Below the pieces are notes generated by a model, which saw nothing but the letters and a program-made list of their open reading frames with translations, made no database searches and was not told the DNA's origin. Shown here in pieces: positions 1 through 64,000 of a DNA stretch of 64,000 nucleotides. The position numbers and the translations under genes are program-made. Positions within the stretch are counted from its first letter, which is position 1. Each line of letters opens with the position of its first letter. This DNA comes from Adineta vaga (taxonomy: Eukaryota; Animalia; Rotifera), in assembly GCA_021613535.1 (NCBI GenBank), contig CP075493.1, positions 744,001 to 808,000 on the forward strand, in the 5' to 3' direction.

Positions 1-1699
1 ATGTGCCGATATTTTCTTGATCTCAATTCTATCCATATCCTGCAGGTATTGTCATAATCAAGATAACATTTGATTGAAGAATATCAAATTGTTCTCTGCT
101 CGCGAATCTTTGCCGTGCGATTTACAAATGAGAAATTTAATTTGTGAACTATATTAACTGTCAAAGAAGACATGTCTTTTATACTTTATAATCTTCTATC
201 GTTAATATGTTTAATCAAGTAGAACGAAAAGAATCATATAGACGATAAGATGATTGAATAAAACTATGAATGATTTCTGTTATAATCATGGGAAATACGA
301 TGTAATTGATTCAAACAAATCGCTTTTCTTTCCTTGTTTATATTGATAATATAATCTAAGTATGAGAAATGTAGTTGCTATCGTAATTCCAAGAAGAAAA
401 ATGAATAAAATACAATATGTTTTGAGTCTTGTTATGGTTGAGATCATATAATTCCGATCCTTTCCGAGGATAATCACAATGTCGATAACATTTATAAATC
501 TGATCGAATTAAATTATAAAAAATGTCAAATACTTCGAAAATAAATCATCAAATTCTTTCTGGTGTTTTCTTCTAGCTATTCTTAGAGTTCATGATGTTG
601 ACTGATACGTTGTGTTTAATTTCATAATGTATTCAGTTACGATAAATCTATCATCTCCCTATCGTCTAGACCATTAATTCTTTAAATTAGTATCCATAAT
701 CTATTCTTGATACGATCTTCAACATCGGCCAATAGAACATGACAATGAGACATAACACGTGTCATCGATTTTCGTAGAATAATAATTCCAAAGACAAATG
801 ACAAAGAGCAAATGAAATATAATATAAAAATAAGAACCACAGTCGTTGAAATAAATCAATCAGGTTTTTCTTCCGAAAGAATTTTTTTAAATAACGACGA
901 CATATCGAAAATTTTGTTTGTTTGATTATTTTGGATTTACCTTTCGACGTCATGAAAAACAAATGAAAGAAAACATCAGTCATCGCATTATTGATATTTC
1001 TTTTTCCTTCAATTCATTTTCTATAAATCGAATCAAAGAGTTTTTTTTCTTTGGATGAAAACTATAGAAATATATTAATCTTCAAAATATATTATATTCG
1101 TTCGCCTGTCGATAAAGTCTATATGCGTTGAGATGATTGTAAATAGATGGATGTTTAATAATGGTTAGTTATACTGACAAGAATATTAATACAAATCATC
1201 GAAAGAATTCCGCGATCTGTATTTCGAACACGTTTACAGAAACTATCTGTTTTTTCGTAATGTTATTTTTACCGATGACACGTACCATTTGTTATTTTAT
1301 CTTTTCTATTTTGGTGTATTCTCTTTCAATTAAAAATATAAAATAAGCTAATAAATTTAATAGAAATATTTGTTTTTATTTAATAAATATTTTAAATCTA
1401 AAAGATAATCAAAGAAAAATTTCTTTATAAATAAACAATCAAAACAAATATTTTATTATTTTTTTTTTGTTCTTTTATTCATTAATTTCAATTTGAAATA
1501 CAGATTTCAAAAACTTCAATAAAAAACTAATTTTATTTAATAAAGATTTATTTGAATTTAGTTTTATTTAAATATTTTCATCTTTCTTCATCAAATGAAA
1601 AAGTTTATTTTTTTTCTTTTAAAAATTATTTCACTTTTTCAAAAAGTTTTGCTTTCGATTTTAATAAAAAATATTCGTTTTTCACTTTTTATCAAATTT

Positions 1700-2340
1700 T
1701 ATTCATATAATTCAGCACTCTTGAGATAAACACTACCACTCCATCCACCAGTAACTAAAACGGTTCCATTTGATAGAATTGTTGCTGTATGATAATATCG
1801 TCCAACATTCATATTTCGTGTGTTAATCCATCCTAAAAAAGAAAATTGATTTGAATAAAAATAAATGAATTAAGAAAAGGAAACCTTTCGATTGATAAAT
1901 AATTAAATTTAATTAAATTTAATTAATTGATGATAATTTTGATTAATAATAAAAATATTTGTAAATAAATCAAATGAAATAGTTGAAGGAGAATTTAATT
2001 GTGAATTTGTACAATTAATAATACAAAAAAATCCATTTTATTTTTGTTGAATAATTCTTTGATTATTTGAATCAATAATAAATAAAAAAATGATTAAAAT
2101 CTAAAATAATATCCGAAGGACAATTTAAATTAATTGTAAAATTAAATGAATAATTTCCCACAATAATTTGACCAATAAAAGATTCTGATTGAAATAATTG
2201 AATTCTATTATTATCACAATCAGCAACAAATAAATTTTGATTAAATTGATTAATAAAAATTCCTTTTGAATTTGAAAGTGTTGTTGATGTTGAACCTTTT
2301 GTTCTTGTTCCTGCAATAATCAATAAAGAATTCCATAAAT
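1700..2340 (-). pseudogene. Fragmentary NHL-repeat + Kelch-repeat gene remnant
   Basis: ORF 2072-2323 has an NHL motif (LFVADCDNNRIQLF, CPSDI). A downstream segment at ~1700-1832 reads as one Kelch repeat (MNVGRYYHTATILSNGTVLVTGGW...SAELY). The frame is broken between them. Confidence 0.55.
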
Positions 2341-2342
2341 AA

Positions 2343-2399
2343 GGGTGTGGGTGTGGGTGTGGGTATCTGCTCCTTTTTTACACCGACACTCACACCCTC
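2343..2399. repeat. Interstitial (TGTGGG)n telomere-type repeat with imperfect inverted arm
   Basis: GGGTGTGGGTGTGGGTGTGGGT (2343-2364) followed by ACACCGACACTCACACCCT (~2380-2399). Confidence 0.7.
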
Positions 2400-2629
2400 A
2401 TCAGAAAGAAATTTTTCAATTATTCATTACATATTTATGTTGTGATGTTTCTCATTAAATAAAAATAATTGAGCTAATAATAGTAAATCTTAAAAACGTT
2501 GAATTGAAAGAAAAAAAAGCTTTATTTGTATTTATATTAGTTGAATGAGAATTTCTAAATATGACGCAGTTCTTTCCTCTTGTTTTGCACCAAAGATAAT
2601 ACTTTTAAGTGTATATATGAAGATTTTAT

Positions 2630-3382
2630 TTATGATGATGATGATGATTCACTCTGTTGAAGTTCATTCCAAAACTTTTTGATATTTTCAAGTGCAATGA
2701 CTTGTTTGTCTTGTGGAAAAGTGACTAAATCCCAATTTTCATTACAATTTTCATCTTGACAAACAAATGGCATTTTCTTTAACTCTTCTTGTTTAGTTTC
2801 ATTAATCCAGTCAATTGATTTGTCAACAAGAACTTGTAACATATGACGAACTACGGTTTGTTCTGCTTCACTCCAATTTTTATCATGACTTTCTATCAAA
2901 GCACCCGTAGTACATTCAATATGACTATTGAGAATAGTTGAAAAAAGTAATGGCATATAATGAGATCTAGTACACATAATCAAACAGCCAAGATGTTTTG
3001 GACCAGGAATAGAATTTGAACAACTATCTTGAAATATTTTATTGAAATGACTAAAAGCATAATGATCACCATTTAAATCTAATGCTTGTTTTAATGAAAT
3101 ATTTGAATCAATATAAACATTTTGATACGCATAACAAAATGCATCACAATTGTATTGAACATATTTTTCAAGAAGATAATACATTAATTCTAGGGATGTT
3201 TCCTTATTTTCTGAATTAAAAAATATAGCTATTGATTGATTTGGAGTTAGTTTCTTCATATCACATAGATATCGTAAAGAATTCATTAAAATACCAACAG
3301 TGGCTTGATTAATATAATCCAAATACATTTGATTTTTACTAATTGCAGCCATTACTTTTTCTTCTTCTTTGACAGTAGCCAT
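2630..3382 (-). CDS. Hypothetical 250-aa intronless protein, no recognised domain
   Basis: Long ATG-initiated ORF with normal globular composition in AT-rich DNA, where chance ORFs are short. Confidence 0.7.
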   Translation of the reverse strand: MATVKEEEKVMAAISKNQMYLDYINQATVGILMNSLRYLCDMKKLTPNQSIAIFFNSENKETSLELMYYLLEKYVQYNCDAFCYAYQNVYIDSNISLKQALDLNGDHYAFSHFNKIFQDSCSNSIPGPKHLGCLIMCTRSHYMPLLFSTILNSHIECTTGALIESHDKNWSEAEQTVVRHMLQVLVDKSIDWINETKQEELKKMPFVCQDENCNENWDLVTFPQDKQVIALENIKKFWNELQQSESSSSS

Positions 3383-4782
3383 TAAAAATAACTCTTATTA
3401 TGTAAAAGCGTTTGATAATCGTTGAAATATAATCGCATACTTATATGTTTGTTTTCGATGAATAATTGATTGCGAAATGATACATTACATCACCTTTGAT
3501 TAATGGTTGGAAAAATAACTTACCTGATTGTTTTATGACGCACATCAAATTATGTCATCGAAATAAATATTTTTTTGTTCCTCTACTTCCTTTATATTTT
3601 CGATACGGTGTTCATTCATCTTCATCTTCTACATTCATATAATGAAATTTTCTATCACAAACATCATTCCCAGTCAAGACACAACGATCATGATCTATCA
3701 TTACAACTTGCCAGGAATCGGTAACATATGTGATATGTGATAATCTAACGATTCTCACAGGTAATATAAATGATTAATTCATAAAAGTGAAGATGAGAGT
3801 ATTGTAATTGTTTTCAATCATACACATATCCTATCGCTCTAAATGGCTTGATCATCTGAATGTGTTCCATTGCATCAAGAAATTGACAAAATGTATTTCT
3901 TTTGTTATCAGTTGCGTTAACATCAAAATCACAATCGACTAACAATTGAAGGATTTCATGACGAAAAAAACTATCAACATTTCTTTCGATAATTTATGGA
4001 ATACCTATCAGTTTTCGATTTGTAATAGTTTTATACGAAAATGTAACTTACAAAATAAATGTAAAAATGTTGAACGATGTAATTTCATATAATCGTTGTT
4101 GTTCATTTTCTTGAAAATGATAAATAATTCATTGATTTCTTGTCAATATGACCTTTGTAGAAAAGTAAATTTAATATAAGATTGTTAATATAATTTGATA
4201 ATATGCATATTCAACACGTGCATTTGGCGTTTTAGTTAACTTTCGATATAAAGTTTACCAAGACAATATATCATGAAATTAGATTCAAAAACTTTGATTG
4301 ATTCCCTGATAGGAATCCGATTAGAGTCTGACAATGAAAATAATAAAGAGTATTGTGTCAGTCAGAAACTGTTAGATATTTATTGATATCCGATTGTCAT
4401 GCGGAGTAATATAGACTATGGTTAACATTATTAAAAGATATACTGTTATTTCATATCAATAATTAAAATGCACACGTGAAACCACCTTACAACATTAGAT
4501 TTCACCACGCATATTTTACACAACTTTGCTTTGATTCAACACTTTTTATGCATCTTTTCAAGCATCTAAACGTATCGAAAACCAGAATATTATTTCATTT
4601 CTATAATGCCTTTATGCAATGTAACAGGAAACGTGTTAACGAAAATTAAAATTCTGGATTGAGTTTACTATTTCAATACAACATAGATTGTAATAGAGAA
4701 AAAGAATCGTTAAAATTACCAAATTGAGTGATATATTAAAATACACAGATCAGATAGTTTCGAATATGATTTTGTTCAACTT

Positions 4783-4970
4783 GAGTGTGGGTGTGGGTTA
4801 AGAGTAAAGCCTGACCCACACCCACACCCTAAAAAAGTTCGGTACAAGATCATCTCCAAGTACATCTCGTTCTTGTAAAACTACATATAGATCTCCATTT
4901 ACAGGATGGGTGGGTGTGAGTGTGGGTGTAGAGAGAGATGACTCCTTCATCTACACCCACCCACCCTCAC
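4783..4970. repeat. Two short inverted-repeat hairpins built from TGTGGG/CCCACA units
   Basis: 4783-4830 reads GAGTGTGGGTGTGGGT...ACCCACACCCACACCC; ~4908-4970 reads GGGTGGGTGTGAGTGTGGGTGTAGA...TCTACACCCACCCACCC. Confidence 0.65.
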
Positions 4971-5482
4971 TCTCAAGAAGCCGATATTCGTCACATTTAT
5001 CCCTAGCTACATTTTCATCCTCATTCATCTGCACCTACATCCTCGCTGTCACTCACATCATTCTTTTCTTTCTCCTATGTTTTCTCTCACTTTCAGGGAT
5101 AAATTCCTAGCAATTATCTTGCACGATTGCTTCTCTTCTTATTTTTTCCACGGCCTTTAGTAGATATAAAACAAGTTACCGCTTTCTATTTTGACAGATA
5201 AATTCATTTATTTAGATAGTTGTCCTCTACAATGAATTCATGACAGAATGAACTGACACGAAAATAATTTATAATAAGTGCAAAAAAAAGAGAAACTTCT
5301 AAAGAGCATGTGAAAGAATTTGCTGATCAATGCACAGTTAGTTTGCTAGTTTAATTAATATGTCGACTTCTTCTATTTTATGAGTATTTTCGTTAACGTA
5401 AAGTGTTTGTTTTATCATATTGAAATTTTTGTCTAGTATTGTATAGATCGATTCATTATTATTTTAAGTGAAAACAATTAGC

Positions 5483-6487
5483 ATGTCATTATTATATATT
5501 AGTCAACAAATTATCGTTTATGTTGGTTTGTCTATTCTCGTCTTAGGAGTAATTGGTAATGGTTTGAATACGTTAGTATTTTTAAGTGTTCGTACTTATC
5601 GTACAACTCCTTGTACATTTTATTTTCTGATTAATTCTATTAACAACAGTCTTTATATTGCAGTCAATCTTATAGCTCGCGTTGTGAGTACAGGCTTCGG
5701 AATCGATTTGACTCGAACATCATTGGTTTGGTGTAAAACACGAAGATATCTTCTTGTCGCTCTTAGTTTGATTTCTTTCGCCTGTACCTGTTTGGCTACA
5801 ATTGATCAGTTTTTCGTCACATCAAGAAGTGTTTATCTTCGAAGTTTAAGCAATATCAAATGGGCACATCGAATTGGACTCATCGTAGTTATTGTGTGTT
5901 GTCTTTATGGTGTTCCTAGTCTTGTATATCTGAATATTTCACCAATCACGCAGACATGTGTAAACATCAACACTGTTTATACTATTTATCTTCCAATATA
6001 CTCGCTCAGCTTCACTTATTTTATTCCAGTTTTAACAATGGTTCTGTTTGGATATCTAACGTATCGGAATATCCGTCAGACAAAAGCTCTTGCCGAACAA
6101 CAAGCTGATCGTCAATTAATAAGAATGACTTTAATGCAGATCATCCTTGTTGTTATTTCACAAACACCATATGGCATTAACAATATTTACGGTTTGATCA
6201 CATCAACAATGAGGAAGGATGCAGATCGATTGCTCACGGAATCGGTTGCAGCAGCACTGGTTGCTCTATTAACCTATGTCTACTATGCCGTATGTTTATT
6301 CATTTTTTGTTATATAATTAAAAGAAGTCTTTTTTAGAAATGTTGCTACATATTTTTGATTGTATCAAGTCGTTTTCGTCGAGCAATAAGAGTCCGAGTC
6401 TTATTTTGCCGAAAACCAAATCAAATCATTCCAGCTGAAAGATCTGGACGTGGAAGTGTAACAATAAAAAATACAGTGAATAATTAG
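5483..6487 (+). CDS. Rhodopsin-like (class A) orphan GPCR, 2 exons
   Basis: Seven hydrophobic segments, TM1 GN motif, TM3 CLATIDQF (DRY variant). GT-AG intron at ~6290-6337, then exon KCCYIFLIVSSRFR...stop at 6487. Confidence 0.85.
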
Positions 6488-7150
6488 AAAAACAAGATCC
6501 TGAATTTAATATCTCTTTTGAATTAGTATTGAAATAAAAAGTCATGTTATCGTATGGAAATCGAACTAACGAGAGAACTTCCCCAGGTGTTCAAGCGTTT
6601 TAGGGCCCATCTTTTGACGGTAGGCGGACCTCAACGAGGTATGAAAAACCTCAAGAGGATTCGTGCGCTCGCGGCTTTATTCCTGAGATATCGAATTTTC
6701 AAGATACATATGAAAAGGGACAGAAATGAAGAATGATCGTTTTTGGAGAACAGTAGAGTATTCTGATGGAAATTTTTGAAAGCTTCACGCAGCGCTCGTG
6801 TGGCCTGCTCTAGATTGAGGGTGACATCATATCTTATCAGTACCACGTCTATTGACTGTTCATTTCATATCTGATATCATTATACACTAGAAAGAATGAT
6901 TGATGGAAGCGGATGGTATACCATCGATTATCTTTTCGTTCTCCTCGGTAGCATACCACCATGCCTGTCTGATATATATGGGATGCACGTGTTCTTTGTT
7001 TACGTTTCTCTAGTCGTCCTCTCCTCTTGTTTTCTCTCGCATGTCGGATTCATGCCATGAGGTCGTTTTTCTCTTCATTCAATTGTATACGATATACAAG
7101 TAACGTAACAGCAAACTGTCGATATCAGTTTTCCTCACGTTTATTCCAAA

Positions 7151-8110
7151 ATGATCAATCCAGCAAATGTCATGAAGATTTTCGCTGATCGAACATCGAA
7201 CTTATTGTCTTCTACCGTGTCGAACAACGGGACCACCACCGCTCCCATTACAAATTGTGAATGTGAGGTAGCCGACCTGTTGTGTGGTGTGCTGGAATCG
7301 ATTATCAGTAGTCATTCTCACACCATTGAAGTTGAAACAACTCTCGATCATGAGTTAGCCGATAATGAATTGATCAATGATGTCGAGTGTGAAGATACAG
7401 CCGAAGAAAAATGTGATCCCGACTGGAATGATGAGAATGAAGATGAAGAGAGTGCGTTGTGCAGATAATTTTCACTCGATTACATAACCAAGGTAGTCAA
7501 TTACTACGACGAAATCAATCCACAAACCGGAAAACGAAGAAGACGATGGGAAACAGTGAAGAATCATTTCCGACGTATCCCACATCAAACCTATCTCGCT
7601 CGCTTCCGTCGTTATCTTGAGAAACATGAGAAGAAGAAACAGAAGCTTGAGAGAATTGATGATCATGTATTTGATATGTTCGAACGGGCTCGGGAGAAAG
7701 CTCTGCCAGTGCACGATATTGATCTTCGTCGATGAGATCTTAAAAATACAATGGGCGAGTCTTTACACAACTTTGCTGTTTCAAATCGTTGGCTGTACAC
7801 CTTTAAACACAAACGCAATATTATTTCGCGCAAGGCAACGAAGGTAAGACATTTGTAATAATTTTTTTATGAATCTGTAAGAAGAAACTCTACCTTCAAA
7901 ATTAATTGGAATCAAACTTACTGAAGTTGTTTGTTCTTCATAGATTGTGACGAAACGCCAAACAGCAAATCAAGAGACAATCAGAACTTCGCCCGATCAA
8001 TTCATAGCTGATGTTCGTAAACGTTTGTCACAATACAAAGTCAGTGAAGTTATTAACACAGATCAGAGCGAAATGCAGCTTGAAAGAGCCCAAGGAACAT
8101 ATGAGCGAAA
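7151..8110 (+). mobile_element. Decayed pogo/Tigger-like DNA transposase (CENP-B-type HTH + start of DDE domain)
   Basis: GC-richer island (~6570-8300). Translation across stops gives ...FERAREKALPVHDIDLRR*...SNRWLYTFKHKRNIISRK (CENP-B HTH-like), an intron at ~7843-7943, then VINTDQS (first DDE Asp motif). Truncated, with in-frame stops. Confidence 0.7.
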
Positions 8111-8679
8111 ATATTCGCTCGCATCTTTTCAAGACGCCGAATGTGGAGATCACCTGCAACAGTTCCGGTAAGCTCACAACATCCTTGGTCGGGTGTGGGT
8201 GTGGGTGCAGTGATTTGTAGAGATGAATCGTCCCTGACAGGACAGGACACGGGTTATCTTGAGAGAGATGCATCTTTCGTATCGCCAGCATCCCGGATCT
8301 GCAAAATACGTAACACCACTCAAAATCATTTGAAACAAACTTTTTTTATTTAAAGATTATTTTTAAGTCATCTTTTGATAATATTATGACTCAATGGATG
8401 GAAGAAATTAATCATTATGCAAATAAAAACTGTGAAATAAATTTGATTTGAAAGATTTTCGTTTTTCCAAATTAGGGATTTAGCTGAATTCATTAACAAT
8501 GTCATGCATAAGAATAAAAAACAGAATTTGCTTTTTTATTTAAAGTTCACGTTTATATGAGAGATGAAAAAAATATTTTTCTCTTTTCTGTATTAAATTT
8601 CACCACGTTTTTTTCTCTTTTTTCACTCACATAAACATCAACATTCTCAAGAAGTTTTTTCTTCTCCTCCTTATATTCA

Positions 8680-10157
8680 ATGGGTTGTTGTTCAAGTGGA
8701 TCTAATAACGATGAAATTATCAAACCTTCTTCTTCTCATACAGATCAATCGAACGATTCATGTTGTTCATGTCGAATAAGGTGGTGTTGTTGTTGTTATC
8801 ATCCTCCTCCCAAACATTTGTCTGACTCAGAACCAGATCCAATAATTTATCCAACCTATAAATCTGAAATAATTCCAGATCCTGTTATTTTAAAAATCGA
8901 ACCTGAAAGATTATTGAATATTACACCTGTTGGCAAAGTATTTTCGTATGAACGATTTAATAAACGTGGTTTTAGCGAAAATAATCTCTATCCTCTTATT
9001 CAAGGTTTTGAAGATGAACAACTTCTTTCACTTGAAGAAACATTAGAAGAATTTATTGATGAACAACCTCAATTATCCGATTATATTAAAGAAGCAAAAG
9101 CAAATTGTAATAAATCAACTGATCATTGTTTAACTGAAGATGAATCAGCGGCGATTTATATTTATTCAATGAGAAATGACGAACAAAATGGTGTTTATGA
9201 TCTGTTAGAAAAAGCATGGGAATCTCGAGAAAGATCCATAATGAAACCATGGTTTAAATATTTGCGATTATTTCAAAGTGCATTGGATAAATTACCGAAT
9301 GTAACAGAGAATATTTGTCAAGTAGTTCCTTTTGATAAAACGATTGAAAAATTACTCGAAGGTAATTTACCAACAATTTATACTTGTATGGCGACTTGTT
9401 TAGCATCGGAAAGTGAAAATATCGAACATATTGAAGAAATGGTAAATCAAAAATTAGCTTTGTTATCATTTGAAAATGTTAGTGGAAAAGATATGAGTTC
9501 TTATTCGCAAAGTCGAATTAATTTAGAAAAGAATTTGAATAGTTATGTATCTCATGATGGAAAAGATATCACTGATCATCGAAAAGATTTTAAAGAGATT
9601 CTTACAGGATTAGCAATTGAATTGGTGAAAACAGGATATTTTGAAGATTCAAATGGATTAACTTATATTTATTTGAAAGCAAAAGAGAAAGAGAAAATTC
9701 AAGAAACTGGTATGTTGTGATTTTTAAAAGATCTTTTTTTCGTAATTTAAATATAGTTTCTCAAATCTTAGAACCTTGTACATCAATTCCAGAAGAACCT
9801 AAACAAATACGAATACCTAGAAGAGAATTATCTCCCGATATTCCAAAAATATCTTGTAAAAAACCAACAATTTCAAGCGATGAGATATCAAATATAATCT
9901 ATGAAAGACATTTTCAATGTCCAAGATATTTATGTCGAAATTCTTGTAATGGTGATCATGAATCAAATCATTGCCGAGGTTTTTCCTTTATACATCATAA
10001 TTGTTCACATCATTGTACTCCTCATAATCGATGTTTTTCCTGTAAAAAACATGTCATAAAATTACATCAATGTAATCAATGTAATTGGCGTTTTTGTCAG
10101 AAATGTTCTTTTAAATCAACAACATTGATTCATATTGAAAAAAAAGAAATTGGATAA
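8680..10157 (+). CDS. ADP-ribosyltransferase-fold protein paralog 1 (degenerate catalytic motifs); MGCC acylation-type N-terminus; C-terminal Cys/His-rich domain
   Basis: LTEDESAAIYIYS and PWFKYLRLFQSALDKLP are typical of rotifer ART-family proteins. Intron 9710-9771 joins in frame to the Cys/His-rich exon ending at 10157. Confidence 0.75.
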
Positions 10158-10349
10158 TTCCAACTCAATAATGTCACCTTTTGTTTTTTTTGTAGTAAAT
10201 AAATGTAACCTTGGCTTTTGAATAATATTGTGATTCAAAGAAGAAGAGAGAAGAATTTTTCTTTTACATAACTATTATTTGAATCGTATAAAAGCAACAG
10301 TTACATAAATCTTTTTTTTCTTTTCTTCGAAACATTTTCTTCAACAAAA

Positions 10350-11533
10350 ATGGGTAATTGTTGTTGTTGCCATTCTCCTCCTCACATTGTTCAAATAGAA
10401 AAACCGTTGGAACATCGTCCATCTACTCCAATTCAACATTCCAATGTTAAAGCAAATGCATCTAAAAGAAATGACAAACGAGTTCCATCCGAACGATTTA
10501 ATAAACGTGGTTTTAGCGAAAATAATCTCTATCCTCTTATTCAAGGTTTTGAAGATGAACAACTTCTTTCACTTGAAGAAACATTAGAAGAATTTATTGA
10601 TGAACAACCTCAATTATCCGATTATATTAAAGAAGCAAAAACACATTGTAATAAATCAACTGAACATGGTTTAACTGAAGATGAATCAGCGGCGATTTAT
10701 ATTTATTCAATGAGAAACGACGAACAAAATGGTGTTTATGATCTGTTAGAAAAAGCATGGGAATCTCGAGAAAGATCCGTAATGAAACCATGGTTTAAGT
10801 ATTTACGATTATTTCAAAGTGCATTGGATAAATTACCGAATGTAAAAGGTAAAATTTGGCAAGGAATTCTATTTAATAAAAATGATCAAACAATCCTTGA
10901 AGATTCATTAGAATTATATAGTTGTATGTCAATGTGTGCTTTAACAAAAGAGGAAGTTGTGAATTTTTTTAAAGAGGAATCAAAATCGAAATTGATTTTA
11001 ATTTCTTTTGAATCAATTGATGGAAAAGATATGAGTGATTATACAAAAAATTCAAAAGAAGTTATCATTTGGCCAGGATATAAAATATGCAAAATACAAG
11101 ATTCCGAAATAGATAATGATGGAATAGTTTGTTTTCATTTAACAAAATTTAAAGGTAAGATTTTCATTTCGATATCTTTTATCTGTATATCTTTGTTGTT
11201 TTTCTAGATAAACCCGAAGAAAGAGAAGAATATATAAGATCTAAAGTACCAATAGACATTCAAACGATTCCAATTGATCTTCCAACAATTATCTCAAATG
11301 AAAATGAAAATCATTTTGTTTGTCCAATGAAATCTTGTCGAAATTGTTGTGATCGTAATCATGAATCAAATCATTGTCGAGGCTTTTCATTTATTTATCA
11401 TAATTGTTCACATCATTGTGGTCCGCGAAGTCGTTGTTTCTTTTGTAAAAAACATGTAACAAAATTACATCAATGTAATCAATGTAATTGGCGTTTATGT
11501 GATGATTGCTGTTTTAAATTAATAAAAGTTTAA
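10350..11533 (+). CDS. ADP-ribosyltransferase-fold protein paralog 2, same architecture
   Basis: MGNCCCC start and the same ART core. Intron 11155-11207 is in frame with the Cys/His-rich exon ending at TAA 11533. Confidence 0.78.
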
Positions 11534-11534
11534 T

Positions 11535-13598
11535 TTATTGTAAAATTATCATTTGTAAGAAAACAAAAAAAATGAAAATAAACAGATGATTTTTTCGATA
11601 AGAATTTGCATTGTTTTTTGTAGGAGTAGTTGATGTGACAAATATTGTCGAAGTGTTTATAACAGGTTTTATGGTAGTTTCATTAATAGAAACTATTTGT
11701 GGTTCTAAATGTTCATTATTTGTTTTAAGAATATTATTTATCCAATGATAATAATAAGATAATCTTGTATAAACACCTGGTTGACCAGCAACTGCACAAC
11801 CATCACCATGTGAAACAATTCCAACTTGTTCCCAATAAAGTCCTGTCCATTGAAAGATCGGTCCACCTGAATCACCTTGACATGAATCTAAAAAAAAAGA
11901 AACAAAAAGTATTTCAATTGAAACAAAAAATTTCTTTCTAAAATTTCAAACCTTTTCCACCTTGATATAATCCTGCACAAAATTGCGTCAATGAATCATT
12001 CATTGCTTTTCGACATGTTAAATCATTATTATCAATTGCAAAAACTTCTGTTTGTTGAAGAATTTTTGGTTCTGGATTAAATTTATCGTATGTTGCTCCC
12101 CAACCAATAACACTTAATCGAGTTCCATTTTTAATATATTCGTGACTTATTAATGGTGGATCAACACGATGAATACATGTTTTTGTTAATGATGGATGTG
12201 TATTAATTTTTAATGATTCATTTAAATATAATATAGCTATATCATGACGATATCGATCTCGATAACCAAGATAATCTGGATGAATATATATTTTATTAAC
12301 AGAACGATGAATTCGTTTTGAATCTGAAAGATTTGTCATACCAGCTACAATAGAAATATGAATCGGTGTATTAAATATCGATCCTCCTTCAACACAATGA
12401 GCCGCTGTAAGAATATAAGAATCCGATAAAATACTTCCACCACAAATATGTTTATTTTTATCATTTCCACGTAATGAAACGATCATTGACCAACTTGATT
12501 CTAAAGCATTTTCTCCTCCAACAATACGTGATGGTGTTAAAAGAACAGGTGAAGGACTACAACCACATGTTAATCTATAATCACATGGATATAATATTGG
12601 AAATTGAGTTGTTGTAGATGTTATTGAATCTTCATTAATAATAGAAAATATCCATTGATTATATTCTACAGTTCGTGTATAAATGCCTAATGTTTTCAAT
12701 GGCATACAATCAATAACATATGAAGCAATTCCAATTTGTTTCCAAGTACCATAATCCCATTGAAATATTGGACTTCCCGGATCAGCTAAATATGAAAAAC
12801 AAAATTGAAAAAAAAAAATTTTATTAAATGAAACTTACCAACACAAGAAACTAAAAAGAAAAAGAACAAAATAAATTTCTTCTAATATAATTTCAAATAA
12901 AATTAACCTTTAGTTTGATTGATTAACCCAGCACAAAATTGCATAGTTCGATGTTCTTCTAAAATATAACATTGTTTTTCATAATAATCTCCTGTATAAA
13001 TTTCAATTTGTTGAAGTGAATTTTGTTGAATATGATAATCACAATTCATAAAACCCCATCCAATTAAAGCTAATTGATTTCCATTATATGGATAAATATT
13101 TGAAGGTAATGTTAATAAAGATTTTTCTTTTAAACATGTTTGTTTAATTAATGAATTCTTTTTTAAATCAAATGGTTGTGATATATGTAAAATTGCAATA
13201 TCATTTATATAATTATTAATAATTCCTTGATAATCTGAATGAATATATATTTGATCAACTTGTCGAATTATTCCATTATTATCCGAAAGATTATGAATTC
13301 CTGCATGAATAATTAGATCAAATGTTGAGATATTAACAAGACAAGAAGCAGAAGTTAAAATATAAGATTCATTTAAAATTGATCCACTACATAAATGTTT
13401 ATTATTTAAACGTATAGAAACAATCATTGACCAACTATATGGTTTAGCTTCATGTCCTTCAGATTGAATAAATTCAACTTGTTGATAACTACAACCACAT
13501 GAAAGTTGTTCATCACATTCGAATTGATTTGCATTAGTAAGAGAATTACTAAATAGAATAAGTAATAAAAGAATTTTTATAAATTGGAAATTATTCAT
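11535..13598 (-). CDS. Secreted/GPI-type tandem trypsin-like serine protease (inactive domain + active domain), 4 exons
   Basis: Signal peptide. Domain 1 has ILTSASC and ADPGSP (catalytic His and Ser lost). A 12-nt microexon lies at 12850-12839. Domain 2 has RIVGG, TAAHC, DIA and GDSGGP (last exon from ~11888), followed by a Thr-rich linker and hydrophobic C-tail. Confidence 0.85.
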
Positions 13599-13957
13599 TA
13601 TTAAAGAGACATGAAGAAATTATTTCAACGAGTTTATAGAAAAAGCTTTTTTCTTAATTCAATATTGATTTGAATATCAATATTAATCTGATTATACAAC
13701 GAAGAATTTTATGACGTAGAATATTTTAGTGATGTGTTGATAAGAACAGATTAGTAAAAATATCAAATTTCAAAATATTGTTTTTGAAATGTTCGATCAC
13801 ATTGGATTAGGAGAGTTAATATGTATATACGTCTTCAAAATATTATGAATAACGAGAATTTATTAGAAACAAAGAATAATAAGAGGATTTTCTGAGTTAT
13901 ACAAAACTTAGACAATTATTTCTTAGTACTAAAGTTGATGAAGATTTTCGCTTTTCT

Positions 13958-14683
13958 TTATCGTCGTCCAGATCTGAGACGTTTGATCTTCATAAGAGTA
14001 AATAAGTAAAGACCAATAAAAGCAAGACAGAGTAAAAATAATACAATGCCAAAGGCAAGTTGTGCAGCTGGTAATCCACCTAAGCTAGCTATACGAGAGT
14101 CACTATAACTAAAAATATCGGCTAATCTTGCCAAATGCACTCTTCTGGCGTTGATTGAAAATTCAATAATTGAAAAAGCAGTAGCAACAATGGCTCCGAC
14201 AAATGCTATCAAAGTCCAGAGACGAGTAGATTTCATCCAATCTAATAAATAATGAAAATCAAAGAATTATTATTATTATCGAAATAGAATGTTGAATATG
14301 ACTTACTAATAAGAAGCATAAGAACACCAGCAGTAATAATAAAGAATCCTGTCCATATACCAACACCAGTAGAATAAACACCAGCGTTAACTACGTCTCC
14401 GATAATACCTGAAAGAATGAAATAAAAATTTAAGCCTCTGGAATATTTTTCTTGAGAAAGAAATAATGAATATTAAAATAGAATTGTTCATACCTAATAA
14501 TGCAATTTCCAGAACAAAAATGACAACTCCAAAAAATATGATTAAACCACCAAGAATCGTAGAGATACGATACGGCCAAAGCGATTTCCATTGATGTTCG
14601 ATAGTTGACATAGGTCCATGAAAACCAATTGGAGGGCGACTGTATGGTCGAGGTTGAAATTGTGGGGGTCTATTTCCAAGCAT
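13958..14683 (-). CDS. Four-TM membrane protein, MS4A/CD20-like
   Basis: Pro-rich N-terminus and three exons with four hydrophobic helices. The middle exon reads YSTGVGIWTGFFIITAGVLMLL, resembling the MS4A TM2 motif. Confidence 0.65.
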
Positions 14684-15585
14684 TTTATTGATAATATGAA
14701 GTATTTGGAAAAATGAACAAACCTTGTTGAGATTTTTTTCTCCTGAAAATGATTTCTAATATTACAATGCTTCGTCAAACTTAATAGTATAATTTAGTAA
14801 AAAAGTCAACTTTATATTCTCATTAAAGATAAAAATCGTCATGATGAAATTATGTATGACTTTTTCTTCCTTTTTTCTTTAGTTTTGTCTCATTTGATGA
14901 GTCACGATTAGTACTTAATTGACGTGTTGACAGAATGCAGTAAATCAATCAATTGAAAAGTAAACGAAAAATAACATAAAATTAGTCACATTTTTTCTTA
15001 TCTTAGAAGAAGGAAGAGGAAGTGGTTCATAATGAAAGTAATTTCCAAATTCCTTTTCATATTAATCATAGAATATGATATTCGCAAAATGAATATATCG
15101 TAAATAGGTAAGGAAATTATTCTCTAATAGGAATATCTTGTCAGACTTGATAATGTTGAAGATATTCACTTTGCCATTTGCGAGGTTCTGGATCGATCAG
15201 TATCGAGAAATATCAATATGATAAATCAAGCCTATGGTAACCAAACAATAATGAAGATGACCGTGTTTATTGGAGGTAAACAAGCACAAAATCGAAAACA
15301 AAAAACAACTCTATATGTATAACCAGGGGTAGAGAGAGAGAGAGAGAGACGAAAACAATAGCACGACATAATAGAAGAGACATATTCTATTGGAAAGAAA
15401 GAAAATGTGCACGTCGTGACTGTAGAGAGAAATAGTTTCATGAAGCTTTTTTCATCAGACATCATGAAAAGAAATCATAACAATTGCAAGTTTCTTTCTG
15501 AAATTCTAGTTAAAATTGACATCACTACGAGAGATTTGTATAGTTTCAGAAATCGGATAACTAATGGTAGAGTTAATGAACTATG

Positions 15586-16563
15586 TTATAAAGTCTGTTG
15601 TTGTTGTTGAGAAACAAGAATATTCATGGGCAATTTTTGTTGTGCTGTACGAATTGGTTCAATAGTTGCTTGTCGTCGATTTGAGAAGAAAAGTAAAGAT
15701 TTGAGTTCTTTTCGAAATAATGAACCTGTCAATGTAAACATGTAAAATGATGTTATAGTGTTTGTAAATGCTGTGTAATTAACAACTGCAAGAATGAAAT
15801 ATTCTATTTGCATGCGTTGTAAACTTTTGCTTTCACCCATAGCCATGTGTGCATAAATTCGTTGAATAGATATTGGTAATGATAATATTTGAAATAAGAA
15901 AACTTGAACAATAAGCATCAGAGTAAGTTGACGATCTTTTACATTTACCGTACGATTCATTGGTCGATGACGAATGTTTCGAATAGTCATCCAACCAAAG
16001 AAAAACATACATAATGGCGGAAGAAGACTATAGAAAACAAGTAAACTATAATTATTGAATGTATTACAAAATTGTGATATAGGAGAACAAATAGAACCAT
16101 CTGAATTTCCATTAAAACAAAAAAACATTTGAATCCAAATTAAACATAATGCAATGAAAATCCCACCAACAGTTCGTTGAGAAACTTTGAATTGACTAAA
16201 TGAACGTATACGAACACTAGTCGAACTCGATGCATATCGATCAACACATGCTGCTACTATAAACCATGATGATGCTGACAATGGCATATATGTAAAAAAT
16301 GTTCGAATCTTACAATAGATATAGCCTTGACCTGGTATTGCGTAGATACCAAAAATAATTAAGATACGTGTTAAACAACTAAAATAGAGTGCTGCTATAT
16401 TTGCAATACTATTGGCTAGAAAGTAAACTGAACAAGATTTGTTTCGAAGTGATGAACGTGAGAAAATAAGACAATTAAGAATATTTCCAATCGTTCCAGA
16501 GATGAGCAATACAAATGACATAGAACGAATAAACTCATATTGAATAGTTGGAAGATTCGACAT
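15586..16563 (-). CDS. Rhodopsin-like (class A) orphan GPCR, intronless
   Basis: 7 TM segments, GTIGNILN, YCKIR, ACVDRY motif, FYMFTLTGSLFRKEL at the TM7/helix 8 position. Confidence 0.88.
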   Translation of the reverse strand: MSNLPTIQYEFIRSMSFVLLISGTIGNILNCLIFSRSSLRNKSCSVYFLANSIANIAALYFSCLTRILIIFGIYAIPGQGYIYCKIRTFFTYMPLSASSWFIVAACVDRYASSSTSVRIRSFSQFKVSQRTVGGIFIALCLIWIQMFFCFNGNSDGSICSPISQFCNTFNNYSLLVFYSLLPPLCMFFFGWMTIRNIRHRPMNRTVNVKDRQLTLMLIVQVFLFQILSLPISIQRIYAHMAMGESKSLQRMQIEYFILAVVNYTAFTNTITSFYMFTLTGSLFRKELKSLLFFSNRRQATIEPIRTAQQKLPMNILVSQQQQQTL

Positions 16564-17774
16564 GGCCAACTGAATTTCGTTGAAGTATTTTTTAAAAATG
16601 CACTTGATAAATATAGCACGTCTTCTTTTTTTTTTTGAGCGTGTAAGCTATGTTTATATAAAAGACTTCTGAAGGCAAAAACATTCTTTTTCTGTTCTTT
16701 TAATTAACTTTGTCAATTACGATTCACATTTGAAGAAGGAGAACAAGAAGAAGAAAAACAAAAGATGGCTTCGTTGAATTTAGTGACATCATGTATATGA
16801 TAATGCTCTATGAGACTGTGTGGCAGGATAATTTGAGTTCAATAACATCCTCACAAACATTAATACTCGTATATATCCATTTTCAATGGGATCGGTCAAA
16901 AGATAGAGCAACCTTACATAGAAGTACTCTGATTTCATTTTAAACCCATATAATAGATTGCGACGAAAAGCTTATAAATACGGAAAGTCATAATTTCATG
17001 ATATTATTGAAAAAGAATAATAAAGATTATAACCTTTAATTTTTCATCATATTTATATAGTATTTAAAGATGTGAGTCATAAAGGCCCCTAAGAATCACT
17101 TCCATACTCACATTCTCTAAAGATTTATCGTATATTTTTAGTTGATTCCTAATTCTATTAATGTCGATCAAAATAAATCCATATTTTCTTTGAAATCTCT
17201 TTTCTATGATTGAATCATATCATACACATTAAATTATTAACAATATTTGATATACGTAAATTTTCTATTTAACGACATGTGTTGTCGATCATCATTTATT
17301 ATGATCATTATCTAATAAGTTATACTTTCTAATTTGAATGTTTTCATTAATATTTCGTTTATATAGTTCAACAAACAGTTTAAATCGTTCTTATAAAAAA
17401 TGTTATTCGAATACGTCAAGTTCTATATGCCATTTCCACTAAAGAACGCATGTACTTTTGTTAAATATGATCAGAAAAGTGGTGTGTTTGAGTATAACAT
17501 ATGATGAATAATAAAATACAACCCACTATGCGATAATGCAGATGAATATACAAAGAATAAATGTCAACAATTCATAAGAGTGAAGTTTTGCAATATCATA
17601 TTTGAATTCAAAATTTGTGACGTCAAGATAAGAAAATGAAAGTATTATTCTTGTCAAAGAAATAAAATTATTTATCGTTTGTTACTATTGTGGGAGTTTT
17701 ACACATACATATATATGAGACACTATGAATCAAGAATTTATTCTTCTCCAGATTAACTTTTTAAAGAGTTTTCT

Positions 17775-19140
17775 ATGCATAATAATCCAGTATATAGTGA
17801 AATTATTGTTGGAAATAATCGACAACATAAATGGTACAAACGTCGTTGGTTTAAGATTTTTTGTGTATCATTTATTGTTTTAACAATCTTTACAATCACT
17901 CTCTCTCTTATATTGAAATTCGTAGTTTTTGCATCAAAAAAAGAAACAACCAATACAACGCCATTGTCGAAAACGACACTAACATCATCAACGACGACAT
18001 CGACATCACCAACGACGAAACCAACATCAGTACAAACATCATCAGAGACAATATCAACAAGAGAGGTAACCTCAGTGCTAGTGTCATTGTCAACAACAAC
18101 AGCCATAACGTCCACAGAAACTTTATTAACAATAACAACAACGCCGATACCAAATACAAGCACAACAAAGCAGGCATGTAAACTCCTTTTCCTTAATCTT
18201 CTTTTCACATCATATAATCATGTTTTATACGAATATGATAGAACAGTAAGATTAGCGTGAGAATAGAAGCATAGTCACAGCGCGTATCATTTATCTTTAC
18301 AGTAGAGAACAAGTTAAGACGTAAGAGTCATTTATATAATTTGAGAATAAACGATCGATATTCATAGAAGACAATTTAAAAATCGTGGTGAATGCACAAC
18401 TAATGCAAACAAGTTTTCGATCTTTTGTTTATGTACAATAACATCTGTAATGAAAATAAAAATTTTCCGACACACTTAGAGATTTTTTGTTTTAGTTGAA
18501 AAAAAGTGATAAAAGATGGAAAATCCTCTCTTTCCAATAGAATCTATGATAATATATTTTTAGAATGGATTTTTACTAGTAATATGACATATTCACGAGG
18601 AAATCATCAGGCATCGATATTACCAAATGGAAAAGTTTTGATTTCTGGTGGACGGTATAGACATCGCTTGTTTCTAGATAGTGCTGAATTATATGATCCA
18701 TTAACAGGTGATTGGACAAAAACAGGAGACATGAATATTGAAAGAGAAGGGCATCAATCATCGGTATTATTAGATGGAAAGGTATTGATTAATGGTGGAA
18801 GTAATAAGTATGGTTTTTTGAATAATACTGAATTATATGATCCATCAACAAGAGATTGGACAGTAACAGGAGATATGAATTTTAAACGAAGTGAACATTC
18901 ATCATCGACATTACCAAGTGGAAAAGTATTAGTTGCAGGTGGCTGGGATGTTTTTGCTGATTTTGCAGCCTTAGGAAATGCTGAATTATATGATCCATTA
19001 ACAGGCCATTAGACAATGACAGGAAACATGACTTTTCCACGATACACTCATATTGCATCGGTATTGTCAAATGGAAAAGTACTGATTACTGGTGGATCGT
19101 ATGGTGTTTCTAGATATTATCTGAATAGTACTGAATTATT
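17775..19140 (+). pseudogene. Type II membrane protein (TM + Thr/Ser stalk) with Kelch repeats; premature stop
   Basis: Exon 17775-~18176 encodes a TM helix and Thr-rich stalk. The exon from ~18564 has four Kelch repeats (GKVLISGG...AELYDP). TAG at 19010-19012 replaces the conserved Trp, and a further repeat continues in frame after it. Joining of the two exons is inferred. Confidence 0.6.
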
Positions 19141-19246
19141 TTTTTTAGACATTAAATAGATGCGATATTCATTTTCTCTATTTGTTAAAATCGAAAAGGA
19201 ATTGTTTGAAGTTGTTGTTTGCGACTCGAATTAAGAAAATGAATCT

Positions 19247-19450
19247 TCATGAGAAAAGAGCAATATAAGCAAAACAGAGTAAAAATAACACAGCATTAAC
19301 AGCAAATTGGACAGCTGGTAGTGCATCTAAACTAGCTATACGAGAGTTGTTATAGCTGAATATATATCGAATATTTTTGCCATATATATTCTTTTCTATA
19401 ATTGAAAAAATAACTGTGAAAGTTCCTATGCGAGTAGATTTCATTCAATC
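19247..19450 (-). pseudogene. Orphan duplicate of the last exon of the 13958-14683 membrane-protein gene
   Basis: MKSTR...IFSYNNSRIASLDALPAVQFA...VLFLLCFAYI parallels MKSTR...IFSYSDSRIASLGGLPAAQLA...VLFLLCLAFI. No upstream exons were seen. Confidence 0.7.
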
Positions 19451-19617
19451 TAGTTAAGTTAAACAATACTACGCTGAAATATGAATTGATATTTTGACAC
19501 TTATTATCACACTATACTAACTGAAATTCGATATCATTACAATAAATCGTCAACTATTAAGACTAAAAATATCGATTAAGAAATGAATATATATATGGAT
19601 GAAAGTCAGTTGAAAAA

Positions 19618-20728
19618 CTAATAAACATCAACGAGTTTGATTTTCTTAAGAATAGTCTTTGCAAATGCCATTCCTCCATCAGATGAATTATCCAAAAAGA
19701 AACCAGGTTCAATAAGTTCAAGTTCAACAACACATAACTTATTAGTTATATTATTACGTAATATATCAATACGTGCATAAATTGGCATTTCAGGACAAGC
19801 TTTCAATGTAATATCAACCAATATTTGAATTTCTGATGAAATATTATCAAGAGTAACACATGTACCACCATATTTCGTTTGTACACGAAAATCATTTTGA
19901 TGAACAGTTTTTTTTACAACATGACTTATTTGACCATCAAAGATAATAACAGATATTTCACCTTCATGAGAAATATTTGTCATAAATGGTTGAATCATCA
20001 TTGAACCAATTTGAGGAATTTTATTCAATTTTTCTATTGCTTCATTAATAGAAATTGATTCTAAATAAGGAAAAGATAAAAAAATATGAGAAATAAATTT
20101 TATCTTCATCTATATACTTGGTTTTGAAACAAAATCATCATTTCCAATCAAAACTCGTATTATATTATCACTACTTGCAGATATTTGTGGTTTAATAATA
20201 AGATCAAAAGTATTAAAATATCCAGTTGCTTCAATTAGTTTTGTTTCATCAATATGATCAACAAAAATCGTAGGAATTATAGGTATACCTTTCATTTCTA
20301 AATCTTTTAAATAAGTTTTCTTTGTATTCCATAAAAGAAGTTTAACTGAATTAATTAATCGAAGTGTTTCAGGCCAAGATTGAAGCCATGTTAACCAACG
20401 ATTCGTTTGTAAATGATAATTCCAAACAAGATTTACTAAATAAATATGTGATGATTGAATTGATAGTGGAGATTCATACCAAGGTATTGATAAAACATTT
20501 ATATTTAATGATTGAAAATTCGCTTCATGTCGATGAAATGATGATTGCCATTCAGAATCATCGGGATTTGGAGTTAAAAAAATGATTGTTGGATTATCAA
20601 ATAATCTTGGAATACTTCGACGAATTGATCTAAATACAAATTCCTTTTCTTTTCTTCATTTCAATAAATATAAATTCTACTTACTCATTTGATTTTAAAT
20701 CTTGATCTTCATTCGATAAATTTAACAT
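19618..20728 (-). CDS. Bacterial-type ATP-grasp ligase (RimK/glutathione-synthetase-like), 3 exons
   Basis: Spliced translation shows WNYH, WNTKKTYLKDL..GIP, IIKPQISASS, MIQPF, GEIS, DFRVQ..YGG, YARID and ELELIEP. GT-AG introns at ~20684-20630 and ~20117-20061. Confidence 0.8.
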
Positions 20729-21164
20729 TATTTATAATTATTGAAAATGAATTCCTTAAAATACAATTTGAACTTTACTATTCGATAGCATCATCTATCG
20801 GAGAGTATTTCTCATTCGTTAATCATATCGAATGAGTAAATCAAAATATATTATTTTTATTATTGAAATCTTCTTTGAAAAGATCGATTTAGAGAAATAA
20901 TATTCAATAGATTATTTCCTTAGTTATATATTTTAGATCTTTATCAAAAGATGACAACTCGACTTACTTTTTTATTGTAAAGAGATTACACAGGTAGAAT
21001 TTCTTTCTTAAAAGAAAAAGACTATGTGAATATTTTCATTCTCAAAATAAAAAAAAGAAAGGAAGAAAAGAATATTATAAGATTTCCTATTTTCTCTTCT
21101 CGTTCTTTCAATGAGTTATGCAAATATTAAAATCTATATAATTTCTATTTCAAAGATATAAATA

Positions 21165-22418
21165 ATGACTAATAAGTCTTCTAATCATATTCAATATGCA
21201 GATAATTCATTATATTCATCAAATCATTGGATTTTCGAACCTTGTTTATTAACTGATCATAAAATGATTGCAATTATATATTTTCATCAATCAGATTATG
21301 CAATTTATTTAAATCCTAATGATAAACGTGGTTATCGTTCTATTATTCGTTTAATTAATAATCATCAAATGATTTCTACATTAAATCGAATTTATACATC
21401 AATAGAAAGAATTGGTCTTTCATTAATCATGTCATTAGTTAGTGAATCATATACTCATATTGTTCCTATTGTACAAAATATTATTGCTGGTAATAATTCT
21501 CATTCATTTGATTTACAAACAGGTATTATTCAATTGGGTAATGATGATGAACCATGTTTTCTTCATGGACATGTATTTGGACGTGGAAATCCAAATGAAA
21601 ATTATATTGATGATGTTAAATTAGATGGTCCTATTCCAGGAGAGATTTTTGATTTAAGGGAAAATAAAATTCAATGGAAATCTGAAGAAATAAAGAAAGT
21701 TACTGAAAGAATTAAAAATGAAATAAATAAACTTGAAAATATTTATAAATCATTTGGTTTAACGATTTTTCTTGAAAATCTTTCATATGATATTTATATA
21801 ATACGACATGGTGAAACTAATTGGAATATTCAACGAAAACTTCAAGGACATACAGATATTCCATTGAATGAAAAAGGATTATTACAAGCTGAACAACTTC
21901 AAGAGAAATTTCAAGATTTTCATTTTTCAAAAGTAGTTTCATCAGATTTACAACGAGCTTATTCAACAGCTCAATTAATTGTTAAATCAATTCAAATTGA
22001 AAAATCTTCTTTACTTAGAGAAAAATCTTTTGGTCAATGGGAAGGACATTTGATTGAAGAACTTCATTCTTATTTAAAACAATTATATGATATTGAACAT
22101 TTTACAAAAGAACAATATTTATCTTTTAAATGGGAAGATAATGCTGAAAGTTTTTCTGATGTTTATCAAAGATTTCAAACATTAATTCGTTCGATTTTTA
22201 TTTCAAATTTAAAGACAAATGATCCTATTTTATTTTCAACTCATGGTGGTGTATTAAGAGCTATTTTATATCATTTAGATTTTCATCAAGGATTTCGTTG
22301 GCAAATAACCAATTGTGCTTTTCTTAAACTTACAGTTCATGTAGATGGACAAATCTTTCTTAAAGAATCAAATGGAATTAAACTTATTAAAGCTGACGAA
22401 AATTTATGCTCATTTTAA
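21165..22418 (+). CDS. Fusion: N-terminal HIT-like/unknown domain + C-terminal histidine phosphatase (GpmB/CobC-like)
   Basis: The C-half has IRHGETNWN, QGHTDIPLN, SSDLQRA, LRE..FGQWEG and THGG. The N-half has LHGHVFGRG. Intronless, 417 aa. Confidence 0.8.
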   Translation: MTNKSSNHIQYADNSLYSSNHWIFEPCLLTDHKMIAIIYFHQSDYAIYLNPNDKRGYRSIIRLINNHQMISTLNRIYTSIERIGLSLIMSLVSESYTHIVPIVQNIIAGNNSHSFDLQTGIIQLGNDDEPCFLHGHVFGRGNPNENYIDDVKLDGPIPGEIFDLRENKIQWKSEEIKKVTERIKNEINKLENIYKSFGLTIFLENLSYDIYIIRHGETNWNIQRKLQGHTDIPLNEKGLLQAEQLQEKFQDFHFSKVVSSDLQRAYSTAQLIVKSIQIEKSSLLREKSFGQWEGHLIEELHSYLKQLYDIEHFTKEQYLSFKWEDNAESFSDVYQRFQTLIRSIFISNLKTNDPILFSTHGGVLRAILYHLDFHQGFRWQITNCAFLKLTVHVDGQIFLKESNGIKLIKADENLCSF

Positions 22419-23224
22419 ACATATTTATAAGCATTTTTCAATTTTTATTATTATGATATTAAATTCTATTTTGAAATCTCTTTTCTTTTTGATGTTCCTA
22501 TATGAAAAATATTTCTATTTACTAACGTCATTGAATTCAATAATCTTATATCGTATACCTCCGACAGGTTCTAATGTTCTTATTTCAGAACAGGAACCGT
22601 GAAAAGATCGACAATTTTCACAATAAACTACTCTTATAGAAGTCTATTTCTGTGCAAAGTTTCAACTTAAAATTGGAAAATCAGTTTATCTGTCTCCGGA
22701 GGCGGAGGAGTACGGCATTGTGCTTATTTGAAAATATCACAAAAATGCAGTATTTAAACAATAATAAGTTAGCGGTTCGAGCTCTTTTCAGAGTATTCAT
22801 AACTTATTAAGATTTATATTGTATAAGTTCTCTTGGCTAGAAAGCAATTTAACAATTGAGAATCTTCTCTCTACAGTTTAGATATTCATTTTTCTCTATA
22901 TTTCTTCATGTTAAGAAATATGTTTCTGATAATAAATGATGAAAAATATAAATTGTAATATAATTCAGTGGTAACTATACATTACTATTGTTGAATTAAC
23001 AATGAGAAAAAAAAACATTGATAATATCTAACAACAAGAAGAAACTCTTATCAGTAAAGAATAATCTACATATCTTTACTATTTTACTTTTAAAGTAAAA
23101 TATCAATATAAATAGAAACCTTGATTTTCTTTTTAATAAATGATTAGTTTTATTGTGGAAATAAAAAAAAAAACTTTGAAATGATGAAATATTGTTTATA
23201 TTTTAATTCAATATGGAAATTGAT

Positions 23225-23682
23225 TTAATATCCAAGTTTTTTGAATGCTAAAACTAATGTTGAAAGAATAATACCAATAGTCATTGTTGAAGTAAGACGA
23301 CCAGTTGAATTACATAATTCAGTATTACAACAACAATATAAAACACTTCCTGCAAGAGGAACACTAACTTTTGAACATCCATTTTTTGTACATGAACCTT
23401 GAGGATTAACTGTATAAGCATCACGAGTTATTGATTTTATACCTAAAAATTCTCCTTTCGATTTCTATGAAATAAAAAAAATGTTTTAATTTTCTTTGAA
23501 ATCATATTTCTTACTGTACAATATCCTGTTTTTGATTCAACAGTTGCAATACCATTGGAACTAAATTTATCATAGCATCCTGTACCTTCACCACCGTCAC
23601 ATTGATAACATTTCAAAGCCGATGTTGGAATTAATTGAATTCCAAGTAAAACAAGAAGAATTGTAACACTATAAAGTTGCAT
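23225..23682 (-). CDS. Ly6/uPAR three-finger (quiver/sleepless-like) GPI-anchored protein, 2 exons
   Basis: Signal peptide + LKCYQC. The second exon ends CCCNTELCN followed by a hydrophobic tail. Confidence 0.85.
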
Positions 23683-24534
23683 TGTATATAGTTTTAATAA
23701 ATTTTAACATAAAAGATCACCATCTTTTATACAACTAGATGAGAAGCTGTTATCATTTTGTAATTACTAAACTGTTGTGAAATATATCTTTAAATAAATA
23801 AAATAATAATTTTATTATTATATTTATCTTTTATTTACTATATTTTGTAATTCATTCGTCATATCTACGTCATTATTTCTTATCGATATTCATTTTATTA
23901 AATTTTTTTTCTTAAGGACAAAGATAATAAATGTATATGTGTTTATTGTTACTAAGACAAATTCATAAAAGAGATATTTTATTACGATTCATTTTATAGA
24001 ACACAATTCTTTTTCTTTCTTATACAATTAATAGTAGATACATTTTTCAATAACGTCACTCAAAATTCTTTGACTATAGCTTAACATATTCAAATGAAAA
24101 TTTTTATTTATAGAACAGATTATCAGATACATATATACATTTCCATAATTTTCGTTAAAAATGACTATATAAAATAGTAAATATAGAACAGATATTGTTT
24201 CTTGTTCATATTACCATTGTAATACATATAAGTTTATTATAATATTTAAGAAATATACAATTGTTTCACGTGAAGAAGAAAAACTATATAAATAAATACA
24301 AAATTACAAAAGAATATCATGTCATTGATGTATCACAATTTCTATACACCTGATGATTTAAAGATGAGATAATGTAGTATGAAATTGAACATGAAAGTTT
24401 TTCAATAACTGAGTTTTATTCGTATTGAAATTCTAAAATGAAGATACTAAATGAAATTTTCAATTTTCTTGAGTGAAACTCTCAAATCATTTGAAGGGTG
24501 TAGATATTGGTTAATCTTCTATCTTCTTCTTCTA

Positions 24535-25485
24535 TCTATATATATAAAGAAGAAAGTTTGTCTGTCTGTTCGCTATGCATTCAGTCGCTGTAATAACTAC
24601 GATCATCAAACTTTCTACGATGCTTCCTTAGGTCCCAGGAAAGGTCGACATGAGGTTAGAATGGTCATCGGGGGGGGGGGGTGAGGGTGGGGAGCGTGGG
24701 TGAAATTTCACCCAGGTAGTTCAATTATAGCTAACATTCCCAAACTTTCCACAATGCTTCCCTCGATCCAGAGGAAGGTCGACATGGGGTTAGAATGGCC
24801 ATCAAGAGATGGGGGAGGCGGCGTGTGTAAAATTTCGCTCCCAAGATGGCATATAGGAATGAGGGTGGGTGTGGGTGTCTGCATCTAGAATAGACAACTG
24901 CAAAGCGTGGGTTGGGTTCTCAAAAAAACTGAGTCTGGAGTGAAATGACTACTCTACCTGTATAGAGTAGAAGTGAAGTTTATAAAGTAGAGAATGACTT
25001 GCAGCGGGACAGTGGGTGTGGATTTAAAAGGAAGAGAGTTGTATATCGGATGCATAGCGAGACAAAATCAGTAGGAAAGAACTAATGAAGAGATGCGAAG
25101 TTCTGAAAAAAAGACCTGGTGCATGACGCGAAAAGGGATATAGGAAGGATCTCAGTACGGAGGAGAAAGACGTGTGGAAGACAGGTAACGTACGCTGAGT
25201 GACGATCTGAAAGATTACACTAACTAAGTCAGGGCGGAAAAGGAGGGTGTGAGGATTTTTTGATACACGACGCGTAAATACCAACGGAGAGGTCCAGTGG
25301 GTGATGAGAAAAGCAGTGTTGTAGATGAAAAACGTAAATTATATCCTCTTTGCAGAAGGTATCTCTAGTGGCGGCGCCACAGGGGGGGTTGGCGGGGGCT
25401 GACCTCCCCCCCCAGAATTTTTCTGAAGGGGGCTCAGCCCCCTCTGAATAAAAATCCTGGCGCCGCCTCTAGGTATCTCCTCTAG
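24535..25485 (+). mobile_element. Non-autonomous Helitron-like element, copy 1 (with nested MITE)
   Basis: 5' A|TCTATATATATAAAGAAGAAAGTTTGTCTGTCTGTTCGCTATGC and 3' CTAG|T, with no TSD. Largely colinear with the copy at 60540-61234. Confidence 0.75.
25366..25471. mobile_element. 106-bp hAT-type MITE
   Basis: 14-bp TIRs TAGTGGCGGCGCCA / TGGCGCCGCCTCTA (13/14 match). 8-bp TSD GGTATCTC at 25358-25365 and 25472-25479. Confidence 0.85.
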
Positions 25486-26193
25486 TATGAATATAAAAAG
25501 AATATACTCATTCACACCCTCACCTTGAAGATAAAATTTTCGTTTTTCAAAAGACAAATAATCTTTATCGAAGAAAAAGAAAGAGAATGACACGTGTATA
25601 GGTAAAGTGAAATAAGTAAAAACGATGCAACGTAATATTAATTATATCTTCTTTCAAAAATAAATCATATTTTCTCTAATTAAAAAACTTAATTACAATA
25701 CGATGAATAACAAGAAGAACGAGAGAATTATTTTATTTGTCAAAGATGGAAAGAGGCAATAATTAGAGAAGAACATATACGCCTGATACATCATTTGATT
25801 TGATTCATAATCATAAATAATTAATCAGTTATTGTTTTTTCAACAAATCAAAAGTGTAACAATAAATAATGAAAAAATAAATATTTGTAATAGTGAAATC
25901 ATCAAACTTCTTTTACATTGTAGCTGAGATGTTTGCTCATACATCGAATGTTATAAATGATTGACGAAGTGTCTTGTTCGTATTCAACTTTTTCGAAAAA
26001 TATGATACGGCAATCAATCTTCGAAGAATATCAGCAGAATTTGAATATGAAGTTCTACTACTACCGCGTTCACATTATATTCATCATTCGAAGTATTGAA
26101 GCAACGTTAGATCTGATGATAATTAATCTTGAAAATATAATTGTGAGGATATTGTGATTGATATGAATAAAAAAAAATAAAGAAAATTTTTGA

Positions 26194-27582
26194 TTAAATA
26201 GATTCTTTTCTAAAGTCATTTGGTTTATTGATATTTTGTTGATATTGAACATATTTTTCATCTCGTTTTTTTAAATAAGAATTATTTTGAATTTCTAAAT
26301 TTCCAGCTAATTGAGCCATTTTTCTCCAATCAGAATATGAAAATGTTGGACTTGAAACGACATGTTTAATTCCATATTGTTGAATTCGATCAATTTCATC
26401 ACAAACACCTTGATCTGATTCAATTAATTTTAAATGATATTTTTGTTCATATAAAGGTGTTCCACGTAATAACATTAATGGAAATGCATGAATAATTTGA
26501 ACATGATGTTTTAAACAAAATTCAATTGATTTTTCAAATGATTCAATTGTTTGTCCTGGTAAACCGAAGATAAGTGAAATTTCACATTCAATAGATTTTT
26601 CATAAATTTCATTTAAAATTCTTTGAATTTTTTTCATATTTGAAGGTCGATCAATAAATTTTTGTTCATTAGGATGAATTGTTTGCAAACCAAATTCTAA
26701 AACAACCATTGCTGTTTGATTTAATTGAACAATAGCATTAATAAATTCTGGTTTAATCATTTCTAAACGTGTTTGTAAAGTGATTTTTCCTTGATATTTA
26801 TATTGAATTAATTGTTGAAGAACATTTAAATAATTTGGACCAGAATTAAATGTTGGATCAACTAAATTTAAATCAATAACTTTTGATTCATTACGACATA
26901 ACCATTGAATTTCTTTGGAAATTCTTGTTAATTCAAAATGTCTTCGTGTTAAATTTGTTGATTCACGATGTTGACAAAAACTACATGAAAATGGACAACC
27001 ACGTTGTGTTTCCCAACGAAGAAAACGTTGATTAGGAATTAAATTCTTCAAAAATGGTGATGGAAGTTCATTAAAATTTGTTTTTGCTGATTGAACTTGA
27101 TCAATTTGTCCTGCATAATGAATTCCTTGAATTTGTGGATAACGATTTTGTATTTGTTGTTGCATATATTGAAGAAGAGCAGTTTCACCATATCCTCGAA
27201 TAAAAACATCAACTTGAGGATAAAATTTTTCTAAATTTTTTTTCGTATAACTTATTTGTGGTCCACCAAGAATAATTCGACCAGGATATTTTTCTTTTTT
27301 TAATTTATTTAAAATTATTTGTAAAAATTTTTCATTCCAAATAAATGCACCTAATGCAACATCAGTTGATTCATTTGCATTTTTCATTATATAATTTGTA
27401 ACATCATCTGGATGAAAAGAAGAAAAATTAACTGCATATGATTTCGATAAAACATCAATATTATTTTCATATAAATTTGCTAATATTGATGATTGTCCTA
27501 AGGATATTGGAGGATCTTTTGTTTTCATATAATCTAATGCAATTAATATTAAACGTTTTGTTGGAAATTGAATTGGTCTCAT
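26194..27582 (-). CDS. Bacterial-type B12-binding-domain radical SAM protein, intronless
   Basis: CxxxCxxC motif (RGCPFSCSFC). N-terminal cobalamin-binding-like segment (GAFIWNE...IILGGPQISY...FIRGYGE), plus DPTFN, EFGLQT, IFGLPGQT and LRGTPL. First ATG at 27582. Confidence 0.88.
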   Translation of the reverse strand: MRPIQFPTKRLILIALDYMKTKDPPISLGQSSILANLYENNIDVLSKSYAVNFSSFHPDDVTNYIMKNANESTDVALGAFIWNEKFLQIILNKLKKEKYPGRIILGGPQISYTKKNLEKFYPQVDVFIRGYGETALLQYMQQQIQNRYPQIQGIHYAGQIDQVQSAKTNFNELPSPFLKNLIPNQRFLRWETQRGCPFSCSFCQHRESTNLTRRHFELTRISKEIQWLCRNESKVIDLNLVDPTFNSGPNYLNVLQQLIQYKYQGKITLQTRLEMIKPEFINAIVQLNQTAMVVLEFGLQTIHPNEQKFIDRPSNMKKIQRILNEIYEKSIECEISLIFGLPGQTIESFEKSIEFCLKHHVQIIHAFPLMLLRGTPLYEQKYHLKLIESDQGVCDEIDRIQQYGIKHVVSSPTFSYSDWRKMAQLAGNLEIQNNSYLKKRDEKYVQYQQNINKPNDFRKESI

Positions 27583-28129
27583 TTTAATAGAAAATAATGA
27601 CTCACTTTTGATGACGATAGACGATGTTTTTGTCTTATGGCGACACAACGAAACGAGAAGAGAATGTTAAGATATTTATTCATTAATACAACTGGGAATT
27701 TTCCCAGTTGAATGATTGTCAAATAGAATAAACTATTTTTTTTTATTGAATTATCTTATATTATCATTAGATTATATCTAAATGAATATTCTTATATAAG
27801 ATTATTTAACATGATTCTTAATTCGAAAAAAATGATTTAACTAATTGACCTTTTGTCTACACTTTTATATTAAATATATTATATAAAACATCATATTCAT
27901 ATTATTTTGAAAAATGTTCATTTCCTTTAATAATTAGAATCACAAAAGTCTTTCCTTTGAAAAAGAAAATATATAAATATATTTCACACTCTCACAATTT
28001 GTTTTTTCTAAAATCAAACAATTCATTACCGTTGTCAAATGATTTTTTAGATACTTCAGAAGAAAAAACAAAAATAATGTTTTTTTTTTGTTTTTATTAA
28101 AATTATTCAAACAGATGTTTATCAATCTG

Positions 28130-29108
28130 AATTTTACCTAAGTAATTCTTATTTTCAATTTAATCCATCTGATAATATTGAATTAATTTCGATAAATAAT
28201 GAAAAATCTTTATTATTATGTACACGATCATGTAATTTAGAACCATGATGTCGAATATTAGATTATAATTTATTTAATAATCAATGTCGTTTATTTGAAG
28301 GTGAATTATCAACAGGTAAATCTATTCCATCAATTAATTCATCACAAATTGCATCGATTAATTATTATCCTCAATTATTTCGAAATTATAATAAAAATTG
28401 TATTTTTTGTAATATAAATCAATATCTTTTATGTGAAAATAATTTATGTTCTTGTCCTTCAAATACTTATTGGAATGGTGAAATGTGTTTGAATAAAAAA
28501 ACATGTAGGTTCATCATGTTTGAATGATTTTGAATGTCGAAATGATGAAATTCCTTTAATTTGTATTCAAGTAAATTTATGTACAACTGCAGGTAAAATA
28601 TTTATATGAAATTATGATTTTCTTATTAGTTTTCTTATTTATATGATATTCATCACGTATTTGTTCATTGAATATAACAACAATTGCTTATAATCTTATT
28701 AATATACCTATTCAAAATTATACATTCTATTCATTTAATTTCATTGCAATATTCAAATGTGTTTTTATTATTTTTAGTCCTATTCATGAAAATGGTTATT
28801 TTTCATTTGATCATATTTCAGTTATTGATCAAACTAATACAGAAATTCTTCTTAATGGTAATTTTGAAAATGATCTAACAGGACGGAATTATTGTAATTC
28901 TATGAATAGTTCTTATTCTGGTCTCATTGGAATACGAGGAATGTTATTACCATATAATGGTTTAAAATTTTGGTTTGATGGTGCATGGATTCCTCCTGAT
29001 TATTTAACTCAAATGATTTCAACTAAAATTGGTTGGAATTATACATTGAAATTTTGGCTTACAAATGATGCGACTGGGAATACAATGAATGTTATTCTTT
29101 TTCAATAA
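28130..29108 (+). pseudogene. Degenerate extracellular Cys-rich (PAN/apple-like, EB-like) + carbohydrate-binding-like gene
   Basis: CTRSCNLEP*CRILDY...CRLFEG, CENNLCSCPSNTYWNGEMC and LLNGNFE...WNYTLKFWL, with stops and frameshifts. Confidence 0.45.
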
Positions 29109-29176
29109 ACTAAATCTTATGATCTAAGATGATTTTTATAGTGTACTCATAAAATGAATATACTACTATAATCGGT

Positions 29177-29582
29177 CAGTGTGTCCAGCCATAAGTTTAC
29201 ACGATAACTTTTTACAGTCACATTCGATTGAGCTGAAACTTTGTGCACATAATCATCTCATCAATATCTCGGTCGAGTTCGAAGATGAGGATGATCTCTC
29301 GAGAAATGCCTGAGTTATCGGCAAAATTGTCATTATTGGCCAGGCCATTCTCGAGCAGACATATCCGAATTGACTCAGTTTTTAACACTGATCGTGAATC
29401 TGACATTAGTTTTAAATGAAAACGTAATTTCCTAATGAAACAATGCTTATGTCTAAATCTATCATAGATCTCTTATAGATTCATGAAACAAACACAAATT
29501 TATTTAAAATAAGTCATCAGAAATCTTACTCACCGAAAAATGTCTCATTTCTCATGGTAATTTTGATGTCCAGACATCCTAC
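29177..29582. mobile_element. Possible old Tc1/mariner-derived MITE
   Basis: GC-richer block whose ends (CAGTGTGTCCAGCCATAAGTTTAC / GTAATTTTGATGTCCAGACATCCTA) are only loosely inverted. Confidence 0.3.
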
Positions 29583-29799
29583 ATTGATTCATCTTTAGAA
29601 GAGATCGAAATACGTAGAATATAAATGCATTTATATTCTTTTTCTACGTTGTTATGTTTTATGTAAGAAAAGGTTTCTTACTTATAAGAAAAAGAGAAAA
29701 AAAAATGGCACGACTTGATCAGTTCTTTTCTCTTTGAAAAATAAATAAAGAAAAGTTTTTTTCATTTTTTCATTTGTAGATGTAAAATTTGTTTTGTAA

Positions 29800-32326
29800 A
29801 TGACTGAGCAAGAAGAAAATTTTCGTGATTGTCTTCGATGGAATGAAAATAAAGAAGAATTTCGATTAATTTGGCTCGATGAAAATATCAATAATTCTGA
29901 TGATTCATTAAAAACTCAACAAATGTTATTAGAATTAAATCCATCTGCACAATTCTATACAAATACAAATGAATTTTTTGAAATAATAAAATCAATTAAA
30001 AATGAACAAATAATCTTAATTATTTCCGGTTCATTTGCTCAAATAATTCTTTCAATTCTTGATTTATATAAAACAATAATATTTATTTTTATTTTTTGTT
30101 CAAATCATGAATATCATTTATCATTAATGAATAAATCAACAAAAATTCATGGAATATTTACTAATCAAATAACTTTATATGAATCACTTTATCAAACAAT
30201 AAATCATTTTAATAAACAAATTATAAAATTTAATTTATTTGATCAAAAACAAAATTTATCGAAAGATTTATCAAAAGAATCTTCATTATTTTTATGGCAT
30301 CAAATGATTTTTAATATTCTTCAACAAATGCCTCAAAATGATCAATCAAAAGATGACTTATTGCAACAATGTAAAGAATATTATAAATAAAATAAAATTG
30401 AATTAGAAAATATCAATGAATTTGAACAAACATATTGTCATAATAAATCTATTGAATGGTATACAAAAGAATGTTTTCTTTATAAATTATTAAATAAAGC
30501 ACTTCGAATTGAAGATTTTCAATTAATTTATTCATTTCGTTTTTTTATTATTGATTTATGTAATGATATTAAATGTGAATCATTAAAATTAAAATATTTA
30601 AATAAATTTGTAACATATCGTGGACAACAAATATCAATTGAAGAATATAAAGAATTTGAAAAAAATATTGGAAAAATAATTTCAATCAATGGTTTCTTTT
30701 CAACAACAACAGATAGAAATATTGCAATGAATTTTACTTTAAATAATATCAATTTCGATAAGATTCGATTGATTCTTTTTGAAATTGAAGTTGATTGTTC
30801 AATTGAAAATGTTATTTGTGCTGATATTTCACAACGAGGTTTTTATCAAAATGAAAAAGAAATTCTTTTTAATTTAAATTCAATATTTGAAATAATTTCA
30901 ATTGAAATAAATTTCGAATTAAATTATTCAATAATTAAATTAAAAACAACAAATAAATATTTAAATAATATTCAACAACATCTTAATTCAATTGAACAAG
31001 AAATGAATGGAAATTCACCAATAACTTATTTTGGTTGGCTTCTTCTTCATAAATTAGGAGAAATAAATCAAGCAGAAAAATATTTTCAAATTTTATTAAA
31101 TACATTGACAAATGATCATCAAGATATTCCATCAATTTATAATGGTATTGGTAGTGTTTATTCTCAACGAAATCAATTAGATTTAGCATTAGAAAATTAT
31201 CGTATAGCATTAAAAATTCGTCAAGAACGAAATGATTCACGTTTAGCTGTTTCATATCATAATATTGGAAATATTTTACGTGAACAAGAAAAATATAATG
31301 AAGCATTTGAATATTTTGAAAAAGCATTAAATATTGAAGAAATAAATCATCCAAATGATCATTTACAAAAAGGAATTCTTATTCAAAATATTGGAAATAC
31401 ATTTACAAAGATAAATCAATTTGATCAAGCATTAAAATATTTAGTTTTATCATTAGAAATGTTTAAAAGAATTTTACCTGAACATCATCCAAATATAAGT
31501 ATTTGTTTAGGTGATATTGGTTTTGTTTGGGAATGTCAAAATGAATTTAATAAAGCATTAGAATATTATTATCAAGAACTTTATATTGATGAACAATGTT
31601 TACCATCAAATACATTTTTATAAAGATTACATTTTTATTATTTATTTTAAAAATAATCAAATTAATCAACTTTTATTATTTTCTCAAGAAAAATTTAATC
31701 TTGAAAAAGACAAATTTTCTCATATTATACGAGCATTAATCAATGTAACAAAACAATTTGAAGAAAACAAAACACGAGATGCATTGCGTTGTTATCAAAT
31801 AGTTTTAATTAATTTAAAAAAAATAACACCGAATGATTATCAAACAATTGCTCAATGTTTAACAAGAATTGGTCGTCTTTGTCGAAAATATGGTAAATTC
31901 AATGAAGCATTACAATTTCTTCATGATGCTTTAATTTCATATCGTCAAGATTTATTAACTGATCCAATTGATATCGCTATTGTCATTGAAAATCTTGCAC
32001 TTTGTTATAGAAAAATAAATAAAACAATAGAAGCACTTTCATTTTTCAATGAAAGTCTTTTAATTTATCGAACAAAATATGGAATTGATCATGAAATTGT
32101 AAAATCAATTGAAGCAAATATTATCCAATTAAATGTTGAACAAACTACAGAATTAATTGAAAATAATATTACAAAAGAAGAACATATTATTATTTCAATT
32201 GATTCAAATTCTCTTCCATCTCTTATTGAACCTATATCAATCCCTCAAAGTAATGATAATGAAATTGAAAATCAAACAAAACCTTCTGTTAAACGTAGTA
32301 AATGTTCTAATTGCATTTTATTATAA
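29800..32326 (+). pseudogene. ADP-ribosyltransferase + TPR-repeat gene, disrupted
   Basis: LIWLDENI N-domain. In-frame TAA at 30388-30390, after which the frame continues (WYTKECFLYKLLNKALR, TYRGQ, GFFSTT, NEKEILF = R-S-E ART motifs). Multiple TPRs follow, with a frameshift near 31610. Confidence 0.75.
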
Positions 32327-32937
32327 ACAAATTTATTTTATCGATATTTATGTTAGATTTTTAATTAAAAATTGTTTTTTACCAAAGAAAATTTTCATTC
32401 TGAAGAGATTGAGATATCCATTTGAATATTTTGTTATTCTTCAAACGAAATTATCAATTCAATTTTGAATATTGATTTTCATTGAGAATTGTACCGAAAT
32501 AAATCGTAATCGATTAAATATATTCGAAAAGTGAAAACCAAAGAAAAAGGTACTTCGCCTGTAAAAATGATAGATTTTAGTCGAACAGGATTGCCATTAA
32601 TTGGAAGATTCTCGACATTCTTGAATGATTCGTTCTTCACGAGAATTTCTTTGATAATAATTTGAACAGATTTGTAACATTTCTTCTTTATAACTTGTTC
32701 ATTTGTAGGCATTTGTTTTAAAGTACATGTAACAAAATTTGATAAAAGTTATTTTGTTTTTTCAGATAATGTCTTTTATTTCTTCTATAAATGATGATTT
32801 CTACAATTATTTTATTCATGACGTTCGAAGAAACACAGTTATATAATATTTAATTCACGATCAAGTAACAAAAATCAATTATAGCAAACAGAAATTATTT
32901 GTAATTAATTTATCAAGTTTTTAGAAAACCCTCTGTT

Positions 32938-35900
32938 TTAACAGTTTCCATTTAATACAGCAGATCCATTAGAGCAACCAGCACATACGTAATATGGATA
33001 TCCATTACCAAGTGGTAAACACACTCCACCGCGACCTGCTGAGTTACAGTTAATCGACGGTGTACAAGGATTACCTATCAAAGAACACAAAATGAATCAT
33101 GCTATGTGAAAAATAGAAAAAGCTACCTAGACATGGATTATTCAGGCCATTTACACCGTATATACAGCCAGTACATTGATAGCTGCTGGTTCCATTAGCA
33201 ATTGCCGTACAATTACCACCACCACCAAGTTGTGCGCAGTTAGCACCCGTGAGACAAGGATTCCCTGTTAATGAGAGAGAGAATATAAGTCACTTTGTTC
33301 GATAAATGGTTTACTACTAATTACCTGGACATGCAGTGTTGTTTGTAGCAGGACCATAAGTACATCCAGTGCATTGATAATTTCCAGTTCCATCACCAAA
33401 TGCAACGCAACTACCCCCACCACTATTAGATGTGCAAGGAGTCGCCGACAAACAAGGATTCGCTAGGAATGATATAAAAATGAATCATATCATCTTTTAA
33501 GTGATTTACAATCCACTTACCTGGACATGGATTATTATAGGTATTTGAACCATATTTACAAGCAACACAGTGATAGTTTGTAGTTCCATTACCAATCGCC
33601 GCACAAATACCGCCACCACCAAGTTGTGTACAATTAACCGTCGTCGAACATGGACTCGCTGATATTTACAAAGGGACAAATCATATTATATGATAAATGT
33701 GTACAGCTAGTTACCTGGACATGCAGTGTTGTTCGTATTGGAACCATAACTGCATTCGGTACATTGGTAGTTGCCACTTCCGTCAAACGTAGGCAAGCAA
33801 TTACCGCCACCACCAAGGCTAGTACAGACACCTCCCATAAAACATGAATCCGCTAGAAATGAGAAATTCAAGTGCCTTCTAGGTAACCATATTGAGGGTG
33901 TGAATGTAAGTATCTATTGTTCAACTAAACACTCAACTCAGAGATTAATAAAATCGAAACTATTTTCTACAAGTGTGATCACGAAACATTCATTTAACTA
34001 TAGAACCACACATCTCAATACAAAACTAATCTGAGAAAATAATGGTCAATATCTTCTTATATGTAACAACCTAATTTTCTACTATGACATACAACATCAT
34101 ATGTATTTTCCTAAAACCTTATCCACACTCCTTCTAACTATAGCTAGGAAGAAACTAAATAACAATCTTGGGAGATTAACTTCACTTACTAGTAGTAGTT
34201 GCACTAGTGGTAGTAGTTGAGGTGGAACTAGTACTGGATGTAGAACTGGTACTTGAAGTCGAACTAGTGCTCGATGTGGAGCTAGTTGATGTAGTGCTGG
34301 TGCTTGAAGTCGAGCTAGTACTCGATGTGGAACTAGTTGATGTGGTGCTGGTGGTTGATGTAGAGCTCGTACTTGAAGTTGAACTAGTGCTGGATGTGGA
34401 ACTGGTGCTCGATGTAGAACTAGTTGATGTAGTGCTGGTGCTTGATGTGGAGCTCGTACTTGAAGTGGAACTGGTTGACGTAGAGCTTGTACTTGAAGTC
34501 GAGCTGGTACTTGATGTAGAACTAGTGGATGTTGTGCTGGTGCTGGATGTGGAGCTGGTACTTGAAGTAGAACTGGTTGACGTAGAGCTGGTACTTGATG
34601 TAGAACTAGTTGATGTTGTGCTGGTGCTGGATGTGGAGCTGGTACTTGAAGTCGTACTGGTACTTGATGTAGAACTGGTTGACGTAGAGCTGGTACTTGA
34701 TGTAGAACTGGTTGACGTAGAGCTAGTACTCGATGTTGAACTGGTGCTCGATGTGGAACTAGTTGATGTGGTGCTAGTGCTTGATGTAGAGCTCGTACTT
34801 GAAGTTGAACTGGTGCTGGATGTAGAACTGGTGCTCGATGTAGAACTAGTGGATGTAGTGCTGGTGCTTGATGTGGAGCTGGTACTTGAAGTAGAACTGG
34901 TTGACGTAGAGCTGGTACTTGATGTAGAACTAGTTGATGTTGTGCTGGTGCTGGATGTGGAGCTGGTACTTGAAGTCGTACTGGTACTTGATGTAGAACT
35001 GGTTGACGTAGAGCTAGTACTCGATGTAGAACTAGTGCTGGATGTGGAACTAGTTGATGTAGTACTGGTGCTCGATGTGGAACTTGTTGATGTGGTGCTA
35101 GTGCTTGATGTAGAGCTTGTACTTGAAGTGGAACTCGTGCTGGATGTGGAGCTGGTACTTGAAGTAGAACTGGTTGACGTAGAGCTAGTACTCGATGTAG
35201 AACTAGTGCTGGATGTGGAACTAGTTGATGTAGTACTGGTGCTAGATGTGGAACTTGTTGATGTGGTGCTAGTGCTTGATGTAGAGCTTGTACTTGAAGT
35301 GGAACTCGTGCTGGATGTGGAGCTGGTACTTGATGTAGAACTGGTTGACGTAGAGCTAGTACTCGATGTAGAACTAGTGCTGGATGTGGAACTTGTACTT
35401 GAAGTCGAACTGGTACTTGATGTAGAACTGGTAATTGAGGTAGAACTGGTACTGGATGTAGAACTACTTGATGTGCTGGAGGTTGATGTAGTTGACGTTG
35501 AGCTGGTGCTTGTGGTGATTTCGACTGAGGTTGAGGTTGTGTAGGTGGTTGTTGTGCTAACAGTTGATGTTGTGGTTATCGTGTTTTGTGTTGTTGAATG
35601 GTTAAGTGATGAATTGGATGATGCAGTGATTGTTGATGTCATAGTTAGATTGGTGTCTACTGGTGTACTATCGGTTGATATATTTGTTCGAAAAGTTGTC
35701 ACTGTTGCTGTTGAAGTTGTTTCTGCTGGGTTTATTAAAAGAAGTAATAATGGGTATTGTTTATATAATGGCAAGGATATTTTCCTACTTGTAGTTGCTG
35801 AATACTTGCTGGTCGTGACAACTATGGGCACAAGAAGTGTTACGGTGAATACAACCACACCGACCGCCGCAGCAACACCAGTCAAAAGTTTGAATCGCCG

Positions 35901-36038
35901 AGTCCTTTTTGTTAGAAACAAGGATACAAGGCATCAATGATAAAATTACGATGCTTACCATCCAATGTGCTGCACTGAAACTAGATGGTTTTCAATTGGA
36001 TTTATAGGTGACATGTTAATTTCTTCTTGAAAAGCCAT
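32938..36038 (-). CDS. Type II membrane mucin-like protein: TM anchor, ~450-aa Ser/Thr stalk, five exon-encoded EGF-like Cys repeats
   Basis: ATG at 36038, TM exon ~35905-35790, (TSS)n exon to ~34190, then five similar exons (e.g. DSCFMGGVCTSLGGGGNCLPTFDGSGNYQCTECSYGSNTNNTACP) ending at TAA 32938. Confidence 0.75.
34190..35520. repeat. Coding 9-bp-period tandem repeat (Thr-Ser-Ser)
   Basis: ACN-TCN-AGY units with variable third positions and longer duplicated blocks. Confidence 0.9.
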
Positions 36039-37835
36039 ATTTAAAGAAATAATTTTCTAAAATAAGCAGTAGTATCCAACTTAAAACTTACACTCTCTAA
36101 TTTTTTTTCTCTAATATAATTATTTCTATTACCCAATCATGATAATAGGATTTATATGTGAACAGATACATTTTTAAGAAAAGATAAAATAAATCAATTT
36201 CTCATTTTGTCATTCACATCGACAACGACACCTTTAAGATTCTGTTTTCAGAAAAAACACTCATCTTGTCAATGATTTTACTTACTTGAAGAATTGACTT
36301 TCTCTACTTGTTTTAGCGATGTAATATAATATAATATATTACGGAAAAGAGAAAAGAGATTTGAAGAAAAAAAAGAGAACGCATTCATTCAAGAAAAACT
36401 AGAAACTTTTGTTTATGAAAGAAAAGAAAATCCAGTATGATAAGTGTTATACTCTCACTTGAATCTATTGAAAAATTAAAGTGCATTTCATTCACTCGTG
36501 ACCTCTACTTCGCAACAGAGAAAATAAAACGAAATAAATCTGTTGTTGGTTACATCACAATATCAAATTTTTGAATAATTTGACGACATAATTTTCTAAC
36601 AAAGAAAAACGATCGATCAATTCAATAACGGAACAACTTATTAGACGTTTCTACTTCGATAACAACGATTATAATGTTGACGATTCTCACAAATTTCTAA
36701 TTGCACAATTCAGCTTAAAACGGATGATCATCTAAGGAAATTGCATTCAAACGGAAAATAAAGTCTCTCTTATAATAAATAAATGCGAAATCTATCAATA
36801 CATCAATGTATTCCTTGATTTTTCCTATTCCATAATAAAATGAATAATGACGACGAGAAGAAAAAAAAATATTTTATTGAATGAATAACTAGTGAATATT
36901 CACATGGGTAACTTGTTTTTTCAAGCATAGATTTTTCTTTCTTCTATCTTCGTTGTTAAGTAAACATGTTTTATTTTTCAGTTTAGAACTCATTTGTAGA
37001 AACACTCCAACAGATAGTCGGGAAATATATCAAATTATCTGATTATTTATTGAAATTACATGAAAAGTCAAACAAGGTCTTTAATCATCGTTTGTTTTTG
37101 TAAAATAAAGAAAGAAAAAAACATTTAGAAAGTAATTTTCAAATGAAGATGGAATTTCAATTAACAATAAACTTTGTTTCTATTATAAAATAATCATAAG
37201 AAAAAAGACTATTAATATAATCATTTGATTTCTGTTATTATAATCTTCAAATACAAATAAATCTTCATTAAAATGTGAGATACATGTTCTATTAAGCAAA
37301 ATGAAAATCGTCACTTATATGAACAAAACTTGATTAAAAATATTTCTGTATTTTAAATACAATACGCGGTCATAGAATTGACAACACGTCTTATGTAAGA
37401 AAAAAACCTGACAAAATGTTGATGTACTTCGAAGTTAATATGAAAAATAACTCCCTGATGTTTTTCAACTTATCTTAACAACAACATCATCACGAAGGTA
37501 GGTTGACAAAGTGATGCATGACACTAGTTGTTTTGAATGTTTGTTTTTTTGCTAAAAAGAAAAGTACAGATGAAAGTATTGAGAAATATGATGTAAAGCA
37601 AAAAGCATTTTTTCTTCTTCAAATAATTCAGGTAGATGTAGGCATGGAAAGCACAACATGTACTTTCTTTGTTTTTTCTTCTCCTATTTTTTTTTATTAT
37701 TTTAACTTTCAATTGTTTTTGTTTTATTTTGATCATGTTTTTTCACCTACACACCCAATCTATATACTTATCCCTCTATAAAAGAATCGATCGTACATTC
37801 AGAAAATTACAACAAAACGAAAATCATCACTGAAA

Positions 37836-39134
37836 ATGGCTTGTAAACAATTCTATTTAATTTGTTTGATCATTTTTCATGTTTATTTATTCTCAAATGT
37901 TCAATCAGCAGCATCAAATTCGTTATCCGATTGTCAAAATGCAGTATCATCATTTCGTACAACAATAAATTATACTGCAACAAATATTACTGGAACAACA
38001 GGAATCAATGTAACATGTTCAGCATCTGGTGTTGTTTGTCCTGGTACAACTATCAATGGTGTTTGTGTTTGGCAACGAAAATTAAGTGTTGTTTGCCGAA
38101 ATGCAAGTGGTACAATTAAAATTCGTATTCAAACAAATGGTTTACCACCACGTTGTGCAAGTGTTCCAATGGGAAGTTTTCTTGAATTAAATGTTGATTT
38201 TGAAGTTAATTATAATCCTTCTGTTAGTATTAATTCATTAAATCAAAATTTTTCAAGTATTTCAACACTTTCACAAACAATTTGTACATTAACAAGTATA
38301 TCAACAGTTCCAACAGCTTCTGGTTTTGTTAATTACGGTTCAACATCTTTGAATACAGCAACAGGTGTTTCAGTTGATGGTGTGATGATTTTTAGTCCAG
38401 ATTCAGCAGATAATATTGATCCATTTTATCCACCAACAGGTGGAACTGCTGAATCAGTTGATAGTTGTCTTGCTCATTGTCAAGCAACTGGTATTTATCA
38501 TTATCATGTTGCAACAGGTTGTCAAGTTAATCCACCAACTGGAAATATAACATCATGTGCTGCAAATAGTGCTTGTAGTGCAAGTGTTGCGAATTATCTT
38601 GTTTCGTCATTTTCATCTTATCAAACACAAACTATTATTGGAATTGCAAAAGATGGACATTTAATTTATGGACCTTATTTATCTTCAGGTACACGTGTTA
38701 CATCAGGTTTTGATGCGTGTAATGGAATGTTTTATGATTCAAATGGAAATTATGCGTATTTTGCAACATCAACATATCCATATCTTGTAGGGTGTTTTGG
38801 TCCTGCTAATTATCCATCATTTGGTCCAAATTGTACAACAAATGGTCCAACCAATTATACAATGTCATCATATGCGATTGCATTAACTAATAGTTCAACT
38901 AATTCGACAACTACTTCGACTACTACTTCGACTACTACTTCGACTACTACTTCCACAACTACCTCGACAACCACTTCCACCACTACTTCAAAAACAACTA
39001 CAACAACAACGTCGGCATCAGCATCAGCAACAAGTTCAACCGCGAATAATATGCGTTCAATGAGTGTTCAATTACATATCAATTTTGGTTTTCTTCTTCT
39101 TCTTCTTTTATTTATTATCGTTGCAATGATTTGA
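37836..39134 (+). CDS. Secreted/GPI-type YHYH-domain protein, intronless
   Basis: Signal peptide, GVSVDGVMIF, DSCLAH, GIYHYH, IGIAKDGHLIYGP, DACNG and YPYLVGCF motifs, then a Thr-rich stalk and hydrophobic C-terminus. Confidence 0.85.
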   Translation: MACKQFYLICLIIFHVYLFSNVQSAASNSLSDCQNAVSSFRTTINYTATNITGTTGINVTCSASGVVCPGTTINGVCVWQRKLSVVCRNASGTIKIRIQTNGLPPRCASVPMGSFLELNVDFEVNYNPSVSINSLNQNFSSISTLSQTICTLTSISTVPTASGFVNYGSTSLNTATGVSVDGVMIFSPDSADNIDPFYPPTGGTAESVDSCLAHCQATGIYHYHVATGCQVNPPTGNITSCAANSACSASVANYLVSSFSSYQTQTIIGIAKDGHLIYGPYLSSGTRVTSGFDACNGMFYDSNGNYAYFATSTYPYLVGCFGPANYPSFGPNCTTNGPTNYTMSSYAIALTNSSTNSTTTSTTTSTTTSTTTSTTTSTTTSTTTSKTTTTTTSASASATSSTANNMRSMSVQLHINFGFLLLLLLFIIVAMI

Positions 39135-39747
39135 ACAAACATTTTTAATCTTTTCTGCTTCTACTAACAATACTTTATTATAATGAATTTAAATTGAAAA
39201 ATATTTGAATGAAACAAAGTTTTTATCTTCTCGAGTGAAAATAAATATGTAAACATCAAATATTCTTAGTTTTAATCTGACCTTCTTTATGATTGTGATT
39301 GTTGATTATATGCAAAACTAAATCCTTTCGGTACTAATTTTCTTATGAAAGTGAAGTAAATTGAAAAATATATGCATGGTATAGTATAGAGTTTGACGTA
39401 GATGAGATTATAAAGAGTCATACCTGACTCATTTCTATTCCTCCTTGTTTTGTTGAATAAATCGATAAGAAAAATATATTTGAAATATCTTTTATTGAAT
39501 ATTGAATAGATTTTATTCTCAACGAAAAGAATATTTGATTCACAGAGAAAGATATAGTGTAAGAAGATATGTCTTGAGAGAAAACAATGAAAAATAAATC
39601 TTTATTAGAATAAATGCAAAAAATTCATCACGATCTGACTATTCTTTCGACAATTATCGTGTAGACGATGGCATACACTAAAAATATCACAAAATAGAAA
39701 TACACAATGAACAAGATCGAAGTCAATATAGAAACTTTCTATATTAA

Positions 39748-40350
39748 CCCTTTGAGTCCCGATGGTATATATATGTACCACCTCGAGACTTTAAAATTTT
39801 CGCAGTTTTGAGAATGTTGAAGAGATATTTTCTACATATGTTGGAAGCTGATAGAGATCTATACAAGATCACACAAAATATGGATTGTATGAAAAAAAAC
39901 ATGAAAGCGTATACTGTCCCTGTTTGTTGACCTCCCTCCCACAAAAAAGTCAATTTTCGTCAGAAATGAAAAAAACTGTAAAAATTACGCAGGAAGATAG
40001 TCCGTATTCAGTTCTTTCACAAACAATATAGTTTTTATCTAAAACTTTTCTTTTTAGCACAAAATTTTGGCGATCTTTGGAATCCACTTTCCGAAAAATA
40101 CGTTTTTTTCCCTGGAAAAGAGAGTAAGGATTCCGAAGGAAGTGCTCTGTGGCGCCCTCTACCGTGACATGACGTTTTGCTAGAAACAAACGGGACAACG
40201 TAGCAAAAATTAGGATGAGATATTCTGAATTTAAATTGAGTCATTTTTCGCTTTTACTTTTTATTTATCTCGATGGTGTGTTATAATATAGGGCTAACCC
40301 CGAAAATTACACAAGCTTCGACTCAACAAAAAAAAGTGGATCTCAAAGAG
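39748..40350. mobile_element. Degenerate piggyBac-like non-autonomous element
   Basis: Left end TTAA|CCCTTTGAGTCCC. Right end GGATCTCAAAGAG|TTGA matches the expected GGGACTCAAAGGG|TTAA at 10/13 positions. Confidence 0.5.
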
Positions 40351-40408
40351 TTGATCTTGATCACAATGAAGATAAAATATGAGATCATAGAAAGAAAGAA
40401 TATACAAA

Positions 40409-40687
40409 TCTATATATATAAAGAAGAAAGTTTGTTTGTTTGTCTGTTCGCTATGCATTTGAAGACCGGTACAAGCAAATGCAATGAAACTTTCCACAAA
40501 TGTTCTCTACACCCAGGGGCAGGTCGACGTCTACTTTTTTCCGAAAAAAAATGAATTCTGCACTTCCCGGAAGCAATCTGTGAAACTGACCAATAGGATT
40601 GCAGCATTTAAAAAAGTTAAAAATCTACGATAATTTACACGTTGATCCATATCAAACTATCTTGATTTGTAGCGTAAACGTCCGCTA
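40409..40687 (+). mobile_element. Short Helitron-like element, same 5' end, different interior
   Basis: A|TCTATATATATAAAGAAGAAAGTTTGTTTGTTTGTCTGTTCGCTATGCAT. It ends ...TCCGCTA immediately before the next copy. Confidence 0.6.
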
Positions 40688-40710
40688 TCTTCTATCTATC
40701 TATATATATA

Positions 40711-41877
40711 TCTATATATATAAGGAAACAAGTTTGTCTGTCTGCTCGCTATGCATTCTGTTCCTGCCATAGCTACGGTACCAAACTTTCCATGGTACTT
40801 TCCTAGGTACAGAAAAAGGTCATAAAGGGGTAGGCATGAGAGGCGTGGGTGAAATTTCACCCAAGTTTGAAAGACTCATTCTCACCCATTTTTTCGCAGA
40901 TTCAGAGAAACTATCTACAATTTTTGAGCATTTGTCTGATGCTATGTTTTCACGTTGAGTTTGAGTAGACATGCATCAGATTCGAACCTTTTGGTTTGGG
41001 AAATTTGGATGTTGAGTTTAGACATGAGTTTGAGATTTACTATTTTTGTGTGAATTAGGACTCGAAGCCTGTGATATCTACCTTACAATCAAAATTCAAA
41101 CTCTAATCCGTACATAACATCCCAAATTAAAAAAAATTGGTGATTTGGATCTGGTGTATTTATAATCTCAATATGTAACACAATCTCTTGAACGGCTTCG
41201 ATTCCGCAAATGTATAAAGGTGAGTGTGGGCTTTAGAGGTGCTGATGAGAAAAAAAGAAGACATGTATAAGCCACGATTTTCGCTGAACATTCACAATGG
41301 AGCGTGAATCTTGAGGATGTAAACTGGAGTGAGTAGCTACAATCGCGGACTTGATTTCTCAAAATAGAGACAGAATTTTAGTGAAGTGGCCTTGACAGTA
41401 TGGAAGTAGGATCTGTAAAATGACCAGGAAAGTAGAGTCAGAACTGATGTCTGTTGCCGAACTGTGATAGATTTCAGTGGTTGCAAAGAGTTGTACAAGA
41501 GTATGCTGTTTACGACGTAGCTAGCAAATTTATGCATAGGGGACCCTCAACAGGTGTATTAAGAAACAGAAAAATACGTAGATATTGAGCAAACATAGGG
41601 TATTAACATTTCTGAGTGGACGCTGCTGTACGATGTGAAGATTTTCGGAGTTGAAGAAGGATTCTTAAGGTAAAGACGGAGGTAAATGGATTACAGCGAT
41701 ACACACATGAATTTAAAGTTGGAATGAGATTTTCAAATAGGCATAGGCTTTAGAGAACTGTATCGCTGGCCAATGTGACACTTTCAATCTCATTCCTGTC
41801 TATATCTTCTATCGTTTTCTATTATCTAATGTTCTTAATGTCGATTTTTCTTAATCACCATCGGGTACCTCCGCTAG
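40711..41877 (+). mobile_element. Non-autonomous Helitron-like element, longer variant
   Basis: 5' TCTATATATATAAGGAAACAAGTTTGTCTGTCTGCTCGCTATGCATTC and 3' CGGGTACCTCCGCTAG|T. Confidence 0.7.
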
Positions 41878-42396
41878 TGTCATTATATTTTTTGTAAATA
41901 TTATTTCTTTAGATACACACATCGTTTGTTAATATGGTAATTGAAAATATCGAATGAATATTTTTGATTTATTGCCAACGTTTAATTATAGGTAAAATAT
42001 TTGTTAGATAAAAGAACGGAAAAAAGAAAAAGGATTGAGTTTTACGTTTGTTTATTTTCCGTTATATCATAATAAATGACCTTCTTGTCTTTTCATTCGA
42101 TATAGTACCTAAAATAGCGGACGCACTTTTATAATTTTTATCATAAAAACATTATTATCAATGATTGCAATTAACATTTTTTTCCAATACTTTCTCTCAA
42201 ACGACGAAAAAAAATGAAATATGGTCCATTGATTAATATAGATATATAATATAAATCAACATTACTTTTTTTTTCTTCCAATATTTTTCTATATTATTTA
42301 TTGGTTAAAAAGAAATATATGAATACAATTTATTTTGTTTTAATTATATATATTCTGTGGAAAGAATAGATTAATTTAATAAAGAATTAATTCAAT

Positions 42397-45300
42397 ATGG
42401 AACAACATGTTCAATCAAATGAATTTTTCGATATTAAACAACAAATTCCTCAAATAGAAACTATAGAAAATAATCAAAATAATTTGACTGAAATATCAAC
42501 ATTACCATCGGATTTGTATGTTTTGTTTGTTGTTGTTTACAAATTTTAAAAATGATTTTATTTTACTTTTAGAAAATGTTTTACTTTTTTAATATCAAGT
42601 TCAATCATTCATATTTTAACATTTTCATTTTTATTATGTATTATGATGATCAGTGGAATTATTATTGTTTATTTCAATGTTCCAAAACCAAAAGGTTTGT
42701 TTGTTTTGTTTTGTTTTTTATTATAGAAAATGTTTATATTAAACTAATAAAATACTTTTAATTTATTTTAGAATTGACATGTCAAATAAATTTTATAAAA
42801 ATCCCTAAAAATCCAATTGAATATGAATATGGTCCACGATCTATTGCTGTTGGTGATTTTAATGTTGATAGTTGGATTGATATGGTTGTTTGTAATTCAA
42901 TTATTAATAATATCGCGATTTATTTTGGATCAATCGATGGTATTTTTACTAAAGAATATCAATATTCAACAGGAATTAATTCAAAACCAATTATGGTTGC
43001 TGTAAATCATCTAAATAATGATTCTTATTTGGATATTGTAGTAGCAAATTATGGAACACATTCAATTGGAATATTTTATGGATTTGGTAATGGATCTTTT
43101 AAAGATCAAATTAAAATTTCAACAGGAATATCTCATCCATTAACAATTAATTTAATTGATTTAAATAATGATACATTCATTGATATTATTATTATTAATT
43201 ATGGTACAAATAGTTTTACGATTTATTATGGAAGTGAAAATGAATTTTATTCAAAATCGATGACTTATTCAACTGGTTATGATTCTTATCCATATTCATT
43301 AACAATTGCTGATTTAAATAATGATTATCAATTAGATATTATTATTGCAAATTATGGAACAAATAATATTGGAATTTTCTTTGCTAATCAAAAAAATAAT
43401 TCATTTGAAAATCAAATACTTATTTCAACTGGAATTAATTCTCATCCAACTTCTGTTGCTATTGGAGATTTAAATTCTGATCAATTTATTGATATTGTTG
43501 TTACAAATTATGGTACAAATATGATTTGTATAATGTTAAATGATGGAAATGGAATATTTTCAAAACAAACATTCTTTTCAATTGATTCAGCTTCACCATA
43601 TTCAATTGGTATTAATGATTTTAATGGAGATAATCGATTAGATTTATTTATTATTAATATTGGAAAGAATAATATTGGTTTATTTCTTGGTTATGGTAAT
43701 GGAAGTTTTCAAGAAGGAAGAATGAATTCAACGGGATCTTATTCAACAATTTCATTTGCTTTATATGATATTAATAAAGATAAAAGATTAGATACAATTA
43801 TTGTTAATAATGATACTGAAAGTATTCATATTCTTAAAGGTTATTTTGAAGGTTTTCCATATCGTACAACATATAATGTTCAATATCCAACAATCTTTAT
43901 AATTATTAATGATTTTAATAATGATACGATATTAGATATGATACTTATTAGTGAGATAAATGATACAATGATAATTTGTCTTGGAAATGGTGATGGATCA
44001 TTTGGAAGTCAAATAATATATTCAACTGGCTCTAATCCAACATCTACAGCTATTGGTGATTTTAATAATGACATGAAAATGGATGTCGTTATTACTAATA
44101 TGAATAGTGATAATATTTATGTATTTCATGGAAATGGTAATGGTTCATTTATATCTCAAAATACATATTCAACTGGTTCTAGTCCAATTTCTGTAGTTGT
44201 TGCTGATTTGAACAATGACAAACGATTAGATATCGTTGTTGCTAATTATGATCACAATACTGTGAGCATTTTTTTAGGATATGAAAATGGATCCTTTAGA
44301 AATCAAATGACATATTCAACGGGTGCTAATCCACGATCTGTTGCTATTGCTGATTTTAACGATGATCAATATCTTGATCTAGTTGTTACCAATTATAATA
44401 ATAGAACTATAAGTATTCTTCTTGGATTTGGTAATGGAAGTTTTGCAAATCATTTCACCTATCCAACTGGTTACCATCCGTACTTTGTAGTAGTTGATGA
44501 TTTTAATAATGATAATAAAATAGATATTGCTATTGCCAATTATGGTAGTAATACTGCAAGTGTTATGTTAGGATATGGTAATGGAAGTTTTTCAGAACAA
44601 ATTACACATGCAACGGGTGTTGCACCATCATCTATTAGTATTGCTGACATGAATAATGATACGCAATTAGATCTTGTTGTCGCTTGTGCTGGTTCGGTCA
44701 ATATATATATTTTATTTGGATATGGAAATGGTTCTTTTACTAATGCAATGTCATACTACATAAATATGAGGTCACATTCTCTTGCCATTGGTGATCTAAA
44801 TAATGATTCACGATTGGATATCATTGTAATACAAAATAGTAATATTCATGTAGGTATATTACTTCAATATAATAGAGGTGCTCTTATAAATGAATTGACT
44901 TATGCAGCTGGTGGAGGTTCTAAACTACGATCGATAATTGTCCATGATATAAATAATGATACTCACTTAGATGTAATTGTGGCGAATTATGGTACTGATG
45001 ATGTTGGCATTCTTTTAGGTTATGATAATGTTAATTTTATTGATCAAGTAATGATTAATATGGGTTCTGATTCTCAACCATCATCAATTACAGCTGGTCA
45101 TTTTAATGATGATATCTACTTGGATATTGCTGTAGCTCTTTCTGGCTCTAATCAAATTGGATTATTACTTGGAAATGGCCATGGATCATTTACTCGTCAA
45201 GCTACTTATCAAATTCCTTCCATATTTCCTCCTGTCATTGTCTCTGCTGGTAATTTTAATAATGATGAACAATCAGAAATTATCGTTGGATATGATGATA

Positions 45301-46973
45301 GTGATACTATTGATATCTATGTTATCTATAACACTGGATCTTTTACACTTCATGAAACATATTCAGTTGGTTTACATCCAAGATATTTATGCTTAGATTA
45401 TATTAATAACGATACTTACATTGATATTGTTGTTGTCAATATTGATTCCGATGATATAAATATTCTTCTTGGATATGGTAATGGTAGTTTTGCACAACCA
45501 ATGACTTATGCAACTAGTGCTCGGCCAAATTCTGTTGCTACCAGTGATTTTAATAATGACAATCGAATTGATCTAGTTGTGACTAGTTCTGTTAATCATT
45601 ATGTAAATATATTTTTAGGATATGGAAATGGTAGTTTTGCGAATCCTATAACATATTCGATTGGTTCTGGCTCACGACACTTAGCTGTGGGTGATTTCAA
45701 CAATGATAGACGACTAGATCTAGTTATTATCACTGCGAAATATGATATCATTCTATGTCAAGGTATTAATAATGGTTCTTTTTCAAATGGAATTACAATT
45801 GCAACTACCGACGACCCACGATACGTGATTGCAGCTGATTTTAATAATGATAATCGATTAGATCTTGCTGTTGTTAATTATGGTCTTGATAATGTAGGCA
45901 TTTTTATTGGTTATGCTAATGGTTCTTTTGAAAAACAAGTCAAATATTTAGTTGACGTCAATCCATTTGCATTAGCAGTTGGAGATCTAAATCTTGATAA
46001 TCAGTTAGATATTGTTGTAACTTCAATAGGTTATAATAAAATAAATATTCTCCTTGGTTATGGTAATGGATCTTTTACAAGTAAAATACTATTTTCAGTT
46101 AGTATTCTTCCAGAATCTGTAACTATTGGTGATTTGAATAATGATGGTTATCCAGATATAATTGTTACCAATTTTGGTAGTAATTCTATTAGTGTTCTAT
46201 TAGGATATGGTAATGGATTATTTACAAATCAAATTATATATACAGTTGGTTCTGGTCCACAATTTGTCGTTACTATTGATTTGAATAATGATACTTATCT
46301 CGATATTATTATTGCGAATGGAGGTGATTGTACTTTAGTTGTTATGTTTGGTTGTTCAAATTTAATCTTTCGAAATCAAAATACACTTTCAACTGGTAAA
46401 AATTCACGATCACGATCATTTGTTATTAATGATTTCAATAATGATAATTATACAGATATTATCGTAGCTAATTCAGGTACTGATAACATTGGTATTTTTC
46501 TTGGATATGGAAATTTCTCTTTCACAAATCAAACAACATATTCAACTGGTAATAATTCTTCTCCATATTCTATTACAACTGGTGATTTAAATAATGATAA
46601 ACAATTAGATATTGTTACTGCAAATTCAAATTCAGATAACATTGGTATTTTTCTTGGTTATGGAAATGGTTCATTTACGAATCAAATAACATATTTCACG
46701 GGTTCATCTTCATATCCTTATTCTGTAGCTATTGGTCATTTTAATAATGATACAATACTTGATATCATTGTTGTTAATTATAATAATAATAAATTTGGAG
46801 TTCTTCTTGGATATGATGATGGAACATTTAATAATATAATTTTCTTTTCAATGCCATATGGATCGAATCCATTCTCTCTAATCCTTGCTGATTTTAGTAT
46901 GGATGGAAAAATGGATTTTGCAGTTGTAAATAATGGTACAGACAATTTAAATATTTACTTACGTACTTGTTAA
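42397..46973 (+). CDS. Type II membrane protein with a long FG-GAP/VCBS repeat array
   Basis: Two short 5' exons (42397-~42516; ~42573-42693 with a TM helix) and one 4.2-kb exon with >20 repeats of GDFNND..LDIVVANY...I.LGYGNGSF. Confidence 0.88.
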
Positions 46974-47463
46974 TATTCGTTTTCTAATTATTCTAATAAA
47001 TCTATCAATAATAAATCAATTTGTTATCAGTTTTAATTAACTGTATAAAGGTCTGGGTGTGAGTTTGAATTGTATTCTTTCTTACACTTATCCTTGTGTT
47101 GCATCATTCTATTCATCTCTATAACTGTAATAACTAAGTTTTATAGAAAGTTTCACTTTTTCTATGTTTACATTATTTTTCAGTTTAATCAGTAAAGTAC
47201 GAATACATTGTGAACAAACAATATGATTTCGTCTTTCCTGTATAAACACAATTCATCACTTTCATTTGATAAATTGTAACTATTTAAAACAATAATCTTC
47301 GTTATTTCTTTTACATTTATTTTTGTTTTCAATTTGAGAAAAAACTTGATAAAGAAATATAAATTGATTAGTTTCTTTTCTTCTTCTTCTTATGATTAAA
47401 TAATAAGTTTAACATTTCTGACATAAACACATCAAAACATTAAAAAACAAGAAAAAAGAAAGA

Positions 47464-48587
47464 ATGAAAATCTTTTATTAAACATTTCCATTTTCATCAA
47501 TGTTAATAATAGTTGTTGTTTTTCTTTTGTCAATATTTCTCGTTGGTAATTGTGTTCTTTTCAATAAAATTGATGATGCTCGATTGATAAGTATAATGTT
47601 TATCAAATATTATTCAATAAAATCAAGCAAGAATGTATTTGTGAAATGATCAATTCAAATAATTCTTTGTTAACATTGAATTATTTCATTACAAATCAAA
47701 CATGTCAATTATTTTCTTCGATTTTTTAAAATTACAATAGAAAGTTCTATGAGAAAAGAATGAAATTAATATTAAATGAAAACTTATTTATCTTTTGAAG
47801 AACAAATTCTGTTTAAAAGAAATTTAATAGTAATGAATACATTTTAATAGATTAACTTCAAACTATAAATTAGTTTTGATATTATCGAATTAGATTGAAT
47901 TGATATGAACATTTCTAAAAGTCAAACAAGAATTCTCTCGTATTACGATGAATACAAAAATATTTGAGGATAGAAAAATGCTTCTTTTTCAAATAGAGTT
48001 AATTAAAACATCAACTACATATAGTAAGTAAATATATTCATTGATTAGTATTTATCATCTTAAGATCATTGTTCTCAGTTATAAATTCGATCAAATATTC
48101 TTTAATAATGTAAAACATAAAAAATGTTTAGATTCTACAGCACGCAATATGACGTTTCTTAATCAAATAAATTATATAGTTGGTGTCAATCTAATTTCAA
48201 CTGCTATTGCTGATGTTAATAGTGATATCAAACCGGATTTTGTTACTGCGAATCGTAGTGCAAACACTGTAAGTGTACTTCTCAATATGGGTAGTGGCAC
48301 TTTTTCTAATCAAACTACTTATGCAGTTGGTTATACTCCATATTCAGTAGCAGTTGTAGATGTTAACACTGACTCGAAACCTGATATAATTGTTGCGAAT
48401 AGTGATGGAAAATACCGTCAATGTGCTTCTTAATACAGGTAGTGGCACTTTTTCTAGTCAAGTTAGTTATGCAATTGGTTCTGCTCCATATTCCGTATCA
48501 GTAGTTGATATTAATGTTGATTCTAAACCAGATATTGTTGTATCTAATTACAATTCGAATACTGTTGGAATTCTGCGACAAAATTAA
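47464..48587 (+). pseudogene. Decayed short FG-GAP-repeat gene
   Basis: Three repeats DVNSD.KPD.V.AN...V.VLLN.GSGTFS at 48130-48587, with a frameshift near 48410. Upstream signal-peptide/apple-like exons are disrupted. Confidence 0.6.
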
Positions 48588-50755
48588 TTATTTCTATATA
48601 AACTGAACATGACTTATTTGATTTTTCTGCTTATTTTTAAAATCTATAAACCATAGATTCTTTTATTCTTTCGCTTATCTATCTATTCGTATCGATGTTG
48701 TCTTGCTTACGTTTTGAAACTAATATAAAACAATAAATATTAATAAGCAAAAGGTTGTACGATTGAATAAACATGTAGCTCTTATAATTGTATTCTTATA
48801 CTCAGACATACACTCATATCATTGTATATATTTAGAATAAATGCGGAAACCTCGAATTTCAATCCGAAAGTTCTGTATACTGCTAAAAGTAAAGTGGACA
48901 GAAGTTTATTTTTGATAAAACTGTCTGAAAGAATCAACTGACAGTATTATTATACCGATAAGTGTGATATAAAAGAGACCTTAAATACACCATTCTCACA
49001 CTTATGACATACAATCATTCAGACCTATTCATGAACTCCATTTACTAAAAAAAAAACTTTAGTTCTGTAGTAAATAAACAAATATGATACAGGTAGAGTT
49101 CCTGTATATATGAGTTTTTTTATTGTTTCTAGAAACTGCCGCATCGAAGAAGTTTTTAATTCTATATACATATATTATTACACTCTAGTATCATTTTGTA
49201 AGTCACGAAATTCTCTATCGAATGGTTGAGAATAGCTTACAGTTCATAGGAATGATAATACACATTTTGATTTGCGAAAACTGAAATGTAACTATGAATT
49301 TTTTCTATTTACAGATCTTTGACGTTAAAGAAAGAGGTTGGATCATGATTCATGGTCTTTGTTCAATCGTTGGGTTGTCACATTATAATTTATTTTAAAA
49401 GCCTTTATTCTTCTCCATACTTCTGTTTTATATGTATCCTTTGTCCAAAAAAGACTTTCCAGTGAAATAACACTTTTTACTAAGCAACTACTCGATACAC
49501 AACATTTACTCAGTTTTCATTCTCAAACACGTCAAATAAAGTTGAAGATGACAAATGAAGGATACTCTAGATCAATACCAATCATCTTACATCGTTGTAT
49601 CTTAGTTTTAATTTGTTTTGACATGGATGAAGGTCTATTCAGATTCTTTTTCCATCTGCACTGTTTCTATTTCTAGTGATCTTTCTTCAGTAGACAAAAT
49701 ACGAGCTTATAAAGCAAGACTATCAATCGATGACGTTCTCTGTTAAGTCCTATAATAAATTTCTTTCTGTTCTATTTTACGCGCACATATTTTGAATCGA
49801 TACAAAGAACAGAAGAAAAACATAATAAATAATAACTCTCAACATTTTCATCTTGAATATTTTTATAAGATATCATTGATATCTACATTCGAAATTTTAT
49901 AGATCATTATAAAATATTGTGATAATGTTTATTCAATATGTCGATTATTTTTTCGATTAAATCAACATTTACATTTCTTTACTGATCTATTATATCTAAA
50001 TATTAATTCTGATTTATTTTATAAACTATGTCATCAATATTTATCTAGAAAAACGATAATAAATTAAAATGAATAATTTAAATATTATTCAATTAATTTA
50101 TAAAGAAAGTTAAAATATTCAATGTATTGTTTCATAGATTAAAGTTAAGTGAAGAAATTGTTAATAATATAATTAGTAATCGAAAAAAAAGTAATTATTC
50201 AAATTGATTATATTTCTAAAGAAATTAAACTAATCAATTGAATGTTTTTTCGTATTTATTCATCAACGAATTAAAATTTTTTTAAAAACAAAGGAATATC
50301 AGTTTCTCATTTAAACTTTTCAAGGTCATGAGTATTGACTTCAGAATTTGTCAAACTCTTCTTCCTACACACTATACATGTTATTATATAGAAGAAAAGT
50401 GGCACAATGTCCTCTCATTGATTCATGACTGTACAATTTGTACAAACACACTCACTATTAGGTCAATTTAGAATTTTTATTTTGAAAAAAATCAAATGAT
50501 TAACAATATGAGTGAGAATGTATATTCTATAAAGATTTACGTTAGATAACGTACGTATTACGAAAAAATAAAAATAAAAAATATACGTCATATGAAGAAA
50601 AGGATAAATTTGAGAAAATTACTAACGTAAACAAACCCGATAAATCGTTATGTTCTATATATAAAATCTTGTTTTGATGTTGTCTTTCGTATTATATGTA
50701 TTATAATACGTTACAGAAAAACAAAAAAACACGTTTATTTTTGAGTAAAAAGAAG

Positions 50756-52495
50756 ATGAATGGTAAACAAGAAATTACAACGATTGAATTCTTATCTAAT
50801 GAACTTTTTATTGAATGTTTTGAATATCTTAATTCAATTGATATTTTATATGGATTTAATCAATTAAATCATCGTTTTACTAAACTTATTGAAAATATTC
50901 CATTATATTTAAATTTTCAAAATATTCCTCAAACAAAATTTAATAAATTTTACACACAAATTTTATCCAATGAAAAACTTCAAAAACAAATCTATTCTTT
51001 ACATCTATCAAATGAAAATATATGTTGGCAAATTCAACCATTTCTATCACATATTTCACTTAATCAATGTATTCATCTTCAATCATTAAGATTAATTGAA
51101 GTTCAACAACAAAATATTAAATTAATTCAATTAATATTACCATTATTATCTCAACTATCTTCTTTTCATTTAACTATTGATAAAGATATAATTGATGATA
51201 TTATAACATCATTACCAATAACTCAAATGAAAACATTAACCATACCTAAATTCCTTGTCAATCCAATATTTCTTAATAAATTTTCATCAATTCGAAATCT
51301 AACAATGATTTCGTGTAATTTCAAAGAATTAATTTCATTATTAAAACATTCATTTCATTTACAATATCTAAAAACAAAGTTAACTAAAGAGAAATTTGGA
51401 TCTACGTACAAAACTTCATCTACAAATCTTGCTTCTCAACTAAAACAATTGAATATTGTATCATATTATGGTGATATTGATGAACTTGAAATTTTATTTA
51501 AACAAACACCAAATTTAAGAAAATTAATTATATTTATGGATTATTCAGATGAACAACTTCGTGCTAAACCATGGGAAAATATGATAAATACATATTTATT
51601 TCATTTGAATATTTTTATATTTGAATTCTTTTGTTATTGTTCAACACATTGGCTTATAAAGATTTGGTTTGAAGAATTTCAAGATAAATTTTGGTTAGAA
51701 GAACATCATTGGCATACAAGATATTCTATATCAAAAAGATCATCAACAATCTATACAATTCCATATATTTCAAATAGATTTGTAATGGATCCAGAAATTG
51801 AAACATATTCTTCTAAATTATTTAATCATAAAAATGATTTTCATAATGTAACACATTTAACAATTGATCCTAATGCATTAATAGATAATTGTCAATATCA
51901 TTTTTCAAATGTAACATCAATTAATCTTTGGTATCTTGATGATCATGATGATAAATTATTTGAAATAAAACATATTCAATGTTTAAAACAAATAATTAAT
52001 TTATCAAATATAACTGATTTAAAAATTCATCATATTCATCGAATAATAACATCATCTGTATTATTTCAAATCTTAGAAGAAACACAAAACATATCATCAT
52101 TATCGATTGATCAAGATTATTTATTTAATTTATTCTATGATAATAAATTATGTAAATATTTAAATAAATTTATTAAAAAATTAGATATTTGTAATGATAA
52201 AAATAAATCATTTGATAATTATGATCAATTAAATCAATTTTGTGATATATTTTCAAATATTAATCAATTAACATGTATTATTCACGATCAATCTTTTCTT
52301 TTATTAATAATTAAACGTTTACCTTATTTATCTTTAATTAATCTTCCAATATTATATGATTATAATTGTTATTCAGCAATGCCAAAGAAATTATATCAAT
52401 TTAATTTATTTCAATTAGAAAATGAACTTAAAAAATTAGGAGAAATAATTATTGTCAATTCTTCTGAGATTATAAAGATTTATTTATTTCGATAA
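50756..52495 (+). CDS. F-box + LRR-like protein, intronless
   Basis: TTIEFLSNELFIECFEYLNSIDILYGFNQLNHRF F-box-like start, LRR-like units, and the IYTIPY motif. Confidence 0.8.
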   Translation: MNGKQEITTIEFLSNELFIECFEYLNSIDILYGFNQLNHRFTKLIENIPLYLNFQNIPQTKFNKFYTQILSNEKLQKQIYSLHLSNENICWQIQPFLSHISLNQCIHLQSLRLIEVQQQNIKLIQLILPLLSQLSSFHLTIDKDIIDDIITSLPITQMKTLTIPKFLVNPIFLNKFSSIRNLTMISCNFKELISLLKHSFHLQYLKTKLTKEKFGSTYKTSSTNLASQLKQLNIVSYYGDIDELEILFKQTPNLRKLIIFMDYSDEQLRAKPWENMINTYLFHLNIFIFEFFCYCSTHWLIKIWFEEFQDKFWLEEHHWHTRYSISKRSSTIYTIPYISNRFVMDPEIETYSSKLFNHKNDFHNVTHLTIDPNALIDNCQYHFSNVTSINLWYLDDHDDKLFEIKHIQCLKQIINLSNITDLKIHHIHRIITSSVLFQILEETQNISSLSIDQDYLFNLFYDNKLCKYLNKFIKKLDICNDKNKSFDNYDQLNQFCDIFSNINQLTCIIHDQSFLLLIIKRLPYLSLINLPILYDYNCYSAMPKKLYQFNLFQLENELKKLGEIIIVNSSEIIKIYLFR

Positions 52496-52931
52496 TTACG
52501 AAAAAAAAACATTTTTATACTTAACTCAAATTCTTATTTTCCTTTACGATATTATAATCAATAAGATTTAGAATAATCGTTATTTATTTTTTATTTTTGA
52601 ATAAATCATATGTTATTTTCAAAGAAAAGCTAAAGAACTAAAATTATTATTATTGTTTTTTGACATAAGAATAAATGAATTTGAGGAAATTAGTATTCGT
52701 AATAAAAATGATTAATTCAAGTGATATAAAGCATTAAAATAGATATTCAATTCGTTATATTTGATAAACAATTTAATAAGAGAATATAAATATGTCATTT
52801 ATTTTTCTGTAATCATTAAATTAAATTTAAGAAACTTATCTATAACAATTACATATAGATGATAACTGAAAGTAAAATCGTTCACTTGCTATACAATGAA
52901 TAATATATATAAAAGTTTAATTAATTGGTTT

Positions 52932-54881
52932 CTAATCATCAATTGGAGTCGAAATATCGGATTGAATTGAAGGAATATTTGGGATACGTTTTGAAAATTT
53001 TTTAAATGTAATATACCATATTTGAATCAAATGACATGACATACATAGAATTAATATCAAAACAATGATCCACGCCTATAATAAAATAGATATAGAAAAT
53101 AAATATATAAAAAACAAACCAAACTTACTCTCCATGATTGAGGTACATCTATTGTTAAATTAACAAGTCCATATTGAATACAAGTGATTACTCCTGCTGA
53201 TGTCCACATAATACCAGTTAATCTACCAATGTATTCAGATGGAAAACTAAAATAAATATTACAATACAATTCTTATTGTAAATAAAATCTTTTTTTTCAT
53301 ATTGTAAAATTACAAAGTCGAAATGACTGCTTGTGAACCAGCTACAATCACTGAACGACCAATATAATTAAAAATTAATGCAGGAATAATAACAGAAGAT
53401 TTAACAAACATACAAATGATGCATATTATTATATTTAATATCCATGCTAATGTTTGAATAATTGCAGCATTTAATAGTTTTTGTTTTTGATCTAAATAGA
53501 ATTTGATTGGAACATTTTATTTTGTAAATTTGAGTAATAAATTACTTTGTTCTGATCGAAATGCAAGAAGAAAACCAACAATTGGACATAGAATAATTTG
53601 AGATAATGATGCCATATTAAATGCAAAAGTATATTTATCACCTACAATGAATTTATTTCATATTATATTCAAAGATTTCAATAGAAATCTTTACTTATTA
53701 TTTTATCATTATGATTTATATAATAAATCCATGGATACCAAGTCACCGATAGAAGAATATTTGGCATTAATAAAATACTTAAATAAAGAACAACCAAAAT
53801 ATATAATGGATTAGTTATATATTTCCAAAATCCAACACGTTGATAGATATTTGTATACCATTTCCTTTTATTATTTATCTCTAAAATATGAAAATGATAA
53901 GTACAGATAAACAAACAAACAAACAAGATTCTTGTCTTTACGTACCATTTGTTGATATTGTTTCCATTCGTTCTAATTTTGTATCAAGTTTATATTCAAG
54001 ATTCAATATCGGAAATTTCCAATCAAGAAATAAAAATGATGATAAAAACATTAATATTCCAAAAGACATCCAAATATAAGATAATTGAGATAATGTTAAT
54101 TTATTATTATCAATTAAGACCTAAATAATTTTTATATTTCATATAAAACTATTCTAATAGATAGAAAGAAAGAAAATTAAAAGTTTTACTTGAAATACAG
54201 AATACCAGATTGATGCAGATAAACTTGAACCGACAAGTAATGTTAATAAAAATGCTCGTCCTTGAGAAAAATAATTACATGTTGCATAACTGGTTATTTG
54301 TACAGTGATACCCGATAATGCTGTGAAGAGTGTATGAACAAATAACAAAGAATCTCGATGTAAAATAAAAGAAAAAAAATTAAAATTACAAAAAAAAATA
54401 TTCGTATTTTTTTAAAGAAACTTATCAGATTTAACCAAAGCTAAAGCTAACCATCCTATAATATGAAATATTCTAAATAAAATATGAAATAAATCAATGA
54501 AAATATGATCAATAAGAAGGATTACATTGCGATTAATTTAACAAAACGACCACCAAACATATCAATTAATATCCCAACAAACATAGATGGTAAATTAAAA
54601 AAAATTATACCTAAAGTCAATGCATTCTAAAACAGAAAACTATATTCAAATAAACAAAAGAATTTGTTCGATATTTTTACTTGATATTGTTGTGCTTGAC
54701 CAGTACAATCTTGTTCGGTTGAATTAATTCCATTTAATGAATGACAATATTTACTATAGATACCATATTTTGGTAATATTTTGAAAAGTGCTGCAAAACC
54801 AAAAATATTTGCACTTATAAGATTTACTTCAATTAAAAGCCAAATAATACCAATCCATTTTCGATATACATTTGAATTCAT
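52932..54881 (-). CDS. SLC43-family (LAT3/LAT4/ENBT1-like) MFS transporter, about ten exons
   Basis: LLIEVNLISANIFGFAAL..IL...GIYSKYC (SLC43 TM1 pattern), LIDMFGGRFV, LLVGSSLSAS and FPSEYIGRLTG. Many short GT-AG introns; stop at 52932. Confidence 0.75.
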
Positions 54882-55257
54882 CTAGTATAAGTTTTATTTA
54901 ATAGAATTTATTGAAAATAATCTCATATATTATATTATAGTTCGTTATTATTCTCAATAGAAATAAAGAAAATAAAAATGAATATTTAAGACTTATGATG
55001 CAGTTGATCGTACTTTTCAATGAATACCTGGAGAAATTTTTATAATAGAAATATTCTAAAGAAAATAAACGGGGTGATTCGATAAAAACTCATCAGGAGA
55101 TCTTTAATAGAGAATCAATCAGAATATAATAAAAAATAAGAATATTTTGTTTTTCGTATTTTTCCCAATAATACGAATACAAAAAGAAAAAGAGGGACAA
55201 ATTATACAGTTAAAAGTAGAACGAAATTGTAATTATGAAATTGATTTTCTTTTTATT

Positions 55258-56214
55258 TTATAATAATTTTAATATTTGTTCACAATTCAAAAAACAAACG
55301 TTAGGCATTTTTTTAATCGTTTGAAGAGCTTTTTTCAAATGAAAAGCTTTTGCTGGTGTACCAATAATAAATGTATGCAATCCTAAACATATAATTTTAG
55401 CTTTTTTTGTCTTTTCTGTAACTAATTGTTCAATATAATCTATTATTGTTTGTGCATATTGTTCACCCGTATAACCTTGACACATACATAATGATATATC
55501 ATTTGTTTCCATTGAATAAGGTAGAACTATTAATTCTTTTTCTTTTTCATTCGATGATTTTAATTTATATAAAACATCATCATTTGTCGCATCTAATGAT
55601 AAACGTATACCATTATCAACTAAAAATGGAATATATTGATTAGAATCGTTTCAATTCATTTTTTAGAAAATTAAATGGTTTCAGAATACATGGAATAATA
55701 CTATAAATTGATCTTTACCTAAGATTTTTGTTGAATTATCTGGTGCAGAAAATCCTGGAGTTAACCATGCTTTTGGTCTTTGTTGATGTCCTAATGCTTG
55801 TTCAATTTGATCTAAAGATTGTTTAACTTGTTCTTCAAAAGATATATGTTTTACAGCAGATAGAGAATTTGTAAGACCATGACCTATAATATCAATATTT
55901 TGGTTTTCTTTTGAATATATTTTTATTTCTTGAAATAGATCTGTTTCTTTATCAATTAAATATGAATTCATTGCAATACTAACTGGTATTTGTAAATCAG
56001 AAAATATCGTAAGAAGACGATTTGTTCCTTGTCTATTACCATAATCACGCCAACCACTATTTGCAATATCTGGTATAAGATTACTTAAATGTGGTTGAAT
56101 ACAAGGACCTCCATGACCATTTATAAATACTTCAGAATTTATTATTGGAACAACAGCTACTTTACAATCATTTAACCAATGAGTTAAAGAAATCTCTTCT
56201 CGTATATCGAACAT
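55258..56214 (-). CDS. PuuE-like carbohydrate-esterase-4 (polysaccharide deacetylase fold) amidohydrolase, bacterial type, 2 exons
   Basis: INSE, NSGWRDYGNRQG, IGHG, PKAWLTPG, NDD, PYSMETND and LGLHTFIIG motifs. Intron 55718-55620 restores a 285-aa frame. Confidence 0.85.
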
Positions 56215-56400
56215 ATCATAAAACTAAAAATATAGAATAATATCTACAATTAATGTAAAGTACAAATTAGCAAATATGAAATTGATAATACATCTGAATT
56301 TACTTTGAAATTCTTTTTATTTTATCTAGTTGGTTTACTTCTACAGTTACATAGATAAATACACGAACTTTTCATTTACTTTTTGTTGATAAATATCAAT

Positions 56401-56560
56401 GAATATAAGGAAGAAGGTTTCACTGTCTATCTACTATGCATTCGATCCTTGTAATAGCTACGATAACCAAACTTTTCACGGTACTTGCCTAGATTCCACG
56501 GAAGACAGAGAGAGAGAGAGAGGGAGAGAAAGTGTTGAGTGAAATGTCAATCTCACCCTC
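56401..56560 (+). mobile_element. Degenerate 5' fragment of the Helitron-like family
   Basis: ATAAGGAAGAAGGTTT...CTATGCATTC...GTAATAGCTACGATAACCAAACTTT resembles the other copies; it ends in a (GA)n tract. Confidence 0.55.
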
Positions 56561-57425
56561 ATGAATTCTCTATTAAATGTTCGCATATCAGTAGTCTTTT
56601 AGGTGATACAGAATGTATATTTACTTTGATAAAGCTTTTTTAAAAAAGAATCATGCAAGGTCGTTATATAGGTATGATAATAATTTCATTCACACAATAA
56701 ACGAATTCTTGTGTTATCGGCATCAAACAACATATGTGTATGTTATTTATTACTTGTTAATATCCTGCAAAGAGTAATTACCAACAGTAAATTACTAAAT
56801 AATTGAGATTTCATTAAGATTTACTAAAATTTCAAGAAGACATGCCTCGAATCTGGACGTTCGAGTTCGTTGAATTTGAGTATTGACCTTGAGTTGAGAC
56901 TTTGACATTAATAAAAAAAAAAGTACTAGAAGTTAGGCAAATGCAGTAATTTTAGAATTTACTACTATAATAAATTTGAATACAATAAGATGAATGACCC
57001 GCAATCTGAAGATCAGGAACTATCAAAAAATAAACTAATGGTGTCTAAAAAATCTTCAATCGAATCTGATCGAATTTCAAGTTATTTTTCCAAAGTGATT
57101 ATACATTAATAGTTGCAACTCTTATTAAATTTTGAAAGGCTATCAAAGATTTTTTTAATTAAATTCTGCGTAGATTGCATATAGTTTATATGCATACAAT
57201 GCACAATAAAGAGGGAAAGCGTGGGCACCTGATTCGCACTTTCGTCCTTGGGCGCGATCATTATTGTTCAATTTGTCACGAAATATGTATTGATTCTAGG
57301 TTATTTAGATATCTATGAAGTTTATACGCGTATTATATATTTACCTATTCATTCTCAGAAATTATCCAATTTTTTTTAAATAGTTTTCATTCCACTACTT
57401 TTCATCAATAATTATTTCTTTTCAG

Positions 57426-58299
57426 GTTCTAATTCAACATTTGCGGTTCCTACGTGCTCATATGAGGAACTTGAAGATGGGTATGGAACCATTATTGGAC
57501 CTATGTCGGCTAAAAAACGTGAAGGTCTAACAATTCCATTTTATAAAAATATTGTTGAAGGAAAAAATTTTGATTTTGAATGTCGTCCTCCAGTAACATG
57601 TCGTGCGGCAGAAATTCATTTTAAATCAAATAAAGAAACACTTTGGTTAGAACGACATATGCATTTAACTCAATTATTTATTGGTCTGGGCGGAAAAGAT
57701 CCATTTATGATGGTTTTAGGTAAACCAACACATAATCGAACGGATTTAAATGAAGAACAAAGAGCTCTACCTGATTTAAATAATGTTAAAGCTTTTATTG
57801 TACCAGCAGGTAAGATGTTATAAATTTTACTTGTATAATCATTATCTTAAAGATTAGAGATTTCTATCTAGCTTTGAATAATCTCCAAAAGATATGTCTA
57901 CCTTAATCTAACAATCTGAATCCGTGTTCTAATGTAACAAAAAATGCGCGGGGATAAAATATTTTTTTTGCTTTGATGTCTATCCTCATCACTATTATGA
58001 TCGAGCCTTTAACTTTAATGAATCTTTATTATTTTGTATTTTTTTTTGTGTGTGTAGGTTGTGGTTTAATTCTTCATAAAGGTACCTGGCATGATTTTCC
58101 AGTCAGTATTGGGAATTCTATAACTGTTTTAACGTTTAATAGTGCAGAGGTAGTTGAAGCTCTCGCTGCTATGCCTGCACCAGGTGAAATGCTTGGACAA
58201 GGTGATGTTTACAAAATTAACCTTCCGCAACGTCTTGGCCTAACAGTTACGTATAATTTTGAAATAACAACAACAACAAATAACGAAAAAGAAACATAA
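57426..58299 (+). CDS. Ureidoglycolate lyase/hydrolase-like cupin protein (AllA-like), spliced; first exon not located
   Basis: WLERHMHLTQLF, VKAFIVPAG|CGLILHKGTWHDFP. Exons 57426-57809 and 58058-58299 join in frame. An acceptor AG at 57424-57425 implies an upstream exon, or the start is ATG 57503. Confidence 0.78.
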
Positions 58300-58807
58300 T
58301 AATTGATGAAAATAATACAAATCAAATCAAATCAACTATTTATACTTATTTTACCCTGAATTTCTAGATTTCTATATCTGTAATAGCATAAACTTGTTAT
58401 TCAATAGATTTACGCAATCATAAAACATTTTCTTCATACTTTGTACATGTGAATAAACCACTATGTTTGTCATACATTGTCAATAGAGATACACGAATTC
58501 CAATTAACAGGATATCAGCCCTGACTGAAACTGGACGTATTTCTAATCGTCATATTGTCCTTGTGGTAACCATATTTTATGTCCAATGGGCATTATTGAA
58601 GAATATAGACTAGTTAACATCATACACACTTAAGCTCACGATTACAATACTTTATAGTTCTACACACATTGCAATCGCATACAAAGAAAACTTCTATAAT
58701 AGTAATTAGGATACTTCTATTGGTCTTTATGATAGATCAATAAATAGTTATAATAAAACAAGATTATGCTTCTTTTTTTATAGTTCCAAGTAGAAGATTT
58801 TAAGACA

Positions 58808-59485
58808 TTATTTCAAGACGTTGAGCACTTTATCTGATTGTGATACCCAACCAAATATACCTCCTTGAGCCTTGATCATATCGAGAGCTGCTACTTGAAA
58901 CTTAGGAAAGTATGATCCAACACAATCTTCAAGAACAAGACATTCATAGCCTCGATCATTAGCTTCACGTACAGTAGTATTAACACAGACTTCAGTGGTG
59001 ACTCCGGTGACGATCAGTTGCTTAATATTGTAATTGTTAAGAATCGTATTGAGATCTGTCGCATAGAATGCACCTTTTCCACATTTATCAATAATTGGTT
59101 CGTCAGGTAATGGATAAAGTTCTGGAATAATATCATGTCCAGGTTCACCTCGCACCAAAATGCGACCCATTGGACCAGCATCACCAATGCACATAGTACT
59201 TCGACCGCGAATCTTCTTACTTAATGGAAGATCAGATAAATCTGGCCGATGACCTTCTCGAGTATGTACGATTTTTAAGCCAGCAGCACGCCATGCTGCC
59301 AGTAGTTTCTGGTTTGGACTAATTGTTCGACGAAGTTGTTCCACATCATTACCCAACATTGCACCAAAACCACCGGGTTCTAAAAAATCGCGTTGCATGT
59401 CGATAATCAATAATGCGCATTGACTTGGTATAAACTCGAATGCATATGGCTCAGCTGTAACGGTTAAAGTTTTATTAATATCCAT
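58808..59485 (-). CDS. trtA: Isochorismatase-family cysteine hydrolase, triuret hydrolase (TrtA)-like, intronless
   Basis: D-K-C triad motifs (IDMQRDF, IDKCGKGAF, TTEVCV), HTREGHRPDLSD and REANDRGYECL. Specificity positions read GGF/LGND/TTE/SYFP/QGGI (TrtA type), not GGY/MGYD/TTD/ATD/QGGV (BiuH type); compared from memory of those sequences. Confidence 0.82.
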   Translation of the reverse strand: MDINKTLTVTAEPYAFEFIPSQCALLIIDMQRDFLEPGGFGAMLGNDVEQLRRTISPNQKLLAAWRAAGLKIVHTREGHRPDLSDLPLSKKIRGRSTMCIGDAGPMGRILVRGEPGHDIIPELYPLPDEPIIDKCGKGAFYATDLNTILNNYNIKQLIVTGVTTEVCVNTTVREANDRGYECLVLEDCVGSYFPKFQVAALDMIKAQGGIFGWVSQSDKVLNVLK

Positions 59486-59642
59486 TTTAACGTTATGTTT
59501 TTGCTATATCAAATCCAATTTAGAAGATTATTCTAAAAAAGCAAAATCTGAAATAATTTAATAGAGAACACTTCATATAAAGTTTTAATCTTCAAAATAC
59601 TCAACAAAAAACAGTGTGGTTGTGAATATATACTACTACGTT

Positions 59643-60062
59643 CTAGCTTTTAATGAAATCAGTATGCACACTGACATGAGCAGCAACAATTTTCCAGCCA
59701 TTACCAACATCTAAATCCGATCCTAATCTAGCCCAGGTTTGCATTTGTCGGCCACATACTGGTTTTTCGACACCATTGCTAAACTCCGTACTGACTGTTG
59801 CGAAGTCATTACCAAACGTCGTAATTATTGTACGATGAAGTTGTCTTTCAGCTGGTACTGGCTGTGCAGTAGTGCGCCACTGATAAATTGCCTCTACGCC
59901 ATGTTGAATATCGGCAATACCATAACGAACCGTTTCAGGCGCATTCCAAAACATTAGATTCATTGTATTTACATCATTATCTATCAGAGCTTGTTCATAC
60001 CTGGTAAATGCTGCCTTTACTTGCGCAACCACTTCATGTTTGTTAATTTCAAACGTCATCAA
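59643..60062 (-). CDS. AtzH/HpxZ-like (DUF3225, SnoaL/NTF2 fold) protein, intronless
   Basis: V.AAF.RYEQAL..NDV, FW....TVRYG, ITTFG.DFA....EF, GRQMQTW and WKIVAAHVS motifs. Confidence 0.88.
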   Translation of the reverse strand: MMTFEINKHEVVAQVKAAFTRYEQALIDNDVNTMNLMFWNAPETVRYGIADIQHGVEAIYQWRTTAQPVPAERQLHRTIITTFGNDFATVSTEFSNGVEKPVCGRQMQTWARLGSDLDVGNGWKIVAAHVSVHTDFIKS

Positions 60063-60539
60063 TTATTATAGAGCTGGTTAAGTATTGAATTTTTTTCCTG
60101 ATTTCAACAATTCTAAATAGATTACCATACGCAAATGTTAACGTTGATTGTGAATCAAATTTTTATGTCACAATGTTGGACGAAACTCGAATCTAAACTA
60201 ACCTTGATTTTATTCGTCCACGTTGATAAACAATGTGACTCGTTTGCTTTACGAAAGAATATGAAAAATTTGTCTTAATAAGTGTATATATAAGAACATT
60301 TTTTTTTAAACTTTTTATTGTTCTTTTATCTTAAAATTATTTTATTTATTACTTGAAAAACGTTTAAGATATAAAACTAAGAGTATCAATGAGAATAAAA
60401 GATGCAGGTGTGGAAAAGTTTCATAACCTAAAATAATATTATAAAAATCTAGTAATGCATTCTTTAACACGATCATTTAAAAACTAAGCAATTAAATTTT
60501 TCAATTTTGTTTTAATTCATCTAGGTTTTCTACCTCTTA

Positions 60540-61234
60540 TCTATATATATAAAGAAGAAAGTTTGTCTGTCTGTCTGTTCGCTATGCGTTCAGTCCTTGT
60601 AAAAGCTAATGTCACCAAACCTTCCACAATGCTTCTTTAGGTCCAGAGGAAGGTCGACATGGGGTTAGAATAGTCATCGAGGGATGAGGGTGGGGCGTTG
60701 GTGTCTGCATCTACGATGGACAACTGCAATGCCTGAGTTGGATTCTCGGAAAAAACTGAATCTGAAGTGAAATGACTACTCTAACTGTATGGAGTCAAAG
60801 TGAAGGTTATAAACTAGAGAATGACTTGCAGCGAGCGTCTGAAAATAGGCAGATCTATTGAGGGGTGTGAGTTGCAGCGGGACAATAGGAGTGGATTTAA
60901 AAGGAACAGAGCTGTATATCGTATGCATAGCGAGACAAGACCAGTAGGAAAGAACTAATAAAGAGGTGCGGAAAGTTCTGAAAAAAAGACCTGATATATG
61001 ACGTGAAAAGGGATATAGGAAGGTTTCAGTACGGAGGTGAAAGACAGGTAACTCGTACTGAGTGGCAACCTGAAGGATTACAGTGGCTAAGGCAGAACAG
61101 GAAAGGAGAGTGTGAGAGTTTTTTGATACACGACGGGTAAATACCAACGGAGAGGTCCAATGGGTGATGAGAAAAGCACTACTGTAGATGAAAAACGTAA
61201 ATTGTGTTCTTTTTGCAACGGGTATCTCCGCTAG
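60540..61234 (+). mobile_element. Non-autonomous Helitron-like element, 695-bp intact-ended copy
   Basis: A|TC 5' end and GGGTATCTCCGCTAG|T 3' end; homologous to 24535-25485. Confidence 0.78.
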
Positions 61235-61329
61235 TATCGTAATATATAATCAATATAATATTATTTTCAAGTTCTATTTATGTTATTAAATGAAAAATGA
61301 TAAGAAATGCGTTGAAAACGAAATATACA

Positions 61330-62219
61330 TGTTTTTATATTATTGTTGGTATTATTCTATTGGGCTTTTGTTTAATTCTTTTCATTATAGCAATTTTAAG
61401 TGGATCTGTATATTTAAACATGATAATCATCAAAAATGTCGAAGAAATAACGAGAAAACTAAAAACAATACGATGATACTATTTTGATAGATCGATAAAA
61501 AAAGAAATAATTACAAAAGTTACATATGGAATACCAAAAATGAATAAAATATTGACAAGAATTATTGTACGTCGAACCATTTCTAAATTTCTTTGTGCAC
61601 GTAATAAAATATTTACAGATGTTGTTCGTTGATTTATTTGTTTAATAAATCGAATTAATTTGATATAAATTATCATTAATAATAATAAAGGAAATAAATA
61701 AACTGATAATAACATATAAATTATTGAAAATGATAATCGAAATGGTATAATACATATTTGATTATCAATTATATAAATAATTTCACTACATAGATAATAT
61801 TCTAATGGATTTAGAAAACTTATAATCCATATAGAAAGAATAAGAATCATTTGAAATTTTCCTGATTGATAAACTAAACGAAATGGATAAAAACAACACA
61901 AAAATAACGATAAAATGCTTGTAAAAGAAAACTAAAATTCATTACACTACATGTCGAATAAGCAATATAAGTACGTATTGTACAAAATAAATCTACATAT
62001 GAGATTTGTTTTAGATCATTATATAATGTAAATAAATCAAATACAAATAGAAATACAGATAAACATACATTTGTTATTAATATCATTGGTACTGTATGAC
62101 AAGTTTTATCTTTAATTATAATAAATAAATAAAATAATGATAATATCATTGTTAAAAGAAGTGATTGAAATATACCAAGATTCAACAATAAATTCTGAAG
62201 AATTCGATATAGTTGACAT
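61330..62219 (-). pseudogene. Frameshifted rhodopsin-like GPCR
   Basis: DKTCHTVPMILITN, FCTIR, SFLLQAFYRY and RAQRNLEMVRR motifs split across frames (shifts near 62160 and 61890). Confidence 0.7.
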
Positions 62220-62844
62220 ATTAATAATTAAAAAGATATATATTACTCGTCACTATATTATTATTTTGTTCTTTGAGATTAAAAGAAACTAAATGAATGT
62301 TTCTAATTTAGTTTTACAAGATTTGTTTTTCATCTTGAAATAAGATTAAAAAACTGCTCTTATATATAGTCTAGAGATATTCATAGAAATAATTTCCTGT
62401 TTAGTTAAATTATTTCTACGTTAAAGAAATTTCTTATCCAAATGCGACACATTATGTGTTAAAGAAGAAGAAGAAAAAACAAATGTTTTATCATAATAAA
62501 TGAAATAGGATTTTTTATAGAATTGTTAAGTCTAAAAATATCTTCTATCAATCGTTTTAATAAATCATTAAACGTTGTCTTTGAAAGTAAATATTTACAT
62601 TTCATATTTTTTCTCATACATCATTTTCTTTCGTTCTGTTTGGTTTGTTTTCGACGGAAGAATTTTATTATTATTTGATCGAGCAAGACAAAATTTGTTT
62701 CTATCGAGTTGATTTCATTTTGTAGATTTATTTTCATCAAAACTAAATTTTTCTATAATGATAGACAACGATTCAATTTCACAATCATCTAGTGAATATG
62801 TTAAATAATGAATATTCACACTTATTTTTATTTTAAATTTAGCG

Positions 62845-64000
62845 ATGTATCAATGTGACAATTGTCAATCATCAAATGCAACATTATGGTGTGAATTTTG
62901 TTCTAATAATTATTGTGAAACATGTTCGTTGGATATTCATCGACATAAAGCCTTTTCTGATCATCGTTTAATGTCAATTGATGAAAAACCATGTCAATCA
63001 TTTTTATGTGTACAATGTTCAAAGAAAGAACTTAATTTTTTCTGTTACGATTGTGTTCTTATTATCTGTGGAGATTGTTTATTATCAACACACAATAATC
63101 ATCATTTTATTATTGTTGATGCAAAAAGCAAAAATATTGTATTAAAGGTTAGTCTTAAACAAATTCTATCTTGACCCGTCATATTAGTTTTAATTAATCG
63201 CGTTATTAACAATTGTGTTATCTTAATAAATAATGTTCATTAATTAACGAGATTTTTTGTCATATTTGAGCTTCTTTTGTGTAGAATCTATAGAACTGTG
63301 TCAGTACGTTCATCCATTACAGTTAAAGACCCAATCGTCATGATTTATAGAGGTTCAAATTCTTCCCGTTAGATATTTTGACATTTTCTTTCAGATGATT
63401 TTTGACAAAACCTATTAATCTTTTCCTCGTCGGTCTGATAAAAAGTTTTTTAATTATCATTCTTCAAAAGGATAGATAATACCTCAATAGGGCAGTTAAT
63501 TCTGTTAATTTCGAGATATTTGTAAGTCAGTCGTACCAGTTCGATGGTTCCACTGGCTATATGAACATACAGAAAGTATATAAATATAATTTTATTCAGA
63601 CGATCTCTAATGGTAAAAGAAGTAAATTAATTTTAAATGAAAATTTTAATCAACAATTAAAACAAATCGATACAATTGAAAATATAAATCGAAAGAAGAT
63701 TGAAGAAATATTTTTAAATTTACGTAAAATATTAGATGAATATGAACATCAATTACAAGAAAAGATTTCAATAATTGAAAGAAAAAATAAAAATCTTATT
63801 GAAAATTATCAACGTCAAATTATTTCTTCAAAAGAATTGAATTCAAATAAAATCTTTGCAATGTATTTCTCAAGAAAAAAACAAGAATTTCATGAAAATT
63901 TCCATCAAACAATGAATGAAATACATTATTTACAACCAGCAATTCGAATTCTTTATAAAATCGAAGGTTTGGATTATTTCGAAACAATTGAACGTACAAT
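62845..64000 (+). CDS. Tandem B-box zinc finger + coiled-coil (TRIM-like) protein, 3' truncated by the window edge
   Basis: CDNC...WCEFC...YCETC...H and FFCYDC...ICGDC....HNNH. Intron ~63148-63599, then an open coiled-coil exon to 64000. Confidence 0.78.

What the first reader, a model, noticed from the sequence alone, without database searches (positions are those of the whole stretch)
52932..60062. Candidate horizontally assembled ureide/triuret (oxidised-purine) catabolic gene cluster in an animal genome
Seen: five consecutive genes within ~7 kb encode an SLC43-like transporter, a PuuE-like CE4 hydrolase, a ureidoglycolate-lyase-like cupin, a TrtA-like cysteine hydrolase and an AtzH/HpxZ protein. 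Two of the four bacterial-type genes carry spliceosomal introns and the flanks are animal genes and transposons, which argues against contamination. Established: PuuE is an allantoinase; ureidoglycolate lyase acts in allantoin breakdown; TrtA hydrolyses triuret, an oxidation product of urate; AtzH and HpxZ occur in s-triazine and purine catabolic operons; mammalian SLC43A3 transports purine nucleobases. Inference: these unrelated folds converge on one chemistry, suggesting an operon-like metabolic cluster that recovers nitrogen from, or detoxifies, oxidatively damaged urate/ureides. That would suit a desiccation-tolerant animal under oxidative stress. I am not aware of such a cluster being described in a metazoan.
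Basis: partly seen in the sequence, partly recalled or inferred. Interest (0 to 1): 0.93.

Follow-up and report, generated by a model that had tools for sequence, protein, structure and literature searches.

The report
Rotifer cluster of foreign ureide-breakdown genes
The rotifer Adineta vaga keeps a membrane transporter next to four transcribed enzymes of non-animal origin; elsewhere these enzyme families share bacterial operons or are fused into one protein, which suggests a borrowed pathway for degrading nitrogen-rich urea-like compounds such as triuret.

Summary
Window 52933-60059 (Adineta vaga chromosome 1) carries five adjacent genes: a multi-exon membrane transporter, a CE4 hydrolase, an AllA-fold cupin, a TrtA-type cysteine hydrolase and an AtzH-family protein.

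RNA-like contigs show all four enzyme genes are transcribed. The CE4 has one GT..AG intron and the cupin has two.

- **Right:** the genes look functionally linked. The cluster recurs in A. ricciae and in an unnamed metagenomic rotifer-like organism with a different gene order and flanks. Rotaria keeps it as two pairs.
- **Right:** bacterial homologues of the cupin sit immediately next to either a CE4 or cyanuric acid hydrolase AtzD. Protist transcripts fuse cupin-CE4, and one contig fuses cupin-CE4-TrtA.
- **Right:** the hydrolase carries every TrtA-versus-BiuH signature residue. The AtzH-like pocket matches homologues linked to BiuH and TrtA, i.e. the TrtB type.
- **Right:** at least two donors are involved.
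- **Wrong or untested:** the CE4 and cupin are not the allantoinase or ureidoglycolate lyase. A. vaga has canonical copies of both elsewhere.
- **Wrong or untested:** no BiuH or AtzE was found, so the pathway is incomplete.
- **Wrong or untested:** SLC43 affinity, transposon flanks and the oxidative-stress link were not tested.

This scan's other notes on this place are on the same window, not on other DNA.

The parts
52933..54881 (-). Multi-exon membrane transporter gene. ATG at 54881, stop at 52935-52933, about nine coding blocks. MFS-like; SLC43 affinity not verified.
   Evidence: Coding blocks are collinear and 57-79% identical in A. ricciae L084 and Rotaria L090/L092 and in the metagenomic rotifer-like L129-L132. 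An MFS motif-A-like stretch lies in exon 2. No Pfam hit per exon. The Atlas gave weak leads to families I take to be of the MFS clan. Exon borders were not checked with RNA.
55243..56245 (-). CE4 hydrolase gene, a distant PuuE relative. CDS exon 1 is 56214-55719, the intron is 55718-55620 (99 nt, GT..AG) and exon 2 is 55619-55258. The product is 285 aa.
   Evidence: A spliced RNA-like contig covers 55243-55619 joined to 55719-56245. The frame and length were checked locally. TIGR03212 scores only 56-68 bits against a cut-off of 424.6. The orthologue's model best matches PuuE-type structures. GC3 is 0.077.
56704..58425 (+). AllA-fold cupin gene (P0137, 209 aa). Exon 1 runs to 56737 with the ATG at 56734. 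Intron 1 is 56738-57425, exon 2 is 57426-57809, intron 2 is 57810-58057 and exon 3 is 58058-58299. The 3' UTR reaches about 58425.
   Evidence: An RNA-like contig joins 56704-56737, 57426-57811 and 58062-58425. The second joint was shifted by 2 nt so that it reads GT..AG and reproduces the 209 aa of P0137. PF04115 scores 41.7 bits. The fold matches AllA.
58808..59485 (-). TrtA-type isochorismatase-like cysteine hydrolase, intronless, 225 aa (P0001).
   Evidence: PF00857 scores 153 bits. The BiuH model scores 280 bits, below its cut-off of 370. The best solved relative is TrtA. All catalytic residues and all six TrtA-versus-BiuH residues are of TrtA type. RNA-like contigs cover 58702-59466. It is single-copy in the genome.
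59547..60059 (-). AtzH/HpxZ-family NTF2-like protein of TrtB type, intronless. CDS 60059-59643, 138 aa. The transcript ends with a poly(A) tail near 59547.
   Evidence: PF11533 scores 147 bits and NF033625 scores 139 bits against 135. The closest solved structures are 2owp and AtzH. Pocket residues match the BiuH/TrtA-linked type. A poly-T loose end lies at 59547. It is single-copy in the genome.
56246..56703 (.). Divergent intergenic region between the CE4 and the cupin. It contains a (GA)n run at about 56496-56536 and is a possible shared promoter region.
   Evidence: The sequence is shown. RNA-like contigs stop at 56245 and start at 56704. The same divergent CE4/cupin arrangement occurs in A. 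ricciae, Rotaria and L129. Promoter function is inferred only.

Best explanation
This is a real, transcribed five-gene catabolic cluster of Adineta vaga. It was assembled in the bdelloid lineage from at least two foreign sources plus a transporter.

**Shown**
- The five genes, their introns and their transcripts.
- Conservation as a unit across rotifers.
- The full TrtA signature in the hydrolase.
- A TrtB-like pocket in the AtzH-family protein.
- The CE4 and cupin are a co-inherited pair. Their bacterial homologues are immediate neighbours, and their protist homologues are fused, once together with a TrtA-type domain.

**Inferred mechanism**
1. The transporter moves a nitrogen-rich ureide across a membrane.
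2. The CE4 opens or deacylates a cyclic ureide or triazine-like compound. In bacteria it occupies the position next to the cupin that cyanuric acid hydrolase AtzD otherwise holds.
3. The cupin acts just before or after that step, as a C-N lyase or decarboxylase.
4. The TrtA-type enzyme deamidates triuret to carboxybiuret.
5. The TrtB-type protein decarboxylates carboxybiuret.
6. Nitrogen is released as ammonia. Later steps may use the allophanate hydrolase encoded on chromosome 6.

The true substrates are unknown. An origin from oxidised purines is plausible but untested.
For: **Gene identities:**

**Transcription and splicing:**

**Synteny in rotifers**
- A. ricciae L084 has all five genes collinear, plus a tandem duplicate of cupin, TrtA and AtzH-like.
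- The metagenomic rotifer-like contigs L129 and L218 hold all five genes within 5.5 kb. The order differs and so do the flanks, which are RdRP and Laminin_G_3.
- Rotaria has a transporter-TrtA pair and a CE4-cupin pair.
- A. steineri has the AtzH-TrtA pair.

**Bacterial context**
- 76 of the 80 loci with cupin homologues are non-rotifer. The gene immediately next to the cupin is AtzD in 43 of them and a CE4 in 18, never both.
- Xanthine-dehydrogenase-like subunits lie nearby in about 17.
- The AtzD neighbours pass the NCBIfam cyanuric acid amidohydrolase cut-off, at 384 and 400 bits against 360.
- Operon L162 holds a permease, guanine and adenosine deaminases, XDH, the cupin, AtzD, AtzE, an HpxZ-like gene and GGT.

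**Fusions**
- L205 encodes one 810-aa ORF with cupin, CE4 and Iso domains. The Iso domain carries the TrtA signature.
- Seven contigs encode a cupin-CE4 ORF of about 500 aa. One starts with the last 12 nt of the dinoflagellate spliced leader.

**TrtA signature:** D, F, F, N, K, K, A, V-T, E, C, Y, Q, I. BiuH has Y, Y, S, D, T, V at the discriminating sites.

**Single acquisition of the TrtA-like gene:** the rotifer clade has SH-aLRT 99.

**AtzH pocket:** all rotifers have Ala/Asn where AtzH has R66/R96, like the BiuH-linked bacterial homologues, which have Ala/Ala. Six of eight AtzE-linked homologues keep Arg/Arg.

**Allophanate hydrolase** is present elsewhere in the genome.
Against: - No BiuH paralogue was found, and no AtzE-family gene above its cut-off, so a triuret pathway would stop at biuret or carboxybiuret.
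- None of the 80 bacterial loci with the closest TrtA homologues has this cupin or CE4 within 10 kb. The two modules are joined only in eukaryotes and in L087, whose Iso is not of TrtA type.
- The cluster is split in Rotaria and reduced to a pair in the A. steineri locus.
- The AtzH-like transcript ends before the TrtA gene, so the genes are separate mRNAs and co-regulation is unproven.
- No biochemical function is known for this cupin or CE4 subfamily.
- The surrounding window is rich in other foreign-looking genes, so some adjacency of foreign genes is expected by chance.
- The TrtB-type argument rests on only two bacterial loci.
Confidence: 0.6

Rival explanations
1. Chance neighbourhood. 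The genes are unrelated foreign genes that landed in a foreign-gene-rich, near-terminal part of chromosome 1 and do not share a pathway.
For: - The window lies 0.74-0.81 Mb from the chromosome end.
- It holds other non-animal-type intronless ORFs: an FG-GAP protein of 1399 aa, a YHYH protein, a radical SAM protein and a HIT plus His_Phos protein.
- The cluster is split in Rotaria and partial in A. steineri.
Against: - The same families are fused into single proteins.
- They are immediate neighbours in dozens of bacterial loci.
- All five genes stay within 5.5-7 kb in lineages where both the internal order and the flanking genes differ.
- Even in Rotaria the two fragments are pairs drawn from the same five genes.
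Confidence: 0.1
2. Canonical allantoin pathway. The CE4 is a PuuE allantoinase and the cupin is ureidoglycolate lyase, as the family names suggest, so the cluster is simply the late purine-degradation pathway.
For: - Fold-level matches to PuuE and AllA.
- Bacterial homologues sit near xanthine dehydrogenase-like genes.
Against: - TIGR03212 scores 56-68 bits against a cut-off of 424.6.
- The CE4 orthologue is only 23% identical to A. vaga's own canonical PuuE genes on chromosome 4.
- A canonical AllA lies on chromosome 5 at 192 bits, against 41.7 bits for the cluster cupin.
- The cupin has no sequence relative in the PDB and is 16-19% identical to AllA structures.
- In bacteria the CE4 position is interchangeable with AtzD, not with allantoinase.
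Confidence: 0.07
3. Single-block transfer. The four enzyme genes came together from one donor operon and were not assembled in the rotifer.
For: - Bacterial operon L087 has Iso, an AllA-like cupin and a CE4 together.
- L064 and others have an AtzH-like gene directly upstream of the TrtA-type gene.
- The L205 fusion shows that one organism can carry three of the families in one gene.
Against: - Rotifer CE4 groups with the eukaryotic fusion CE4 domains, at SH-aLRT 97.
- The rotifer cupin shares a 6-7 residue insertion with the fusion cupins.
- Rotifer TrtA is 78-80% identical to bacterial TrtA-type proteins but only 52% identical to the fusion's TrtA domain.
- GC3 differs strongly between the genes, from 0.08 to 0.30.
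- The Iso of L087 lacks the TrtA signature.
Confidence: 0.12
4. Contamination or chimeric assembly.
For: - The TrtA-like protein is unusually similar to bacterial proteins, at 78-80%.
- Long-read contiguity was not checked here.
Against: - Spliceosomal introns are removed in RNA-like contigs.
- Host-like AT-rich codon usage.
- An 18-Mb contig with animal genes on both sides.
- A DNA run covers the whole stretch with overlapping contigs.
- The same linkage appears in independent assemblies of other species.
Confidence: 0.01

Closest known systems
Bacterial triuret/biuret pathway (trtA, trtB, biuH, atzF; Herbaspirillum sp. BH-1; PMC7948467, PMC12625717)
   Same: - A TrtA-type hydrolase with the complete catalytic and discriminating residue set.
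[quoted passage not shown]
- An allophanate hydrolase is present in the genome.
   Different: - No BiuH anywhere in the A. vaga assembly.
- The genes are separate eukaryotic mRNAs.
- The neighbours are a CE4, an AllA-fold cupin and a transporter, which the 80 closest bacterial trtA loci lack.
Cyanuric acid operon atzDGEHF of Pseudomonas sp. ADP (PMC6219798)
   Same: - An AtzH-family protein with the proposed catalytic Tyr and Arg conserved.
- Bacterial homologues of the cluster's cupin lie directly beside AtzD-type cyanuric acid hydrolases, some with AtzE and an AtzH/HpxZ-like gene in the same operon.
   Different: - No AtzD, AtzE or AtzG was found in A. vaga.
- Two carboxylate-binding arginines of AtzH (R66, R96) are replaced.
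- A CE4 stands where AtzD stands in bacteria.
Allantoin degradation enzymes PuuE (CE4 allantoinase) and AllA (ureidoglycolate lyase), and Klebsiella HpxZ
   Same: - Same folds. The PuuE-type CE4 matches at TM about 0.7 and the AllA cupin at TM about 0.75.
- The HpxZ model is passed marginally.
- Bacterial relatives have a purine-catabolic context.
   Different: - Sequence identity is only 16-23%.
- The curated PuuE cut-off is missed by a wide margin.
- A. vaga has separate canonical PuuE and AllA genes elsewhere.
- The HpxW/X/Y partners are not found.
Eukaryotic catabolic gene clusters and transferred operons (fungal clusters such as allantoin use, PMC4347624; bacterial siderophore operon in yeasts, bioRxiv 10.1101/399394)
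   Same: - Non-homologous genes of one presumed pathway, including a transporter, are kept adjacent in a eukaryote.
- The enzyme genes are of foreign origin.
   Different: - The host is an animal.
- The cluster was assembled from at least two donors rather than moved as one operon.
- The chemistry is only partly known.
[quoted passage not shown]
   Same: - Expressed foreign genes, some with acquired introns.
- Purine metabolism is the KEGG pathway with most foreign enzyme classes in A. ricciae.
   Different: Those studies list single genes. In the papers searched I found no description of this cluster, or of TrtA/TrtB-type genes in an animal.

Membership tests
TrtA (triuret hydrolase, isochorismatase-like hydrolase family) | Catalytic triad Asp-Lys-Cys, plus F29, K132, Q202 and the cis-peptide pair V157-T158 | tested here: met
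   Window residues D29, K134, C167, F34, K137, Q207 and V162-T163 align without gaps to TrtA 6xix. Residue roles are taken from PMC7948467.
TrtA (triuret hydrolase, isochorismatase-like hydrolase family) | The six positions that separate TrtA from BiuH: F35, N41, A134, E160, Y187, I205 | tested here: met
   The window protein has F40, N46, A139, E165, Y192 and I210. All 120 closest homologues agree, apart from one Asp at the E160 position. The Humisphaera BiuH neighbour has Y, Y, S, D, T, V.
TrtA (triuret hydrolase, isochorismatase-like hydrolase family) | Hydrolyses triuret and barely touches biuret | not testable with these tools
   Needs an enzyme assay.
BiuH (biuret amidohydrolase) | NCBIfam equivalog NF050097 cut-off (370 bits) and BiuH consensus residues | tested here: not met
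   The score is 280 bits. The signature residues are of TrtA type. A true BiuH (L001:8470-9171) scores 405 bits.
AtzH (1,3-dicarboxyurea amidohydrolase) | PF11533 fold with Tyr22 and Arg46 | tested here: met
   PF11533 scores 147 bits. Y21 and R45 align to AtzH Tyr22 and Arg46.
AtzH (1,3-dicarboxyurea amidohydrolase) | Arginine-rich pocket for two carboxylates (R63, R66, R73, R96) and partnership with AtzE/AtzG | tested here: not met
   R66 is Ala and R96 is Asn in all rotifer sequences. No AtzE-family gene above its cut-off was found in the genome.
HpxZ (oxalurate catabolism protein) | NCBIfam NF033625 cut-off of 135 bits | tested here: met
   The score is 139.2 bits, only just over the cut-off. 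Bacterial AtzE-linked members score 196-203 bits.
HpxZ (oxalurate catabolism protein) | Encoded with HpxW/X/Y-type partners (AtzE-like amidase, GGT-like amidohydrolase) | tested here: not met
   None lies in the cluster. No AtzE-family gene above its cut-off was found. GGT was not searched.
TrtB (carboxybiuret decarboxylase) | AtzH/HpxZ-family protein encoded beside trtA (PMC7948467; PMC12625717 Fig. S11) | tested here: met
   It is adjacent to the TrtA-type gene in A. vaga, A. steineri, A. ricciae and L129/L218. Its pocket pattern is shared with the BiuH-linked bacterial homologues L049 and L058.
TrtB (carboxybiuret decarboxylase) | Sequence kinship with the characterised TrtB, and decarboxylase activity | not testable with these tools
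   No reference TrtB sequence was at hand. The source paper PMC6952224 is not held.
PuuE allantoinase (CE4) | NCBIfam TIGR03212 cut-off of 424.6 bits | tested here: not met
   The best exon-level match is 56 bits. The full-length orthologue P0127 scores 68 bits. Canonical copies on chromosome 4 score 533 bits.
PuuE allantoinase (CE4) | PuuE-type CE4 fold | tested here: met
   The model of orthologue P0127 has pLDDT 78. Its top matches are 1z7a and 3cl6, with TM 0.69-0.73 and 18-20% identity.
Ureidoglycolate lyase AllA (PF04115) | Pfam gathering score and AllA cupin fold | tested here: met
   The score is 41.7 bits against 23, covering only profile positions 70-144. The top fold matches are 1xsq, 1xsr, 2bdr and 1yqc.
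Ureidoglycolate lyase AllA (PF04115) | Orthology with characterised AllA (NCBIfam equivalogs, sequence relatives in the PDB) | tested here: not met
   The cupin exons have no NCBIfam hit. P0137 has no PDB sequence match even at E = 1. The genome's canonical AllA on chromosome 5 scores 192 bits.
SLC43 transporters | Sequence kinship with SLC43A1-3 | tested here: inconclusive
   Searches exon by exon gave no Pfam or PDB hit. The Atlas gave only weak leads, to families I take to be of the MFS clan.
Eukaryotic metabolic gene cluster | Three or more non-homologous genes of one pathway kept adjacent | tested here: met
   Adjacency is conserved in several rotifers despite rearrangement. That the genes share one pathway is inferred from fusions and operons, not shown.
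Eukaryotic metabolic gene cluster | Co-regulation of the members | not tested
   Only contigs of RNA-like runs were available, and they cannot rank expression.

The most novel reading that the evidence does not exclude
The AllA-fold cupin, together with a ring-opening amidohydrolase (AtzD in some organisms, a PuuE-like CE4 in others), defines an uncharacterised and widespread enzymatic route. The route would lead from purines, via a xanthine-dehydrogenase-like enzyme, to triazine or linear ureide intermediates such as cyanuric acid, carboxybiuret and triuret. These compounds would then be true metabolites, not only chemical damage products. Bdelloid rotifers captured both this module and the bacterial TrtA/TrtB module and clustered them with a transporter. 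Dinoflagellate-like protists reached the same coupling by gene fusion.
Probability: 0.3. Interest if true: 0.85.

Novelty: new variant of a known kind. Interest (0 to 1): 0.75.

Why it matters
Catabolic gene clusters are familiar from bacteria, fungi and plants. To my knowledge they are very rare in animals.

- **A conserved animal cluster.** An animal holds four foreign enzymes from at least two donors next to a transporter. The set stays together through rearrangements over the divergence between Adineta and Rotaria. This gives a natural case for asking why selection clusters pathway genes in eukaryotes.
- **A new animal enzyme.** In the papers searched I found no TrtA/TrtB-type triuret enzymes described in any animal.
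- **Concrete enzymology.** The operon and fusion evidence gives testable candidate roles to two orphan enzyme subfamilies, the cupin and the CE4. It also links cyanuric-acid and triuret chemistry to purine catabolism, a link I did not find described in the papers searched.

Tried and rejected
- **Pfam, NCBIfam and PDB searches of the transporter exon by exon** found nothing. One call failed on a stop codon and was corrected.
- **Atlas search of transporter exon 1** gave only weak leads, to families I take to be of the MFS clan. Atlas search of the L205 fusion gave nothing.
- **The joined transporter, CE4 and cupin models were not sent to any search tool.** I used exon references and the database proteins P0137, P0127 and P0359 instead.
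- **Representative-library search with the AtzH-like protein** was uninformative. The window protein is itself the representative of its 50% cluster, so its closest relatives were hidden.
- **A sample of 401 genomes of one bacterial order** gave AtzH-like hits of at most 55% identity.
- **Context look-ups** for P0207 returned only 2-kb contigs, and P0209 was not on record.
- **My family accession for allantoicase was wrong.** PF04960 is glutaminase, so says nothing about allantoicase.
- **The AtzD search of the rotifer genome** found nothing, but its control did not ring, so absence is not shown.
- **The paper defining TrtB (PMC6952224)** is not held.
- **Rejected readings:** contamination, canonical allantoinase and ureidoglycolate lyase, and a single-operon transfer (see rivals).
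- **Not attempted:** Complex prediction, because I make no binding claim.

Full report
**Where this is.** The window is G000:C1:744001-808000 of a 100.8-Mb, six-contig assembly. The cupin's database twin P0137 is named 'hypothetical protein I4U23_000151 [Adineta vaga]' and sits on an 18.1-Mb contig. The organism is therefore the bdelloid rotifer Adineta vaga, and the locus lies about 0.8 Mb from one end of chromosome 1.

**The five genes.**
- *AtzH-like gene (59643-60059, minus strand).* An intronless ORF matching Pfam AtzH-like at 147 bits and NCBIfam HpxZ at 139 bits, against a cut-off of 135.
- *Isochorismatase-family gene (58808-59485, minus strand).* An intronless hydrolase matching PF00857 at 153 bits. 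The BiuH model scores 280 bits, below its 370 cut-off.
- *Cupin (plus strand).* It matches PF04115 at 41.7 bits as a whole protein.
- *CE4 (minus strand).* Its exons match Polysacc_deac_1 and PuuE only weakly.
- *Transporter (52933-54881, minus strand).* About nine coding blocks encode a polytopic membrane protein. Exon 2 carries an MFS motif-A-like stretch.

**Handling of spliced models.** Exons were searched by reference. The full-length proteins used were database entries: P0137, and the orthologues P0127 and P0359. Exons were joined only inside a local script, to check frame, length and GC3. For that reason the SLC43 claim could not be tested. Exon-wise Pfam and PDB searches were blank, and the Atlas search gave only weak leads (Nodulin-like, OATP and CLN3), families I take to be of the MFS clan.

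**Real, expressed animal genes.** I laid contigs of three RNA-like runs from two studies and one DNA-like run on 54900-60100.
- The RNA-like contigs cover only exons.
- One 914-nt contig joins 55243-55619 to 55719-56245. This removes a 99-nt GT..AG intron from the CE4.
- One 783-nt contig joins 56704-56737, 57426-57811 and 58062-58425 of the cupin.
- The ATG lies at 56734. After a 2-nt shift of the ambiguous second joint, the model gives exactly the 209 residues of P0137.
- The TrtA-like and AtzH-like genes are covered without gaps.
- A poly-T loose end at 59547 marks the poly(A) site of the AtzH-like mRNA, 62 nt before the TrtA-like start codon. The two are therefore separate transcripts.
- The DNA-like run covers introns and spacers.
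- GC3 is 0.077 for the CE4, about 0.23 for the cupin, 0.26 for the TrtA-like gene and 0.30 for the AtzH-like gene. The window's GC is 0.286.
- Downstream lie a rhodopsin-family GPCR and a B-box protein. Transposons were not verified.

**The hydrolase is TrtA-type.**
- The best solved relatives are Herbaspirillum TrtA (6xix, 268 bits), ahead of BiuH structures at 238-244 bits.
- The TrtA paper names the catalytic residues and the six positions that separate TrtA from BiuH.
- The rotifer protein has the TrtA residue at every one of them. So do all 120 closest homologues, apart from one Asp at the E160 position.
- The Humisphaera BiuH neighbour, which scores 405 bits on the BiuH model, has the BiuH residues.
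- The closest non-rotifer relatives are bacterial, from Tepidisphaeraceae, Verrucomicrobiota, Acidobacteriota and Limnocylindria, at 76-80% identity.
- In a quick maximum-likelihood tree all named rotifer sequences form one clade with SH-aLRT 99 inside the bacterial sequences. The clade includes A. vaga, A. steineri, A. ricciae, two from Rotaria sp. and R. magnacalcarata.
- This means one acquisition, before Adineta and Rotaria diverged.
- The gene is single-copy in A. vaga, and there is no BiuH paralogue.

**The AtzH-family protein is best read as TrtB-type.**
- The proposed catalytic Tyr22 and Arg46 of AtzH are conserved. So are R63, R73, F94, Q106 and Q108.
- R66 and R96, which in AtzH help bind a dicarboxylate, are Ala and Asn in all rotifer sequences.
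- Among bacterial homologues encoded near TrtA-type genes, six of eight AtzE-linked ones keep Arg/Arg. The two linked to BiuH have Ala/Ala.
- A. vaga has no AtzE-family gene above its cut-off.
- The sample is small, and no reference TrtB sequence was available.

**The CE4 and cupin are not the allantoin enzymes.**
- A. vaga has two canonical PuuE genes in tandem on chromosome 4, at 533 bits against a cut-off of 424.6.
- It has a canonical AllA on chromosome 5 at 192 bits, and a uricase on chromosome 1.
- The cluster's CE4 reaches 56-68 bits on the PuuE model. Its orthologue is 23% identical to the canonical copies.
- The cupin has no sequence relative in the PDB.
- Predicted structures confirm only the folds. 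The cupin model has pLDDT 87 and best matches AllA at TM 0.75-0.78 and 16-19% identity. The CE4 orthologue's model has pLDDT 78 and best matches 1z7a and PuuE 3cl6 at TM about 0.7.

**What the relatives' neighbourhoods say.** A metagenome scan with a cupin alignment returned 80 loci.
- Four are rotifer-like, with GC 0.29.
- Among the other 76, the gene immediately beside the cupin is an AtzD-family gene in 43 and a PuuE-like CE4 in 18, never both.
- Xanthine-dehydrogenase-like subunits lie nearby in about 17.
- The AtzD neighbours pass NCBIfam's cyanuric acid amidohydrolase cut-off, at 384 and 400 bits against 360.
- One full operon, L162, reads: permease, guanine deaminase-like, adenosine deaminase, XDH subunits, cupin, AtzD, XdhC, AtzE-family amidase, HpxZ-like, gamma-glutamyltransferase.
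- In the cupin tree, AtzD-partnered and CE4-partnered cupins form separate clades.
- The cupin therefore works with a ring-opening amidohydrolase in a purine-catabolic setting, and the CE4 takes AtzD's place. I found no description of this association in the papers searched.

**Natural fusions.**
- L205 carries one uninterrupted 810-residue ORF. It has a cupin domain (73-233), a CE4 domain (292-571) and an isochorismatase domain (588-810) bearing the full TrtA signature.
- Seven mRNA-like contigs of about 1.8 kb encode cupin-CE4 proteins of about 500 residues.
- One of them begins with the last 12 bases of the dinoflagellate spliced leader.
- These fusion cupins share with the rotifer cupins a 6-7 residue insertion that bacterial homologues lack.
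- The rotifer CE4 groups with the fusion CE4 domains at SH-aLRT 97, away from bacterial CE4s.
- The rotifer TrtA-like protein is 78-80% identical to bacterial proteins, yet only 52% identical to the fusion's TrtA domain.
- At least two sources therefore fed the cluster. None of the 80 closest bacterial TrtA loci has this cupin or CE4 within 10 kb. They carry BiuH (31 loci), a Cupin_7 protein (22), or AtzE plus HpxZ-like genes.

**Conservation in rotifers.**
- A. ricciae contig L084 has all five genes in the A. vaga order, followed by a tandem copy of cupin, TrtA-like and AtzH-like and the same GPCR.
- A second A. ricciae contig has only that trio.
- A. steineri has the AtzH-like/TrtA-like pair.
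- Rotaria sp. Silwood1 has the CE4 and cupin as a divergent pair on one contig. It has the transporter and TrtA-like gene as neighbours on another.
- An unnamed rotifer-like organism is common in metagenomes. Its CE4 protein is listed in 34 blocks of the collection.
- In that organism TrtA-like, AtzH-like, transporter, cupin and CE4 lie within 5.5 kb. The order differs, the CE4 is intronless, and the flanks are an RdRP gene and a Laminin_G_3 gene.
- What is conserved is the set of five genes, not the neighbourhood.

**Mechanism and gaps.**
- *Shown:* identities, signatures, transcription, linkage and fusions.
- *Inferred:* the transporter moves a ureide. The CE4 opens or deacylates a cyclic ureide or triazine-like ring. 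The cupin acts on its substrate or product. TrtA deamidates triuret to carboxybiuret, and the TrtB-type protein decarboxylates it. Allophanate hydrolase genes on chromosome 6 could finish the job.
- *Gaps:* there is no BiuH or AtzE, so as encoded the route ends at biuret or carboxybiuret, unless the CE4 or cupin covers that step.
The link to desiccation was not tested at all.

**Novelty.**
- Foreign genes in bdelloids are well known. Purine metabolism tops the list of pathways with foreign enzymes in A. ricciae.
- I found no paper that joins bdelloids with these enzyme families.
- I rate this a new variant of a known kind: a eukaryotic catabolic gene cluster, here in an animal, assembled from transferred genes.
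- It also brings a possibly new enzymatic module, the cupin with a CE4 or AtzD.

Noticed in passing
G000:C4:4701590-4702480 and 4705471-4706361 (L209, L210): Two tandem canonical PuuE-type allantoinase genes (TIGR03212 at 533 bits) sit in open frames of 474 and 484 aa. The frames are longer than the 297-position domain, so another domain may be fused to it.
   Followed up: partly
G000:C5:14384063-14384560 (L102); G000:C6:12176242-12177986 and C6:3937059-3938820 (L103-L105); G000:C1:8629818-8630697 (L212, L213): A canonical AllA-type ureidoglycolate lyase, two allophanate hydrolase loci over the TIGR02713 cut-off, and a uricase lie elsewhere in the genome, unlinked to the cluster.
   Followed up: partly
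window 42774-46973 (+), 37836-39134 (+), 26194-27648 (-), 21165-22418 (+): Long intronless ORFs of families that look non-animal to me are interspersed with rhodopsin-type GPCR genes at 5468-6337 and 15586-16569. They are an FG-GAP repeat protein of 1399 aa, a YHYH protein, a radical SAM protein and a HIT-like plus His_Phos_1 protein. The region looks rich in foreign genes.
   Followed up: partly
window 33000-36000: A GC-rich stretch (0.40-0.43 against 0.29 overall) has strong GC skew (up to +0.40). It carries overlapping ORFs of 579 and 445 aa on opposite strands, with no Pfam match.
   Followed up: no
L162:1536-16797 (metagenome contig Ga0172379_10000245): A bacterial operon joins purine deaminases and a xanthine-dehydrogenase-like enzyme to the AllA-fold cupin, cyanuric acid hydrolase AtzD, an AtzE-family amidase, an HpxZ-like protein and a gamma-glutamyltransferase. 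I found no description of this combination in the papers searched.
   Followed up: partly
L205:1740-4172:+ and L133, L139, L143, L146, L154, L159, L160: Natural fusion proteins occur: cupin-CE4-TrtA (810 aa) and cupin-CE4 (about 500 aa). L160 starts with the last 12 bases of the dinoflagellate spliced leader.
   Followed up: yes
L084:5479-7687 and 10001-12203 (Adineta ricciae): The trio of cupin, TrtA-like and AtzH-like genes is tandemly duplicated in A. ricciae.
   Followed up: partly
window 55620-55718 versus L218:10001-10930: The CE4 intron of A. vaga is 99 nt, a multiple of three. The orthologue in the metagenomic rotifer-like contig is an uninterrupted 309-aa ORF, against 285 aa in A. vaga. 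The intron may have arisen from former coding sequence.
   Followed up: no
window 56496-56536: A (GA)n microsatellite lies in the divergent spacer between the CE4 and the cupin. The read tool skipped it as a repeat.
   Followed up: no

Follow-up and report, generated by a model that had tools for sequence, protein, structure and literature searches.

Gene content of the locus

The window analysed in this study is a stretch of 64,000 nucleotides of the Adineta vaga genome (C1:744001-808000), situated on an 18.1-Mb contig of a 100.8-Mb genome in six contigs, and it encodes GPCRs, TPR proteins, FG-GAP repeat proteins and F-box-like proteins, which are typical of bdelloids. Amid these genes lies a minus-strand gene (Table 1) whose frame runs uninterrupted from ATG to TAA over 225 codons and whose product matches the Pfam family Isochorismatase (PF00857, E 1.2e-44). 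One copy of the gene is present in the haploid assembly, and its orthologues in Adineta steineri (88% identity), A. ricciae (81-84%), Rotaria sp. (84%) and R. magnacalcarata (79%) are publicly named just "Isochorismatase-like domain-containing protein", which is as far as the first-pass annotation of this DNA had expected automated annotation to go.

The gene is flanked upstream by a TrtB-type gene and on its other side by a ureidoglycolate-lyase-like gene, followed by a divergent PuuE-like polysaccharide-deacetylase gene. The two spliced neighbours were searched exon by exon: the ureidoglycolate-lyase-like gene has introns at 56738-57425 and 57812-58061, and the PuuE-like gene has one at 55620-55718, the joint of which is found in three RNA-like runs and is absent from the DNA-like run. 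The same order of the four genes was observed in A. ricciae (L112), where the unit formed by the TrtB-type, TrtA-type and ureidoglycolate-lyase-like genes is tandemly duplicated. The TrtB-TrtA pair keeps its adjacency and its order in both A. steineri and A. ricciae, and is not adjacent within 9 kb in Rotaria sp. Directly upstream of the pair in A. vaga, the region 60517-60900 reaches a depth of 2450-6500 in the genome-like run X9 versus about 100 nearby, which indicates a high-copy repeat. Other long open reading frames in the window include 26194-27648(-) of 484 aa, 34182-35921(-), a 579-aa Ser/Thr-repeat frame, and 42774-46973(+), a 1399-aa frame of tandem repeats that read as FG-GAP/VCBS-like.

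Table 1. Genes and transcript features around the TrtA-type gene, in coordinates of the window.
Feature	Position	Strand	Evidence and remarks
CDS, TrtA-type isochorismatase-like cysteine amidohydrolase (predicted)	58808..59485	-	225 aa, single exon; ORF, Pfam/NCBIfam, TrtA residues, trees, model and Foldseek
3' UTR of the TrtA-type mRNA, minimum extent from RNA contigs	58702..58807	-	contigs X1, X2, X11
CDS, TrtB-type (AtzH/HpxZ family, PF11533), putative carboxybiuret decarboxylase	59643..60059	-	138 aa from ATG; upstream of the TrtA-type gene
3' UTR of the TrtB-type mRNA	59547..59642	-	poly(A) site 59547; ATTAAA 59558-59563
Ureidoglycolate-lyase-like gene	57426..58425	+	exons 57426-57811 and 58062-58425, 5' exon 56704-56737; Pfam PF04115 23 bits on exon 1; spliced contigs
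PuuE-like polysaccharide-deacetylase gene, divergent	55243..56245	-	exons 55719-56245 and 55243-55619; weak Polysacc_deac_1 and allantoinase PuuE TIGR03212 matches

Family assignment and predicted structure of the 225-aa protein

In the PDB sequence search, the 225-aa protein scored 268 bits against TrtA (6XIX), versus 244 and 238 bits against BiuH (6AZO and 6XJM), and its best solved relative was TrtA of Herbaspirillum sp. BH-1, with which it aligned over 209 residues without gaps. By name, its top NCBIfam match was the BiuH equivalog NF050097, and the score of 280 bits lies below the cut-off of 370, so that the protein falls outside BiuH by this model. Overall identity was 55-58% to TrtA, 55% to Rhizobium BiuH and 50% to the GuuH of pMET-2; raw identity thus fails to tell TrtA from BiuH, the lead of TrtA being bare.

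The AlphaFold2 model of the rotifer protein (pLDDT 86.5) predicts a two-strand N-terminal sheet (strands 7-9 and 16-18, local pLDDT 95), a feature that is present in TrtA and lost in BiuH (PMC7948467). When the model was submitted to Foldseek, ranks 1-6 were all TrtA chains, with TM scores of 0.87-0.92. Judged from these comparisons and from the residues described below, the product is probably a cytosolic TrtA-type cysteine amidohydrolase with triuret as its predicted substrate.

TrtA signature residues

The catalytic triad of TrtA consists of D24, K129 and C162, its ligand is contacted by E72, K132 and Q202 from the partner subunit as well as by F29 and the V157-T158 cis-peptide, and six sites (F35, N41, A134, E160, Y187 and I205) differ between the TrtA and BiuH consensus (PMC7948467). 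The rotifer protein is numbered as TrtA plus 5. Its triad D29/K134/C167 corresponds to that of TrtA, the substrate-contact residues F34, E77, K137, Q207 and V162-T163 are all kept (in sequence, the cis geometry being conformational), and the six sites read F40, N46, A139, E165, Y192 and I210, 6/6 of them TrtA-type. The first-pass annotation had described an intact 225-aa frame with an Asp-Lys-Cys triad and a TrtA signature carried by the motifs GGFGAMLGND, TTEVC, SYFP and QGGI, together with an odd DKCGK. This description was borne out: the frame is stop-free, all five motifs are found, the catalytic, binding and discriminating residues are all TrtA-type, and the protein lies outside the BiuH clade. 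Its six diagnostic sites were likewise all of TrtA type, but its list held L (TrtA L39) where the paper has A134. The L39 site discriminates as well, with L in 86/86 TrtA-type proteins and M in 34/35 BiuH proteins.

These counts derive from 86 bacterial loci, two near-duplicate pairs included, that encode a protein 68-80% identical to the rotifer protein, and across which the pattern F/L/N/A/E/Y/I is essentially invariant. At 35 of the 86 there is a second isochorismatase-like gene, whose product shares 70-80% identity with the BiuH crystallised from Rhizobium; these co-located BiuH proteins read Y/M/Y/S/D/T/V, so that 7/7 discriminating sites differ from the rotifer protein. With this seven-residue signature, proteins of rotifers and of many soil bacteria that are now entered as "isochorismatase-like" can be renamed.

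In the 86 relatives, 114 positions show a conservation of 95% or more; the A. vaga protein keeps 113 of them, and the sole change is P130C, which accounts for the DKCGK reading and is real. The cysteine stands directly after the catalytic lysine in all four Adineta copies, and proline occupies this site in Rotaria and in every bacterial relative, the replacement being specific to Adineta.

Phylogenetic placement

A 57-row maximum-likelihood tree was computed under a mixture model. Herbaspirillum TrtA was represented in the trees by proxies, the trtA genes of Rhizobium 3841 (L026:16400-17068, 282 bits to 6XIX), Paraburkholderia (L118:8339-9004, 318 bits) and Cupriavidus, which together span 282-318 bits to 6XIX; trtA of Rhizobium 3841 is named in PMC7948467. 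The reference BiuH (L026:13092-13793) is the crystallised Rhizobium enzyme, at 544 bits to 6AZO. BiuH formed one clade (96/92 support) from which the rotifer protein is excluded, and the rotifer sequences formed one clade (100/99) with a bacterial metagenome protein as sister (95/88). The reference trtA genes made up a long-branched clade (100/99) nested in the TrtA-type assemblage that holds the rotifers, the branches joining the rotifer protein with them being weak (53/73 to 73/89). When RutB served as root, it sat on a very long branch and the TrtA-type proteins became a grade, not a clade. Because of this long branch, we claim from the trees only a placement outside BiuH and among TrtA-type proteins, and make no claim as to whether TrtA or BiuH is ancestral. 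The first-pass annotation had proposed an alignment with characterised TrtA, BiuH and GuuH and had named clustering with BiuH as the result that would speak against it; in the alignment the rotifer protein is TrtA-type and distinct from BiuH and pMET-2 GuuH, and no such clustering was seen.

The TrtB-type neighbour

The product of the upstream gene matches PF11533 at 147 bits (2.5e-43) and the NCBI HpxZ model at 139 bits. The gene is the single PF11533 copy in the genome and evolves with a dN/dS of 0.10-0.19. The trtB, atzH and hpxZ genes belong to one homologous family of about 126 residues (PMC12625717 Fig. S11), and since the HpxZ model also matches trtA-adjacent bacterial proteins, the HpxZ name is not specific. 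The nearest bacterial kin of the rotifer protein (64-66% identical, from Cupriavidus and Paraburkholderia) directly follow trtA, in operons with the order atzF, bmp ABC transporter, biuH, ABC ATPase, trtA. A tree labelled with gene neighbourhoods placed the rotifer clade in a group (93 SH-aLRT) that contains 5/5 trtA-adjacent and 2/2 biuH-adjacent bacterial proteins and 0/22 atzE-adjacent ones. The trtB gene co-occurs with trtA and is described as encoding the decarboxylase of carboxybiuret (PMC7948467); the rotifer protein, TrtB-type by homology, is a putative decarboxylase.

Predicted route and fate of the product

We infer the substrate, the products and the physiological role by analogy with Herbaspirillum TrtA, an enzyme selective for triuret whose activity on biuret is about 1e4-fold lower. 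Triuret would be held by Asp29, Glu77, Lys137 and Gln207 of the partner subunit, and Cys167, activated by Lys134 and Asp29, would attack one of its terminal amides, whereupon NH3 would be released and hydrolysis of the thioester would yield 1-carboxybiuret. From carboxybiuret, whose spontaneous half-life is about 20 min, the TrtB-type protein would next remove CO2 and leave biuret.

The genome was searched for enzymes that might take biuret further. The first-pass annotation had noted that the window holds no BiuH-type partner, and the genome-wide search found BiuH neither in the window nor elsewhere in the genome. No AtzE-family amidase exceeded its cut-off genome-wide, the matches being generic amidases (best 121 bits vs 426). 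Allophanate hydrolase and urea carboxylase exceeded their cut-offs at two loci on another chromosome, C6. Urease, the remaining enzyme on the list proposed at first pass, was represented by urease-alpha-like fragments with several in-frame stops (G000:C2:13457461-13459572) and a summed score far below cut-off, which could derive from a decayed gene or from one rich in introns. With regard to the usual partners of trtA, the rotifer thus has a trtB-type gene next door, an atzF-type gene on another chromosome and no biuH. Because neither BiuH nor AtzE was found in the genome, the predicted route stops at biuret and would yield one NH3 and one CO2 per triuret; the biuret may be excreted or handled by an enzyme outside the recognised families. 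These results suggest that the rotifer can break down triuret, a product of urate oxidation, only as far as biuret.

Origin, selection and transcription of the gene

The TrtA-type gene is intact, transcribed and under purifying selection. Pairwise dN/dS among five rotifer genomes was 0.10-0.16 (dS 0.4-1.5). GC at third codon positions is 0.26 in the A. vaga gene and 0.22-0.31 in the rotifers, versus 0.76-0.83 in the bacterial relatives. Taken jointly with the TrtA-type identity of its product, it is reasonably likely that the gene is of bacterial origin, was acquired by an ancestor of Adineta and Rotaria, and is now a normal rotifer gene. Codon usage has been fully rewritten while the protein, with 113/114 positions kept, has remained nearly unchanged after transfer.

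Transcriptome-like contigs from three runs of three studies cover the gene (X1 58702-59328, X2 58750-59448 and X11 58783-59376), the run types as listed being guesses and the contigs carrying neither strand nor expression level. In these three RNA-like runs both flanks of 58702-59448 have little or no depth, and a fourth, genome-like run covers every bin. The three runs were taken as RNA because they show GT..AG joints in both neighbour genes that are absent from the genome-like run, a poly(A) end and letters of a spliced leader. The poly(A) end is that of an X1 contig of the TrtB-type mRNA, which stops at 59547, where it bears a loose stretch of 12 T (plus strand). In X1, the transcript of 55243-56245 also has ACTTACCAAG at its 5' end, letters that form part of the rotifer spliced leader GGCTTATTACAACTTACCAAGAG (PMC3795323). 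The claim made at first pass that the gene is animal-encoded agrees with its position amid bdelloid-type genes on a chromosome-scale contig, next to neighbours that are spliced and of which one bears a spliced leader. At 59533-59546(-), just past the TrtB-type poly(A) site and 48 nt ahead of the TrtA-type ATG, we also observed TTTTGCTTTTTTAG, a possible spliced-leader acceptor whose spacing resembles that of nematode operons.

Bacterial contexts of TrtA-type genes

Among the 86 bacterial relatives, 35 have a true BiuH as neighbour, 21 have AtzF, and 10 have AtzE together with an AtzH-like gene; the order in Terrarubrum is trtA-type, permease, atzF, atzG, atzE, hpxZ. A gene for a 530-556-aa protein annotated as "regulator" adjoins the TrtA-type gene at 68/86 loci (L019-L106; e.g., L024:9712-11313 and L019:9003-10673). 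This protein gave no Pfam, NCBIfam or PDB sequence match; its structural look-alikes in the Atlas include a cluster named "AGZA xanthine/uracil permease" (TM 0.88) and PF00860 (TM 0.58). The structural matches suggest an NCS2/AzgA-like permease, a candidate importer of triuret or ureides; in the rotifer genome, the AzgA-like genes are all distant. The complete TrtA signature also occurs in a cysteine hydrolase encoded on E. coli p1ColV5155 (L025:896-1564), with 78 E. coli plasmid records in PLSDB; its gene adjoins DUF2877, fdrA, DUF1116, carbamate kinase (allFGH/allK-like) and a cytosine permease. Because ColV plasmids carry the same signature in this other context, the signature may not equal triuret specificity everywhere.

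Alternative explanations

A counterpoint to triuret as substrate is that the immediate subclade of the rotifer protein, 78-81% identical across Verrucomicrobiota, Planctomycetota, Chloroflexota and Acidobacteriota, comprises no characterised enzyme, the sole characterised TrtA standing at 55-58% identity. The amidohydrolase may therefore bear the TrtA signature and act on another acyl-urea or ureide, such as formylurea, a carboxylated ureide or an oxidation product of a purine or pyrimidine ring, and perhaps the same holds for the whole conserved bacterial subclade. The purine-type permease that accompanies most of the bacterial genes, the oxalurate-pathway-like genes beside the signature on E. 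coli plasmids, and the divergent ureidoglycolate-lyase-like and PuuE-like neighbours in Adineta all point this way, as does the trace activity of TrtA on formylurea (PMC7948467). Yet the first- and second-shell residues tied to triuret binding are all identical, and many of the same bacterial loci also carry BiuH and AtzF, as a triuret route needs; we regard this explanation as unlikely, though deserving real weight. It is improbable that the protein is a generalist biuret/triuret hydrolase like RhdBiuH of Rhodococcus, which would replace BiuH and feed allophanate made from biuret to allophanate hydrolase. Such an enzyme would suit a genome with allophanate hydrolase above its curated cut-off and no BiuH, single-gene genomes have been proposed to select for generalists (PMC7948467), and P130C of Adineta adjoins the catalytic lysine. 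However, RhdBiuH sits in the BiuH clade with BiuH-type residues, in contrast to the complete TrtA set of the rotifer protein, no single TrtA-to-BiuH mutation raised biuret activity appreciably (PMC7948467), and the Rotaria orthologues retain P130.

Triuret hydrolysis by a TrtA-type enzyme thus remains the preferred reading, and two further explanations fare worse still than a generalist. That the protein is itself a BiuH or GuuH, as its identities to both and the name of its top NCBIfam match might imply, is very improbable given the sub-threshold score, the seven non-BiuH sites, the position outside the BiuH clade and the divergent residues of pMET-2 GuuH listed below. An identity of 76-81% to bacterial proteins could also reflect bacterial contamination of the assembly, or the gene could be a decaying, functionless relic. 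These possibilities are already contradicted, and we consider them extremely improbable: the 18.1-Mb contig has rotifer genes on either side, the cluster is syntenic in three Adineta species, GC3 and dN/dS are those of a constrained rotifer gene, RNA contigs cover it, and its neighbours are spliced, polyadenylated or trans-spliced.

Significance

Triuret has been found in human urine under conditions of oxidative stress and, in crystalline form, in amoebae; to our knowledge no animal enzyme acting on it is known. Our literature search found no paper tying rotifers to triuret. Bdelloids carry thousands of foreign genes, and because of this richness and because the assignment follows from ordinary homology, the surprise is moderate. 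As eukaryotic trtA has already been mentioned in fungi and phytoplankton (PMC7948467), the novelty lies in "animal", not in "eukaryote". The expressed and strongly conserved trtA/trtB pair provides a handle on whether triuret is a real animal metabolite. The physiological logic of the predicted route is incomplete, in that a route stopping at biuret yields little nitrogen. Quite speculatively, the trtB-trtA module may clear a damage metabolite, converting poorly soluble triuret, formed non-enzymatically from urate and peroxynitrite in oxidative bursts at desiccation and rehydration, into soluble and excretable biuret, in which case P130C would add thiol-based redox control; we think this role unlikely, but if true, triuret would count as a physiological metabolite of animals, served by an enzyme of its own.

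Comparison with known systems

The closest characterised counterpart is TrtA of Herbaspirillum sp. BH-1 (PDB 6XIX, 6XJE and 6XJ4; PMC7948467), with which the rotifer protein shares the fold, the D/K/C triad, E72, K132, Q202, F29, the six discriminating sites, the N-terminal beta hairpin (in the rotifer model) and the ungapped alignment. It differs in its overall identity and in the cysteine for P130; moreover, the rotifer gene lies on an animal chromosome, has its own mRNA and no biuH partner genome-wide, and its activity is predicted. As in the trtA operons of Burkholderiales, a trtB-type gene lies next door, but trtB is downstream of trtA in those operons and upstream in the rotifer. BiuH of Rhizobium leguminosarum/johnstonii 3841 (6AZO) is of the same family, has the same catalytic and binding residues and is 55% identical, whereas it reads Y/M/Y/S/D/T/V against F/L/N/A/E/Y/I and belongs to another clade, the rotifer protein scoring below the BiuH cut-off. 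The comparison with GuuH concerns the pMET-2 enzyme of demonstrated activity (BB_00025, PMC9800807) rather than the original GuuH of P. mendocina GU; its residues are Y at the K132 site, E at the Q202 site and Y/M/D/G at F35/N41/E160/Y187, which sets the rotifer protein apart from GuuH. The "cysteine hydrolases" of Verrucomicrobiota, Planctomycetota, Chloroflexota and Acidobacteriota (e.g., Humisphaera borealis P0050 and the metagenome protein P0020) are the nearest relatives and likely the donor pool. They resemble the rotifer protein in identity (76-81%), length and the full signature. Unlike it, they keep P at 130, and their genes are bacterial, rich in GC and grouped in operons that also encode an NCS2-like permease, BiuH, a cupin and a sigma-54 two-component system.
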